From contig CAVXPZ010000001.1 of the NCBI GenBank assembly GCA_963763775.1, positions 1,472,001 through 1,536,000 on the forward strand: DNA of 64,000 nt. Direction: 5' to 3'. Position 1 is the stretch's first letter. Each line of letters opens with the position of its first letter. The position numbers and the translations under genes were made by a program. The notes under the pieces are model-generated. The model saw only the letters and a program-made list of their open reading frames with translations. It ran no database searches and was not told where the DNA came from. The DNA is from an uncultured Chloroflexia bacterium (GTDB taxonomy: Bacteria > Chloroflexota > Limnocylindria > Limnocylindrales > CSP1-4). This document shows, piece by piece, positions 1-64,000 of the stretch.

Positions 1-184
1 CGTGGGTCAGGAGGACGGCATCGAGCGTCGCCGGGTCGAAGGCGAACGGGACCCGGTTCCGGATCGACTCGTTCGGGGATCCCTGGAACATCCCGCAGTC
101 GATGAGCACCCTGGCCTGACCGGTCTCGAGCAGGTACTGCGACCCGGTCACGGTGGTCGCACCGCCGAGGAAGTGGAGGTCCAT
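1..184 (-). CDS. MBL-fold metallo-hydrolase (beta-CASP RNase-like), N-terminal part; runs off window
   Basis: Manual translation of - strand: MDLHFLGGATTVTGSQYLLETGQARVLIDCGMFQG...DAVLLTH, a typical MBL/beta-CASP N-terminus; not in the ORF track because it is truncated. Confidence 0.85.
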   Translation of the reverse strand, partial: MDLHFLGGATTVTGSQYLLETGQARVLIDCGMFQGSPNESIRNRVPFAFDPATLDAVLLTH

Positions 185-234
185 GCCGCGCATGGTGACA
201 GGGCAACGCGTCGGGCGCCGGGTAGCATCGCGTC

Positions 235-1765
235 ATGCAGCAGAGCCACGCATCGTTCGAGCGGCTCGAGGCCGACTGGCTGGCGCTGCGGCGCAGCTTC
301 GAGGCGCGGATCGTGAACGAGCACCGCGGCCTGCCGGTCGAGGACGACTATCCCGGACGGCGGCGCGCGTTCGACGCGGGCGCTCGGCGGCATCGACCCC
401 GATGGCCTCGACGACGAGGAGCGAGCCGGCCTTGCCTGCATCCGGTCGGCGCTCACGTTCTTCGACGAATGGCAGCCGATCGACGGCGCCGCCCAGGCCG
501 AGTCCGGGCCGCTGGAGTCGCCCGTGATGGCCGCGCTCCGGGCCGCCACGCTCGAGGCCTACGCGACCGCCTCGAGCTCGATCGAGGTCGGCGGCGAGAC
601 CGTCGACCGCCTGTCCGCGTTCGCGCGCCTGACCGTCGTCCCCGACGCGGCCGAGCGCCGGGCCATCTTCGAGGCGATGGCGCCGACGTGGCGATCCATC
701 GACGGCGACGGCCGGGCGATGAGCCCGTACCGCCAGCTCGTCACGGCGTCCGCGGAGCGGTTCGCGCGGGACGGCTCGGTCATCGACGCGAACACGGCCG
801 TCCTCGGGATCGCGCCGGCGGCACTCGAGCCGATGCTGCACCGCATCCTCGCCGCGGGGCGGCCGGTCATCGCGTCGGTCGCCGGCGTCCGGGCCGGGCA
901 GCGGGTCGAGCCCTGGGACTACCGCTACGTCACCGGCGCGGCCGACCGCCGGTTGCTGGCCGAGATCCCGGTCGAGCGCCTCCGGACCATCAACGACGCC
1001 CATCTCCGGGCACTGGGCGCCGACCCGGAGGTCCTGCGGATCGGCTACGACATCCGGCCGCGCCCGGGTCGTCCGCTCATCCCGGTGGCCTTCGCGACCG
1101 GCGGCGAGCCCGGTCCGTGGGTGTTCGCGACCTACTCCGACGGTGGCCTCGGCAATCTGCTGGAGCTGCTCCACGAGAGCGGGCACGCCCTCCACTACGC
1201 GGCGATCCGGACGCGACCGGCTTTCGGCGAAGCCCCGGCGGACTTCGCGGCGTTCTTCGAGGCCATCGCCGACGTCGTCGGCTGGGACGCCGACGAGCCC
1301 GCGTTCCAGGCGCACCATCTCGGGACGAGCGTCGAGCCCGCCGTCGCGGTGGTGTCCCGCTACGGCAGCGTGCTGCTCGATGTCTGCTGGGCCCTCTTCG
1401 AGATCGAGCTGCACCGCGCCCCCGGTCGGCGGCCGAACGACGTCTGGGCGGAGATCGTCGCGGACGGACTCGGCATCGAGCCGCATCCCGAGTGGTCGTG
1501 GTGGGCGGTCCGCGGCCAGCTGGTCGAGAACCCCGGCTACCTCGCGAACTACGGCCTGTCGGCGATCACGGCGGCCGCCCTTCGGGCACGGATCCGCGAG
1601 GTCCGCGGCGACTGGTCCACGGGCGACCCGGGCTGGTACGCCTTCGTGTCGGAACGCCTGCTGCGTTACGGCGGCGAGCGGGCGCCGGCGTCGCTCATCG
1701 CGGACCTGCTCGGTGGGCCGCTCACCGAAGAGCCGCTCCTCGCGGACCTGGCCCGAGCCGGCTGA
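235..1765 (+). CDS. Zincin metallopeptidase (M3/M32-like), frameshifted near ~390
   Basis: HESGH (HExxH) motif and downstream FFEAIA; ORF 235 N-terminus joins ORF 524..1765; TAGCAT -10 box 6 nt before ATG235. Confidence 0.6.
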
Positions 1766-1841
1766 CCGTCGGGCGACCCCCGGCCGCGACCCGCGATACG
1801 ATCGTGCGGCTGATCCGTACGGTCCCTGAGAGCGAGGTCAC

Positions 1842-2864
1842 GTGAAGAAGATCGGGTTCCTGTCCTTCGGGCACTGGTCGGAGGCGCCGTACTCGCAGGT
1901 GCGCTCCGGGGCGGACGCGCTCGTGCAGTCCATCGAACTCGCGGTCGCGGCCGAGGCGCTCGGCGCGGACGGCGCCTACTTCCGCGTCCATCACTTCGCC
2001 CGACAGCTCGCCTCGCCATTCCCGCTCCTGGCCGCCGTCGGGGCCCGGACCAGCCGCATCGAGATCGGCACGGCCGTCATCGACATGCGCTACGAGAACC
2101 CGTTCTACATGGCCGAGGACGCCGGGGCGGCAGACCTGATCGCGGGCGGCCGGCTCCAGCTGGGGATCAGCCGCGGCTCACCCGAGCAGGTCATCGACGG
2201 GTTCCGCTTCTTCGGCTACGTGCCGCCCGAGGGCGAGACCGACGCCGACATGGCGCGTCGGCACGCCCAGGTCTTCCTCGATCTGCTGCGCGGCGACGGG
2301 TTCGCCCCGCCGAACCCGCGACCGATGTTCGCCAACCCGCCCGGGCTGCTCCGCCTGGAGCCCTACTCGGCGGGCCTGCGCGAGCGGATCTGGTGGGGCG
2401 CCGCGACCGACGCGACGGCGGTCTGGGCCGCGGAGCTCGGCATGAACCTGCAGAGCTCGACCCTCAAGTTCGACGAGAGTGGCGAGCCGCTGCACATCCA
2501 GCAGCGCAAGCAGATCGAGGCCTACCGCGCGGCGTGGAAGGCCGCGGGGCACGAGCGAGAGCCCCGGGTCTCGGTCAGCCGCAGCATCTTCGCCCTCGTC
2601 GACGATCGCGACCGGGCGTACTTCGGCCACGAGACCAACGACCAGGACTCGATCGGGTACCTGGACGCCCAGACGCGGGCCGTCTTCGGGCGCTCGTACG
2701 CGGCCGAACCGGACGTGCTGGTCAAGCAGCTCGCCGACGACGAGGCCATCCAGGCTGCCGACACGCTCCTGCTGACGGTGCCGAACCAGCTCGGCGTGGA
2801 CTACAACGCCCACGCCATCGAGAGCATCCTGCGCTACGTGGCGCCCGACCTGGGCTGGCGCTGA
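1842..2864 (+). CDS. LLM-class flavin-dependent oxidoreductase (luciferase-like)
   Basis: [47 protein letters not shown] motifs. Confidence 0.9.
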
Positions 2865-2896
2865 ACCGCGCGCGCCGAGCGGCCGAGGCGGGCCGT

Positions 2897-4751
<1,855 letters not shown>

Positions 4752-4812
4752 GAGGCGGCCATTCTATCGCGCCGACGGCGCTTCCCCGCCCATCGCGCTA
4801 CCCTTGCCGGCG

Positions 4813-5802
4813 ATGCGTCCCCACCGTCTGCTGCTGGCCCTGGCCTCGGTCGCCCTCGTCGTCGCGGCGTGCGGCTCGAGCACCGCGCCGAGCCCGTCGG
4901 CGGCCACGGCCTCGGGCTCGGCGAACGCCCGCTGTGCGACCTCGCCGGAGCCGTCGTCGATGGACGGCTGGTCGGGCACCCAGCAGACGCCGACGGTCTT
5001 CCCGCTGCTGATCTCCGACCACATCACCTGCGGGCCGGCGCGGATCCTCCTGTCGCTGCTCGACTCGAAGAATGTCCCGGTCGCGGCGCCCGATCGCCCG
5101 CTGTCGGTGGCGTTCTACGACCTGGCGAAGGACCCGAACACCCCGGTCTCCACGGTCGACGGCACGTTCACCTGGGCCATCGAGGGCCAGCGCGGCCTCT
5201 ACATCCTCGACGCGGACCTGCCGACCGCCGGGATCTGGGGCGCCGAGATCCACACGCAGGCGCCGGGCGGCCCGCCCGAGACCATCCGCGCGACGCTCCA
5301 GGTCCTCGACAATTCGTCGGTGGTGAAGGTGGGCGACACGGCGCCCGCGAACCCGACGCCGACGCTCGCGGACGTGGGCGGTGACGTGACGAAGATCTCC
5401 ACCGACACGACCCCGGACAAGGCGTTCTACGAGACCTCGGTCGCCGACGCGCTCGCCGCGCACAAGCCGTTCATGCTGGTCTTCGCGACGCCCAAGTTCT
5501 GCACGAGCGCCCAGTGCGGCCCCACGCTCGACCGCCTCAAGCCGCTGGCCGCGGCGAACCCCGGTGTGACCTTCATCAACGTCGAGCCGTACCAGCTCCA
5601 CGACGTCGACGGCCAGCTCCAGCCGGTCCTCGACGCCAACGGGGCGCTCCAGGCCACGGATGTCACGAACGCCTGGGGCCTGTGGACGGAGCCGTGGATC
5701 TTCGCGGTGGACGGCAAGGGCGTCGTCCAGGGGTCCTACGAGCTCATCGCCACCGACGACGAGATCCAGCACGCGATCGACACGATCACGTCCGGGAGCT
5801 GA
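4813..5802 (+). CDS. Thioredoxin-fold lipoprotein with CxxxxC motif
   Basis: Lipobox VVAAC; FATPKFCTSAQCGP; TEPWIFAVD cis-Pro-like segment. Confidence 0.65.
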   Translation: MRPHRLLLALASVALVVAACGSSTAPSPSAATASGSANARCATSPEPSSMDGWSGTQQTPTVFPLLISDHITCGPARILLSLLDSKNVPVAAPDRPLSVAFYDLAKDPNTPVSTVDGTFTWAIEGQRGLYILDADLPTAGIWGAEIHTQAPGGPPETIRATLQVLDNSSVVKVGDTAPANPTPTLADVGGDVTKISTDTTPDKAFYETSVADALAAHKPFMLVFATPKFCTSAQCGPTLDRLKPLAAANPGVTFINVEPYQLHDVDGQLQPVLDANGALQATDVTNAWGLWTEPWIFAVDGKGVVQGSYELIATDDEIQHAIDTITSGS

Positions 5803-5808
5803 CGGGCC

Positions 5809-6177
5809 CTACGGCGCGGGTTCGTCCTCGAGGAAGATCGCCTGGTCGACCCCGTCCACCGTCCGGTAGTAGACGCGGACCGGCGATGCCGTCGTCATGT
5901 GCTCGCTCAAGTGCCCGGGCGGGAAGGCGACCCCGTTCTCGAGCTTGGTGAGCCCGAACGTGCGGACGCCGCCGCCGCTCGCGATCCGCAGGTCGAAGCT
6001 CCGGACGTCGGTCAGGGTCCGAGCATCCACGGCGACCACGACCCCGTCCGCGAACGACGCGTCCGACGGCGGGGACGGCGCCGCCCCGCTCCCGCCCAGC
6101 AGCAGGGCCGCGCCGCCGGTGAGCGCGATGACGACGACGAGGATGACCGCGAAGACGTTCCTGGTCCGCCGGTCCAC
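5809..6177 (-). CDS. Small membrane-anchored hypothetical protein
   Basis: N-terminal hydrophobic helix; directly follows pyrE on the same strand. Confidence 0.6.
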   Translation of the reverse strand: MDRRTRNVFAVILVVVIALTGGAALLLGGSGAAPSPPSDASFADGVVVAVDARTLTDVRSFDLRIASGGGVRTFGLTKLENGVAFPPGHLSEHMTTASPVRVYYRTVDGVDQAIFLEDEPAP

Positions 6178-6180
6178 GGA

Positions 6181-6855
6181 TCAGGCGCCGGTCCCGCTGC
6201 TGCCGGGGGCGTGGAGCGGGGTGCCGTCCGCGCACCGCGGGCACGTCGCTGCGCCCGGCTCATACGTCGGCAGGTCGAGCTGCCACAGCGAGCGCAGGGG
6301 GTAGACCCGGCCGGTCGTCGGCGACGTGAGCGTGGGCCGCCCCCCGCCGCGGTCCACGAGGACCGCGCACTCGATGATCTCGCCGCCCATGGCCTCGACC
6401 GCGGGGATCATCGCGAGCAGCGAGCCACCCGTGGTGAGGATGTCGTCGACGAGCAGGACGCGCTCGCCGGGCTCGATCCGGAAGCCGCGCCGGAACGCCC
6501 GACGGGTCGTGCCGTCGTCATCGTGGACCTCTTCGGCGAACAGGCTGCGGACACCGAGCTGTCGCGCGGTCTCGAAGGCGAGGATCACGCCGCCGGTCGT
6601 CGGCCCGGCCACGAGGTCCGCCATCGGGGCGCCGTCGTGGTCCCGCACGGCCTCGGCCCAGAAGGTGCAGAGCTCACTGGTCGCGGCCGGGTCGGAGAGG
6701 ACCGCGAACTTCTCGACGTAGGCGTCGCCGTGCCGTCCGCTCTTGAGCTGGAAATGGCCCTCGCGGAACGCGCCCGAGGCACGGAACAGCGCCTCGGTGC
6801 GCATCGCGATCGCGGTGCGCGCGGCGGCATCGATGGCCGGTCGGACGGTGGTCAC
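6181..6855 (-). CDS. pyrE: Orotate phosphoribosyltransferase
   Basis: GHFQLKSGRH, PRPP-binding VLLVDDILTTGGS; pyr context. Confidence 0.92.
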   Translation of the reverse strand: MTTVRPAIDAAARTAIAMRTEALFRASGAFREGHFQLKSGRHGDAYVEKFAVLSDPAATSELCTFWAEAVRDHDGAPMADLVAGPTTGGVILAFETARQLGVRSLFAEEVHDDDGTTRRAFRRGFRIEPGERVLLVDDILTTGGSLLAMIPAVEAMGGEIIECAVLVDRGGGRPTLTSPTTGRVYPLRSLWQLDLPTYEPGAATCPRCADGTPLHAPGSSGTGA

Positions 6856-6941
6856 CCGGTCAGTCTACCGGGCGGACCCGGTCGTGACCGGCGGGCGAGC
6901 CGTGCCGTCGGCGGACTAGACGATCGGCGGTCCCGCCGGGC

Positions 6942-7613
6942 TCAGAGTCGACCGAGCACGAGCTTCGTCAGCGCGTAGCGTTCCCCCGTGATGACGGTCG
7001 GGTCGTAGATCTCGCCGAAGATGGTCGTGGTGACCATCTCGTTGTCGTCGCCGAGGTCGACATGGATGGCCCCAAGGCCGATCCATGCCTCGGAGCCGAG
7101 GCCATCGACCTGGTCTACGGCGACACCCATGGCCTGCTTCTCCTCGGCGTAGCCGATCCATCCCTCGTCGAAGGTGATGCTGACGATCTGCGGGGTCGTG
7201 GCGGCGTAGTCCTTGAGGAGCCCATTGCCGTTCGTGACCGAGAACGAGCACGAGTTGTCCTCGTCGTCGTCGTTCGGGACCGGCTCGACGGTGCCGCCGA
7301 AGATCCCCTGGACGTCGGCCTCGGTGACCACGGAGCACGCGTCATCCGGTGGCGTCCGGCTGCCCGACGAGCCCGAACCGCCATCGGACGAGGCGGCGCT
7401 CGCGGGCGCCCCGGACGGGGCGCTGGACGACGAGATCGACGGCCCCGACGAGGCACCGCCGCCGCCGCCGCCGATCGCCTTGGCCGTCGGGGTGGGGCTC
7501 ACCACGACGCCACCGCCGCCGCCGCCCCCGCTGGCGCACGCCGCGACCAGGATCGGGATCACGAGGAGGACGGCGCGGATCGCCGAGGGCCGGTAGGGTC
7601 GGATCTTGGACAC
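6942..7613 (-). CDS. Lipoprotein with Gly/Ser linker (DUF3558-like)
   Basis: Lipobox LVAAC, low-complexity linker, DACSVVTEADV..C segment. Confidence 0.6.
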   Translation of the reverse strand: MSKIRPYRPSAIRAVLLVIPILVAACASGGGGGGGVVVSPTPTAKAIGGGGGGASSGPSISSSSAPSGAPASAASSDGGSGSSGSRTPPDDACSVVTEADVQGIFGGTVEPVPNDDDEDNSCSFSVTNGNGLLKDYAATTPQIVSITFDEGWIGYAEEKQAMGVAVDQVDGLGSEAWIGLGAIHVDLGDDNEMVTTTIFGEIYDPTVITGERYALTKLVLGRL

Positions 7614-7694
7614 GTGGGCCTCGCGTCGAGATGGAGCGACCTGTCGCGCGGATGATACCGCCCTGTCCGCAGCCCGCGAGGGGACCCGACACGG

Positions 7695-8834
7695 TCAGGG
7701 ACGGTACTCGACCCCCTTGGACGACGGCGTCGACGGGCGGCGCGGCAGGGCCGTCCCGATGAACGGCCGGTAGGACGGATGGCCGGCGCGCCGGCACGCG
7801 TCCGCCAGCTCGTCGACCAGGCGCACGGGCAACGTCGGGTCCGCGAAGATCGCGGTGCCCACCTGGACCGCCACCGCTCCGACCGCCAGGAAGTCCAGGA
7901 CGTCGGCGAGGTCGGTGACGCCGCCGATCGCGACCACCGGGATCTTCACCGCCTGCGCCGCCTCGTAGACGATCCGGAGCGCGACGGGCTTGACCGCCGG
8001 CCCCGACAGCCCGCCGTAGACGTTGCCGAGCAGCGGTCGGGCGCGGTCCGGCGCCACCGCGATCCCGGAGAGCGTGTTGATGGCCGTGAGGGCGTCCGCG
8101 CCGGCGTCCGCGATGGCCCGCGCGATCGGCCGGATGTCGGCGACATTCGGGGACAGCTTGACGAGGAGCGGCAGATCGGTGGCGCGGCGGACGGCCGCGG
8201 TGACCTCGCCGGCGGCGCCGGCATCGATGGCGAACTGGAGGCCGCCCTTCCCCACGTTCGGGCACGAGATGTTGAGCTCGATGCCGGCGATGCCCGGCAC
8301 GCCGTCGAGCCTCCGCGCCACCTCCACGTAGTCCTCGACGGACTCGCCGGCGACGTTGACGATCACCGGCACCCGCCAGCCGGTCCAGGTCTCGGCGTAC
8401 TTCTCGATGACCGCGTCCACCCCGGGGTTCTGGAGCCCGATCGAGTTGAGCATGCCGCCGGGGGTCTCGGTGACCCTGGGCGTGGGGTTGCCGATCCGCG
8501 GCCGCAGCGTCGTGCCCTTGCAGCAGATGGCACCGAGCCGGTCGACCTCGACCACGTCGCCGTACTCCACGCCATACCCGAACGTGCCGGACGCGACGAG
8601 GATCGGGTTCGGCAGGACCAGGCCGCGACCGAGGTCGACGGTCAGGTCGACCGCGGCTCCGGCCGCCATGGGCTCGGGACGCGCTGGCGGCCTCGTCGTC
8701 GAGGGCGAGCCGGACGGTGCCGGTCGCGACGGCGTGGCCGGCGTGATCGCCCCCTGGGTGCGGCGCGGCGTCGGCGTCCGGTGGGACCCGGCCGGGCGAC
8801 CCGTGCTGGTCACGACCCGCCGCTTCGGCTTCAT
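7695..8834 (-). CDS. pyrD: Dihydroorotate dehydrogenase, family 1B catalytic subunit
   Basis: ASGTFGYG, KGTT, NSIGLQNPG, ELNISCPNV, VKLSPN, GGLSG; start may be 8834 (overlaps upstream stop) or 8669. Confidence 0.93.
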   Translation of the reverse strand: MKPKRRVVTSTGRPAGSHRTPTPRRTQGAITPATPSRPAPSGSPSTTRPPARPEPMAAGAAVDLTVDLGRGLVLPNPILVASGTFGYGVEYGDVVEVDRLGAICCKGTTLRPRIGNPTPRVTETPGGMLNSIGLQNPGVDAVIEKYAETWTGWRVPVIVNVAGESVEDYVEVARRLDGVPGIAGIELNISCPNVGKGGLQFAIDAGAAGEVTAAVRRATDLPLLVKLSPNVADIRPIARAIADAGADALTAINTLSGIAVAPDRARPLLGNVYGGLSGPAVKPVALRIVYEAAQAVKIPVVAIGGVTDLADVLDFLAVGAVAVQVGTAIFADPTLPVRLVDELADACRRAGHPSYRPFIGTALPRRPSTPSSKGVEYRP

Positions 8835-9505
8835 CGGGTCGCTCGCCGCCAGGCGAAGGCCGTCAGGAAGACCCACGCGACGATCCCGATGATGAGGGCC
8901 CACTCGAGCGTCGGGACGATCCAGAACGCCCGCCGCTCGTCCGGTGCCGCCAGCCCGTCGCCCGTCAGGAGGCCCTCGGTCTGGAGCGAGACGAGGAAGC
9001 CGACGAACGCGACGACCGTGGCGGCCCCGATGGCCGCGAGCCAGCGCGGGAACCGCGGATCGGGATGGCGGACGAAGTCGATCGAGGCCAGCCCCACCAC
9101 GATCCACCCGAGGTTGAAGAACGTCAGCGCGACGAGGGCGTGCTTGTCGAGCTCGTTCATCGGGAAGATGCCGACCCCGGTGCCGGCGACGCCGGCGGCG
9201 ACGCCGAGGACCCCGTAGACGTACCGCAGTCGGCCGGTGCCGGTCACGGCGAGGCCGACCATGAAGACCGCGAACAGCAGCCCGCCGATGACCAGGCCGA
9301 GGTTGAAGACGGGCGCGAGCGCCGAGACGCCACGCTCCCCGAGCTCGCTGACCCAGTGGCTGAACGTGCTGTACGGCTCGCCCTCCGTGCCGCTGTACCG
9401 GAGCGCCGTGACCACCGAGCCGAGCGTGAGGATCGCGCCGCCGACGAGCCCGGCCCAGATCGCGGCGAGGTCAAGGGTCGTGCGCGGCGCACGCGTCAGC
9501 CCCAC
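8831..9505 (-). CDS. DUF998-like membrane protein
   Basis: Five hydrophobic segments; YS..HWVSELG, GIFP..H, EW motifs. Confidence 0.7.
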   Translation of the reverse strand: MGLTRAPRTTLDLAAIWAGLVGGAILTLGSVVTALRYSGTEGEPYSTFSHWVSELGERGVSALAPVFNLGLVIGGLLFAVFMVGLAVTGTGRLRYVYGVLGVAAGVAGTGVGIFPMNELDKHALVALTFFNLGWIVVGLASIDFVRHPDPRFPRWLAAIGAATVVAFVGFLVSLQTEGLLTGDGLAAPDERRAFWIVPTLEWALIIGIVAWVFLTAFAWRRATR

Positions 9506-10359
9506 GCGCCCTCCCAGACCAGTTCCTCGGCCGCGAAGACCGGCCCCTCGCGGCACACGCGCTGCGGGGTGCCCGTGACGCTCATCACGACGCAGCCCAG
9601 GCAGGCACCGACCGCGCAGCCCATGTTCTGCTCCATCGAGACCTGGAGGTAGGCCTTGCGACGGGCGGCGGGTGAGCCGATCGGGTCGCCCTTGCCGGCC
9701 CCGCGCTTGCGTCCCAGCTTCGCGACGCCGAGCCGGTCACGTCGACCGGCGGCCTGTCGGGCGAGCGCGGCGAGCATCGGTGCCGGGCCGCACGAGAACG
9801 CCTGGTCGGCCCATGCCTCGTAGTGCGGCACCAGCTCCGTCACGAAGCCGTGGTGGCCCAGCGATCCGTCATCGGTCGCGACGATGTACTCGACCTCGTC
9901 GGGGAGCAGGCTCGACGGATAGACCTCGCGCGCCGAGGCCGCCCCGAACAGCATCGTGACCTGGCGGCCGTCGCGGATCGCCTCATCGGCGAGCATCCGG
10001 ACGCCGGCCATGCCCAACCCGCCGGCGATCAGGAGCAGGTGCTGGCTGCGCGGATCGACCTCGAACGGCCGGCCGAGCGGCCCGAGCATGTCCACCGTGT
10101 CGCCGGGGCGCAGGCGCCGGAACCACTCGGTGCCACGCCCGATCACCCGGAAGTGGATCGTCACGATGCCGGTGGCGGCGTCGGTGGTGTTCAGCGAGAA
10201 CGGCCGGCGCAGCACCATCCCGGAGAAGTCGCCGGCCCGGACGTGGACGAACTGGCCGGCTCTCGAACCGGTCGCGATCTCCGGGGCATGGAACGCCTGG
10301 AGCCACTGGCCCGGCAGGATCTCCCGACTCTCGACCAGCTCCGCCGCCGCGAGGCGCAT
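9496..10359 (-). CDS. pyrK: Dihydroorotate dehydrogenase electron transfer subunit
   Basis: GQFVH, LRRPFS, GPLGRPF, AGGLG, [2Fe-2S] motif MGCAVGACLGC...CREGPVF. Confidence 0.9.
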   Translation of the reverse strand: MRLAAAELVESREILPGQWLQAFHAPEIATGSRAGQFVHVRAGDFSGMVLRRPFSLNTTDAATGIVTIHFRVIGRGTEWFRRLRPGDTVDMLGPLGRPFEVDPRSQHLLLIAGGLGMAGVRMLADEAIRDGRQVTMLFGAASAREVYPSSLLPDEVEYIVATDDGSLGHHGFVTELVPHYEAWADQAFSCGPAPMLAALARQAAGRRDRLGVAKLGRKRGAGKGDPIGSPAARRKAYLQVSMEQNMGCAVGACLGCVVMSVTGTPQRVCREGPVFAAEELVWEGAWG

Positions 10360-10361
10360 GC

Positions 10362-11240
10362 TCACGCGGTCGGCTCGCCCTCCGCCTCGTCGGCGGCCGC
10401 GTCGCGCGCGAGTTCCGGGGCCACGGTCGGGTACGCCTCGGCCAGCGAGTCCGCGAGGTCGCCGAAGACGTCGGTCGGGTCGTAGAACTCCACCAGCTCG
10501 TCGGCGCTCGTCAGGGTGCGCCACTCGCCGTCGGCATCCTCGGGGATGACCTCGGCGCGGAACGTGCCCTGGGCCGTGAGGCTCAGCCGCTCGTCGTCGT
10601 CGTCCACGATGATCAGCTCGCCGACGACGCCGCTCAGCCCGGTCGCGGCCGCCTCGAACTCCTCGAGGAGGCGCGCCTCGCTGCGCTGGCTCCGCTCCTG
10701 GTACTCGAGCGCGAGGTCGTAGAGGCGATGGGCGGCGGCCTCGTCGTCGTCCGCATCGAGTGGCACGGTCTGCCCGGCGGCCCACGAGTCGGCGGCGGCG
10801 GCGTACGGGTCCTCGCCGCCACTCAGGACCACGGTCTCCTCGGGCGCGATCCCGGCCGCGTCGAGGACGTCGCCCTCGGCGGTCGGCTCGGCCGTCATGC
10901 CGGCCGCCTCGCGGGCGGCTTCCGTGAACGCGGCGTAGATGTCAGCCGGGTTGTAGAGCTCGACGAGCTCGGACGCGTGCTCGATGACCTCGGTCTCGCT
11001 GACCCATTCGCCGGTCGCGTCGTCGAGGTAGCGGCTGCGGCTGCGGAACGTGAGGTCGGGCGCGATCGAGAGGTAGTCCGGCTCCTCGTCGATGAGGGTC
11101 AGGCCGCCGATGACCGCGATCCGCTCCTTGTGGCGGTCGAGGAACTTGCGCAGCTGTTCGGTCGCCTGGACCAGGGCGTCGGAACGTTCGAGCGCGGCAT
11201 CGGCCGCCAGCTCACCGAGCAGGTCGTTGTGGCCGTCCAT
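10362..11240 (-). CDS. Acidic hypothetical protein with internal domain duplication
   Basis: Clean ORF with GGAG RBS; two homologous segments ending ELVELYNPADIY and ELVEFYDPTDVF. Confidence 0.7.
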   Translation of the reverse strand: MDGHNDLLGELAADAALERSDALVQATEQLRKFLDRHKERIAVIGGLTLIDEEPDYLSIAPDLTFRSRSRYLDDATGEWVSETEVIEHASELVELYNPADIYAAFTEAAREAAGMTAEPTAEGDVLDAAGIAPEETVVLSGGEDPYAAAADSWAAGQTVPLDADDDEAAAHRLYDLALEYQERSQRSEARLLEEFEAAATGLSGVVGELIIVDDDDERLSLTAQGTFRAEVIPEDADGEWRTLTSADELVEFYDPTDVFGDLADSLAEAYPTVAPELARDAAADEAEGEPTA

Positions 11241-11312
11241 GGTCGTTCTCCCGTTCGGCTCGTCGCCTTGTGGTCGTGCGTCGCGTCGCATGCTCATCGG
11301 ATGCTCCTTGGG

Positions 11313-11639
11313 TCAGGGATGGTATTCGAGGTCGGGTCCCATCCGTTCACGCAGGAACATCGAGTGATGGCGCTCGAAGATCCATTCGCCGGCCCGATGG
11401 CCGAGCGCGCGCGTGGCTTCGTCCTTTTCCAGCTTGTCGAGGGTGGCGTAGTCCGGCAGGTCGAGCAGGATCACGTTGTCGAAGTCCCAGCCGTGCGCGA
11501 CGTTGTACCAGCCGATGAACTTGATGCCGAACCGCTCCTCGTAGTCCTTCACCTGCTTGGGGAAGATCGTGCGCATGAAGAACTTGAAGAACGGGTCGCG
11601 GCCGCGGCGGACGGAGAAGTAGGTCGCGAGCACGGGCAC
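11313..11639 (-). CDS. Small hypothetical protein (possible NIPSNAP/dimeric alpha+beta barrel)
   Basis: GAGGAGG RBS before GTG11639; FGIKFIGWY...DLPDYATLDK pattern. Confidence 0.6.
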   Translation of the reverse strand: MPVLATYFSVRRGRDPFFKFFMRTIFPKQVKDYEERFGIKFIGWYNVAHGWDFDNVILLDLPDYATLDKLEKDEATRALGHRAGEWIFERHHSMFLRERMGPDLEYHP

Positions 11640-11706
11640 GGCGGGCGATCCTCCTCGGCGAACGATCCGGGCGAACGGTCCGGGCCGGCTCGCGCCGTCC
11701 CGAGGC

Positions 11707-12198
11707 CTATTGTCGCACGGGGCCCCCATCGTCCGAGTCCGGGACCGCATCGGGTACCGCTCCTCCCGTGGCCGGCGCCTCCGCATCGGCCGCCTCTCCG
11801 GTGCGGGCCTCGTCCTCGAGCTCGCCGACGGTCCGGGTCTCGCTCGCGAGCGGTCGGCGTCGTCCGCGGCGGTCGGCGGACACGAGCCGGAGCAGGAAGA
11901 TGATCGTCTGCCCGGTCAGGAGGAGCAGCAGGATCACGGCGAACAGCAGGGCGGCGCTCGTCCACGCCGGCCACTCCCAGACGACGCTGAGCGGCGTGAG
12001 GATGATGAACACGACGAGGACGACGAGCTGGAACCGGAAGCAGCCGAGGCCGGGACCGCGCTCGGCGGCCAGCTCCTCGCCCTTGTACTGGACGGGTCCG
12101 GTCGGGCGGGGCCGGCGCGGCGGGGTCGGGTCGGCGGCGGGGTCCGGGGCGTCGGTGGGCGACGGGTCGGTCGACCCGGTCGGCGGTACGTCGGTCAC
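11707..12198 (-). CDS. Small two-TM membrane protein
   Basis: Two hydrophobic helices flanked by Pro-rich and acidic tails; start uncertain. Confidence 0.55.
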   Translation of the reverse strand: MTDVPPTGSTDPSPTDAPDPAADPTPPRRPRPTGPVQYKGEELAAERGPGLGCFRFQLVVLVVFIILTPLSVVWEWPAWTSAALLFAVILLLLLTGQTIIFLLRLVSADRRGRRRPLASETRTVGELEDEARTGEAADAEAPATGGAVPDAVPDSDDGGPVRQ

Positions 12199-12247
12199 GA
12201 GGGGCAACGATACGGGAGCGCCGCCGGATCCGCCTGTCGCGTGTCGC

Positions 12248-12760
12248 CTACTCGGCGGCTCGCGGCTCCGTCGCCAGGCCCTCCACCACTTCGACGTTGG
12301 GCAGCGCCCGCAGGATCGCGGGCGTCGAGACCACCTTCCACGACCGCGACCCGCCGCCCAGCACGATGCGATCCCGCGCCATGACCCGCGAATCGACCCA
12401 GACGGGAAGGTCCGGCGGCAGGCCGAAGACGGTGACGCCGCCCATCTGCATGCCCGTGAGCGCGGCCGTGTCGTCGGCCGGGGCGAACGACGCCTTCCGC
12501 GTCCCGAGCCGGTCACGGACGACCCGGTTCACGTCGAGCCGGAACGGGGCGAGCGTCACGCACGCGGCGTATCGCGGCGGATCGGCCTTGCCGATCACGA
12601 CGATCGTGTTGGCCGAGTCCATCGGATCGAACCCGTACGCCTCGCAGAAGGCCGCCGTGTCGGCGAGGGCCGGATCGCACGGGAAGAGCTCGTACGGCAC
12701 GCCCAACGGGCGAGCGCCGCACTCCAGGCGGGCGCGACCGGCCGCATCGTGATCGTCCAT
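12248..12760 (-). CDS. YbaK/EbsC aminoacyl-tRNA deacylase family protein
   Basis: SANTIVV, RLDVN, KASFA, TGMQMGGVTVFG, GGGSR. Confidence 0.85.
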   Translation of the reverse strand: MDDHDAAGRARLECGARPLGVPYELFPCDPALADTAAFCEAYGFDPMDSANTIVVIGKADPPRYAACVTLAPFRLDVNRVVRDRLGTRKASFAPADDTAALTGMQMGGVTVFGLPPDLPVWVDSRVMARDRIVLGGGSRSWKVVSTPAILRALPNVEVVEGLATEPRAAE

Positions 12761-12793
12761 GGCGCGAAGGGTAGCCGCTACCATCGAGCGGCG

Positions 12794-14418
12794 ATGACCG
12801 ACCGGCCGCCCATCCAGCACCCGACCGTCCCGCCCGACATCGACGCCTACCTCACGAGGTTCGACTGGCACCCCGAACCCGAGCTGGTCGGCTATCGCGA
12901 GGAGGCGAGCGTCCCGCGAGTCCATGCATCGGCTCGGCGAGGCCACCTGGGCGGCGGCGCTGGACTTCCTGTACGAGCGGGCCACGGATCGGGCGATGGG
13001 CGACGCGGCGTCGTACGACGACCTTCGCCGGTCGTACTTCGGGCCGACCGGGGTCGCCGTCCACCGCCCCCGACGCTCCGACGCCCTCGGCCGACATCCT
13101 CGCGGAGTTCCGCGACCGGATCGCCGGCGGCCAGATGGCGGCGCAGCATCCGCGCCAGTTCGGCTACTTCACCCCGCCCCCGCTCCCGATGTCGATCATG
13201 GGCGAGCTGCTCGCCCAGATGACGAACCAGGGGGTCGACGTCTGGCATGCCGGCCCGGTCGCTGCCTTCGTCGAGGAGGAGGTCGTCCGCTGGCTGTGCG
13301 ACCTCATCGGCTTCGGTCCGGGCTCGTTCGGCCTGCTGACCTCGGGTGGCGTGATGGCCAACTTCATGGGCATGGCGATCGCCCGCGACCTCCATCTCGG
13401 GCGTCGGCGCGGGCTGGACCAGCCGCCGCGCGGCCGCGACCTCGAGGGGGCGCGTGTCTATGCCAGCGACCAGACGCATTTCTCCGTCGCGCGGGCCCTC
13501 GACCTCCTCGGCTTCCCGGCCGAGACCCTCGTCGTCGTCCCGTCGGATGCGGACTTCCGGCTCCGGGGCGACGCCGTCGCGCGGGCCGTGGAGCGTGACG
13601 AGGCCGCCGGTCTGACGCCGTTCGCGATCTCGGCCGTGGCCGGGTCGACGAACACGGGATCGGTCGACGCCGTGGGGGAACTGGCGGACGTCGCCGCGGC
13701 GAACGACCTGTGGCTCCACGTCGACGCGGCCTACGGCGGTGGCGCGAGGCTGTCGCGTCGCGACGCGAGCCGGGTGCCGGACCTCGAGCGCGCCGACTCG
13801 GTCACCGTGGACCCGCACAAGTGGTTCTTCCAGGCCTACGACATCGGCGGCCTGCTCGTCCGGGACGGCGATCACCTCGCGGCCACCTTCGGTGGACGGA
13901 GCCCGGAGTACTACCGGGGCGGCGAGTCGACCCCGGGCCATCACGCGGCCGACGATCACGACGCGCCGGCCCACGGCGACCAGCTGAACTTCTACCAGCT
14001 GGGTTTCGAGGGCACCCGTCGATGGCGCGCGCTCAAGCTCTGGATGTCGTGGAAGCACCTGGGCACCACCGGCTTCGGGCGCCTCATCGACGCCAACGAC
14101 GACCTGGCGGCCCACCTGGCACGGCGCTGCGCCGAGGCCGACGACTTCGAGGCCGTGCCGGCCGAGCCGACCCTGTCGGTCGTTTGCTTCCGCCACCTCC
14201 CCGGGGGGCGTGCAGCCGCACTCGCCATGCCTGCGGGCGACCTGGATGCCCACCAGGACCGACTCCAACGCGCGCTCGAGGTGTCCGGCGATGGGTGGCT
14301 GACGACGACACGCTTGCGCGGAGCGACCTACCTGCGGGCCGGGATCGTGAACTACCTCTCGACCGAGGACGACATCGACCGCCTGCTCGACACGCTTCGG
14401 CGGCTCGCGACGTCGTGA
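12794..14418 (+). CDS. Group II PLP-dependent decarboxylase (two frameshifts ~12910 and ~13060)
   Basis: HPRQFGY, TSGGVMAN, SDQTHFS, GSTNTGSVD, WLHVDAAYGG, DPHKW. Confidence 0.88.
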
Positions 14419-14421
14419 GGC

Positions 14422-14829
14422 TCAGCGCCGAGCGTGAAGCAGGACGCCAACGTGCTCCAGGAGCTTCCACGCGACCTCTGCGTCACCCTGGACGAACGCC
14501 CGGAAGTCCGTGAGCATCATGACGAGGCAGCGGAGGTCGGTCGCGGCCGTGACCGTGGCCGTGCGGACGCGGTCCCCGATGAGCGCGACCTCGCCGAAGT
14601 AGCTCCCGGGCCCGAGCCGCGCCTGCTCCACGCCGGCGATCGTGACGACCGCCTCGCCGTCCGCGACGATGAAGAACCCCATCGCGTGATCCTCGCCCTC
14701 GCGGATCACGGTCGCGCCGGCGGCGAAGTCGCGCTCGCGGAAGTCCCGGGCCAGGCGGGTCAGTTGCCCGCGATCGAACCCGGAGAACAGCGGCACCGTC
14801 GCCAGGACATCCGCGATGGCATCCGTCAT
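14422..14829 (-). CDS. Cyclic-nucleotide-binding domain protein
   Basis: VPLFS, VIREGE, FFIVADG, LGPGSYFGEVALI..RTATV. Confidence 0.9.
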   Translation of the reverse strand: MTDAIADVLATVPLFSGFDRGQLTRLARDFRERDFAAGATVIREGEDHAMGFFIVADGEAVVTIAGVEQARLGPGSYFGEVALIGDRVRTATVTAATDLRCLVMMLTDFRAFVQGDAEVAWKLLEHVGVLLHARR

Positions 14830-14945
14830 GGGATCTCGCTCCTTGTCTGGTACCCGACGTCGACGCCGGCTGACGGTCGGCACCCCGTCATGAGGCGCCG
14901 GTCGATGGGGATGACCGCGTGATCACGGTTCGGTCCGCGATGGTG

Positions 14946-16034
14946 TCACCGATCGCCCGTCGCTGACAAGGCGTCGGGGCGTGCGGTGGTGCTGTCGATC
15001 CGGACCGTCCGACCGTCCGCGGCCGCCTCCTCGGTCGCGAGGAGCACGTCGAGGACGTGGTAGGCGAAGGCGGCCGACGCACGTGCCGGCCGGTCATCGC
15101 GGATCGCCTCGATCATGTCGGCCAGGCCGATGCCACGACCGATGCTCCCGTCGAACCGGAGCGGGACGTCGGTCCACTCGCCGTCGATCGAGTGGCGACG
15201 GACGTGGCCGTCGAACCGATTCGGGTCGCCCAGCTCCAGCGAGCCGGCCGTCCCATGGATCTCGAGGTGCGGGGACGTGCTCGCGGCGACGTCGAACGAC
15301 GCCTGGAGCCCGCCGACCGCGCCCGACGCGAAGGTGTAGGCGGCGATCACCGTCGTGGGCGCGACGACCGGGAAGCCATCACCCGCACGCGGGCCCGTGG
15401 CGATGCGACGCTCCCCGCCGGCGCCGCGCGCGACCGCCGCGACGCTGGTGATCGGCCCGAGCAGGCTGACCAGCGCCGCGACGTAGTACGGCCCCACGTC
15501 CAGGAGCGGGCCACCGCCGCGCGCGTAGAAGAACGCCGGGTTGGGGTGCCAGCGCTCGGGGCCGAGGTGGAGCACCGCGGCGCTCGCGCCCGTCGGCTCG
15601 CCGATCGCGCCCTCGTCGAGGAGCGCTCGCGCCGTCTGGAGCCCGCCACCGAGGAACGTGTCCGGTGCCCCGCCGACCCGGACGCCCGCTGCGTCCGCCG
15701 CGGCCAGGATCGCCAGCGCGTCGTCGCGGGACGTCGCGAACGGCTTCTCGGTGTACACGTGCTTGCCGGCCTCGATCGCGCCGAGGGTGACCACCGCGTG
15801 CGCGATCGGCGGCGTCAGGTTGAGCACGACCTCGATGGACGGGTCGGCGAGCAACGCGTCGACGGGCATCGCCGGGAAGCCGCCCTTGGCGGACAACGCG
15901 GCGGCACGCCCCGCGTCGAGGTCCGCGCACGCGACCAGTTCGATGGCGGGGAACCGCGCCGTCCCGGGGAGATACAGGCCGGTGACGTCGCCGCAGCCGA
16001 CGATCCCGACGCGTGCGGGCCGCACCGCGGTCAC
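14946..16034 (-). CDS. Gfo/Idh/MocA oxidoreductase
   Basis: VGIVGCG, GKHVYTEKP, APDTFLGGG, GGGPLLDVGPYY. Confidence 0.9.
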   Translation of the reverse strand: MTAVRPARVGIVGCGDVTGLYLPGTARFPAIELVACADLDAGRAAALSAKGGFPAMPVDALLADPSIEVVLNLTPPIAHAVVTLGAIEAGKHVYTEKPFATSRDDALAILAAADAAGVRVGGAPDTFLGGGLQTARALLDEGAIGEPTGASAAVLHLGPERWHPNPAFFYARGGGPLLDVGPYYVAALVSLLGPITSVAAVARGAGGERRIATGPRAGDGFPVVAPTTVIAAYTFASGAVGGLQASFDVAASTSPHLEIHGTAGSLELGDPNRFDGHVRRHSIDGEWTDVPLRFDGSIGRGIGLADMIEAIRDDRPARASAAFAYHVLDVLLATEEAAADGRTVRIDSTTARPDALSATGDR

Positions 16035-16836
16035 GTGGCGCGACCTCGGGCGAGCCCGCGGGCGACCAGGTTGTCGTGGCTCTGCCGGGCGGCCGCCATC
16101 GGCGACCCGTCCACGTGATCGAATTCGACGATCAGCCACGCGATGCCGGGGAGGGCCTCGGCGGCGGCCACGGCCCCCGCCACGTCGACCACCCCGTCGC
16201 CGACCGGCACGTTCACGAACGCCTCGGCGCCGTACGCCCTGGTCGGCAGGACGACCCCGTCCTTGACGTGGAGCGAGACGAGCCGGTCGCCGAGCTCGGC
16301 GATCACCCGGGCCGGATCGGCACCGCCGACCGTGACCCAGAAGATGTCCAGCTGCAGGGCGACGGCCGGGTCGAGCCGGTCGAGCATCCGGCGGTACGCG
16401 GGGACCCCGTCGACCGGACGCATCTCGGCGTCATGGTTGTGGTGGGCCACGCGCAGCCCATGCTTCGCCGCGATCCGCGCGGCGGCGTTGAGCCGGTCCG
16501 CGTAGGCCTCCGTCGATGCCGCCGTCGCGAAGTCGTTCGCCGAGACGATGATCGACCGCGACCCCGAGCTCGGCCGCGGCGGCGGCGGCTCGGTCGAACG
16601 CGTCAGCGTCGCCGATGCTGGCCCAGGTGTGGGCGCTGGTCGCCGTCAGCCCGGCGTTCGCGAGCGCCCGCTCGCGCGGCCACCGGGTCCCCGCCGGGCA
16701 CGTCCACGGTCTCGACGCCGGCGTAGCCGATCGCCGCGATCGCCTCGAGCCCTTCGGGGTCGAGACCCAGGCCGGCGCCGCCGAACCGCGCGGGATCGCG
16801 GAACGTGTAGAGCTGGACGGCGAGGGGTTTGGGCAT
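16031..16836 (-). CDS. Sugar phosphate isomerase/epimerase (xylose-isomerase-like TIM barrel), frameshifted
   Basis: LAVQLYTFR, HHNHDAE, LDIFW, SLHVKDG, WLIVEFD across ORFs 16603..16836 and 16031..16450. Confidence 0.8.
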
Positions 16837-16837
16837 G

Positions 16838-18175
16838 TCAGTCCGCCGGACCGGCCGGCGCGGATCCGCGCGACCGTGCGGCGAGGCGATCCCGAAGCCG
16901 GTACCACTCCCCGGCCACCGGCATGAACCACGGCCGACCCTCGTACGGGGCCGGCACCAGCGGGAACTTGAGGCGCGCGATGGCCGGCGCCTCGCCGCCG
17001 GCCATCCAGGCGCCCATCTGCGTCCCGAGGTTCGTCATCAGCGCCACGCCCGTCCCGCAGCATCCGAGCGCGAAGGCGATCCCGTCCTTGGTCCGGCCGG
17101 CGTGCGGCATCCGGTCGAAGGTGAACCCGACGTTCCCGCCCCAGGCATAGTCGATCCGATAGCCGGCGAGCTGCGGGTGCACCTCGAGGAGCCCCTTGTG
17201 CAGGATCGCGGCGGAGCGGTCGATGTTCGTCGGGAGGAAGCTCGCCCGGCCGCCGAAGATCATCCGGCCGTCGGCGGACACGTGCCAGTAGTACAGGAAG
17301 TTCTTCGTGTCGAAGAACGCTCGGCCCTTCGGGGAGAGCTCGTGCACGAGATCCGGGGGCAGCGGCTCGCTCGCGATGATGTAGCTCCCGATCGGGATCA
17401 CGCGTCGCCGGAGGCTCGGGGCCACCGCATCCGTATAGCCGTTCGTCGCGACGAAGACGTCACGGGCCAGGATGGCGCCGCGCTCGGTCTCGACGACGAA
17501 CCGCCCGTCGCCCTGTCGGCGGATCGTGCGGGCGCGCACACCCTCGTGAAGGTCCGCCCCGGCGCGGTCGGCGGCGGCCGCGAGCCCCGCGAAGTACCGT
17601 CCCGGGTGCAGGAGCCCGCTGCCTTCCACGGCGAGCGCCCCGAAGTAGGCGTCCGTCCCGATCTCCTCGCGGATCCGCTCGCGTGGCACGACCGTCGACG
17701 TGACGCCGACCGTCGCGAGGCTGTCGCGGGCGTGGGCGAGCTCCGGGACGTGCGATGGCGCGTAGGCGAGCTCGAGGTGCCCCACCTCGCGGAAGTCGCA
17801 GTCGATGGCCTCCTCCGCGATGAGGCGCTTGACCAGGTCGTAGGAGTCGAGCGTCTCGCGATACAGGGCGCGGCCGGTCTCGGCCCCGTACCGATCGAGG
17901 AGCTCGGTCGGTCCCCACTTGTAGCCGGCGTGGACGATGCCCCCGTTCCGCGTCGACGCACCCCAACCGAGCGTGTTCGCTTCGAGGAGCGTGACGGCGA
18001 CCCCGCGGCGAGCGAGCTCGCGGGCCGCGTTGATCCCGGCGTAGCCACCACCGACGACCACCACGTCCGCGGTGTCGGGCAGGGCTCGGCCGGACCGGTC
18101 GGGCAGCGCCGGCATCGTGGCCTGCCAGTACGCTCGGCGCTCGTAGTCGCGGTTCAGTGACGGGGCTGACGCCAT
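16838..18175 (-). CDS. FAD-dependent oxidoreductase (DAO/PuuB-like)
   Basis: DVVVVGGGYAG, GWGASTRNGG, LHPGRY, ATNGY, WGGNVGFT. Confidence 0.87.
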   Translation of the reverse strand: MASAPSLNRDYERRAYWQATMPALPDRSGRALPDTADVVVVGGGYAGINAARELARRGVAVTLLEANTLGWGASTRNGGIVHAGYKWGPTELLDRYGAETGRALYRETLDSYDLVKRLIAEEAIDCDFREVGHLELAYAPSHVPELAHARDSLATVGVTSTVVPRERIREEIGTDAYFGALAVEGSGLLHPGRYFAGLAAAADRAGADLHEGVRARTIRRQGDGRFVVETERGAILARDVFVATNGYTDAVAPSLRRRVIPIGSYIIASEPLPPDLVHELSPKGRAFFDTKNFLYYWHVSADGRMIFGGRASFLPTNIDRSAAILHKGLLEVHPQLAGYRIDYAWGGNVGFTFDRMPHAGRTKDGIAFALGCCGTGVALMTNLGTQMGAWMAGGEAPAIARLKFPLVPAPYEGRPWFMPVAGEWYRLRDRLAARSRGSAPAGPAD

Positions 18176-18207
18176 GCCCGCGAGCGTAGCGGAGCGCGAG
18201 GCCGCTC

Positions 18208-19332
18208 GTGGCGTCCGACGGACCGCGGTACCCTGTCGGCGGGACGATCACGGCACCGCGAGGCCGATCCGTGCTCTTCGAGCCGACACCCATCGAGACA
18301 CCCGGTTCCGGCGGCTGGCGCCGGCTGGCGGCCGTCGCCCTGCCCGTCGCGATCCTGGTCGCGGTCGTCGGCGCGAGCGTGGTCGCGAACGGTCCGGACC
18401 GTGCCACGACACCGGACCTGGCCGATGCGTCGCCGGCAGCCATCGCCCGGGCCGGCGAGGCCTCCGCGCCGGCACCGTCCGCGTCGCCGGGACGGCCGGC
18501 GTCGGCGGCGACCGCGGTCCGGTATCCATCCGCCACGTACGGGCTCCCGGTGCGAGGCGTCGGCGCAACGCTCGACCGGATCGACGGCGGCCTGGCGCTC
18601 GCGACCGACCTCGTCGCGGTCCGCGGCTGGCTGACCATCCGCCCGGACGGATCCGCCTGTGCGTCGAGCTTCGGACCGCCTGCCCTCGAGGACGAGCTCT
18701 GCCGGGAGACCGGCGTTCTGCGCGACGACCCGACGCCGGTCTTCGAGTGGGCCGGCACGGGCGTGCAGCGCACGTCCGCCAGCGGCCCCGAGCTCGACCC
18801 GCTGATCCCGCCCGGGGTCGCGCGCTGGGGCATCGACGTGAACAAGGTCGCCCCGAATGGCGACGGCGACCTCGCCGGCCCGATCGTGCCGATCCCGGTC
18901 GTGCTCGTCGGCCGGTACTCGGTCCCGCGGCTGGCGGCGTGCCTTACCGAGCCGGGCTGCGGGCTCCAGTTCACCACCGAACGGATCGTCTGGGTCGACG
19001 GCTCGTGGCAGACCCAGCCGGTCGTGCAGGCCGTGGCCCCGGAGCGGACCGGCCTGGATGTCGCGGGGAGCCGGCAGATCGCCCTCGATGCGTTCCCCGG
19101 TCCGACCATCCTGCTCAGCCAGGCGCTCGTCCCGGGCTCGATGCTCGGGCGCCTCGACCCGGATGCGGCGGCGGCCATGCTCGGCACGCAGGCATCCCGG
19201 GTGTCGGTCCGGGTCTGGTACCTGCGCGTCATGAGCCCGGCCGCGACCGGGCCGGGCATGAGCCCCGCCATCGGCTGGATCGCCATCGATGACGCGACCG
19301 GCCGGATCCTCGGGCGGCGCGACGCGGCCTGA
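18208..19332 (+). CDS. Membrane-anchored hypothetical protein
   Basis: Single TM near the N-terminus, Pro/Ala linker, paired cysteines; fills the gap between convergent genes. Confidence 0.55.
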   Translation: MASDGPRYPVGGTITAPRGRSVLFEPTPIETPGSGGWRRLAAVALPVAILVAVVGASVVANGPDRATTPDLADASPAAIARAGEASAPAPSASPGRPASAATAVRYPSATYGLPVRGVGATLDRIDGGLALATDLVAVRGWLTIRPDGSACASSFGPPALEDELCRETGVLRDDPTPVFEWAGTGVQRTSASGPELDPLIPPGVARWGIDVNKVAPNGDGDLAGPIVPIPVVLVGRYSVPRLAACLTEPGCGLQFTTERIVWVDGSWQTQPVVQAVAPERTGLDVAGSRQIALDAFPGPTILLSQALVPGSMLGRLDPDAAAAMLGTQASRVSVRVWYLRVMSPAATGPGMSPAIGWIAIDDATGRILGRRDAA

Positions 19333-19375
19333 CGGCGGCCGCCGGGCACGCCCGCCCGACCTCGAAAAGCGACGG

Positions 19376-20752
19376 TCAGGCGTCCGGCGCCTCGTAGGCG
19401 AGGCGGCCGTCGGCCAGCGTCAGCACGACCCGACCCGGCAGCGACATCCCGAGCAACGGCGAGTTCTTGCCGCGCGACGCCAGCGATCCGGGAAGCACGG
19501 TCCAGGGCTCGGAGCGGTCGAAGACGACCAGGTCGGCGGGTGCGCCTTCGACGAGCCCGACGGCCGAGCGCCGGCGCGTGCGGTCACCGAGGATCGCCGC
19601 CGGACCGGTGGTGAGGGCCGCGATCGCCGTCGCCAACGGCAGGCACCCCGCGTCCACGGCGGCGAGCAGGAGGCCGAGCGCCGTCTCGATGCCGCTGATC
19701 CCATTGGCCGCCAGCCCGAACTCGACGTGCTTGTCGACCTCCGTGTGCGGGGCGTGGTCCGTGGCGACCGCATCCGCGGTGCCATCCGCGAGCGGCGGCG
19801 AGGACCGCCGCCGCGTCTGCTGCCGACCGGAGCGGCGGGTTGACGCGCAGCGACGGATCGAACGGCGGCGCCACGATCCCGCCATCGGCCCACGGGTCGT
19901 CGTCCGCGTCCCAGGCATAGCGACGCCCACCGGCGATCCACGCGTCGGTCAGGGCGAGGTGGTGCGGCGTCACGTCGCAGGTGACCGGGAGACCGGCCGC
20001 CTTCGCCCGCCGCACCTGCGCCAGGGCTCCCGCGGTCGACACGTGGGTCAGGTGCAACCGGGCGCCCGGGACATCCCGGGCGACATCCGCGAGCAGCGCC
20101 AGGTCGCGGGCGACGGCCGCCTCCTCGGCCGCCGCGGGCCAGCCGCGAAGCCCGAGGACGGTCGCCACGAACCCGTCGTTCGCTTCCGCGCCCACCGTCA
20201 GCGACCCGTCCTCCGGGTGGTCCACGATCGGCAGCCCCAGCGCGCCGGCGTAGGCGAGCGCCGAACGCAGGATCGCCGCCGAGGCCACCGGCGACCCGTC
20301 GTCGCTGAACCCGACGACACCCGCGTCCGCGAGCTCGCCGAGCGCGGCGAGCGTCTCGCCGCGTCGTCCGACGGTCACCGCGCCATGCACGAGGAGCTCG
20401 ACCGGGGAGCCCGACGCGGCGCCCGCGGCCCGTACCGCGGCCAGCACCCCGGGCTCGTCGATCGCCGGGGTCGTGTTCGGCATCGCGCATACGGTCGTGA
20501 ACCCGCCGTGGGCGGCCGCAGCCAGCCCCGTCGCCACCGTCTCGGCGTCCTCGTTGCCGGGCTCGCGCAGGTGCGCGTGCAGGTCGATGAAGCCAGGGGC
20601 GACGACGACGCCGTTCGCGTCGACATCGTCGGCTTCCGCGCCGGACAGCCAGGTGACCGCCTCGAGGATCCCGCCGCGGACGACGATCTCGCCCGGCCCC
20701 TCGCGAGCGGCCGCCGGGTCGACCAGCCAGGCGCGGCTGATCTCGAGGTCGA

Positions 20753-20756
<4 letters not shown>
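19376..20756 (-). CDS. pyrC: Dihydroorotase (frameshift ~19795)
   Basis: PGFIDLHAHLREPG, MPNT, FSDDG, HVST, DVTPHHL, VNPPLR, ATDHAPH. Confidence 0.92.
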
Positions 20757-22426
<1,670 letters not shown>

Positions 22427-22480
22427 TAGCCGAAGGGTCGGGAGAAGGATACGCCGTCGGCGGGACCGGTGGACCCGCGC

Positions 22481-23038
22481 TCAGTAGACGTAGACGGTCA
22501 CCTGGGTCGTTCCGGACCAGGAGGCGCAGCCGCAGATCTTGAAGAAGTCCTGCTTGTCGAGGTCGATGATCCGGCTCGGCGTCTGCGGTCCGTAGTCCGT
22601 GATGATGCGCTCGAGGCAGCCCGCGCCGCCGCACACGATCACGGTGGTGCCGCGTGGCAGACGCATGGCCGTCAACCCCTCGTTGTAGAACGTGGCCGTC
22701 CCGGTCAGGTGGTACCTGGCCGGCTTCCGCGACGAGCCGGCGCTGCCGTCCGGCTGGTCCACCTTGGCCCGATGGCCCTTGGCGGTCTTGGGGGGCGTCC
22801 CGGGCTCGATGAAGACGTCATCCGCGGTCACGGCGCCCTCGGCGCGCTGGGCATCGTCGAGCCCGTCGACGGCGCCTGCCGATCGAACCGGATCCGCGAT
22901 GTCACGCGTAGGCTGGAACGCACCGACCGGGACCGGTTCGATGGGATGGGGAGCCCGCGAACCAGCCAGACCCGGGAGTGCGACCAGGGCGAGGGTGGCA
23001 GTGAGGGCACACCCTACGACCATCGTCCTGGGCCGCAT
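22481..23038 (-). CDS. Secreted RlpA-like double-psi beta-barrel protein
   Basis: Signal peptide; GTATFY, AMRLPRGT, ITDYGP...RIIDL..F. Confidence 0.75.
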   Translation of the reverse strand: MRPRTMVVGCALTATLALVALPGLAGSRAPHPIEPVPVGAFQPTRDIADPVRSAGAVDGLDDAQRAEGAVTADDVFIEPGTPPKTAKGHRAKVDQPDGSAGSSRKPARYHLTGTATFYNEGLTAMRLPRGTTVIVCGGAGCLERIITDYGPQTPSRIIDLDKQDFFKICGCASWSGTTQVTVYVY

Positions 23039-23201
23039 TGGGACGAGGAATCTACGCCGGATCGCCGTCGAGCGCCAGATGGTTTCGCGGACGGCCGCCC
23101 GGCGGCCCGGTCGCCGACCGCCCGTCGGGCGTCTGGCGGGGCGCGTACCCTTGTCCGGCGCGCTGACATCGCACCTCGACCGCACGAAAGGAGCCCGCCC
23201 C

Positions 23202-23890
23202 GTGGGCCTCAGCGACAACCTCATCGCGAACGAGCAGATCGTCTTCGAGAGCGAGAAACACTGGATCGCGCCGCTGCGCGACTCGCTCGTCCCGATCCTG
23301 CTCCTCCTCGGGGCGTACTTCCTCGGCTGGCTCGCACCCGACAGCAAGAGTGGGATCGCCGGGGCGTTCGGGAACCTGCTGGACCTGATCCGCAACGGCC
23401 TGCTGATCGTCGCGGTGGTCTGGATCGGCTACAACATCATCGTGTGGCGGACGGCCAAGTTCGCCGTCACCAACCTGCGCGTCATCCGCGAGGAGGGGTT
23501 CATCTCCAAGCGCCAGTCCGCGACGCTCCTCGCCAACGTCACGGACGTGAAGACCCGGGTCCCGTTCCTGGGAGGTCCGCTCCATTTCGGCGATCTGACG
23601 ATCTTCACGCAGTCGGGCAACGCCGGGGCGGACCGCTTCACGACGATCACCAAGCCGATCGACTTCCGGGACAAGATCATGGACAAGAAGATGGCCGATG
23701 CCGGCAGCCGCCGCTGCGACCGCCGCAGGCCCCGACGGCTCCTGCCGCCCCGACCGCGGCCAGCGCTGCGACGCAGCAGGCCAACGCCGATGCGGCCACG
23801 CTCGCCCGGCTCGCCGAGCTGCGCGACAGCGGCGCGATCACGGCCGCGGACTACGAAGCCAAGAAGACGGAGATCCTCGCCCGGATGTAG
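23202..23890 (+). CDS. Bacterial PH-domain membrane protein with C-terminal SHOCT (frameshift ~23715)
   Basis: Two TMs, FAVTNLRVIREEGFIS, FGDLTI; LARLAELRDSGAITAADYEAKKTEIL. Confidence 0.8.
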
Positions 23891-23908
23891 CCCGGACGGC
23901 GCCGGGCG

Positions 23909-25765
23909 CTAGCGAACGACGACGACGTCCTCGCCGGGCACGCTCTCCACGCCGCCGAGACTGTCACCGGACCAGGCCACGACCTGGACCTTGCTGCCTT
24001 CGGCGTCCTGCCCGTGCGGCGTGACCCACGCCAACCGTCCATCGCCGATGGAGAAGCCCGGCAGGGCCGGGACCTCCGTCGGCGCGCCCTTCGGTCGTTC
24101 GAGGGTGCCGCTGCCGCGGTCCAGCCGGAACAGCGAGAGCCGGCCGATCGCCGGGTCCGCCGGCTCCGCGGTCCAGATCGCGAGCCATTGGCCGCTCTCG
24201 TCCCATCGGGCGTCGAAGTCCGCGATCTCGCCGTCCATGCCCGCGATCTTCGACCGCGTCGCCGCGCTCGTGGCGTCCGGCTGCCAGCTGGTCAGGATGA
24301 GTTCGCCCTGGTCGGGGAGCAGCCGCGTCGCGCCGTCGGCCGTGGCGACCGAGCCGGTCCACGCCACGGCGAACCGGTCGGTCGGGTCGACCACCGGGCG
24401 CCACAGGTCGATCGGATCGCCGATCGCCTTGCCACCCTTCGGGTCAAGGATGAAGCTGCGTGCGACCGTCGCATCCGCCGCGGCCGGGTCGGCCTCCAGC
24501 CGGCTGCCGACCACCCGATCCCCGGACCACGACGCGAAGACGCTGGCCCCATCGGTCGTCAGGCGGCGCGCGGCATCGTCGCCCATGCGCCAGACGTAGA
24601 TGTCCGGGCCGCCGCTCGAGTCAGCCGGCTTGGCGGTGAAGGCGAACCACTCGCCGTCCGCGGAGAACGCGGCTGACTGGCCCACGACCGTCACGCCGGT
24701 GGCGATCGCGATGGCCGTCGCGGTGGCCTGGGGCGTGGCCGCGGTGGTGGGCTCGGGCGTCGGGCTCGGCGTCGCCGCGGCGGTCTCGGCCGGCGTGGGC
24801 TCGGGGGTCGCGGTCTCCGGGCTCGCGGACGGCTCGGTGGACTCGGTCGGGCTCCCCGAGGGCTGGGGCGAGGCCGGCTCGGTGGGGGACGACGCGGGCG
24901 ACGCCGAGGGCGTCGCCGCCGCGGTCTCGGTCGGCGTGGGCGCCGGCGTGGCGGTGGTGCCGCTGTCGCTCGGGGAGGCCGTCGGCGTCGCCGTGGGGGC
25001 GGTCGCCCGGATCTTGGCCGGGAGCGACATCACGTAGATCTTGTCAGCGCCCGATCCATCGGATCCGACGACGACTGCTCGGTCGTCCGTCGGCGAGCCG
25101 AAGACGGTCTTCGGGGTCGCCGTGAGATCGACGGCCTTGGCGGCGCGCTCGTCGAGCGTGGCGCAACCCGGCTTGTCGCCGGCCGGGCAGACCTGCTGCA
25201 CGGCGTTGTCGTTGTAGGCGTACTTGCCGTCGCCGACCGAGCGGAACCAGCTGACCGAGTCGGCGACCACGTTCATCGGGGTCGCCCCCGGGAAGGCGCT
25301 CGCCAGGGCGATGTCGGGACTCGCCGCGGGTGCCGTGCTGGCGGTCCCGACCGCCGGCTGATCCAGCCAGCCGCCCGACAGGGCCGTGGCGCCGACGACG
25401 ATGACGACGATCGCGATCCCGGACATCGCACCGATCGGGAGCCGCGGACGACCCGTAGCGGTCCGGCGCCGCGCCCGCGGGCCGTGATGGGCCGCCTCGC
25501 GCTCGATGCCGGCCGCCGTTCGCGCCCAGAGGTCGCGCGGCGGCTCGATCGGGACGTCCCGAAGCGAGCGGAGCGCCAGCCGGTCCGTCTCGTAGGCCGC
25601 AGCCACCGAGCGACAGGCGGCACACTCCTCGAGATGGGCGTCGAGCCACGCCGCTTCGTCTGCATCGAGCGGCGAATCGAGCTGCTCCGCGGCGCGGGCG
25701 CGGGCGCGTTCGTGGGGCGACGACCAGCCGTCGGGCCGTCGCGGCACCCGCCAGGATCCGGTCAT
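23909..25765 (-). CDS. Zf-HC2 anti-sigma factor with TM, Pro/Thr linker and beta-propeller-like extracellular domain
   Basis: AHLEECAAC zinc motif, TM, AFSADGEWFAF; overlaps the sigma gene stop. Confidence 0.8.
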   Translation of the reverse strand: MTGSWRVPRRPDGWSSPHERARARAAEQLDSPLDADEAAWLDAHLEECAACRSVAAAYETDRLALRSLRDVPIEPPRDLWARTAAGIEREAAHHGPRARRRTATGRPRLPIGAMSGIAIVVIVVGATALSGGWLDQPAVGTASTAPAASPDIALASAFPGATPMNVVADSVSWFRSVGDGKYAYNDNAVQQVCPAGDKPGCATLDERAAKAVDLTATPKTVFGSPTDDRAVVVGSDGSGADKIYVMSLPAKIRATAPTATPTASPSDSGTTATPAPTPTETAAATPSASPASSPTEPASPQPSGSPTESTEPSASPETATPEPTPAETAAATPSPTPEPTTAATPQATATAIAIATGVTVVGQSAAFSADGEWFAFTAKPADSSGGPDIYVWRMGDDAARRLTTDGASVFASWSGDRVVGSRLEADPAAADATVARSFILDPKGGKAIGDPIDLWRPVVDPTDRFAVAWTGSVATADGATRLLPDQGELILTSWQPDATSAATRSKIAGMDGEIADFDARWDESGQWLAIWTAEPADPAIGRLSLFRLDRGSGTLERPKGAPTEVPALPGFSIGDGRLAWVTPHGQDAEGSKVQVVAWSGDSLGGVESVPGEDVVVVR

Positions 25766-26322
25766 CGCGGTCGCTCCGCGGCGGATTCGGCGGCCTGCTC
25801 GGCCGCGCGCTCGGCGGCGAGGGCCTGGCGGAGGCTCTCTCGTGCGCGCGTCAGGAGCGCTCGGGCCGCCACGTGGCTGACACCCAGCGCCGCGGCAAGC
25901 TCGAGCCCCGTGAGGTCGTGCAGCTCGGCGAGGAGCAGCGCGGCCCGCTGGCGCTCCGGGATCCGCCCGAGGGCCCGCTGCATGTCACCGGAGAGGCGGG
26001 CCTCCATGACCAGGTGCTCGGCCGAGGGCGCAGACCCATACGATTCGCCGGTCCACGGGAAGAACCGGATGATCTTCCGACGGCGGATCTCGTCGAGCGC
26101 GACGCGGTGCGCGATCTGGTAGAGCCAGGCCCGGGCGTTCTCGGGCTTCTCGAGCGTCTCGTAGTTCTTGTAGGCCTTGATGAAGGCGTCCTGCGTCATG
26201 TCGGCGGCGACCTCCGGGTCGCGCATCATCCGGAGCAGGTACGCGTAGATCTCGTTCTGGTGCTTGGCGAAGAGCGTCTCGACGAACGCGGCCGCCTCGT
26301 CCCGATCCCACGCGCCGGTCAT
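25762..26322 (-). CDS. ECF sigma-70 factor
   Basis: AADMTQDAFIKA, AWLYQIAHR, ERQRAALLL, RARESLR. Confidence 0.9.
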   Translation of the reverse strand: MTGAWDRDEAAAFVETLFAKHQNEIYAYLLRMMRDPEVAADMTQDAFIKAYKNYETLEKPENARAWLYQIAHRVALDEIRRRKIIRFFPWTGESYGSAPSAEHLVMEARLSGDMQRALGRIPERQRAALLLAELHDLTGLELAAALGVSHVAARALLTRARESLRQALAAERAAEQAAESAAERPR

Positions 26323-26518
26323 GAGACGTCCGGGACGCCCGGCGATGACCGGGACGCCGAGGGGTTCGCGAGGTCGCTCGAACGAACGGTCGATGGCCAC
26401 TGAGACTCCGAGCAGAGAGGATCGCGGGACGCGCGGGGTGAGCGCGACGCGCTTGTCGGCCCAATGACGCCGGGCCTCCCTCCGGTGTGACGCCGCTCGG
26501 GACCGGACACGCGACCGA

Positions 26519-27517
26519 TCAACCCGTCGCGCCCGTCGGCGCGTCGGTGCGGCCGAGCAGTTCCTCGACCGCATCCTCGGGCGAGACGGGATTCACCGGG
26601 AGTCCGGTTCCCAGCTCGAGGCCGGCGATCTCCCGGAGGCGCGGGTGGATCTCCCAATGCCAGTGGTACGTGGCGTCGACCTGCTCGCGCAGCGGTGCGG
26701 TGTGCAGCACCAGGTTGTACGGCGGTCCGTCGAGGCTCGTCGCCAGCCGCGACAGGACCTGCCGCAGGGCCTCGGCCGTGGCGGCGATGTCCGGCGTCCC
26801 GGCCCGGCCGAAATCCGCCTCGTGCCGGCGTGGGACGACCCAGACCTCGAACGGGGAGCGGGAGGCGTACGGGGCGAACGCGACGCTCTCGGCGTCCTCC
26901 CAGACAAGGCGGTCCGGCCGACGGACCTCATCGCGGACGAGCCGGCAGAACGGACACTCGCCCTCGCGGATGACGAACCGCGCCGCGCCGCCCAGCTCCT
27001 CTGCGATCCGATGCGGGATCTGCGGGAGGTCGTACAGGTCCAGGCACAGATGGTTGGTTCGCGCGCCGGCCTGCGCGCCCCAGTTCTGGACGACCGTGAG
27101 GTACTCGGTCTGGCCGGTGGCGCGGGCCCCGACGATCGCGTCGCGCGCCCCGGTGAGCAGCGCCTCGATCACCTGGTTCCCCACGGCGTGCAGCGGTCGG
27201 TGCTCGCGCGGCGGGGCGACGACCGTGCGCCAACTGCCGGTGGCGCGGGCCTGGGCGAGCGCGACCTGCCCGAGTCCGTTGTCGAGCGACCGCGCGTCCT
27301 CGCCTGTGCCCACGACGTGGAACGCGAAGTCCTTGAGCATCCGCGTCCGGACACCCTCGCCGGGCGGCGTGGTGCAGTTCGCGCAGCCGAATACGTGGTC
27401 GTCGACCGGCTCGGCCGCTCGGGCGAACCGATCGAGGTGGAAGGCGCGGTCGACGACGGTCGCGACCCACCACCCGGTGATCGGGTCCTTGCGCAGCTCG
27501 AAGAGCCCGGCGGCCAC
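26519..27517 (-). CDS. GalT-like (galactose-1-phosphate uridylyltransferase/HIT-fold) protein with altered active site
   Basis: ELRKDPITGWWV, CxxC, CPFCRL, PYASRSPFEVW, YHWHWEIHPRL, AGLELGTG; HPH replaced by HLC. Confidence 0.8.
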   Translation of the reverse strand: MAAGLFELRKDPITGWWVATVVDRAFHLDRFARAAEPVDDHVFGCANCTTPPGEGVRTRMLKDFAFHVVGTGEDARSLDNGLGQVALAQARATGSWRTVVAPPREHRPLHAVGNQVIEALLTGARDAIVGARATGQTEYLTVVQNWGAQAGARTNHLCLDLYDLPQIPHRIAEELGGAARFVIREGECPFCRLVRDEVRRPDRLVWEDAESVAFAPYASRSPFEVWVVPRRHEADFGRAGTPDIAATAEALRQVLSRLATSLDGPPYNLVLHTAPLREQVDATYHWHWEIHPRLREIAGLELGTGLPVNPVSPEDAVEELLGRTDAPTGATG

Positions 27518-27525
27518 GGTCCCGC

Positions 27526-28243
27526 CTAGCGTCCGCGGTCCAGCGGCGCGTCGAGGACCGCGCCGAACCTCTCGGCGAAGATCCACGCCGCACGCTCGAC
27601 CGAGTCGGTCGACGGCCTCGCCGGCATCGTCACCGCGCTCGCGGGCGATCGACGTCGACACGACGTCCGGCATCCCGCATGGATCGATCAGCTCGAAGTC
27701 CGCGAGGTCGACGGTGATGTTCAGCGCGATCCCGTGGTACGTGACGCCGCGCTCCACCCGCAGGCCGAGGGCGCCGATCTTCCGCGGCGACGGGCCGTCC
27801 GGGTCGCACCAGCAGCCGGGATGGCCGTCACGACGTCCGGCGACGACGCCCAGCGCCGCGCACGTCTCGGCCAGCGCCGCCTCGAGGGCACGGACGAACG
27901 GCCGGACGAGCAGGCCCCGCTCGTGCAGGGCGACGATCGGATAGGCGACCAGCTGCCCCGGGCCGTGATAGGTCACCTCGCCCCCGCGCTCGATGCGGAT
28001 GACCTCGATGCCGCGCTCCTCGAGGTCGCGTTCGCTCGCCAGGATGTGGCCCGGGTCGCTGTTGCGTCCGAGCGTGAGGACGGCCGGATGCTCGAGGAGC
28101 AACAGGCGGTCGCCGATCCGCCCGTCGGCGCGTTCCGACGCCAGCGCACGCTGCATGGCGTGCGCTTCGCGATAGTCGATCCGGCCGAGCCAGTCGACCC
28201 GGATCGGGGCCGATCCGATGGGGGTGAGGACCGTCGCATCCAC
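27526..28243 (-). CDS. lipB: Lipoyl(octanoyl) transferase (frameshift ~27620)
   Basis: LLEHPAVLTLG, RGGEVTYHGPGQLVAYP, KIGALG, HGIALN, IDPCG; alternate frame gives ...AAWIFAERFGAVLDAPLDRGR* at 27526. Confidence 0.9.
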
Positions 28244-28397
28244 CTCCGCACGATAGCAGGGCGGACGGGGCTGGCCCGTCGGAGCGCCTCGTCGGACCGG
28301 CGGGTGTGGTCGATATGCAACGACTCCGTTGGATGGAGTTCCGGGTGCGAGGCGCGAGGCGGCATAATCGGCCCTGCTTGACGGAGGCGTCGTACCG

Positions 28398-29124
28398 ATG
28401 ACGGACGACGAGCCGAGACCCATCGAGCCTGAGGTCATGCTGTGTTGTCCTGGTTGAATCGCGCGGGACCATTCGCGATCCCGCGCTTCATCTGGGTTCT
28501 CCTCGCGATCGACGCTGCCCTGGGCATCGTCTATCTCGCCGACTACGCGATCGGCCACCCCGTCAGCCTGTTCGCCAAGTTCATCGACCTCGACGGTGAG
28601 CGCAACCTTCCGACGTGGTACTCGTCGATCCAGTGGTTCGCCGTGTCCGCGCTGCTCTTCGGGGTCGCGGACCGGTTCGCCGAGCGACTGGCTCCGCGGT
28701 CCTGGCTGTTGTACCTGCTCCCGCGATCTTCCTGGCGTTCTCGATGGATGAGGTCGTGCAACTCCACGAGAAGGTGGGCGACGAGACTGACGCCCTTCTA
28801 CCTGGCGCGACTCGGGCGGCCACCCTCGTCCATGTGACCGGTCTCTACATCGTCGTGCTCGGCCTGCCGTTCCTGATCGCGTTCGGCGCCGTCATCCTGG
28901 CCGTTCGGCCGTACTTGCGTCGGCCGCCCGGCGGCCTCACGAAGGTCGTGGTCGGCATGATCATGATGATGACGGGAGCCTTGGGCTTTGACTTCCTCTC
29001 GAACTTCCTCACTCCTGGCTCCTGGCCGGCGACGATGGAGATCTACATCGAGGAATCGCTGGAGATGGTCGGGTCGACCGTCATCCTGTGGGGAAGCTTC
29101 CAGCTCCTGACGGACGTGGTCTAG
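28398..29124 (+). CDS. Multi-TM membrane protein (frameshifted)
   Basis: DLDGERNLPTWYSS, SMDEVVQLHE, EESLEMVG motifs spread over two to three frames. Confidence 0.65.
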
Positions 29125-30524
29125 CGTTCGCGGCCCAGACGCCGGTCTCGGCGGCGATCCGACCGGCCTTGACGGCGGCCACGAGGGCGGCGTGGTCGCG
29201 CTCGGTCTGGTCGGCGTACGCGTCGCCGAAGTCCGCGATGGCGTCGTCGAAGACCGGGCCGGCCCCAAGGTACCCGGCGATCTCCGCGGGATTGCCCGAC
29301 CGTGAGTGTGCACGGGCCAGCGCCCACGCACACACCTTGCGCGTAGAGGTCCATCCCCGGTGGTGCGAAGACCCGGTGATATCGACGCCGTACTTCATGT
29401 CGTGGAGCTGCCGCGACGTAGTACTCGGTGCCGGTGATCGGCGACTTCGTCCAACCAAGGAAGCTGTCCGACACGGCCTGCATGATCCGCTGGCCGGTCA
29501 CGACTCGCTCGCCCTGATGCCGCGGTTTGCGGACCGGATGTAGCGGAGCGAGCACGGACTCCGTCGCTTCCTTGACCTGGAGCACCAGCGGTCCACCGGC
29601 GGGTCCCGCGAACAGGGCGACGTAGCATCGCGTCCCGACGCTCCCGACACCGACAACCTTGAGCGCGACGTCGAGCAGCCGGTGCTTCTCGACGAGGACC
29701 CGACGGTCCGGGGCGAGTGACCGTACATAGGACCGGTGCATCTGGTCGAGGACGGCACGGCCAGGGTCGTCATCGGGTAGTCGCCGCAGCAGTGGCGGAC
29801 GGTCGCGGATCAACCATCCGCCGCCGGGCACCGTCACCGAGAGCTTGCCCAGCGCCGAGATGTGGTCACGCTTGTCGCGCCGTGTCGACATCGGAGAGGA
29901 TGTCCGTGCGGAGTCGCTCGCGCTCGACGCGTTCGAGGATGCGTCTCGATGGGGATCGCGGCGTACCAGACCTGCAATGCCCGCATTCCCGCGTAGGTGC
30001 GGACCCATCGGCGGTACTCGGCAGCCGACGACCCTGGCGGTGTCCCGGGCTGTCGCCTCGCTGTACCCGTTTTCCCGGGACGCGACGACGAAACTGGCCG
30101 CCAGACGCTTGACGTCCCACTCCCAGGGCCCTGGATGGGTCTCATCGAAGTCGTTGAGGTCGAAGACAAGACGGCGCTCCGGGCTGGCGAACACCCCGAA
30201 ATTCGAGAGGTGCGCGTCGCCGCAGAGCTGGACGCGCGACCCGGTCGTTCCGGTCGAGGCGAGATCGCCGGCCATCACCGCAGCCGACCCACGCAGGAAC
30301 GCGAACGGGGACGCGAGCATGCGCCCGATCCGGATGGGCGTGAGCTCCTGGATGCGCGCTGCATTCGAGGCGATCAACGTGACAACGGGGTCCGCCCGGC
30401 CGGTCGGGGGCGACCAGGTCGCCTGACTCCGACGTGGCGTCGCCTTTCGGAGGCCGACGCCACGCGCGAGCGAGAGGGCGGCGCGGCTGTCCGGTGGAAG
30501 GGTGGCCTCAGGGTCGGGGATCAC
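29121..30524 (-). CDS. DUF2252 family protein (kinase-like), frameshifted
   Basis: RMLASPFAFLRGSA, CGDAHLSNFG, DLNDFDE, KVVGVGSVG, LQVKEA, WALARAHSRSG. Confidence 0.88.
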   Translation of the reverse strand: MIPDPEATLPPDSRAALSLARGVGLRKATPRRSQATWSPPTGRADPVVTLIASNAARIQELTPIRIGRMLASPFAFLRGSAAVMAGDLASTGTTGSRVQLCGDAHLSNFGVFASPERRLVFDLNDFDETHPGPWEWDVKRLAASFVVASRENGYSEATARDTARVVGCRVPPMGPHLRGNAGIAGLVRRDPHRDASSNASSASDSARTSSPMSTRRDKRDHISALGKLSVTVPGGGWLIRDRPPLLRRLPDDDPGRAVLDQMHRSYVRSLAPDRRVLVEKHRLLDVALKVVGVGSVGTRCYVALFAGPAGGPLVLQVKEATESVLAPLHPVRKPRHQGERVVTGQRIMQAVSDSFLGWTKSPITGTEYYVAAAPRHEVRRRYHRVFAPPGMDLYAQGVCVGAGPCTLTVGQSRGDRRVPWGRPGLRRRHRGLRRRVRRPDRARPRRPRGRRQGRSDRRRDRRLGRER

Positions 30525-30639
30525 CGGCCAAGGCTACCGCGTCCAGCCCGATCGGAACCGTGGCCCGCCGTCCACCGAGGTGCCCGAGCGCAACGAGGTC
30601 GCACGTGTCGTCGTGACAGGTCACCGGCACTGCGCGACG

Positions 30640-31575
30640 ATGCGACCGTCGAGCGGCATCATCACGACCGCGATCAACACGGAGGCAGGGCGGATTCGTT
30701 CCCCAGTCGAGATCCAAGGTTCTGTCACGCGATGGCTCGCGCGTCGAGACGTCTGGCTCGTCCTCTCTGCCGTCGGGTTCGCGATCCTCGTCTGGAACAT
30801 CTACCGAAAGGTGCCCGAGGCGGAGATCTTCGGGATGGACGCGCGCGCCTATTGGCTGATCGACCCGGCCTCGCCATACGGGCGGGTGGTGGGTGCCGAG
30901 AACGCCTTCCTCTACGCGCCGCCGTTCGCGTCGTTGTTCGGGTTCGCCGGCTCGTTGTCATGGGAATCGTTCCGCCTCATGTGGTTGGCGATCGAGCTCG
31001 CCGCGCTGGTCTGGCTCGCGCGCGGGTGGACCCTTGTGGTCCTGGCCTTCCCTCCGGTGATCAACGAGCTCTTCTTCGGCAACATCAATCTGCTCATCGC
31101 CGTCGCGATCACGGTCGGCTTCCGCTGGGCGGGCGCCTGGTCGTTCATCATCCTCACGAAGGTGACGCCCGGCGTCGGTCTGATCTGGTTCGCGGTCCGG
31201 CGGGAGTGGCGAGCCCTCGCCACCGCGATCAGCGTCACCGCAGCGATCGTCGCCGTCTCGTTCCTGGTGGCGCCCGGGCTATGGCGCGATTGGTTCACTG
31301 TGCTGGCGACGAGCGATCCCATGGGGACGGTGGAGGCGATCCCGGTGCCGCTACTCCCGCGCGTCATCGTGGCGGGCCTGATCATCGGGTGGGGAGGGCT
31401 CACTGACCGCCGCTGGACCGTTCCCGTGGGATCGGTGCTGGCCCTCCCCGTGATCTGGTCCGCTGGCCTAAGCATCCTTGTCGCCCTTGTGCCCCTCGCT
31501 CGAGAGGCCATCGCGCAGTCACGAACGGACGTCGGTCTCAGCAGACCCCTCTCGATCGCCGACCGCACCGCCTGA
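30640..31575 (+). CDS. Glycosyltransferase family 87 (DUF2029)
   Basis: DARAY, FLYAPPF, GNINLL, LTKVTPGVG, multiple TMs; start uncertain. Confidence 0.75.
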   Translation: MRPSSGIITTAINTEAGRIRSPVEIQGSVTRWLARRDVWLVLSAVGFAILVWNIYRKVPEAEIFGMDARAYWLIDPASPYGRVVGAENAFLYAPPFASLFGFAGSLSWESFRLMWLAIELAALVWLARGWTLVVLAFPPVINELFFGNINLLIAVAITVGFRWAGAWSFIILTKVTPGVGLIWFAVRREWRALATAISVTAAIVAVSFLVAPGLWRDWFTVLATSDPMGTVEAIPVPLLPRVIVAGLIIGWGGLTDRRWTVPVGSVLALPVIWSAGLSILVALVPLAREAIAQSRTDVGLSRPLSIADRTA

Positions 31576-31599
31576 GGACCGACCCTGGTCGGTAGCGTC

Positions 31600-32788
31600 T
31601 TAGGTACGGCGCATCTCGCCGATCGCGTCCACGAGCGCCGCGACTTCGTCGTCGGTGTTGTAGTAGTGGACGGACGCGCGGACGACGGATCCCAGCCCCC
31701 GGCTCTCCAGGCCCAACCGGTGGTAGGCGACATCCGAGACCGAGACGTTGATCCGCCGCGCCCGCAGCTCGGCTTCGACCGACGACGCGTCTCGGCCCTC
31801 GACGGTGAACGTCACGATCGCCGATCGGCGGGCGCCCGGGTCGTGGACGGCGACCCCGTCTGTGGCGGTCAGGCCGGCTCGCATCCGGTCCGCGAGGGCC
31901 ACGACCCGGGCCTCGATGGCCTCGAGCCCCCAGCCGAGGGCGTAGTCCACGGCCACGCCGAACCCGAGCTTCGCGGCGATGTTCGCCTCCCAGTTCTCGA
32001 AGCGGCGGGCGCCGTCCTCGAAGCGGAACTCGTTCCGGCTGGTCCATCGCGCGGACCGGTAATCGATGAACGGCGGCTCGAGACCGTCGGCGAGATCGCG
32101 CCGCACGTACAGGAAGCCCATCCCGCGCGGGCCTCGCAGGAACTTGCGACTCGTGGCCGCCAGCATGTCGCACCCGATGGACCCGACGTCGATCGGCATC
32201 TGCCCGACCGACTGGCAGGCATCGAGGAGGAACGGGATGCCGCGCGCCCGGGTCAGCCGACCGACCTCGGCGGCCGGGTTGACCAGCCCGGAATGGCTCG
32301 GGACGTGGGTGATCGCGACCAGCCGGACGCGCTCGTCGAGCATCGACGCGAGGGCGTCGACCGAGAGCTCGCCGGTCGGCGCATCCGGGATGACCTCGAC
32401 GATCGCCCCGGTCCGCCTGGCGACCTGGAGCATCGCCAGGAAGTTGCTGTTGTACTCGACGCCGGAGGTCAGGATCCGGTCGCCGGGCCCGAACGGGAAG
32501 CTGTAGAACGCCATGTCCCACGCCCGGGTCGCGTTCTCGCAGACGGCGATCTCGTCCCGGCGCCGCGCCGAGCAGCCGGGCGAGCGAGTCGTAGACCGAT
32601 TCGACCTCCGGGTCGGCTTCGAATTCGGCCTCGTAGCCGCCGATGACGGCCTCGTGCTCGAGGTATGTCGTCATCCGCGACACCACCGACTGCGGCATCA
32701 GCGCCGCGCCGGCGTTGTTGAAGTGGATGACGTTGGCGGTGCCGGGTGTCTCGGCGCGGGCTCGCGCGACATCGAACGCATCGCTCAC
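31600..32788 (-). CDS. Class V PLP aminotransferase / cysteine desulfurase-like (frameshift ~32560)
   Basis: HFNNAGAA, LDACQSVGQ, TSRKFLRGPRG, VRASVHYYNT. Confidence 0.87.
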
Positions 32789-32871
32789 GGGGCGTGGCCT
32801 CCAGTGCGGTCGTATGGTTGGGCGCCACGGAGCGTGGCTCCGAGCGGCTGGTCGGCGGAAGGGAACACACG

Positions 32872-33186
32872 ATGCAGAAACGCTTGGTGACACGCTACGC
32901 GATGCGGTCGACCGAGGATGCCGACGAGAACCAGCGACGGATCGAGGCCGTGTTCGACGAGCTGGCCGCCACCCAGCCCGAGACCGTGAGCTACCTCGTG
33001 TTCCGCCTCGAGGACGACTCGTTCGTCCACGTCTCGTTCCACGAGGAGGCCGAGGACGCCGTCAACCCGATCACGTCCACTGCGGCATTCGCGCACTTCC
33101 AGGACGGCCACGACGAACGGCGGTCCGGGCCGGTCGACCAGCAGCGGGCCGAGCTGGTCGGGGCGTACGTGCGGACGATCGCGTAG
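32872..33186 (+). CDS. Small hypothetical protein (dimeric alpha+beta barrel-like)
   Basis: GGAAGGG RBS; ENQRRIEAVFDEL..YLVFRLEDDSFVH. Confidence 0.7.
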   Translation: MQKRLVTRYAMRSTEDADENQRRIEAVFDELAATQPETVSYLVFRLEDDSFVHVSFHEEAEDAVNPITSTAAFAHFQDGHDERRSGPVDQQRAELVGAYVRTIA

Positions 33187-33210
33187 CACGACCCAGTGAG
33201 ACCGTCGAAG

Positions 33211-34112
33211 ATGTCGATCGTCGACGCGGACGATGACGTCGCCGAGCTCGCCGCCGCCCTTGGCTCGACCCCGGTATCGGCCACCCCCGTCGGATGGGGG
33301 GATGCACGATCGACCCTTCGAGTCGTGCTCTCGGACGGTCGGGCGTACGCCGCGCGGCGACTGCCCGGACCGGACGCACCGGTGGCCCGGCGGATCGCAT
33401 CGCGACATGGCCCGGTTCGCCGACGCCGGTCTGCCGACCGTCCGGCCGGTGCTGACGTCCACGGCTGAGGCCACGTGGCTGTCGGTCCCATGGGTCGACG
33501 GAACGACGGGTGCGGCCTGGCTGGGCGAGCCAGGACGAGCGCGCCACCTCGCCGATCGCATGGGCCGGCTCATCGGCCGCTTCGCCCGGATCGATCCCGC
33601 CGACGTCGGGTCGAGTCGACGCCCCGGACGACGATCGGAGCCTCACCGACGGGATCGACGCGCTGGTGGCGACCCTCGACCTCACGCCGACGGTCCGACG
33701 CGCCGTCGAGACGGCCACCGTCCTCGAGCCATCGGGGCCTCCGGCGGCCGTCGGGCGTGATCCATGGCGACTTCGCGCCGATCAACGTCATCGTCGGGGC
33801 CGATGGCGAGATCGCGGCGCTGCTCGACTTCGAGCACGCTCGCGCGGCATCACCGGTCGTGGACGTCGCCTGGTGGGGCTGGGTCGTCCGCCATCATCAT
33901 CCCGAGGCTTGGGCGGCCGCCTGGCCGACGTTCCGGGCGGCCGCCGGCGTCGAGCCGGGCGTGACGGATGCGGACCTCCATGCCCTCGCCCTGCTCGAGC
34001 TCGCGCGGCGTGTCGATGTCGGCCGCGGACGCCGAGGCGCGTCGTCGCTGGCATGGAGCGCCTGACGGACGCGGCGACCTGGGCGATGCCCGAGGTCGAT
34101 CAGCCCACGTAG
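33211..34112 (+). CDS. Aminoglycoside phosphotransferase/kinase-like protein, multiply frameshifted
   Basis: IHGDFAPINV and LLDFE motifs; pieces in three frames. Confidence 0.7.
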
Positions 34113-35387
34113 GCGATCGTCTGCGGGCCCTGCGGCAGGACGGCGATCCGCGCCGCCGGGTCGGCGGCGAGCAGGCGCTCCACGGCGGCATCGATGTCGG
34201 GGATCGGTTCGAGGTGCGCGGCCCGGACCTCGGCGTCGGACAGGCCGTCGCATCGCAGCAGGACGTCGCGCCTTCGATCTGGACGCGGGCCTGGATCTGC
34301 ACCTGCCATTGGTCCGGGATGGTCACCGGCGAGGCCGCGATCCGCTCGAGCAGGTCGGCCGGCGACCGTCCTTCGTGGAGCAGCCGCCCGTACGACCCGT
34401 GCTCGGGAAGCCCGTCCCGGCACTCCGCGGCGCAGATGATGGTCCCGCCCGGCCGGACGATCTCGGCCGCCGCGGACATGCCCTTCACCGCCTGATAGAG
34501 GTTCTGGTCGAGCGGGTAGCCGCTGTTGGTCGTGATGACGATGTCGAACGGCGAGGCGACCGCGCGCATCGCCTCGCGGCGTGCCTCGGCGCAGGCCGCG
34601 GCATGCATCGCGAGGATCTCACCCGCGAAGGCGCGCGTGATGCGCTGCTCGTCGTCGAGGAGCACGTCGACCGCGAAGTCGACGCCGCGTGGCCGCGGCG
34701 ATCGCCCGGACGGCATCGTGGACCGGGTTCCCTTCGATGACCCCCCAGGTCGCCCGCGGGTCGCCGATCCGGCGGGCGTTGTGCAGCTCGAGCGTCGTGT
34801 CGAGCCCGGCGAGGCCAGGCGCGACCATCTTCGGTCCGCCGCTGAACCCGGCGAAGAAGTGCGGCTCGACGAACCCGGTCGTGATCCGCACGTCCGCCTC
34901 GACCCAATCGACGGTCCAGGTGCACCGGCACGTCGCCGACCATGCCCATGTCCACCAGGTTCGCCCGGTCGCGCGCGTCGTGGTCGACCACGCGCCACAT
35001 GCCGAGGACCTCATCGCCGAGCATCACCCGACGCTCCTCATCCGACGACGCCCGATGCGTCCCGGTGGCGATCAGCACGACCACGTCCTCGGGCCGGATG
35101 ACACCGTCGAGGACCTCCATCAAGGCACCCAGCATCAGGGCGCGCGGCTGCGGCCTCGTCACGTCGCAGACGGAGATCGCGACACGCTGGCCGGCACGGA
35201 CGATGTCGCGAAGCCGCGGACCGGCCACCGGACCGTCGATGGCGGCCCGGAGCGTCGCGAGCGGGTCGGGTGCCGCGGTCCGGGGTCGCGGGGCGATGAC
35301 GGTGGTCTGGGCGGCCGGCAGGCGGACGGTCAGACCGGTCGACCCATAGGCGAGGGCCACGTCCACCGTGCCGCCGCTCGCCGACAC
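34100..35387 (-). CDS. larA: LarA-family nickel-pincer racemase/epimerase, frameshifted
   Basis: CDVTRP, IATGTHR, VEPHFFAGFSGGPK, GYPLDQNLYQAVKG, AECRDG, DQWQVQ, LPQGP. Confidence 0.85.
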
Positions 35388-35391
35388 CTCG

Positions 35392-36268
35392 TCAGCCGCC
35401 GATCACGCGGCAGGGATTGGTGAGCCGCCCGACCCCGTCGATCTCGACGACGACCACGTCGCCATCGCGAAGGAACCGCGGCGGCTGCCGGAAGACCCCG
35501 ACGCCGGCCGGTGTCCCGGTCGCGATGATGTCGCCGGGCTCGAGGGTCATGAACCGCGAGCAGAACGCGATGAGCTCCGGGACGCCGTGGACCATCTCGG
35601 AGGTCATCGCCTCCTGGAGGACCTCGTCGTTGACGAGGCATCGGAGGCGGAGCGCGCTCGGGTCCGGCATCTCGTCCGCGGTCACCAGCCACGGGCCGAG
35701 CGGGCAGAACGTGTCGAGGCTCTTGCCCCGGACCCACTGGCCGTCACCGAACTGCAGGTCGCGGGCCGAGACGTCGTTGAGGCACGTGTATCCCAGGACG
35801 TGCTCGAGGGCTCGTTCGACCGGCACGTCCCGGGCGGTCCGGCCGATCACGACCGCGAGCTCGGCCTCGTAGTCGACCTGGTCGGTGTCCGCGGCGCGCC
35901 ACACGATCGCGGCCCCGTCGCCGACGAGGGCGTTCGGGAACTTCGTGAAGACGATCGGGTCGGCGGGGGCCGTCTTGCCCTCCTCGGCGGCGTGCTCGTG
36001 GTAGTTCCGGCCGACCGCGATGATCTTGCTCGGGTGCGTGACCGGGGGGAGCAGCGTCGACGTCGGCGGTGTCGGTGACCGGCGCGGGACCGGCCGGACG
36101 CGAGCGCCCGCTGGAGCGCCGCGAGCGTGTCGTCGGCGTCGGCGAGGAGGCGCGCCATCGTCCACGGTCCGTCGCCGAGGAGGTCCTCGACGTCCGCGAT
36201 CGGACCGCGCGCCGACGAGGACGCCGAGGCGCTCACCGCCCGCGCGTCGCACGGCTGAGGAGTCGCAT
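35392..36268 (-). CDS. Fumarylacetoacetate-hydrolase family protein (candidate 2,4-diketo-3-deoxy-L-fuconate hydrolase), frameshifted
   Basis: KIIAVGRNYHEH, DYEAEL, NDVSARD, GKSLDTFCPLGP, GDIIATGTPAG. Confidence 0.88.
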
Positions 36269-36275
36269 CAGTCGG

Positions 36276-37049
36276 TCACTTGGCGCCGCGGACGCCGCCG
36301 TCCACGAACAGCCCCGACCCCAGGACGAAGCGCGACTCGTCCGAGGCGAGGTACAGCGCCGCGGCGGCGACGTCCTCGGGCTGGCCGAGGTCGCCGGTCA
36401 GCTGGCGCTTCTTGAGCGCCTCGAGGCCGGCCACCGGGTCGGCGTAGCTCTCCGCGAGGTACCGGTCCACGAACGGCGTGTGGATGGTGCCCGGCAGGAG
36501 GGCGTTGACCCGGATGCCGTGGGCCGCGTAGTCGGCCTGCATCTGGCGCGTCAGCGACAGGACGGCGCCCTTGGAGGCCGCATACGACGCGCGGTTGGCC
36601 AGGCCGATCTCGGCGATGGTCGAGGACATGTTGATGACCGACCCGCGGCCGGCCGCGATCATCGCCGGCAGGACGGCCCGCGCGACGAGGAAGACCCCCC
36701 GCACGTTGACCGCGAAGACGCGGTCCCACAGCTCGACCGAGGTCTCGTGGAGCACGCCGATCCCGGCGATGCCGGCGTTGTTGAACAGGACGTCGATGCG
36801 GCCGAAGCGCTCGACGACGTCGCGGGCCAGCGCCTCGGTGTCGTCCGGGTCGGTCACGTCGACCCCGAAGTCGGCGGCGGTCCCGCCGGCCTCGGCGATC
36901 AGGCGCACCGTCTCCGCCGCGGCGGCCCGGTCGATGTCGGCCACGGCGACCTGCGCGCCCTCGGCCGCGAACAGCAGGGCCGAGGCGCGGCCGATCCCGG
37001 AGCCGCCGCCGGTGATCAGGCAGACCTTGTCCGCGAGGCGATCGCTCAT
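36276..37049 (-). CDS. SDR oxidoreductase (candidate 2-keto-3-deoxy-L-fuconate dehydrogenase)
   Basis: TGGGSGIG, NNAG, YAASKG; adjacent to the fuconate dehydratase. Confidence 0.88.
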   Translation of the reverse strand: MSDRLADKVCLITGGGSGIGRASALLFAAEGAQVAVADIDRAAAAETVRLIAEAGGTAADFGVDVTDPDDTEALARDVVERFGRIDVLFNNAGIAGIGVLHETSVELWDRVFAVNVRGVFLVARAVLPAMIAAGRGSVINMSSTIAEIGLANRASYAASKGAVLSLTRQMQADYAAHGIRVNALLPGTIHTPFVDRYLAESYADPVAGLEALKKRQLTGDLGQPEDVAAAALYLASDESRFVLGSGLFVDGGVRGAK

Positions 37050-38383
37050 CGGACCGGCGCCGCGGCCGGGTCGATGGTGGGTGCCCACGCCTCTCCGTCG
37101 GGATACGCGAACCTGGCGAGTGACGCCGGCCGCATGGTGATGCTGTAGCCCGGCGCGGTCGGGACCACGTATCGGCCGTCCCGGACGACCGCCGGGTCCA
37201 CGAAGTGTTCGTGCAGGTGATCCACGTATTCCACCACCCTGTCTTCGAGTGATCCGCTGACGGCGATGTAGTCGAAGATCGCCAGGTGCTGGACATACTC
37301 GCAGAGCCCGACGCCGCCCGCGTGGGGACAGACCGGCACGCCGAACTTGGCGGCCAGCAGGAGGACCGCCAGCACCTCGTTGACCCCGCCGAGCCGGCAG
37401 CTGTCGATCTGGCAGAAGCCGATGGCGCGGGCCTGAAGGAACTGCTTGAACATGACGCGGTTGTGCGCGTGTTCGCCCGTCGCGACGCGGATGCCGAGCG
37501 GCTCGAGGGCTCGGGCGATCCGGGCGTGGCCGAGGATGTCGTCAGGGTTCGTCGGCTCCTCGATCCACCATGGCCGCGCCGGCGCCAGCGCGTGCATCCA
37601 CTCGATCGCCTGGTCGACGTCCCACGCTTGATTGGCATCGACCATGAGCACTCGCTCGGGACCGATCTCCTCGCGGACGATGCCGACTCGCCGGACGTCC
37701 GAGGCCATGTCGCCACCGACCTTGACCTTGAAGTAGCGCCAGCCGTCCTCGACCCCGGCGCGGCTCAATCGGCGGATCTTCTCGTCGGAGTAGCCGAGCC
37801 AACCGGTGGACGTCGTGTACGCCGGGTACCCGTCGGTCCGGATCTCGGCTTCGCGGATGGCGCGCGTGGGCTCCCGGCGACGCAGGATCTCGAGTGCCTC
37901 GTCGGGCGTCAGCGCATCGGTGATGTAGCGGAAGGGGATCGCGCGGACGAGCGCCTCGGGCGACAGGTCCACGAGGACCTTCCAAAGGGGTTTTCGCTCG
38001 GCTTTCGCATAGAGATCCCAGACCGCGTTGACGACGGCCGCCGTGGCCAGATGGATGACCCCCTTCTCGGGGCCGACCCAGCGCAACTGTCCGTCACCGA
38101 CGAGCTCGTACCAGAACGCCGCGAAGTCGTCGACGATCGACTCGAGCGTGCGCCCGACCACCATCGGTCCGAGGGCGTGGACCGCGGCGACGCACAGTTC
38201 GTTGCCTCGCCCGGTGGTGAAGGTGATCCCGTGCCCCTCGAGGCCGTCGGGATCGTCGGTCTTGAGGATCACGTACGCGGCCGAGTAGTCCGGTCGTTCG
38301 TTCATCGCATCCGACCCGTCCAGCGAATCGGAGGTCGGGAACCGGATGTCGAGCGCGACGACCTCGGTGATCGTGATGGGCAC
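37046..38383 (-). CDS. L-fuconate dehydratase (enolase superfamily)
   Basis: DIRFPTS..DGSDAMN..PDYSAAY, GPEKGVIHLA, GWLGYS, KVKVG, EEPT, CPHAGGVGLCE, YVDHLHEHF. Confidence 0.9.
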   Translation of the reverse strand: MPITITEVVALDIRFPTSDSLDGSDAMNERPDYSAAYVILKTDDPDGLEGHGITFTTGRGNELCVAAVHALGPMVVGRTLESIVDDFAAFWYELVGDGQLRWVGPEKGVIHLATAAVVNAVWDLYAKAERKPLWKVLVDLSPEALVRAIPFRYITDALTPDEALEILRRREPTRAIREAEIRTDGYPAYTTSTGWLGYSDEKIRRLSRAGVEDGWRYFKVKVGGDMASDVRRVGIVREEIGPERVLMVDANQAWDVDQAIEWMHALAPARPWWIEEPTNPDDILGHARIARALEPLGIRVATGEHAHNRVMFKQFLQARAIGFCQIDSCRLGGVNEVLAVLLLAAKFGVPVCPHAGGVGLCEYVQHLAIFDYIAVSGSLEDRVVEYVDHLHEHFVDPAVVRDGRYVVPTAPGYSITMRPASLARFAYPDGEAWAPTIDPAAAPVR

Positions 38384-38542
38384 GGGGACGGACTCCGGGC
38401 TCGAGTGGGGGAGTGGGACGGGGTGCCCGAGGGAGGAGGCCTCGGACACCCCTGGAGCTCGCGAGTTACTTGAACCGGTCGTGCCGGGCCCTTCGGATGC
38501 GGTTTGAGCCGGCGTCCGAAGCGTGCTCCCGTGCGGAAGGGA

Positions 38543-39568
38543 TCACTGCCAGGCTTTCGTGAAGTCGGCCGCGTTGTCCTTCGTCACGAGCGTGGTGCCC
38601 GTGTCGATGGCCTTGACGTAGTTCTCGCCCTTGAGCGACTTGACGGCCGCCTCGACGCCGAGGTTCGTCATCTTGAACGGCGACTGCGCCATGGTGGCCG
38701 TGGTCTTGCCTGCCTCGATGAGCTTGGCCATGTCCGGGTCACCGTCGTAGCCGAAGATCAGCAGCGGGTGCTGCTTGGACTCCGCGACCGCCACGGCACC
38801 CATCGCCGGGGAGTCGCACGCCGAGTAGATCGCTGTGAGGTTCGGGTACTTGGTGAGCAGGTCCTGCGTCACCGAGGCGCCGGTCTTGGTGTCACACAGG
38901 GTCTGCTGACCCCCGATGACGACCTTCACGCCAGTACCGTCGAGCGCTGCCTTGACACCGTCGATGCGCTGGTCGAGGTTCGGGACGCCACGCACGGCTT
39001 CGAGCAGGCCGATGGTGTCGCCCGACTTCAGCTGGCTCTTGATGTACGCGCCGGCAGCCTCGCCGCCCTTGACGTTGTTCGTCGCCGCAACCGCATCCGG
39101 CACGACACCGGGGATCGTGTTGTCGACGAAGACGATCCGGACGCCCGCCTGCTGAGCCTCATTGAGGGCATCGGTGACGCCAACGCCCATCGGGGAGATC
39201 ACGATCGCCTGGGCGCCCTTGGTGACAGCGTCCTGGATCTCCGCGATCTGGCAGGGCGTGTCGTCGTTGGTCTTGCACGCGTTGGTCGTGAGCTCGATGT
39301 CGTTCGGGTGATCGGTCTCGTACTGCTTGGCGCCCGCGATCATGGCATCCCAGAAACCGCCCGTGGCCTTGGTGAGAAGCGTGACCTTGATCTTCTCGGC
39401 TGCACTCGCGGACGGCGCCGCGGCACTCGCGGACGGCGCCGCGGCACTCGCGGACGGCGCCGCGGCACTCGTGGACGGCGGCGCGGCACTCCCGCCGCTG
39501 CTGCTGCACGCGGTGATGAGCATCGCCCCCGCTCCGAGCACGACCAACGCCTTCATTCGAGTCGACAT
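38543..39568 (-). CDS. Sugar ABC transporter substrate-binding lipoprotein (RbsB-like)
   Basis: Lipobox LITAC, FWDAMIAGA, ATNNVKGG, GYDG, QSPFKM. Confidence 0.9.
   Translation of the reverse strand: MSTRMKALVVLGAGAMLITACSSSGGSAAPPSTSAAAPSASAAAPSASAAAPSASAAEKIKVTLLTKATGGFWDAMIAGAKQYETDHPNDIELTTNACKTNDDTPCQIAEIQDAVTKGAQAIVISPMGVGVTDALNEAQQAGVRIVFVDNTIPGVVPDAVAATNNVKGGEAAGAYIKSQLKSGDTIGLLEAVRGVPNLDQRIDGVKAALDGTGVKVVIGGQQTLCDTKTGASVTQDLLTKYPNLTAIYSACDSPAMGAVAVAESKQHPLLIFGYDGDPDMAKLIEAGKTTATMAQSPFKMTNLGVEAAVKSLKGENYVKAIDTGTTLVTKDNAADFTKAWQ
39402..39490. repeat. 21-bp tandem repeat (~4.2 copies) encoding an SAAAPSA linker
   Basis: GCACTCGCGGACGGCGCCGCG x3 exact plus one variant copy. Confidence 0.9.
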
Positions 39569-39628
39569 GTGTGTTGCTCCTTCTTGTCGGATGTGCCGCA
39601 CGTGCCGTGCGTCTAGAGTGGAGAAGCT

Positions 39629-40426
39629 TCAAACGGTGGTGCTCCCTCCGGCCCCGACGATCCAGGACACGAGTTGCTGTTGGTTGTCCGCGGTCGCCGG
39701 CGCCTCGCCGATCTTGCGGCCGCGGCGCATGACCATGGCCCGGTCCGCGACCGCCATCACGTGATCCATGCTGTGAGAGATCAAGATGACCGCGACGCCG
39801 GAGGTTCGGAGCCGATCGACCAGCTCCAGGACCCGCGCCGACTCCCGAAGCCCGAGGGCGGCAGTCGGCTCGTCGAGGATGACGAGCTTCGAGGAGAACG
39901 CCACGGCTCGCGCGACCGCCACCGCCTGGCGTTGGCCCCCCGACATCAGGGCCACGTCAGCATCGAAGTCAGGGAGCCGGATCTGCAAACGGTCGAGAAG
40001 GTCCTTTGTACGGGTGGACATCTCCTTCTGCTTCATCCACTGGAGACCGCGCGGCAGCCAGGACGGCCCCGCCAGTTCGCGGCCGGCGAAGAAGTTCGCC
40101 GTCGGGTTGAGGTTGTCGAACAGGGCCAGGTCTTGGTAGACGGTCTCGATCCCATTTGATCTGGCATCGGCCGCCGAGTTGATCTGCACGGGGGCCCCGT
40201 CGATCTGGATCTCGCCTCGGTCGAGTTTGTGGACGCCGCTGATGCACTTGATGAGGGTCGACTTGCCGGCGCCGTTGTCACCGAGCAGGGCGAGAACCTC
40301 ACCGGCGCGGACCTCGAGGTCGACGCCCTCGAGGGCAACCACGGCCCCGAAGGTCTTGGTGGCATCACGAACGCTCAGGACGGGTTCCACGTCGGCGGGC
40401 ACCGCGACGTGAACGGCGTCAGTCAT
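39629..40426 (-). CDS. Sugar ABC transporter ATP-binding protein
   Basis: GDNGAGKST, MSGGQRQ, ILDEPTAALG, ISH. Confidence 0.93.
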   Translation of the reverse strand: MTDAVHVAVPADVEPVLSVRDATKTFGAVVALEGVDLEVRAGEVLALLGDNGAGKSTLIKCISGVHKLDRGEIQIDGAPVQINSAADARSNGIETVYQDLALFDNLNPTANFFAGRELAGPSWLPRGLQWMKQKEMSTRTKDLLDRLQIRLPDFDADVALMSGGQRQAVAVARAVAFSSKLVILDEPTAALGLRESARVLELVDRLRTSGVAVILISHSMDHVMAVADRAMVMRRGRKIGEAPATADNQQQLVSWIVGAGGSTTV

Positions 40427-41568
40427 GCGAGCCTCGCCTGCATGCTTCGGAACCGGTTCTCGACGAGGGCCCGCAAGACGTCGAGCTCGACCGCGACGAG
40501 GACGACCACTCCCACCGCGATGTACTGGAAGTTCGGGTCGAGACCGAGCAGGTTGAGGCCGTTGTGCATGACCCCGAGGATCAACGCACCTGTCAGGGCG
40601 TTCAAGACACCGCCACGGCCGCCCAGGAAGCTGCCGCCGCCGATGATCACCGCGGCGATGGCGCTGAGCTCCAAGCCCTGCCCGGTGAACGGCGAGCCGG
40701 CGTCAGCGGTTCCGACGAAGAGCATGCCGCCGATGGCGCCGGACAGTCCGCTCATGACGTAGACCGAGATCAACGTCCCGTTCATCGGCACGCCGGTGCG
40801 GACCGCGGCTTCGGGGCTGCCACCGACGGCGTAGATCCATCGTCCCCAGACCAGCTTGTGCAGGATGACGGCACAGACGACCGCGAAGACGATCACCACG
40901 AGCGTGGCGAAGGGGAACCATCCGATGTTGCCCGCGCCCGGGATCCCAGCGATACGTCCGCCGCCGAGCAGGTGGACGATCGGCGGGGAGCCCAGGACGG
41001 TGGAGCCACCGGCGATGTAGAGGGCGAGGCCGGCGCAGATGCTCAAGGTGGCGAGGGTGGCGATGAAGGGATGCGGCAGACGCCCCCACACCAGCAGCAG
41101 CCCGTTGACCAGACCGACGGCCAACCCCGTCAGCAAGGTGACCCCGATGGCCAGCTCCGCCGAGTGGGTGTCGCGGTAGACGACAGTCACCATGACGCAG
41201 CACAACGAGACGTTCGAGCCGATCGACAGGTCGATGCCCCGGGTCAGGATCACGAGGAGCTGGCCCAAGGCGATGATGCAGACACCGCCGGACTGCTCGA
41301 GAACGTTGCCGACGTTCCCGAACGTCATGAAGACGTGGCCCTCGGTGGCCGCCCAGAGGAACAGCATCATCAGCGTCAGGACGAAGAGCGGTCCCGCCTT
41401 CAGCCCCAGCAGGACACCCTTGATCGCGCGCGACGATCGGTCGTTGGCCGTATCCGGACCCCTCCCGACCTCAGGCTCTGGTGCGACGTCGGCGACGTCG
41501 GCAGCGGCGCGAGTCACCGACTCGTCGTCGAGCACGTCGCGCCCTCCGTTGTGTCCATCGTCGGGCAC
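40423..41568 (-). CDS. Sugar ABC transporter permease (RbsC-like)
   Basis: GIDLSIGS, PFIATL, GRWIYAVGG, ELSAIAAVIIGG. Confidence 0.92.
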   Translation of the reverse strand: MPDDGHNGGRDVLDDESVTRAAADVADVAPEPEVGRGPDTANDRSSRAIKGVLLGLKAGPLFVLTLMMLFLWAATEGHVFMTFGNVGNVLEQSGGVCIIALGQLLVILTRGIDLSIGSNVSLCCVMVTVVYRDTHSAELAIGVTLLTGLAVGLVNGLLLVWGRLPHPFIATLATLSICAGLALYIAGGSTVLGSPPIVHLLGGGRIAGIPGAGNIGWFPFATLVVIVFAVVCAVILHKLVWGRWIYAVGGSPEAAVRTGVPMNGTLISVYVMSGLSGAIGGMLFVGTADAGSPFTGQGLELSAIAAVIIGGGSFLGGRGGVLNALTGALILGVMHNGLNLLGLDPNFQYIAVGVVVLVAVELDVLRALVENRFRSMQARLA

Positions 41569-41582
41569 TATGCCAGCACGTC

Positions 41583-41601
41583 ATCCTATTGTCTATAGGA
41601 T
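41583..41601. promoter_or_regulatory. Palindromic operator candidate between the divergent permease and GntR genes
   Basis: ATCCTAT-N5-ATAGGAT perfect inverted repeat in an AT-rich intergenic region. Confidence 0.55.
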
Positions 41602-41658
41602 AGAGATGATTTTGATGCTGTATGGTAGCCGTCGAGTACTCGACACGCGAAGGCCGAG

Positions 41659-42417
41659 ATGGACCGTTATCAGATCGAAGCAATCCATGAGTCCGCCGCA
41701 GGAAAGCGCCTGGCCCAACGGCAACCGCTGCCCGGCTCGGTCTACGAGATCGTCACGGACATGCTCATGACCCACGCGTTCGAACCCGGCGCCAGGCTCA
41801 ACATCGAAGCGCTCGCCCGCACCCTCGGCGTGTCGCCGACACCGGTGCGCGAGGCCTTGGCACGCGTCGAGGCCGACGGTTTGATCGTGAAGCACCCAGG
41901 GCGCAGCTATACGGTGGCGCCCCTCATGGGGATCGAGCAGATGCGCGAGCTCATCGAGCTGCGGCTGCTCGTGGAACCCGCATTAGCCGCCAAGGTCGCT
42001 GCCCAGGCGGAGCCGAACGAGATCAAGGAGCTGCGCCGCGCTGCCCGGGCCGGTGGAGCCGGCGCCGAGGTCACGGCTGCGGCGAACCGGTTGGACATGG
42101 TCTATGACGCGACCTTCCACGCCATGGTCGCCGACCTCGCGGGCAACCAGATGATCAGCGACATGCTGACCCGACTGCACAGCCACCTGCACACCTTCCG
42201 GCTCTACTACCACGCGGGCCTGCATTCGGTGACGAAGAACGAGCACCTGGCGGTGGCCGATGCGGTCGCCCGCCAGGATCCCGACGGGGCCGAGGAAGCG
42301 ATGCGTGCCCACCTGGTATCGGCGCTGGAGCGGCTGGAGACGTTCGTCGTCGGCGGCAGCGCGACCGATGAAGCCAGGCAGATCCCGAAGTTCACCGCTG
42401 GGCGCGTCAAGGAGTGA
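41659..42417 (+). CDS. GntR-family transcriptional regulator (FCD domain)
   Basis: PGARLNIEALARTLGVSPTPVREAL, FH, EH, MRAHL. Confidence 0.92.
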   Translation: MDRYQIEAIHESAAGKRLAQRQPLPGSVYEIVTDMLMTHAFEPGARLNIEALARTLGVSPTPVREALARVEADGLIVKHPGRSYTVAPLMGIEQMRELIELRLLVEPALAAKVAAQAEPNEIKELRRAARAGGAGAEVTAAANRLDMVYDATFHAMVADLAGNQMISDMLTRLHSHLHTFRLYYHAGLHSVTKNEHLAVADAVARQDPDGAEEAMRAHLVSALERLETFVVGGSATDEARQIPKFTAGRVKE

Positions 42418-44549
42418 CCCGGGCAGCGACCGACGACAGGAGTGGGGCGATGTCGGCCGGTTCCGACCGCGTGTTGTTCGGTGCGGCGTACTACCACGAG
42501 TACCAACCGCATGACCGGCTGGATGTCGATCTCGATCTCATGCAGGAGGCGCACTTCTCGGTCATCCGAGTCGGTGAGTCGGTCTGGTCGACCTGGGAAC
42601 CGGAGAACGGCCAGTTCGATCTGGACTGGCTCGAGCCGGTTCTCGACGGTGCTGCGCGGCGGGGCATCTCCGTCATCCTTGGCACGCCCACGTATGCCGT
42701 GCCGCCGTGGTTGGCCCGGCTGTATCCGGAGATCGCCGGCGAACGATCCACGGGCGAACGGATCCCCTGGGGGGCTCGGCAGGAAGTCGATTTCACGCAC
42801 CCGGCCTTCCTCTTCCATGCCGACCGGGTGATCCGCAAGATCCTTCGTCGCTATGCGGGGCATCCCGCCGTCATCGGCTTCCAGGTCGACAACGAACCCG
42901 GCTTGCATCTCCTTCACAACCGCGGCGTCTTCCAACGCTTCGTGGACGACCTGCGTCATCGGTACGGCGACGTAGACAGCCTCAACCGTGAGTGGGGCCT
43001 CGTCTACTGGTCGCACCGACTCTCGACCTGGGACGATCTTTGGGCACCCGATGGCAACAGGCAGCCCCAGTACGACGTCGCATGGCGTCGCTTCCAGGCC
43101 GCAGAGACCACCCGGTTCATCGACTGGCAGGCCGACATCGTCCGGGAGTATTCCTCCCCCGGACAGTTCGTCACGACGTGCATCGCCTACGAACGGCCCG
43201 CCGTCGACGACGATCTGGTCACTGATGCCCTCGACATCACGGGGGGGAACCTCTACTACGCCATGCAGGACGGGCTACAGCTCCCGGACGACGGCTCCGG
43301 ACCGCAGGACCAGGGCTGGGCCACCACCGGAACTTGGGCCCTGTACTTCTCCGCGGACCGGATGTACTCCTCACGCCAAGAGGGCTTCCTCGTCACCGAA
43401 ACCAATGCCATGCACATCGGTCCTCCCTGGGACAACCGCCCGGCCTTTGACGGCCAGTGGCGTCAGGTCGCGTGGGCGCTGGTCGCCCGTGGAGCGCGGA
43501 TGGTCGAGTACTGGCACTGGCACACGCTGCCCTTCGGTACCGAAACCTCCTGGGGTGGGGTCCTTCCCCACGCGGGTCACCCGGGCCGAACCTTCGACCA
43601 GCTCCGCCAGGTCGGTGACGAGTTCCGGCGCGCAGGACGGCTGGTGGCGGGATGTCGACCCGACGCAGAAGTCGCCTTCCTGTATTCGCTCCCGAACCGC
43701 TGGCTGATGCAGAAATACCCGCCGTTGGCGGCAGCGGGAGGCGGACCCGATGCCCGGGCGTACGACGGGTTCTTCGCCCCCTTCTACCGCGGCGCTTTCG
43801 ACGCCGGACTCTCGGCCCGGATCCTGCATTCCCGGAAGGCGACCACCACCCATCCGGCCGAGTTCGCCGCCAGTCATCCGCTCCTCGTCGTGCCCGGCCA
43901 CTACATGAGCGCGGACCACCTGCTCGACTGGCTCGCGGACTACGCGGCCGCGGGAGGGCATCTCGTCATCGGCCCACGGACCGGATACGCGGATCACGAG
44001 GCGCGCGCTCGGACCGAGACGGTTCCCGGCCGCCTGGCCCAGGCTTCAGGCGTCCACTACGACGAGTTCAGCAACCTGAAGAGCATGCTCCCGGTTCTTC
44101 CTGCCGACGGGGCCACGATCAAGCTCGACGCGGCTAATGCCACGCGTTGGTGTGACGGACTGCTCGTAGACGACGCGCAGGTCGTGGCGACCTACGAACA
44201 CCCGCACTTCAGTCGATGGCCGGCGATGACCACGCGTGTCCACGAGAAGGGTCGCATCACATGCGTCGGCACCATCCCCGACTCGAGCTTTGCCAAGTCG
44301 CTCTTCCAGTGGCTAGCCACCGACCTCGTTCGACCCTGGTGCGAGCTGCCGCCCACGATGACCTCGACCGGCGCAACGGCCGTCGACGGAACCAGGCTCC
44401 GATTCCTGCACAACTGGTCCTGGGATCCCGCCTCGGTATCCGTGCCCACCGAGGTGCACGACATCCTGACCGGGGAAACGTTCCACCCCAAAGATCACGT
44501 CCAACTCGGGCCCTGGGATGTTCGGGTGCTGTCAGTCAGACGACCGTGA
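42414..44549 (+). CDS. Glycoside hydrolase family 42 (beta-galactosidase-like)
   Basis: FGAAYYHEY, IRVGESVWSTWEP, GTPTYAVPPW, QVDNEP, VTETN. Confidence 0.9.
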   Translation: MTRAATDDRSGAMSAGSDRVLFGAAYYHEYQPHDRLDVDLDLMQEAHFSVIRVGESVWSTWEPENGQFDLDWLEPVLDGAARRGISVILGTPTYAVPPWLARLYPEIAGERSTGERIPWGARQEVDFTHPAFLFHADRVIRKILRRYAGHPAVIGFQVDNEPGLHLLHNRGVFQRFVDDLRHRYGDVDSLNREWGLVYWSHRLSTWDDLWAPDGNRQPQYDVAWRRFQAAETTRFIDWQADIVREYSSPGQFVTTCIAYERPAVDDDLVTDALDITGGNLYYAMQDGLQLPDDGSGPQDQGWATTGTWALYFSADRMYSSRQEGFLVTETNAMHIGPPWDNRPAFDGQWRQVAWALVARGARMVEYWHWHTLPFGTETSWGGVLPHAGHPGRTFDQLRQVGDEFRRAGRLVAGCRPDAEVAFLYSLPNRWLMQKYPPLAAAGGGPDARAYDGFFAPFYRGAFDAGLSARILHSRKATTTHPAEFAASHPLLVVPGHYMSADHLLDWLADYAAAGGHLVIGPRTGYADHEARARTETVPGRLAQASGVHYDEFSNLKSMLPVLPADGATIKLDAANATRWCDGLLVDDAQVVATYEHPHFSRWPAMTTRVHEKGRITCVGTIPDSSFAKSLFQWLATDLVRPWCELPPTMTSTGATAVDGTRLRFLHNWSWDPASVSVPTEVHDILTGETFHPKDHVQLGPWDVRVLSVRRP

Positions 44550-44642
44550 CCGCCGACGGTCAGGCCGCCGCGGTCGGCGTCGGCACCGTGCGCGAACGGG
44601 ACTGGCTCTTTGACGGCCATGCGCACATCGCGGAGGGTCTCG

Positions 44643-45608
44643 ATGACTGACCCGTTGCCCACGGATTGGATCCGCAGACTGGGCGATACGTCAGTTTCGA
44701 CCTCGGCGATCATCGCGGGTGCTTCCCCCCTTGGGACCATGCTGTCGACGTACGGCTACGCGGTCGCGGAGGCCGATGCCATCGATCTCGTCCAACAGGT
44801 CCTGAAGAGTCCGATCCGGGCCTTCGATACCTCCAACGCTTACAGCGACGGCGAGAGCGAGCGCCGGATCGGCATCGGCATCGCTGCCGCGGGGGGATTG
44901 CCAGAGGACTTCACGGTGATCACCAAGGTGGACGCACGACACGGTGACTACTCCGGTGATCGGGTGCGACGCTCGCTTGACGAGAGTCAGGAGCGGCTCG
45001 GGCTTGGTGTCCTTCCGTTGCTCTTCTTGCACGATCCGGAAGGCCACGACTTCGCCATGATCACGCAGGCAGGAGGAGCGGTTGACACGCTGGTCGCGCT
45101 CAAGGACGAAGGCCGGGTGCAACACATCGGCATCGCCGCAGGCGATGTTCACGTCGTTTCACGCTACCTTGACCTGGGCGTCTTCGAGGTTCTCCTCACA
45201 CACAATCGTTGGACCCTTGTCGATCGAAGCGCGGACGAGCTGATCGACCAGGCAACCGCGGCCGGCATGGGGGTGCTGAACGCCGCGATCTACGGCGGAG
45301 GTGTCCTCGCCAACCCGACTGGGTCGTCCAGGTACGGCTATAGCGCGGCACCCAAGCTCGTCCTCGATGCCGTCGCTGCCATGAACGACGCCTGCTTGAG
45401 AAACGGCACTGATCTAGCCACGGCGGCCCTGCAATTCTCGATGCGTGATCCCCGCGTGCACTCGACCGTCGTCGGTTTCACGAAACCTAGCCGGATCTCG
45501 ACGCTCATGGCATCGGCCGCCGTCGAGCCGCCGCCTGACCTGTGGATCGAACTTGAGACCTTGGTACCACCCAAGTCATGCTGGCTCGACTTCCAAGCGA
45601 AAGGCTAA
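44643..45608 (+). CDS. Aldo/keto reductase (candidate L-fucose/D-threo-aldose dehydrogenase)
   Basis: FDTSNAY..GESERRIG, TK, LHDP, HNRWTLVD, AALQF. Confidence 0.85.
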   Translation: MTDPLPTDWIRRLGDTSVSTSAIIAGASPLGTMLSTYGYAVAEADAIDLVQQVLKSPIRAFDTSNAYSDGESERRIGIGIAAAGGLPEDFTVITKVDARHGDYSGDRVRRSLDESQERLGLGVLPLLFLHDPEGHDFAMITQAGGAVDTLVALKDEGRVQHIGIAAGDVHVVSRYLDLGVFEVLLTHNRWTLVDRSADELIDQATAAGMGVLNAAIYGGGVLANPTGSSRYGYSAAPKLVLDAVAAMNDACLRNGTDLATAALQFSMRDPRVHSTVVGFTKPSRISTLMASAAVEPPPDLWIELETLVPPKSCWLDFQAKG

Positions 45609-45769
45609 GCCAGTTCCCTGGTCAACCACGCCGGGATCGCTCCAAAGAAGGATGCGCTCGACGTCTCCAGGGCTGTCGCCCGGGATCACGCGGCGCCCGC
45701 GCCGCCCGGCTCGGACCCGCGGATCACGTCGCCGCCCATCCCACCGTTAGAACGGAGACCGCGTCCCGC

Positions 45770-46477
45770 ATGCCGACTGCCCCATCGAAGCTCGCCATCG
45801 TCGTCCGCGGGGGCTGGGACGGCCACGCGCCCATCGAGGCGACGGACCTGTTCATCCCGCACCTCGAGGCGAACGGCTACGAGGTCCGGATCTTCGACTC
45901 GCCGGCGCCGTACGCCGATCCGGACCTGATGGCGCGGACCGACCTGATCATGCAGTGCAACACCATGGCGACGATCGCTCGCGACGAGCTTGCGGGCCTG
46001 CGAGCGGCGATCGCCAACGGGACCGGCATGGCGGGCTGGCATGGCGGGATCGCCGATTCGTATCGCAACTCGTCCGACTACTTCCAGCTCATCGGCGCCC
46101 AGTTCGCGTGCCATCCGGGCAAGGACCCGGCGACGATCACCGGCGACGGACCCGAGAACAACTACGTGCCGTACACGGTCAACCTGCTGCCGGCCGCGGC
46201 CGACCACCCCATCACCCGGGGCCTCGCGGACTTCGACCTGGTCACCGAGCAGTACTGGGTGCTCTGGGACCGCTATCTCGACGTCCTCGCGACGACGACC
46301 CAGAAGGTCCGGCCGTGGGATGCGTGGCACCGCGAGATCACCTCGCCCGCCATCTGGACGCGGCGCTGGGGCAAGGGCCGGATCTTCGTCTGCACCCCCG
46401 GCCACAGCCTCGACGTCCTCGCCCATCCGACCGTCCATACCGTCATCGAGCGGGGGCTGCTGTGGGCCGGCCGGTGA
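45770..46477 (+). CDS. ThuA-like domain protein
   Basis: GGWDGH, GWHGGIADSYR, HPIT, EQYW, WGKGRIF..TPGH. Confidence 0.85.
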   Translation: MPTAPSKLAIVVRGGWDGHAPIEATDLFIPHLEANGYEVRIFDSPAPYADPDLMARTDLIMQCNTMATIARDELAGLRAAIANGTGMAGWHGGIADSYRNSSDYFQLIGAQFACHPGKDPATITGDGPENNYVPYTVNLLPAAADHPITRGLADFDLVTEQYWVLWDRYLDVLATTTQKVRPWDAWHREITSPAIWTRRWGKGRIFVCTPGHSLDVLAHPTVHTVIERGLLWAGR

Positions 46478-47577
46478 GGATCGGGATGATCGGTTGCGGC
46501 GCGATCGCCCGGCAGTACCTCGACACCGCCCGCCGGCTCGACGCGATCGAGATCGTGGCGGCGGCGGATCGCGTCCCGGCCCGCGCCACCGCGGTCGAGG
46601 CGGCCGAGGGCATCCCCGCGATGCCGGTGGCCGACCTCCTCGCGAATGCCGAGGTGGATGTCGTCCTGAACCTCACGATCCCGGCCGCCCACGCCGCCAT
46701 CGCCCTCCAGGCGATCGCCGCGGGCAAGGCGGTCTACGGCGAGAAGCCGCTGGCAGCGACGACCGCGGAGGCGCGCTCGATCCTCGAGGCTGCCGGGGCG
46801 GCCGGCGTGCAGGTCGGCTGCGCGCCCGACACGGTCCTGGGAACGGGGATCCAGACGGCGCGGAAGGCCGTCGACGACGGACGGATCGGGGCCCCGATCG
46901 CGGCGACCGCGACCATGGTCACGCCCGGCCATGAGCGCTGGCACCCCGATCCCGACTTCTACTACCAGCCCGGCGGCGGCCCGCTTCTGGACATGGGGCC
47001 GTACTACGTGACCGCCCTCGTCACGATCCTCGGCCCGGTCGTCGCCGCCATCGGCGCCGCGAGCCGCACGCGCGGGACGCGGACGATCCGCTCGGGCGCG
47101 CGCGCCGGCGAGACGGTCCCGGTCGCCGTCGACAGCCACGTGACGGGCGCCCTGATCCACGAGTCGGGCGCGATCTCGACGCTCGTCATGAGCTTCGACG
47201 CGGTCGCCTCCAGGGCGTCGCGGATCGAGATCCACGGGGAGCTGGGGTCGCTCATCGCGCCGGACCCGAACCTGTTCCGCGGCGACGTCGAGCTGCGCGA
47301 GCTCGACGGGACCGGCTGGGTCACGCTCCCGATCAGCGCCGGGTACGAGCGCAGCTCGCGCGGCTACGGGATCGCGGACCTGGCGGCGACCCCCGCCGGA
47401 GAGGAGCCGCGCGCCGGTGGCGCCCTCGCGTTCCACGTGCTGGACGTCATGGAATCGCTCCTGGAGTCGGCCCGGACCGGTCGCCGGGTCGACGTCGCGA
47501 GCCGCTGCCCGCGGCCGGCGCAGGTGCCGCTCCAGTCGCTGCCGAGCTCGGACGCGGAGATCCCGACCTACCACTAG
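46474..47577 (+). CDS. Gfo/Idh/MocA oxidoreductase
   Basis: IGMIGCG, YGEKP, APDTVLGTG, GGGPLLDMGPYY; GTG start overlaps the ThuA stop. Confidence 0.9.
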   Translation: MRIGMIGCGAIARQYLDTARRLDAIEIVAAADRVPARATAVEAAEGIPAMPVADLLANAEVDVVLNLTIPAAHAAIALQAIAAGKAVYGEKPLAATTAEARSILEAAGAAGVQVGCAPDTVLGTGIQTARKAVDDGRIGAPIAATATMVTPGHERWHPDPDFYYQPGGGPLLDMGPYYVTALVTILGPVVAAIGAASRTRGTRTIRSGARAGETVPVAVDSHVTGALIHESGAISTLVMSFDAVASRASRIEIHGELGSLIAPDPNLFRGDVELRELDGTGWVTLPISAGYERSSRGYGIADLAATPAGEEPRAGGALAFHVLDVMESLLESARTGRRVDVASRCPRPAQVPLQSLPSSDAEIPTYH

Positions 47578-47670
47578 CCGGGCTCGGCGGTCACGCTGCG
47601 ACGGCCCGGGCACCGACTCGCGGTATCTTCGGAACGGCGTCAACCGACGCACACATGTAGAGGTCACGCC

Positions 47671-48594
47671 GTGGCTGCCCCGCTCACCGATGCCGCGATC
47701 GCCAAGATGCGCGAGATGATCGTCAGCGGGGAGTTGGCGACCGGCGCACCGCCGATCCGGGTCGACGCGCACCAGCACTTCTGGGACATCGAGAGCGGCC
47801 GATACGCGTGGCCGACGCCTGAAGACGGCCAGATCTATCGCACCTTCACGCCGGCCGACCTCGAGCCCGAACTCGAGCCCGCCGGGATCGACGCCACGGT
47901 CCTCGTCCAGACGGTCGACACGCTCGACGACACCGACGCGATGCTGGCCGACGCCGGCCGCCACCCGTTCATCGCGGCGGTCGTCGGCTGGGTGCCACTC
48001 GCTGACGTCAGCGCCACGGAGCGCGCCCTCGATTCCCGGCCCGACCCTCGACTGCGCGGGATCCGCCACCTGATCCACCAGGAGCGCGACCCCGATTGGC
48101 TGCTCCGTGCTGACGTCGGGGACGGCCTGCGGACCCTCTCGGCTCGAGGCCTGGCGTTCGACGTCGTCGCCGTGTTCCCGGAGCACCTTCGCCTGGTCCC
48201 GATCGTCGCCGACCGCCACCCGGACCTGACACTCGTCATCGACCACCTGGCCAAGCCGCCGTTCCGGTCGCCCGGCTGGGCGCAGTGGCACGACCAACTC
48301 CGCGACGCGGCGGCTCGCCCCAACGTCGTGGCCAAGCTGTCCGGCCTCGACACCGCCGCTGGGCCAGGCTGGACCGACGATGGACTCCGCCCGGCCGTCG
48401 ATGCCGCGCTGGAGACGTTCGGGCCAGGGCGCCTGATGTTCGGCAGTGATTGGCCCGTGTGCCGCCTCACGTCCACGTATGACCAGGTCATCCGGGCGAT
48501 CGAGCGGCTCGTTGCGCCACTGACCGAGGCCGAGCGCCGGGCCGTCATGGGCGGGACCGCCGCTCGCGTCTACGGGATCCGGCCAACGGCCTGA
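47671..48594 (+). CDS. Amidohydrolase family 2 (candidate L-fuconolactone hydrolase) with GntR-like N-terminal stub
   Basis: VDAHQHFW, GIRH, IDHLAKP, KLSG, MFGSDWPV. Confidence 0.88.
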   Translation: MAAPLTDAAIAKMREMIVSGELATGAPPIRVDAHQHFWDIESGRYAWPTPEDGQIYRTFTPADLEPELEPAGIDATVLVQTVDTLDDTDAMLADAGRHPFIAAVVGWVPLADVSATERALDSRPDPRLRGIRHLIHQERDPDWLLRADVGDGLRTLSARGLAFDVVAVFPEHLRLVPIVADRHPDLTLVIDHLAKPPFRSPGWAQWHDQLRDAAARPNVVAKLSGLDTAAGPGWTDDGLRPAVDAALETFGPGRLMFGSDWPVCRLTSTYDQVIRAIERLVAPLTEAERRAVMGGTAARVYGIRPTA

Positions 48595-48723
48595 CGCTAC
48601 CGGGTGATCTGCTCCGTCACGAGTTCATCATGAACCTCAGGCGCTCGCCCGCCGGGCCCATCGCCAGGACGTGGCCTCCGGCGTGCTCGACGGCCGTCGC
48701 GCGGCCGATCGGACGTCGCGCCG

Positions 48724-49788
48724 ATGCGGTGTGAGCGGCCGGGACCGTACGATGTCGGCGACAGGAGGTGGGATGCCGTCGATGACGACGCCCGAGGTCG
48801 ACGACTGCCCGGCGATGGACTCGAACAGCTGGTTCGCCCCGCGATCGAGGCGGGTGGTTCAGGCCGCCGCGATCATGCGCGAGTGGCGTCTGGCATCGGC
48901 CGGCTTGGATCATGGTCGGACGACCTTGGGTCCCTGCCCGGCAAAGCCGGTCTGGGGCTTGCCGTGGGCCTGTGGCTCTTGATCATCGTGCTGTCGGCGC
49001 GCGGGCAGGTGTGGAGCGCGGCGCAAGAGGCCTGGTGCTACTGGATCCCCTCGATCCTGGATCCCTATCGGCAGTCCGACTGGACCAGCCCGGTCGCCTA
49101 CGTGTACTCACCGGCCTTCCTCCAGGTCATCGCGCCGCTCCGGGCGCTCAGCTGGCCCATGTTCGTCGCCGTTTGGACCGCCCTGCTCCTCGGTGCCGTG
49201 ACCTATCTGACGGGCCTTCGGCTCCTCTGGATCGGCGTCCTGGTCGCCGCCACAGAGCTGTACGGCGGCAACATCTCGCTCTTCCTGGCCGTGGCCATCG
49301 TGCTCGGCTTCCGCTGGCCGGTGACCTGGGCGATCGTCATCCTCACCAAGGTCACGCCCGGCATCGGGCTGCTGTGGTTCGCGGTGCGGCGTGAGTGGCG
49401 GAACCTCGGCATCGCCCTCGCCGCGACCGTCCTCGTGGCCGGCGCATCGGCCGTGGCCATGCCAGTGGCGTGGCAACAATGGGCACACGTCCTGATGGCG
49501 AACGCGGGTCGCGACGGGACATGGGCTGCCGTCCCGATCGCGTTGTGGATCCGGTTGCCGATGGCCGTCGCGCTCGTGGTGTGGGGGGCGAGGACCGACC
49601 GGCGCTGGACGGTCCCGGTCGCGTCGATGCTGGCCTTGCCCGCACTCTGGTTCGGCAGCCTCAGCATGATCCTCGCGGTGATCGCCCTCCGGCGGATGGG
49701 TGAGCCGGCCGGATCCGCCGTCGGTCGTGCCGACCTCGTGGACGATCAGGGAGCGAAGCCCGCCGCCCCGACCCTCGTGCGCGCATAG
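48724..49788 (+). CDS. Glycosyltransferase family 87 (DUF2029)
   Basis: YVYSPAF, GNISL, LTKVTPGIG..WFAVRREWR; true start probably downstream. Confidence 0.75.
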   Translation: MRCERPGPYDVGDRRWDAVDDDARGRRLPGDGLEQLVRPAIEAGGSGRRDHARVASGIGRLGSWSDDLGSLPGKAGLGLAVGLWLLIIVLSARGQVWSAAQEAWCYWIPSILDPYRQSDWTSPVAYVYSPAFLQVIAPLRALSWPMFVAVWTALLLGAVTYLTGLRLLWIGVLVAATELYGGNISLFLAVAIVLGFRWPVTWAIVILTKVTPGIGLLWFAVRREWRNLGIALAATVLVAGASAVAMPVAWQQWAHVLMANAGRDGTWAAVPIALWIRLPMAVALVVWGARTDRRWTVPVASMLALPALWFGSLSMILAVIALRRMGEPAGSAVGRADLVDDQGAKPAAPTLVRA

Positions 49789-49794
49789 CCTCGT

Positions 49795-50613
49795 TCAGGG
49801 CCGACGCGGACCGCCCGCGTCCATCGACAGGTGCGGGTCCCGGGTCCTGCCCAGATAGGCGATGACCGGCACCATCAGGAGGGGCAGGTCCTTCACGCTG
49901 TACAGCCAGCCCTCAGGACCGCGCGCATCGACCACCGCCCGCAGCCAATCCGGGATCAGCGGGATGAGTGGCAGCGTGAGGACGACCAGGATCCCGGCCG
50001 TGATCCACCAGCCGCGGGTCCGGATGCCGATCAGGGCGAACGGCAGGATGGATGGCTTGAGCAGGATGAGCGCGCCCGGCCACTTCCAGCGCAGCGCCGC
50101 CGCCACGAGCGCGGCGAAGACGATCACCGGCGCGCCTCGGAAGTAGAGGACCGGTTGATCCGGAAAGGCCAGGCAGACGAGGATCGCGGCCACCGCCCAC
50201 AGCGCGGGTCGCCACGACCAGACCACGTAGCCCAGGAGCCCGACCGCGAGGACCCACCAGAGCTGGTACGGCAGCACCAGGAACGGGATGAACAGGTAGA
50301 GCATCGTCGGCGGGTAGAGCACGTCGCCAAGCACGATCGGGTACGGGCCGTGGAGCTGACGAGGCAGGTAGAAGCCGTCGCCAGCAAGCCACGAGCGGCT
50401 CGCTTCGACGTAGCCACGCAGGTCGGCGCCCCAGTCGGTCCCGCGGAGATCCGTGTACGGAAACCCGATCAGCAACTGGGCGACGATCGCCACGCTCGCG
50501 ACGCCGATCACCGCGAGCGTCGCACCGCGGGCCACGCGGTCCCACGGGACGCCCGTCAGGACGTCGCCGGTCGCCCCCGTCTCTCGCCGCGATGTTCCGA
50601 GATCCTCTGACAT
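49795..50613 (-). CDS. Glycosyltransferase family 87-like membrane protein
   Basis: DLRGYVEASRSWLAG..FY, LYPPTM, LLKP, multiple TMs. Confidence 0.7.
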   Translation of the reverse strand: MSEDLGTSRRETGATGDVLTGVPWDRVARGATLAVIGVASVAIVAQLLIGFPYTDLRGTDWGADLRGYVEASRSWLAGDGFYLPRQLHGPYPIVLGDVLYPPTMLYLFIPFLVLPYQLWWVLAVGLLGYVVWSWRPALWAVAAILVCLAFPDQPVLYFRGAPVIVFAALVAAALRWKWPGALILLKPSILPFALIGIRTRGWWITAGILVVLTLPLIPLIPDWLRAVVDARGPEGWLYSVKDLPLLMVPVIAYLGRTRDPHLSMDAGGPRRP

Positions 50614-50709
50614 CCACGCTCCCGATCGTGCCACCGAGCCTAGCACCGGGCTTCACGCGCCCGCGATCCGCCACATTGAACCGATCGCGGCCTGACGCTG
50701 GACTCAGGT

Positions 50710-50761
50710 CCTCCCGAGCGGGAGTAACTCAGTCGGCAGAGTGTCACCTTCCCAAGCCGAC
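50710..50761 (+). repeat. tRNA-Gly(CCC) 5' fragment, copy 1 (att-like)
   Basis: CCTCCCGAGCGGGAGTAACTCAGTCGGCAGAGTGTCACCTTCCCAAGCCGAC; 2 mismatches to 55191..55242. Confidence 0.9.
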
Positions 50762-50779
50762 ACCCTTTGGCTTGTGACG

Positions 50780-50845
50780 GGCGACGCCGAAGTGGACTGG
50801 AAGCTGCTCGAGCATGTGGGCATGCTGCTGCACGCGAGTCGCTAG
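50780..50845 (+). pseudogene. 3'-terminal remnant of a cNMP-binding protein gene
   Basis: GDAEVDWKLLEHVGMLLHASR* vs GDAEVAWKLLEHVGVLLHARR* of 14422..14829. Confidence 0.75.
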
Positions 50846-52902
50846 GGCTTCGACTCGCTGATGACCTTGGCGTCGACCGTGGCGTTGACCTTGTCCTGAC
50901 TCGCCCCCACGGCGACCGTCTGCTTCACCGTCTTCTTACCGCCCTCCGGCTTGAACGTGAGGTCGGCGAGGGAACCATCCGGCTGGAAACCGCCCAGCAA
51001 CGCGATCATGAAGGGGCCGGTCATGCCGTCCGGCCCGAGCTGCAGGAATTGACCGAGGCTGATGCCAAGGCAGCTCCCTGAGTCCAGGACCTTCGACGAC
51101 TTGTCGTAGTTGACCTTCCAGTCACGCGGCACGGTCTCGTCGAGGACGGGATTCGACTGACCCTGCCGCCCGATCTCGGCGATCGGCCGCTTGGCGGTCA
51201 GGACGACGGTGCCCTGCTCCTTGAACGGTGTCGGACACGGGACATCGCCGTTGATCCGCATCGTGCCCTTGACCGGTCCTGACCCACGGTAGGTCCCATC
51301 GGGCTGGAGCTCCAGGACGACCTTGGGGATCGAGATGGTCGTCGTGTACGACACACCGAGTGCACTGACCGTGAGCGTCCCATTGATCCCCACCTCGAGC
51401 TTCTTGGCGCCGGTGTGGAAGATCAGCGTGAGTTTCGCGATCCCCTGCCTCGACGTGGCGGTGAGCCGCACGTAGGCATCCTTGCCGTCCTGGTCCGGCG
51501 CGACGTAGCTCAGGCTCCCGGGTGGTTTCTCGACGGTCTTGGGGTCGAGCGACTCCTTGCCATCCAGCTCGGCCACGATCTTGACCGGCGGCACGGTCTG
51601 GCCGTACCGATGGTCGAGCCCGACATCGAACTGGGTCGTGCTGCCCTTGTCGACCTCCTCGGTGTGGGTCGGCTTGGCGTTGTTGGCGAAGGCACTCATC
51701 GGGATGTAGCTCGGCGCGGTCACGATCATGCAGCGGGTATCGCGCCAGACTTCCTGCGCGTGCCGATACGCGGGATTCATCGTCACGAAGTCGTAGCCGG
51801 CGCTGCCGGTGATCTGCCCGATCATCGCGGGGGTCACGTCACCGGACCCCTTGACGTCGGTCTTGGCGCCGCTCCAGCCCCCGACGGTCCCCGAGCCCTC
51901 GGCGATCGGGGCCGGGACGCCGTCGGAGATGCCCGTCGTTGCGACGGTGTACTCGCCGTCGCTGGTCGTCTCGTCGCCGTCCGTGGTCGTGGACCGGTGG
52001 AACTTCTCGTGGTGCGTATAGGCCTGGGTGATGGCTCCGAGCGTCGCGGTATCGTCCGTCGTGCCTTCGAACGTGCTCGATTGGTCGCTCGAGCCCGTCG
52101 CGTTCGATCCGCTGCCGCCGGGCCCGCCCGACGTCGATGCCGTGATCTGGATGGACGTGTCGAGCGAGGCTGGCACGAGCCCGGCCGCGTTCGGGCAGGC
52201 ATCGAGCTGACCGAAGAGTCGCGTCTTGTTGCTGTCGGTGAGGACCGTCTGGCCGGTCGCGGTGTCGGTCACGGTCTCGTCGATATCGGTCGTCATCTCC
52301 AGCTTGCCGACGGAGCCGGACGTCGAGTAGGTGACGACGGTGTGGATCGTCGCCGTGCTGCTTCGCCCGCCATCGGTCTGGGTGAACGACTTCGTTCCGA
52401 GGTCGTTGACATGGGGGTTGTCGGCCGGGTACCCGATGATCTCGACCGCGCCGGCCATGAGCGGCCCGAACTGGGTACGGGACAGGTCGGGTGGGGACTT
52501 GAATGCCGCCTCGATGATCGCCGACTTCGCATCGGGCAACGTTCGCCTCGAGATCGCCCCGGTCTCCGTGTCGATCAGGAGGGCGAGGATCGCATCGGCA
52601 TCAGGCCCGAGCGACTCGCGGATCCCCATCGCCTCCAGGAGCGCGAGATGGTCGTTCACCGGATCGAGCGGCTGCCCCTCACGAGAGGCTGCGTCCGCGA
52701 CGACCGCGTCCAGGGTCGCCTGGAGCGAGCCATCGGCTGGCGGCGCGATCGGAACGGCCGGCGAACTCACGGACCCGCTGGCTACTGGACTCGAGGCGAC
52801 GATCGTGGTCGTCGCCGCCGGGCTGGGCGTGGCGACGTTCGGGCTCCCGCACGCGCTGAGGATGACCGTGACCGTCATCAGCAGGCCGAGCAGCCGCAAC
52901 AT
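50842..52902 (-). CDS. Large Thr/Ser/Gly-rich lipoprotein of unknown function
   Basis: Lipobox ILSAC after a hydrophobic signal; ~686 uninterrupted codons. Confidence 0.7.
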   Translation of the reverse strand: MLRLLGLLMTVTVILSACGSPNVATPSPAATTTIVASSPVASGSVSSPAVPIAPPADGSLQATLDAVVADAASREGQPLDPVNDHLALLEAMGIRESLGPDADAILALLIDTETGAISRRTLPDAKSAIIEAAFKSPPDLSRTQFGPLMAGAVEIIGYPADNPHVNDLGTKSFTQTDGGRSSTATIHTVVTYSTSGSVGKLEMTTDIDETVTDTATGQTVLTDSNKTRLFGQLDACPNAAGLVPASLDTSIQITASTSGGPGGSGSNATGSSDQSSTFEGTTDDTATLGAITQAYTHHEKFHRSTTTDGDETTSDGEYTVATTGISDGVPAPIAEGSGTVGGWSGAKTDVKGSGDVTPAMIGQITGSAGYDFVTMNPAYRHAQEVWRDTRCMIVTAPSYIPMSAFANNAKPTHTEEVDKGSTTQFDVGLDHRYGQTVPPVKIVAELDGKESLDPKTVEKPPGSLSYVAPDQDGKDAYVRLTATSRQGIAKLTLIFHTGAKKLEVGINGTLTVSALGVSYTTTISIPKVVLELQPDGTYRGSGPVKGTMRINGDVPCPTPFKEQGTVVLTAKRPIAEIGRQGQSNPVLDETVPRDWKVNYDKSSKVLDSGSCLGISLGQFLQLGPDGMTGPFMIALLGGFQPDGSLADLTFKPEGGKKTVKQTVAVGASQDKVNATVDAKVISESKP

Positions 52903-52982
52903 CGTCGGAGTATGCCCCTTCAGCCGGGCTTGCCGGCGGCTCCAGACGGCGTACACGCTCCGCGCTAGACGGAGGCCTCCGA

Positions 52983-53053
52983 GCGGGAGTACTCAGTCGG
53001 CCGGACCAGCTTCCCACGCCGAATGTCGCGGGTTCGATCCGACTCATGCTCCA
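52983..53053 (+). pseudogene. Degenerate full-length tRNA-Gly(CCC) copy (copy 2)
   Basis: GCGGGAGTACTCAGTCGG...CAGCTTCCCACGCCGAATGTCGCGGGTTCGATCCGACTCATGCTCCA; broken stems. Confidence 0.8.
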
Positions 53054-53153
53054 CTCCTGGTTCCTCGACACAACCCGGTTCGATTCACCGACGGGAAATC
53101 GTACTCTGGGACTTGACTGCGGCCAGGCATCCGGTGAGGCCTCGCCTGAGCCG

Positions 53154-54548
53154 TCAGCGCCCAGTCGGCTGCCAGTAGAAGGTGCGGCCAGGATCACCTG
53201 GCTCGGACATCGTGGTGACCCGGCCGGGCGCGTCGATGGCCGCCAGCGCCTCTGTCAGGTCAGCCAGGGGCTGGGCATCGTGCGGCGTGACGTCCAGCGC
53301 GACGCTCCAGAACCGGGCGTCGTCGCCCGAGCCGCCGCCGACACGAAGATGCGTGTCATCGAGCCAATCGACGCAGCAAAGCCGGCGATCGGTCGCGTCG
53401 GATCCGGTCTCGATGCGCTCGACGTGGCCAGACGCGAGATCGGCGACGTAGACGGTCGTCTCCGGCGACGTATCCGTGACCCACCGTTGCCAGGCGAAGG
53501 CGATCCGCGTGCCGTCGGGTGACCAGCGCGGCCCCAGGACCGAAACGTCCGCATCGAGCGCGACCTTGGCGGGATCCGTGCCATCGGCGTTCACGATCCA
53601 GAGTTCGCGGGTGTCGTTGCTCTCGTCCAGGACGGTATACGCGATCCGGCTCCCATCCGGTGACCAGGCGGGCAATTCCAGCGCCAGCTGCCGATCGCGT
53701 GTCTGATCCTTCACGAGCGTCTTGCCCAGGTCAAGCTGCTGGCGGGTCCGCAGGTCGAGCGTGCCCAGCGTGTGGCAATAGGTTCCGGCCGTCTCGGCGA
53801 TGGCGGCGGCCAGGACCACCTCGACCCCGCCGATGACACCGACCGTCGATCGGGCCGAGCAGTGCACTGTTCGGACGAAGACCACGTGCTCGCCGTCCCC
53901 GGCGACGTCGAACGCGGTCCACTGCTCCGGTTCAGGGACCACGACACCGGTGTCGACGAAGTCGCCGATCGTCTCGCCGACCTCGGCGACGAGGATGTGG
54001 CCGGAATTCGCGACCAGCCGCGTACCATCCGGGGACCACGCGACATCCAGGGCACGATCGGCTTGGAGCTCGTGCGCGCCGGTCCCGTCCGCACGCATCG
54101 CCCACGTGCTCGGCAGCCTCGACACCAGCGATCCCCCGCTCGAGGGCACCGATCCCCGACTGCGGGCAAAGGCGACCCAGGGAGCTGGACCGACAGCGTC
54201 GGGCGAGGCCGCCGGCGTGGAGGAGGGCCGTGCCGTGGACGGGGCCGCCGATGGCGTCGCCGAGCCTTGGGGCAGAGCTGCCGGCGCGACCGGCGGCATG
54301 CGGACCAAGCCGGATCCCACGGCCACGGTCCCGACCAGCGCGGCGACCACGAGTACGACGACGGCCGTCAGCATGAGCCGCCGGTCGCCCGTGCCGCGTG
54401 ATCGCACGGGGATCCCCAGCTGGACGGCGGTCAGGCGTTCCGTGTGCCCGAGCGCAGCCGCCCGCTGCTCGATCACGGTCCAGAGCTCCGGCATCGGTGC
54501 TCGGTCGAGCGTGGCGAAGCGGTCACGGAGGTCAGGCATCGTCGTCAC
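53154..54548 (-). CDS. Membrane-anchored TolB/PD40-repeat protein (probable anti-sigma/sensor)
   Basis: TM helix; repeated WSPDG..(I/L)A motifs; overlaps the sigma gene. Confidence 0.75.
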   Translation of the reverse strand: MTTMPDLRDRFATLDRAPMPELWTVIEQRAAALGHTERLTAVQLGIPVRSRGTGDRRLMLTAVVVLVVAALVGTVAVGSGLVRMPPVAPAALPQGSATPSAAPSTARPSSTPAASPDAVGPAPWVAFARSRGSVPSSGGSLVSRLPSTWAMRADGTGAHELQADRALDVAWSPDGTRLVANSGHILVAEVGETIGDFVDTGVVVPEPEQWTAFDVAGDGEHVVFVRTVHCSARSTVGVIGGVEVVLAAAIAETAGTYCHTLGTLDLRTRQQLDLGKTLVKDQTRDRQLALELPAWSPDGSRIAYTVLDESNDTRELWIVNADGTDPAKVALDADVSVLGPRWSPDGTRIAFAWQRWVTDTSPETTVYVADLASGHVERIETGSDATDRRLCCVDWLDDTHLRVGGGSGDDARFWSVALDVTPHDAQPLADLTEALAAIDAPGRVTTMSEPGDPGRTFYWQPTGR

Positions 54549-55017
54549 CCAGGAGTTGGCGGAGCCGGCGCCGACCGCGACTAAGGTTGGCCCGGACGGC
54601 CAGTCCGTTCGATCCCAGTCGCTGCGCGATCTGACTGATCGGCAGGTCGGCGTAGTAGAAGAGCACGACCGCGGCGCGCTGACTCTCGGGGAGTCGGCGC
54701 AGGGCCTCGAGGAGGTCAGGATCGGCGTAGCGGTCCACGTGGTCGGTGGTCGGGGTGGACACCTGGCCGGCCATCCGGCCGGCCTTCAGGGCGCCCGAGG
54801 CGATCCGGAACGCCGCCCGCCACGTCCAGGCCTGCGGGTCGCGTACCGCCGCTCCCCGACGCAGGACTTGCGCATAGGCCTCCGCGACGGCATCGCTGGC
54901 GATCTCCGGATCGGCGGCGAAGGCGTAGACCGCGTGCCAAAGCCGATCGGCGTCCGAGCGGTAGATCGCCTCGACCGTCTGCTCTGCTTCGATGACCGGG
55001 ACCGCGCTTTCCATCAT
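54532..55017 (-). CDS. ECF sigma-70 factor
   Basis: ASDAVAEAY, DPQAW, LPESQRAAVVLFYYADL, RGRRRL. Confidence 0.87.
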   Translation of the reverse strand: MMESAVPVIEAEQTVEAIYRSDADRLWHAVYAFAADPEIASDAVAEAYAQVLRRGAAVRDPQAWTWRAAFRIASGALKAGRMAGQVSTPTTDHVDRYADPDLLEALRRLPESQRAAVVLFYYADLPISQIAQRLGSNGLAVRANLSRGRRRLRQLLGDDDA

Positions 55018-55190
55018 CCGCATAGGGACCGTTTCTGGTCAAAAGGTGACATCCGAGGGAGCCGGGCTGAGGGTCGACGCGCCGGTGCCCCGGGTCGTGG
55101 TGACCGCGGGCGGCCCGGAGGCTAGATCGTTGCTCCGGGCACATCACGCCTCGTCCGGCTGACCTTGGCTCGCATCAACTAGAATGTCTG

Positions 55191-55246
55191 CCTCCCGAGC
55201 GGGAGTAACTCAGTTGGCAGAGTGTCAGCTTCCCAAGCCGACTGTC
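55191..55246 (+). repeat. tRNA-Gly(CCC) 5' fragment, copy 3 (att-like), preceded by a TAGAAT -10 box
   Basis: 55191..55238 identical to 62801..62848 (48 bp); TAGAAT at 55180..55185. Confidence 0.92.
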
Positions 55247-55328
55247 TGGCCCCCTGCCGACCTGGCCCAGCCGAGCCCTCCCGCCTCGTGGTTTGAGAGT
55301 TGTGAGAGTCCCCTGAGCCGGTGGACGA

Positions 55329-55360
55329 AGAGAACTAGTTGCGCATGCAACCAGTTCTCT
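55329..55360. other. 14-bp inverted repeat (terminator or protein-binding site)
   Basis: AGAGAACTAGTTGC-GCAT-GCAACCAGTTCTCT, one mismatch. Confidence 0.55.
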
Positions 55361-55489
55361 AGCCTCGCGAGCAACGGCGCGGCAAGCTCTCCGATTGTTC
55401 GGAAGTGCTCTGTGCTGGGCACCCACGCCTCCATCAGGCAACGCGGCACAACGGCAGTTCACCACCAACCTGGGGCAGTGGACGTCGGC

Positions 55490-56266
55490 CTACGAGTGCG
55501 ACTCCTCTTCCGGCTCCTCGTACCACCTGACACGGTCCCCGATCCTCGCCCGGGCCTTCCAGGCAAATGACTTTGGAGCGGAGCGAAGGCGGTCGACGAG
55601 CTCCTGGGCCTGGCTGGCAGCGTCATATCGGGGTGGCTGGCTGAAGGTCAGTTCGACGGGTACGGGTTCCTCTGCGACGAACCGGACAAGCGTCTCGAGG
55701 GTCCCGGTCACGGTCCGCCACCACCCCCAGTCGCCACGTGTCAGGCGAACGATCGGCGCCGTCGTGATGCTGTGGCCATCCTGATTCGAGTCGGAGTCTG
55801 CGAGTGGCAATCCCGAAAGTAGGACAGTCGCATCGATCAGGTCCTTGCGGGTGACCTTCACCACTTGCAGCTTGCTGAGCAGCAAGTCCGTGGGCGAGAT
55901 CGTCGGGCCCGGTCCGGCGAGCGACGACCTGAGGTCGAGGGTGTGGCACATCTCGAGTCGGTCGACGATCACGTCCACCGGCCGACCACGCTCAGGATCG
56001 ACGGCGTACAGCTGCTTGTGACCGGCGGCGGCGTTGTACCGGCGATCGGGCACGTACCCTTCGGCCTCCAGCATCTCCAGGACGCGTCGCCGGCCCGCCG
56101 ATGTGGTAGCCATGTCGAGGTCGCGTCCTGGCCGCTCGCCACGACCATGCCACCCTGGCACGAGGAGCTCGACCGCTGCTCCGCCCAGCACCTGCAGTGG
56201 CACGCCACGGTCAGAGGCGATCGAAACGAGCCGCAACGCCTCGGCGCGCAGGCTAGCCTCCGTCAT
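55490..56266 (-). CDS. Nucleotidyltransferase-fold protein of unknown function
   Basis: LGGAAV...RDLDM (GG..DxD) NTase-like signature, VDV, LLLSKLQ, KDLID. Confidence 0.65.
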   Translation of the reverse strand: MTEASLRAEALRLVSIASDRGVPLQVLGGAAVELLVPGWHGRGERPGRDLDMATTSAGRRRVLEMLEAEGYVPDRRYNAAAGHKQLYAVDPERGRPVDVIVDRLEMCHTLDLRSSLAGPGPTISPTDLLLSKLQVVKVTRKDLIDATVLLSGLPLADSDSNQDGHSITTAPIVRLTRGDWGWWRTVTGTLETLVRFVAEEPVPVELTFSQPPRYDAASQAQELVDRLRSAPKSFAWKARARIGDRVRWYEEPEEESHS

Positions 56267-57285
56267 CGGGTCTCCGGGGCGATGCCGGACGATTCCCGCA
56301 CGATCAGGCGGAGCTCGATCGACTCCGTGCGAGGCTCGCCACCCTCGATGAGATCGATCGCCATGGCGACGGCATCGGCGCCGATCCGCGCCGCCGGGAT
56401 CTCGACCGTCGTCAACGCCGGCTCGAGCATGCGCGCAAGCTCGATGTCGTCGAAGCCGACGATCGAGACATCGCGCCCGACCTTCAGGCCGCGCTCGACG
56501 GCCGCCTTGTACGCGCCGGCGGCGAGAAGGTCGTCATCACAGAGGATCGCCGTCGGCCGGTGTTCGATGTCGAGGAGCTGGCCGGCGGCACGACTCGACG
56601 ACTCGATGTCGAACCGGCTGGTGACCTGAGCCTGCGGGTCCAGCGGCAGTCCCGCTTCGTCCATCGCGGCGAGGTAGGCGCTGCGCCGTGCGTGGAAGGT
56701 CTCCTGGGCGAAGTTGGCACGCAGGTGGGCGATGTGGCGATGGCCGAGGCTCACGAGGTGCTCCATCGCCCGATGGGCACCGCCGTAGATGTCGAGCTCG
56801 ATGCTCGCGGCGTGCGAAGCATGCGCTTCCACCAGCACCACGTTCGCGCCCAGCCGCTGGACGTCCCGACTCGGCACCGGGTCGGCCGCGTAGACGATGC
56901 AGCCGTCGACGGCGCGAGCGGACATGATGTTCGCGAGCCAGTTGATCCAGTTCGGATCATCGCCGATGTCCAGCAGCATGACGGCGTTGCCGCGGGCTCG
57001 AGCGGCGCGCTCTGCCCCCAGCAGCACCGATGAGAAGAATGGGTTCGCGACATTGGGGACGACGAGAGCGATCGCGTGGGTACGCCCGAGACGCAGGTTG
57101 CGCGCGGTCGCATTGGGCTGGTAGCCGAGCTCCTGCGCGATGCGCAGCACCGAGTCGCGCTGTTCGTCCGAGATTCGCCCGTCCGACTTCCCTGTCATGA
57201 CGAGCGAGACGGCCGCCTGGGAGACGCCCGCCGCGCGCGCGACGTCTCTCCCGGTCACTCGACGCTCCGCCTTCCTGGATTGCAT
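56263..57285 (-). CDS. LacI-family transcriptional regulator
   Basis: DVARAAGVSQAAVSLV, LGYQPN, NPFF, GHRHIA, VSIVGFDD, LTTV. Confidence 0.93.
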   Translation of the reverse strand: MQSRKAERRVTGRDVARAAGVSQAAVSLVMTGKSDGRISDEQRDSVLRIAQELGYQPNATARNLRLGRTHAIALVVPNVANPFFSSVLLGAERAARARGNAVMLLDIGDDPNWINWLANIMSARAVDGCIVYAADPVPSRDVQRLGANVVLVEAHASHAASIELDIYGGAHRAMEHLVSLGHRHIAHLRANFAQETFHARRSAYLAAMDEAGLPLDPQAQVTSRFDIESSSRAAGQLLDIEHRPTAILCDDDLLAAGAYKAAVERGLKVGRDVSIVGFDDIELARMLEPALTTVEIPAARIGADAVAMAIDLIEGGEPRTESIELRLIVRESSGIAPETR

Positions 57286-57314
57286 CGGACCAGAGGGTAT
57301 CAAGCGCCCGACCG

Positions 57315-57767
57315 TCAGTCGCCACGACCGAGCGATGCCCCGCCGAACCCGAACGGCAGCCAGTCCGGGATGGCGCCCCAACGGACGCGATCCGTGGTCA
57401 GCGACGCGTTGATCACGAGCACCTCCGGACCGAACTCGGCCAGCAGCTGCCGACAGACCCCGCAGCATGACGCCGGATCCTCATCACGAGTCACCGTCAC
57501 GCACGCCCGGATGCCATGGGCTCCGCCGGACAGGGCCGCTCCGATCGCTGCTCGCTCAGCGCACAACGTCGCGGCGTAGGCCGCCAATTCGATGTTGCAG
57601 CCGCCGGTGATCGCCCCGCGATCGTCGAGCACCGCGGCACCCACTGGATAGCGCGAATACGGCGCCCGCGCATGGCCTGCTGACTCGACCGCCACCGCGA
57701 GCAGCTCCCCGATCGAGGGGAGCTGGCTCGCGAGGGTCGGGTCGGATCTGAACCCCTCGTGGATCAT
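57315..57767 (-). CDS. cdd: Cytidine deaminase
   Basis: APYSRYPVGAA, GCNIE, TLCAER, CCGVCRQ. Confidence 0.85.
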   Translation of the reverse strand: MIHEGFRSDPTLASQLPSIGELLAVAVESAGHARAPYSRYPVGAAVLDDRGAITGGCNIELAAYAATLCAERAAIGAALSGGAHGIRACVTVTRDEDPASCCGVCRQLLAEFGPEVLVINASLTTDRVRWGAIPDWLPFGFGGASLGRGD

Positions 57768-57771
57768 CTCG

Positions 57772-59404
57772 TCAGTCCGGCGGGATCTCGGCGTAGGCGA
57801 GGTCGATGTCGTACCCCTGGCGACGCCGTAGCGCCCGGCTGACGAAGTAGATGGCGATCCCGATCGGGAACAACGCGATGCTGCCCCAGAACATCCCCGG
57901 GTTCACGTCGATGTTCACGCCGGAGCCAGGGTCGCGCACCATGTTCACGACGAGCAACAGGGCGCCGATCGCACCGAGCACGCCGACGATCGTGAGGACC
58001 GGCACTTTCCCGATGAACCAGCCGACCGGCGACATCTCGTACAGGCTTCGGAACTTGTACGGGATGATCGCGGCCGCCAGACACGCCGAGCCCGAGGGCG
58101 CTGACCTGGCCGAAGGCACCGACCACGACCGTGAAGTAGCTCGTGTACGCCCAGGCCCAGGCGACCACGGCTGCAACGACCGTCACCAGGATCACCGCGT
58201 TGACGGGCGAGTTCGAACGCTCGCTGACCTTGGACAGGCTGTCCGGCACGACTCGGTCCATGGACCAGGCGAAGATGCACCGCGTCATGAGCAGGAGCGA
58301 CATCGCGACGGTCGGGAACAGCCAGGACGCGAAGCCGATGATGATCATCGAACCCGACGATCGGGTTGCCGCTGGCGATGGCCGCCGTCTGCATGAACGT
58401 CGGGGCGCCGGCCAGCCCGGTGGCGTCGGCGCTGGCGGCTGCCAGCGGCCCCGAGGAACGACTGGCCGAGGCGCGTTCACCGCCAGGAGGGCCACCACCA
58501 TCGCACCGACGAAGGCGATCGTGGCCGTGACCGGACCAGCCAGCAGCTGCGGGTCCGGGCAGACCTCACCTCGCCCGCGAAGTACGCGGAGCCCAGGTAG
58601 AACGGCATCGAGAACGCGGTCCAGGACACCGCCAGGATGGTGATCCCAAGATCGAACGGCGCAGCGGGTGCGTAGCCATTGGTGGCGGCGGACTGCGATG
58701 ACCGCTGCGGACGCGTGCTGCACGCCCGTCGCGGTCGCGACGTAGGCGTCGAATGCAGCGATCGTGTTGGCTGGGGTCGAGGTGATGAGCACGACCGCGG
58801 TGACGGCCAGCCCGATGAGGCTCACGACCATCGTGTACTTGAACACCTTCAGGACGGTCCTGATGTTGCCCAAGATGAACAAGAGCGCGAACCCGAAGAC
58901 GAACAGTTCACCGACGACGAAGATGGCGAACGGTGATGCGAGATCCGTCGACGCCTGCACCAGGCCGGGATTGTTCAGTTCGACCCCGAGGAACTGGGCC
59001 AGCGGCGACAGACCCCAGATGCAGAAGAAGTAGCCGGTCGACGTCAGGAACACCACGTTGAACAAGACGAACACGAAGTTCGCCGCGAAGCCGATCGATG
59101 GATGGATCGTGCGGCTGATGAACACGTAGTCGCCGCCGCTGCGCTTCATGACGGAGCTGGCGATCGCATACGTCCCGACGATCGGTATGGCGAGGACGAA
59201 GCCGATCGCCATCGTGAGGAAGATGTTCGCCCCTGGGTAGAACGCCAGAACGAGCCCGAGTATGAAGGCGAGCATGATCGGGAACGTCGCGACGTACATG
59301 TTGACGAACGACGCGTCCGTTGCCGAGGCTGCTCGCACCAGCCCTGACGACTTGCGGGCGAATACCGGGACGGCTCCCGTGCCAGACCCTACGCTGCTAT
59401 CCAC
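57772..59404 (-). CDS. APC-family permease, frameshifted
   Basis: FARKSSGLVR, RSGGDYVFISR, RCIFAWSMDRVVP, C-terminal IDLAYAEIPPD; many TMs across frames. Confidence 0.85.
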
Positions 59405-59431
59405 ATCCTCCTCCTCTCCTTCTCGACCGAC

Positions 59432-60358
59432 TCATGCCACGACCAACTGGCACTGCTCCACTTTCCCGGGCCTGACCTGGATGACCGCGCCGAGCAGCGA
59501 TCCCTGGTCGTACTCGCTCCCGGGGTTCACCACGGTAGATCCTCCGACCTTCACGACCCCGCGACTCTCGTGGATGTGCCCGTGAAGGCTGAGCAGTGGC
59601 TGGTACTGACGGAGGCCTTCGGCCACCGCGGTCGACCCGACCGGGATGAGATCCGGGGCGCCGGCGACGAGCTCGACTCTGAGGTCGTCCCCGAGCCGGG
59701 GCGCCACGTCGAGCCCTGACCCGTACGGAGGGACGTGGATATTCCAGATCGTCTGCGCCCGGTCGCCCGTCTCGAGGGCCTCCATGAGGAGACGCAGCTC
59801 AGACTCAGGCTTCTCGCGGTTCGTATGCCAAGGTGTTGGATTGCTCCATCCCACGCTGCCGAGCCAGAAACCGTCGATCTCGGTGATCCCGTCGGGCGGG
59901 CTGATCATCGGGCCCTCATTGAAGATGGGCGCGAGCTCATCGAAGTCGTCGTTACCGAGGCCCATGACGAGGCGGGTCGATGCCCCGATCCGGTCGCGGG
60001 CGAGCTGCACCCAGTCCCACGCTCGGCTGACGATCAGGTCGCGCAGCGTGTCCTCGACAAGCTCATGGGATGCTTGGAGCTGCGCCACGAACTCGCGATC
60101 GGTGCGGACGGAGTATGCCCCGTGGTCCGCGAGGCGGCCTTCGAGGGTGACGAGCTCCTCCTCCGTCGTCGCCTCGAAGTTGGCGCCCTGGAATGAGGCG
60201 CGCCAAGCGCTGGACTCGCGCACGATCGGCACGAGGTGCTTGCCCGCAGCATCGCCGCCCATGATCAGCCAGTCCGCCTTGTAGAACGCGGCCGCGTTCA
60301 GGAACTTCCTGAAGCAGCGGTTCGAGCCATGCAGGTCGCTGGCGAAGAAGATCCGCAT
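59432..60358 (-). CDS. Calcineurin-like metallophosphoesterase (Icc-related)
   Basis: DLHG, GGD, GNDD, HVPP, HGHIHE, NPGS. Confidence 0.88.
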   Translation of the reverse strand: MRIFFASDLHGSNRCFRKFLNAAAFYKADWLIMGGDAAGKHLVPIVRESSAWRASFQGANFEATTEEELVTLEGRLADHGAYSVRTDREFVAQLQASHELVEDTLRDLIVSRAWDWVQLARDRIGASTRLVMGLGNDDFDELAPIFNEGPMISPPDGITEIDGFWLGSVGWSNPTPWHTNREKPESELRLLMEALETGDRAQTIWNIHVPPYGSGLDVAPRLGDDLRVELVAGAPDLIPVGSTAVAEGLRQYQPLLSLHGHIHESRGVVKVGGSTVVNPGSEYDQGSLLGAVIQVRPGKVEQCQLVVA

Positions 60359-60394
60359 CGAACGCTCTGACGGGGGGTTGACTGGATACAGAGG

Positions 60395-60422
60395 AAGTTA
60401 TACGATTGACGTCCGATGTCAA
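60395..60422 (-). promoter_or_regulatory. Sigma70-type promoter with overlapping LacI-like operator candidate
   Basis: - strand TTGACA(60422-60417)-N16-TAACTT(60400-60395); imperfect CG-centred palindrome GTTATACGATTGAC at 60397..60410. Confidence 0.55.
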
Positions 60423-61205
60423 TCCCTGATCTGGATCGCTCGCTCAGCCGCAACGCGGCAGGTCATCGACGGCCTGTTCGCTGCGGCGGCGACCGGGTTA
60501 CCGCGGACGTGCTCGAGTGGTGGCACGTGGACGGCTATCTCGACGACGTGACGATCGCTCGCCGGTTCGCCGGCCACGACCAGCTCTACCCATACCTGGA
60601 TGGTACTACCGCGCCTGCCGGACCTCGACTTCACGCCGGCGCGAATTATCGTCAGCGGCGACCTGGCCTCGGTCGAGTGGGCCGAGCGCTGCCATCTGCG
60701 AGCGCGTTCGACGGCGTGGCGGCGGACGGGCGAGCTGCGTTTCCGGGCATGGACCTGTTCGGCATCCGCGACGGCAAGGTCGCCTGGGAGTCGAGCTGGT
60801 ACGGCGACGCGTGGATGCGGCGCGACTCGAGGAACCCACGAGGCCCGGATGCGCCGCCGCCGCCGCTCCCACGGCGCGGATCCTGGGAAGAGCCTTCGCG
60901 TCCCGACGAGCGGGGCGAGGCATCGAGCGCGGCGACGCGTGACGTCATCGACCGACTGTTCGCGGCCGAAACCGGGGACACCGCACGAGTGCTCGAGCTG
61001 GTGGGCGAACGACGGCGTTCTCGACGACGTGACGCTTGCGATGCGTGTGCGCGGACACGATGAGTTACGCGTGTACCTCGACGAGTACTACGCCGGCTTG
61101 CCGACCTCGACTTCACCCCCCGGCGCATCCTCGTGGACGGCCCATGGGCCTCGTGAGTGGGCCGAGCGTTGCCACCTAGACGGTCCGTTCTTCGGCGCGT
61201 GCTGA
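60416..61205 (+). pseudogene. Degraded tandem SnoaL/NTF2-like domain gene
   Basis: Duplicated segments (VIDRLFAA..LDDVT..GHD..YLD..Y..LPD..EWAERCHL) scattered over frames. Confidence 0.6.
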
Positions 61206-61892
61206 TGGGCGCGAACTACGGCTCCAGGCCGTGGACACGTTCGAGGTCCGTGACGGAAGGTGGTGTGGAGTCGGCTGGTATGGCGACGGCTGTTGATCGA
61301 TCGGCTCCGAAGTGCGGACCGATCCGAGCTGCCAGCGGAGTTGCGTTCGGAGTGTCGTGGGATGAGGAGCGTGGGCATGACAGAGCGCATCGAGTGGGTC
61401 TCGCGAACTGCCGATTGCTCGGGGTCGATCGCGACGAGTTCCAATGACACGCAGCGTTCGCAGGTAGGACGATCGGACGGCATCACCTAGAGCCAAGACC
61501 GTGGCGCTCCTCTTGCGTTGAAGGCGCGCGCACGTTCGTCCCAGCTTCCTCGCCCGCGAGAGCGCGGGCGCGATCGGAAGGGCTTGGCCCAGGCGGTCGG
61601 CGACCGCCTGCTCGAAGTCCTCGATCGGCATCTGCCACAGCGCTGATGCGTACGCGAAGAGCTGTCCGACGACCGCGCGACGTATCTCGGGGTTCGCGCG
61701 GAGCTTGCACTCGACGAGGAGCACCGAACCGTCGAGGCCGATGCCGACCAGGTCGGCCGGGCCCGCGCCCGTCTGGACCTGGCGCGCGACCACCATCGGA
61801 CCCGCTGACGCGCCAGGGAGGAGGTCAGGACTCGCGGCGAGCAGCTGTTCGAGCGCTTCCTCGTTGGGATACGCGCTGACCTCCGGGCGCAT
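61176..61892 (-). pseudogene. PD-(D/E)XK NucS-like nuclease domain, C-terminally degraded
   Basis: NEEALEQLL, GPADLVG..LLVECKL, AVVGQLFAYA; the 3' half loses coding character. Confidence 0.6.
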
Positions 61893-61940
61893 GCCAGGCT
61901 CCCTCACCGGCGCGGCGCATCAACAGCATCCCGTCCGACC

Positions 61941-62800
61941 CTACTCGCTGTCGCCGTGCGCGCGGCGCATCAGGTCGACGAGCAGCTCCTTGCTCTTGGC
62001 GAGATCGGCCTTCGTGAGCCGGATCCGGTACTGGCCGTAGCGCGCGCTGTACTCGAGCAGCTCGATGCCCGCGGTCTCGAGCTGCGCCTGCGTCTCCTCC
62101 GAACGCTCGACCCGGAGTTCCGCGACGACCCAGTCCTTGCGCGGCCTGAAGGTCATGAAGTTGTTCGGGTGGCCACCCTTCGCGAGGCCGATGTAGAACT
62201 TGTTGTACTTGAGCTCGAGCCCCGGATCGATCTCGCGGAGCCAGCCGAGCAGCTCGTCGATCATGCGCGAGCGTCTGCTTCGTTGCCGCGCTTCTCCCAG
62301 TAGGCGCGGTCGGTGACCTCGGCGATCTCCTCGTCCTCGTCGACGAGGCCGCGTTGCACCTCGTCGATCACCTTGCGTGAACACGAGCGAGACGTTCTCG
62401 CCGAGCCTGGATGGCGCTCAGCTGGATCGCGACGAGCGGGATCGCACCGTTGAACAGGCGCGATCACGTTCAGGAACCGGCTCGTGATGTCCTCGGCGAC
62501 GATGACGGCGGCGTGGTCGTACTGCGGGTAGCGCTTGCGCTCGATGTCCCAGTACTCGATGGTGCGGATGATGTGCGCCTCGTCGGTCTTGCCGAGCTGG
62601 ATCTCGACCTCGTAGCGGTGGTTCGTCTCGGCGTCCTGGAGGAGGAGGTCGAGACGACCGGCCGGGGCTGGATCCGCTCGCGGTCCTTGAGGACGAGGTC
62701 GCCGAAGCCCGAGGAGCGACGGGTCCTCGCCGATCCGATCCTGGAGCCAGCGCTCGTCGAGTTCGGGGTGGGTCTTGAGCCAGATGCGCTCGGGCTTGGC
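61941..62800 (-). pseudogene. NucS/DUF91-like endonuclease with DUF5655-like C-terminus; no start codon, frameshifted
   Basis: ERWLQDRI, GRLDLLL, YEVEIQLG, HIIRTIEYWD, AVIVAE; C-terminal LKYNKFYIGL; 5' end abuts the tRNA leader. Confidence 0.7.
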
Positions 62801-62808
62801 CCTCCCGA

Positions 62809-62884
62809 GCGGGAGTAACTCAGTTGGCAGAGTGTCAGCTTCCCAAGCTGAATGTCGCGGGTTCGAACCCCGTCTCCCGCTCCA
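62809..62884 (+). tRNA. tRNA-Gly (anticodon CCC)
   Basis: GCGGGAG/CTCCCGC acceptor stem, TCAGC-TTCCCAA-GCTGA anticodon arm, GGTTCGAACCC T-arm, encoded CCA; 76 nt. Confidence 0.97.
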
Positions 62885-63026
62885 CCTTGCTCTTGTGCTC
62901 AGCGCGGCACCCGACCGGGCGTCCCCTCTGAACTCACTCGTCCCTCGGGCTGGCGATGACGCCCGTGAGGCGATGCTCGCACCGACGATGGGCTGACCGG
63001 ATCGCTCGGCCAGCCGAGAGGGTTCC

Positions 63027-64000
63027 ATGACCGAGAGCGTCACGCCCGGCCCGCACGGACCGCTCGCCAGCGTCCTGGAGATCCGCCGGGGTCCCGATGA
63101 TGCGCACACCGGTGGCCTCGAGCACCGGGAGGCCCTGATCTACACGCTCGGCAAGGCCGCCGAGCTCGAGCACCTCGTGATGCTCCAGTACCTGTTCGCG
63201 GCCTTCTCGCTCAAGCAGAAGGTCGACGAAGGACTCACCACCGAGACGCTTGCCGCCGTTCAGCGCTGGCGCGCGACCCTCCTGGGGATCAGCGCACAGG
63301 AGATGCTCCATCTCGCGCTCGTCCAGAACCTGCTGACGGCGGTCGGCGCTGCCCCGCGTTTCGCCCGCCCGAACTTCCCGATGCCCGCCTACGCCTACCC
63401 GGCCGGTGTCCGGATCGAGCTGGTGCCGTTCGGCGAGGCCGCCCTCCGTCATTTCGCCTTCCTCGAGCGCCCGGACGGGATGGACGTCGAGGATGCCGAG
63501 GGGTTCGAGGCCATCGCGCAGGCCGTGGCCCTCCCGCACGAGGCGCACGACGCGATCGTCCCCCATCTCCTCGAGTTCGACACCATCGGCCAGCTCTACC
63601 GCTCCATCCAGGCAGGCCTGGCGTACCTGAACGAGCGGCTCGGGCCGGAGCGCCTGTTCATCGGGCCACCGGCCGCCCAGGCCACCGAAGCGCATTTCGG
63701 TTGGCCGGAGCTCGTTGCCGTCACCGACCTCCCCTCCGCACAGCGAGCCATCGACACGATCGTCGAGCAAGGCGAGGGCGCCCGTGGCGAGTGGCGCGAC
63801 GCCCATTTCGGGCGCCTCCTCGGCATCCTCGACGAGTACCTCGAGCTCAAGCAGGCGGATCCGACCTTCGAGCCGGCCCGACCGGTCGTCGCCGCCAACG
63901 TCCGGCCGCAGCCGAGCGGGGTCGTGGTGCCGTTGATCACCGATCCGGGCACGACGCGCGCGATGGACTTGCTCAACGTCGTCTACGAAGTCCTGCTCCA
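63027..64000 (+). CDS. Ferritin-like domain protein (VioB-like ferritin family), runs off window
   Basis: Manual translation: AAELEHLVMLQYLFAAFSLK, QEMLHLALVQNLL, FLERP, TIGQLY, IVEQGEG, HFGR. Confidence 0.8.
   Translation, partial: MTESVTPGPHGPLASVLEIRRGPDDAHTGGLEHREALIYTLGKAAELEHLVMLQYLFAAFSLKQKVDEGLTTETLAAVQRWRATLLGISAQEMLHLALVQNLLTAVGAAPRFARPNFPMPAYAYPAGVRIELVPFGEAALRHFAFLERPDGMDVEDAEGFEAIAQAVALPHEAHDAIVPHLLEFDTIGQLYRSIQAGLAYLNERLGPERLFIGPPAAQATEAHFGWPELVAVTDLPSAQRAIDTIVEQGEGARGEWRDAHFGRLLGILDEYLELKQADPTFEPARPVVAANVRPQPSGVVVPLITDPGTTRAMDLLNVVYEVLL

Follow-up and report, generated by a model that had tools for sequence, protein, structure and literature searches.

Two 5′ halves and a decayed copy of tRNA-Gly(CCC) precede the intact gene and bound recombinase-free segments in a soil Ca. 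Limnocylindria genome

Upstream of its intact tRNA-Gly(CCC) gene, a soil Ca. Limnocylindria (Chloroflexota) genome carries two 5′ halves and one decayed full-length copy of the same gene (c1 to c4, Table 1). All of them lie within the window, by which we mean the whole 64-kb stretch of DNA that was analyzed. BLAST, a tRNA profile HMM and ARAGORN agree with an earlier note on this DNA that there are four such copies and that they bound three segments (A, B and C; 2.2, 2.1 and 7.6 kb), the copy-to-copy spacings being 2266, 2215 and 7610 bp. Sensitive BLAST and the tRNA profile HMM gave no further tRNA copies in the 64 kb. The repeated unit is a 48-bp block, which consists of an 8-nt leader (CCTCCCGA) and tRNA positions 1–40. 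A 25-mer from this block has three matches (up to three mismatches) in the window, compared to none in any of 100 shuffles. The intact tRNA of c4 is 100% identical to that of four related loci (L007, L019, L037 and L039). The decayed copy scored 35.8 bits with the tRNA HMM, compared to 90.3 bits for c4, and was called by neither ARAGORN nor Rfam. In c3 the block gives way to a non-tRNA arm with an acceptor-like CTCCCGCC at its end; against the Rfam tRNA model this copy reached 31.0 bits over 55199–55285, with 33 nt in place of 18 model positions. The last matching tRNA position is 43 in c1 and 48 in c3, so that both 5′ halves break off shortly after the anticodon loop (positions 32–38).

Table 1. 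Features of the tRNA-Gly(CCC) array and its right flank (window coordinates).
Feature	Position	Strand	Description or evidence
Native tRNA promoter, displaced	50676–50704	+	−35 TTGAAC 50676–50681, 17-nt spacer, −10 TGGACT 50699–50704
c1, leader and tRNA-Gly(CCC) 5′ half; attL-type junction	50710–50757	+	46/48 identical to c4; tRNA-HMM positions 1–43
Segment A (2218 bp)	50758–52975	−	single gene
Segment A gene, 686-aa predicted lipoprotein	50842–52902	−	no Pfam family; GC3 0.89
Decayed −10 box of c2, TAGACG	52966–52971	+	before pseudo-tRNA
c2, decayed full-length pseudo-tRNA-Gly(CCC)	52976–53053	+	tRNA-HMM positions 1–76, E 1e-8
Segment B (2137 bp)	53054–55190	−	two genes
PD40 beta-propeller protein (segment B)	53154–54548	−	Pfam PF07676, 3.8e-12
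ECF-type sigma-70 region-4 protein (segment B)	54532–55023	−	Pfam PF08281, 6.4e-12
−10 box of c3, TAGAAT	55180–55185	+	before 48-bp block
c3, −10 box, 48-bp block (55191–55238), then non-tRNA arm	55180–55285	+	block 48/48 identical to c4; tRNA-HMM positions 1–48
Segment C (7562 bp)	55239–62800	−	Pfam
SnoaL-like ORF (weak)	60600–61205	+	Pfam
DUF5655 gene, ~290 aa (segment C)	62797 down to 61941	−	first 3–6 codons missing compared to full-length relatives
c4, leader 62801–62808 and intact tRNA-Gly(CCC) 62809–62884	62801–62884	+	ARAGORN; Rfam 67.6 bits
Ferritin-like gene, conserved right-hand neighbor	63027–64000, runs past window end	+	PF12902, Pfam 3e-41

The cargo with Pfam or GC3 support lies nearly all on the − strand, as the earlier note had seen, the one exception being the weak SnoaL-like ORF. 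The only protein of segment A appears to be a lipoprotein, judging from a lipobox that we read by eye at the translation start (MLRLLGLLMTVTVILSAC followed by G). Segment C encodes a nucleotidyltransferase, a LacI regulator, a cytidine deaminase, a permease-like protein, a metallophosphoesterase, two ORFs without a known family and, next to c4, the DUF5655 gene, whose homology to its ~290-aa family breaks off at the junction 62800/62801, 3–6 codons before the start. Weak PADLOC matches to candidate defense families were found at 59432–60358 (PDC-S10), at 61176–61907 (PDC-S11) and for the DUF5655 family (PDC-S18). In megablast searches with the 12 kb of cargo DNA, plasmids returned only one 70-nt LacI match and phages returned none. 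Frameshifts are no guide to decay in the cargo, since they also interrupt housekeeping genes of the window.

The hexamers TGGACT, TAGACG and TAGAAT, which the earlier note had marked before the first three copies, are all in place. A generic sigma-70 and terminator scan gave nothing at the four copies; the lineage's own promoter form was derived from relatives. The promoter at c1, in spite of a −10 hexamer with G, not A, as its second base, aligns in its architecture with the promoters of the relatives' intact genes (GTTGnGC-N17-GCTAGACT-N5-7-CTCCCGA), that of L019 being the closest (TTGCGC-17-TAGACT-cagggCC). This copy has thus kept the native tRNA promoter of the lineage, which identifies it, as read from the sequence, as the original chromosomal 5′ half, displaced from its tRNA. 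The 5′ fragment of L013 likewise carries the promoter that L011 has at its intact gene. The suggestion that attP supplies the promoter holds in part: a −10 box is present before c2, before c3 and before the intact gene of L050, but it is absent at the functional copies c4 and L013, and the box at c1 belongs to the native chromosomal promoter and was not supplied by an element. At c4 the 900 nt upstream are devoid of promoter-like sites, and neither TTGNNN-N16-18-TANNNT nor TGnTANNNT nor TAGRMT occurs in 61900–62810.

We compared the locus to 79 related loci, anchored on the ferritin-like gene (58–89% identical). Across the lineage the tRNA-Gly(CCC) is 95–100% identical. The 79 loci contain 14 3′ halves downstream of the tRNA and two further 5′ halves upstream of it. 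In the breakpoint set (the window and 13 related loci) the fragment ends bracket the 7-nt loop: all four 5′ fragments end at tRNA positions 40–48, and 12 of the 14 3′ fragments begin at positions 26–32. In many species, and whichever the polarity, the ends lie no more than a few bases from the loop (16 of 18). The tRNA-Gly(CCC) gene is a lineage-wide, two-sided insertion hotspot, and these breakpoints bear out the proposal that its copies stem from recombination at the anticodon loop in which the 5′ half was duplicated on the upstream side. The hotspot was also expected to vary in content among relatives, and it does. None of the 79 loci shares the cargo or the left flank of the window; orthologues of its flank and cargo genes were absent from them, the only matches being LacI paralogues at 29–34%. 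Since no relative has the left flank, the empty site of the window locus could not be reconstructed. The two sister loci, L011 and L013, each have one small (~1-kb) insert of their own at the loop. Positions 435–8078 of L013 match L011 1–7646 at 92.8% identity up to the anticodon loop, where the match stops; in L013 a 961-bp insert and then the intact tRNA follow, while L011 has the intact tRNA, a 1402-bp insert and a decayed 3′ half orthologous to the 3′ half of L013. The 15 bounded segments of the window and its relatives range from 961 to 14,989 bp (median 2.3 kb); ten of them are shorter than 3.1 kb and hold one to three genes.

The 3′ halves of the relatives are preceded by a conserved arm of ~75 nt, which stands beside five different cargoes and occurs in four more copies on its own. 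An HMM of this arm found no match in the window, and in the five 5′-type segments (the three of the window included) no common arm was found outside the tRNA block. L016 and L063 agree in their flanks (95.8% and 88.9% identity) and in the arm (87.7%), and their cargo is unrelated; the methyltransferase segment of L016 (8424–9187) is found in L063 at another place, ~6.5 kb away (15622–16385). A derivation of the arm from a decayed tRNA promoter and 5′ half was rejected, the in-register identity being 31.5%, compared to a shuffle mean of 25.9% (maximum 34.2%) and to 22–30% in shifted registers.

The earlier note had seen no integrase, transposase or replication gene, and Pfam finds none of these families in the 144 ORFs of the window (batches of 18, 37, 45 and 44). 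Pfam likewise gave no recombinase in 272 locus ORFs; this screen covered the 22 tRNA-bearing loci in full, the other 57 being covered by the less sensitive phmmer and by cluster representatives. The integrases of lambda, P4, L5 and Bxb1 had no match by phmmer among 12,857 six-frame fragments (best E 0.13). Neither the 64 kb nor, in the relatives, the DNA within 10 kb of the site contains a tyrosine recombinase, and none of the 15 bounded segments holds a recombinase or its vestige. In their present form, segments A, B and C cannot move themselves, and a recombinase acting on them is not encoded in the window. They are flanked by att and lack integration and transfer genes, which is the configuration of cis-mobilizable elements. 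Phage attP sites carrying the 5′ half were sought with a 56-nt query, and this candidate was rejected: all 22 matches were phage tRNA-Gly genes at 80–90% identity. With a full-length query, the matches among the top 40 listed for plasmids and phages were all whole tRNA genes. By way of comparison, figures given in a 2026 preprint place an integrase within 2 kb in 92% of att-delimited islands, with 6% lacking a vestige, and describe integrative elements under 4 kb as nearly absent.

We think it probable that the locus is a tRNA-anchored island array, built by serial site-specific insertion at the anticodon loop. Its polarity is the rare upstream one, and the segments left behind would be non-autonomous. 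Incoming DNA circles, each bearing the leader and the 5′ half of tRNA-Gly(CCC), would have recombined with the chromosomal gene at its anticodon loop by what we infer to be conservative site-specific recombination, at least twice and possibly as composites. At each event the 5′ half that came in would join the resident 3′ half to make an intact tRNA again, and the 5′ half that had stood there before would come to lie farther left. In the order of events suggested by this scheme, c1 would be the original 5′ half, c2 and c3 earlier junctions, and c4 the current gene. That c2 is decayed and c3 perfect is consistent with junctions of different ages or origins. A single deletion at the boundary of segment C and c4 would have taken the tRNA promoter together with the first codons of the neighboring gene, and possibly an integration module as well; it accounts for both the missing promoter at c4 and the truncated start of the DUF5655 gene. 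Most likely, the three segments go back to recombinase-bearing elements, as fixed remnants or as CIME-like passengers of them. Several observations count against reading them as remnants: decay alone must then account for the clean sweep of recombinase-free segments (15 of 15), which contrasts with the preprint figures above; the ~75-nt arm beside five cargoes looks more like a cassette family; and the empty site of this locus was seen in no relative.

It is possible, though we hold it unlikely, that the segments never held a recombinase and that they are small cassettes, each bearing a tRNA-like att, which a dedicated enzyme with its gene elsewhere in the genome has captured and shuffled at the loop, as in an integron-like platform. 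The absence of any vestige from the 15 segments, the small size of ten of them (below 3.1 kb, with one to three genes taking up the space), the recurring arm, with its five cargoes next to 3′ halves and its four lone copies, the unrelated cargo between shared flanks and arm in L016 and L063, and the change of position of the methyltransferase segment all point the same way. A candidate recombinase, however, was found nowhere in the sequences screened, and the trans-acting enzyme postulated by the earlier note did not emerge: neither the 79 loci nor the phage collection yielded a recombinase-bearing element with this att. The common arm is missing from the five 5′-type segments and its HMM is silent in the window, segment C ends in a truncated gene and not in a tidy site, and homologous exchange between related arrays could equally swap cargo between fixed arms. 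The lack of recombinases may also reflect survivorship, in that elements which keep their recombinase excise and vanish and stripped ones stay. An extension to the lineage as a whole appears doubtful to us: a gene-capture platform of Ca. Limnocylindria served by a recombinase in trans, with the anticodon stem-loop of tRNA-Gly(CCC) as acceptor, 5′-type cassettes upstream, 3′-type cassettes with the ~75-nt arm downstream, and exchange between species, would be functionally an integron with a tRNA gene as attI.

Entry without a site-specific enzyme, by homologous recombination (Campbell-type or homology-facilitated) of foreign DNA bearing the tRNA, we consider very improbable. The 95–100% identity of the tRNA across the lineage would offer 40–76 bp of homology, and one crossover with a circle carrying a partial tRNA yields the same direct repeats; yet crossovers would be expected anywhere in the shared stretch, whereas 16 of 18 ends fall at the 7-nt loop, and the exact half tRNA on the incoming DNA would be left unexplained. 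We give almost no credence to an artefact or local duplication, that is, to a repeat misassembly or a tandem tRNA-Gly family decayed in place. The frameshift-split housekeeping genes do suggest an error-prone assembly, and c2 is full-length yet decayed. Nevertheless, long reads would not be misjoined by a repeat of 48 bp, and different projects have independently assembled loci of this anatomy (L013, L050 and many 3′-type loci). Decay in place, moreover, cannot yield 48 perfect bases followed by a sudden loss of similarity.

The island array that we favor is a known process in an uncommon orientation and not a new kind of system. The earlier note had taken the 3′ end as the usual polarity, which agrees with Table 1 of Islander, where 3760 of 3,919 islands have a 3′ fragment (Hudson et al. 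2015). The 5′ polarity, which it had set against this rule, is rare but catalogued, with 159 such islands in the same table; 2083 Islander islands are centered on the anticodon. The present array resembles the 5′-fragment islands described there in its intact tRNA, its upstream cognate 5′ fragments in direct orientation and its anticodon-centered crossover, and tandem arrays also occur among them (Hudson et al. 2015). Both c1 and c3 lie upstream of c4 on its own + strand, the breaks in the window and the lineage fall at the anticodon loop, and all three segments are within the 2–200 kb that Islander allows. The difference is in the integrase, which Islander candidates as described need inside or overlapping the island, each tandem member having its own (Hudson et al. 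2015); none of the three segments has one, and the Islander pipeline would therefore discard the array.

A close parallel in the same phylum is that of the Dehalococcoides ssrA arrays, described as tandem islands set off by direct repeats of tDNA fragments, with a short conserved motif adjoining the repeat (McMurdie et al. 2011). Those islands are reported to target the T-loop of the tmRNA, with 3′ polarity only, and 16 have an integration module with a CcrB-like serine recombinase; 15 of the 31 lack the module and were read as CIMEs or fixed islands (McMurdie et al. 2011). Here, in contrast, the target is the anticodon loop of tRNA-Gly(CCC), both polarities occur, and 15 of 15 segments are without a recombinase. 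By analogy, this absence is consistent with stripped or CIME-like remnants such as those at the Dehalococcoides ssrA gene, and it is also consistent with cassettes moved in trans. Prochlorococcus tycheposon islands are similar in that successive integration at a tRNA is described to push older elements inward, with partial tRNAs and degenerate remnants scattered about (Hackl et al., preprint 2020). Reported from those islands are a hallmark tyrosine recombinase and replication genes, together with integrases in fragments (Hackl et al., preprint 2020); by Pfam, the hallmark families (tyrosine recombinase, replication and packaging) are absent from the window and from the related loci. Like an integron, the locus has a fixed site at which small gene units collect, most of them pointing the same way. 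Unlike an integron, it has no intI beside the site, apparently no common promoter and no attC-type element, the five 5′-type segments being alike at neither their left nor their right ends outside the tRNA block, and segments B and C are multi-gene with regulators of their own (a sigma factor and a LacI regulator, respectively). On these points the integron analogy of the earlier note lacks support.

A single tRNA gene is thus a two-sided entry point for accessory genes, among them regulators, a lipoprotein, nucleotide-salvage genes and candidate defense genes, in an abundant uncultured class of soil bacteria. Recombinase-free units under 4 kb escape island finders that demand an integrase. 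Should the segments have been moved in trans, they would represent a gene-capture system of new design; should they be remnants, they would provide a clean record of tRNA-anchored island building and its subsequent freezing, which includes a rebuilt tRNA without a promoter. As a minor observation on the related loci, L040 contains one DDE transposase fragment.

The same tRNA-Gly(CCC) is a two-sided hotspot across the lineage. With the downstream ferritin-like gene we retrieved 79 related loci (58–89% identity; the list excludes the window's own genome), almost all of which come from soil MAGs under the titles Chloroflexia, Chloroflexota or Ca. Limnocylindria/-ales. The window is thus not from an actinomycete, although its GC content could give that impression. 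The tRNA copies were counted with a profile built from intact tRNAs. Full-length genes were found in 18 loci and in the window. The displaced pieces comprise 14 3' fragments, detected at E values of 0.03 or below; these lie downstream of the gene or are orphaned, and 12 of them begin at tRNA positions 26–32. There are also four 5' fragments, which end at positions 40–48: the window has two, and loci L013 and L050 have a single one apiece. The 7-nt anticodon loop (positions 32–38) is bracketed by all fragment ends. The left flanks of the sister loci L011 and L013 are 92.8% identical across 7.6 kb, as far as the loop. Past it, L013 has a 961-bp insert with one SRPBCC gene and then the intact tRNA; in L011 the intact tRNA comes first, followed by a 1402-bp insert that carries a DsbA-like gene and by a decayed 3' half orthologous to that of L013. 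Starting from a common ancestral arrangement, L013 received an upstream insert and L011 a downstream insert, both at the loop. The variable content expected by the earlier note is borne out by this pair and by the window, none of whose flank or cargo genes recurs among the 79 loci; genes near the tRNA are mostly singletons across loci.

In the window, four tRNA copies (c1 to c4) delimit segments A, B and C. The repeat unit is a 48-bp block of an 8-nt leader, CCTCCCGA, and tRNA positions 1–40; a 25-mer of this block has three matches in the window, versus none in each of 100 shuffles. Sequence and tRNA-profile searches of the 64 kb returned no further copies of this tRNA, and the coordinates, spacings, hexamers and strand bias of the earlier note all proved right on re-checking. 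Copy c3, which has an acceptor-like CTCCCGCC at its end, reaches the Rfam tRNA threshold. The greater decay of c2 relative to c1 leaves the succession of events ambiguous. Since c2 is full length, the att site of segment B may have contained a whole tRNA-like sequence, or A, c2 and B may have come as one composite. A 94-nt tRNA-Ala(GGC) call by ARAGORN elsewhere in the window is probably a false positive.

Coordinates of features in the window and in related loci (L handles)
Feature	Position	Strand	Remark
5' half c1	window 50710-50757		46/48 identity with intact gene
Segment A	window 50758-52975		2218 bp
Single gene of segment A	window 50842-52902	-	686-aa protein, no Pfam family
Copy c2	window 52976-53053		decayed, full length; tRNA profile
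Segment B	window 53054-55190		2137 bp; PD40 propeller protein, ECF-type sigma factor (Pfam)
5' half c3	window 55191-55238		48/48 identity with intact gene
Segment C	window 55239-62800		7562 bp; nucleotidyltransferase, LacI regulator, cytidine deaminase, permease-like ORF, metallophosphoesterase, DUF5655 gene, two unknown-family ORFs (Pfam)
Candidate defence genes	window 59432-62797		PDC-S10 5e-8; PDC-S11 4.5e-10; PDC-S18/S11 for DUF5655 family (PADLOC)
DUF5655 gene	window 61941-62797	-	truncated
Intact tRNA-Gly(CCC), c4	window 62809-62884	+	sole ARAGORN tRNA-Gly(CCC) call; Rfam 67.6 bits
tRNA-Ala(GGC) call	window 14035-14128	-	inside PLP-dependent decarboxylase gene 13135-14418
Dihydroorotase-type amidohydrolase (pyrC)	window 19379-22097		split
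APH-family kinase	window 33233-34062		split
Lactate racemase (larA)	window 33853-35387		split
Arms before 3' halves	L001 4521-4592, L004 260-328, L005 3566-3638, L016 8264-8335, L030 3028-3097, L063 8967-9038
Stand-alone arms	L063 16369-16419, L015 9495-9565, L004 4021-4076, L010 4523-4567		arm HMM
3' halves after ferritin-like block	L001 17965-18015, L015 15511-15555, L030 9108-9134
Partial tRNA-Gly(CCC) matches	L008 9412-9467, L017 15607-15672, L018 9504-9562, L025 12208-12265	-	opposite orientation

A TANNNT box begins 17–21 nt before the mature 5' end in 14 of the 18 assessable intact genes, with a TTGnnC element 17 nt further upstream where this is readable. Upstream of c1 stand TTGAAC, 17 nt, TgGACT and then caggtCC, nearly the layout of locus L019; this is the native promoter in displaced form, its -10 box having lost the key A to mutation, and it marks c1 as the original 5' half. 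The 5' fragment of L013 retains the promoter found at the intact gene of L011. The earlier proposal that incoming DNA supplies the promoter fits some events only, with a box at c3 (TAGAAT) and a decayed one at c2 (TAGACG), because the functional copies c4 (no promoter-like element within 900 nt) and L013 are without a promoter. The -10 box is also absent from two other intact genes (L002 8670, L005 1052), and no 5' fragment was detected upstream of either in the fetched DNA (1 kb for L005).

No resemblance of the segment cargo to known phages and plasmids was found. Read by eye, the segment A protein seems to bear a lipoprotein-type signal, and the three adjacent tRNA-proximal genes of segment C, which weakly match PADLOC candidate single-gene defence models, may form a small defence islet. 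The GC content of the array interval is 0.62–0.74, compared to 0.69–0.75 immediately to its left. Elsewhere the window carries housekeeping DNA, among it genes for pyrimidine synthesis, heme A/O synthases and sugar catabolism. Three of its genes (pyrC, larA and the APH-family kinase) are each split into two overlapping ORFs, most simply explained as indel errors of long-read assembly. Considering that such errors are likely, pseudogene calls in the window are unsafe, and the frameshifts of the DUF5655 gene were left out as a sign of decay.

The sequence up to 62800, at the junction of segment C with c4, is the start of this DUF5655 gene. Its full-length relatives have 288–290 aa, a C-terminal DUF5655 and the N-terminus M(ASL)KYAKPERIWLK; the window copy starts at AKPERIWLK, and the adjoining codon already derives from the tRNA leader. 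The gene is thus short of 3–6 codons and its promoter, at the same point where the tRNA promoter was lost. A single deletion beside the rebuilt tRNA explains both, and we infer that it could also have taken out an integration module. At least 8000 database proteins share a 67-aa core of the family (proteins P0002–P0121) at 90–97% identity, with Chloroflexi, Pyrinomonadaceae and Niabella among the named sources, which is unusual conservation across phyla. The ~290-aa family has no name in NCBIfam, and in PADLOC it matches only the candidate defence models PDC-S18 and PDC-S11, weakly in each case; judged by eye, its N-terminal motifs may be PD-(D/E)XK-like.

Integrase, transposase and replication families are absent from the 144 ORFs of the window (18+37+45+44; Pfam). 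Ten loci that carry tRNA halves gave 135 unfiltered ORFs of 110 aa or longer around the copies, with no recombinase among them; their cargo consists of methyltransferases, cyclases, an RHH-PIN pair, dehydrogenases, peptidases and, in L040, a single DDE transposase fragment. We found none either in 112 further large ORFs of the 22 tRNA-bearing loci or in 25 representatives of recurrent gene clusters. The integrases of lambda, P4, L5 and Bxb1 reached a best E of 0.13, within the ferritin-like gene, against 12,857 six-frame fragments of the 79 loci and the window. Fifteen segments are fully bounded by tRNA copies (961–14,989 bp, median 2.3 kb), and none holds a recombinase. The 5' half was not found as attP in phage records. 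Below the matches listed, the tRNA query (window 62790–62890) also picked up phage records from Gordonia (18) and Mycobacterium (5), possibly actinophage attP sites of the classical 3'-half kind.

In relatives, six to seven of the 11 aligned 3' halves are immediately preceded by a conserved ~75-nt arm (CGACACC...GCTCGCC...CACGCTC..ACGCTCACGAG.TCAGGA), which adjoins five different cargoes and contains a variable-sequence hairpin and the direct repeat ACGCTCRYG. Loci L016 and L063 have flanks and arm in common with unrelated cargo, and a methyltransferase segment is placed differently in the two. The arm HMM found four stand-alone copies with no recognisable tRNA half and no match in the window. 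Derivation of the arm from a decayed tRNA 5' part was rejected after a direct test. The five segments inserted upstream of the tRNA share no arm.

The confinement of breakpoints to the loop, whichever the polarity and across many species, points to a site-specific recombinase with the anticodon stem-loop as its putative core site. The anticodon loop is reportedly a sublocation recognised by Williams in 2002; the Islander catalogue has 2083 anticodon-centred islands. A circle with leader, 5' half and loop would insert upstream of the tRNA, one with loop and 3' half would insert downstream, and one enzyme could act on both. Homologous recombination would be a quite improbable source of such ends. 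That the array is an artefact or a local duplication is hardly credible.

We consider it probable that the segments arrived by serial site-specific insertion and are now fixed or CIME-like. Counted for such remnants are the truncated end of segment C, the heterogeneous ends of the upstream-inserted segments, survivorship (units that keep a recombinase are able to leave) and precedents: at Dehalococcoides ssrA, in the same phylum, 16 islands possess an integration module beside attL and another 15, interpreted as CIMEs or fixed islands, do not, and Prochlorococcus islands contain partial tRNAs and degenerate elements. True integron-like cassettes captured in trans by a recombinase encoded elsewhere, the reading of the earlier note, are rather unlikely. 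In their favor, the conserved arm adjoins varied cargo, and a recombinase vestige is found in 0/15 bounded segments, against baselines, in a preprint, of an integrase nearby for 92% and no vestige for 6%. The same preprint describes integrative elements <4 kb as almost absent. Every feature of the array is already catalogued: 5' fragments (carried by 159 of 3,919 Islander islands, about 4%), tandem arrays, and recombinase-free members (Dehalococcoides ssrA). Literature searches that paired the lineage with islands, integrases or tRNA gave no paper on Limnocylindria among those listed. The part worth following is the lineage-wide, two-sided, recombinase-free pattern.

Partial tRNA-Gly(CCC) profile matches in opposite orientation (positions 7/8–63/72, best E 6e-6) occur in four loci without a nearby intact copy. 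Because a tRNA-Gly 3' half directly follows the conserved zf-UBP/ferritin-like/STAND-LuxR ATPase/ferredoxin-cyclase block in three loci, the anchoring ferritin-like block may itself be an old recombinase-free island. A sugar-kinase/aldolase block lies right of the tRNA in L015 and left of it in L016, L063, L011 and L013; the difference in order between L015 and L016/L063 suggests rearrangement between att-type sites.
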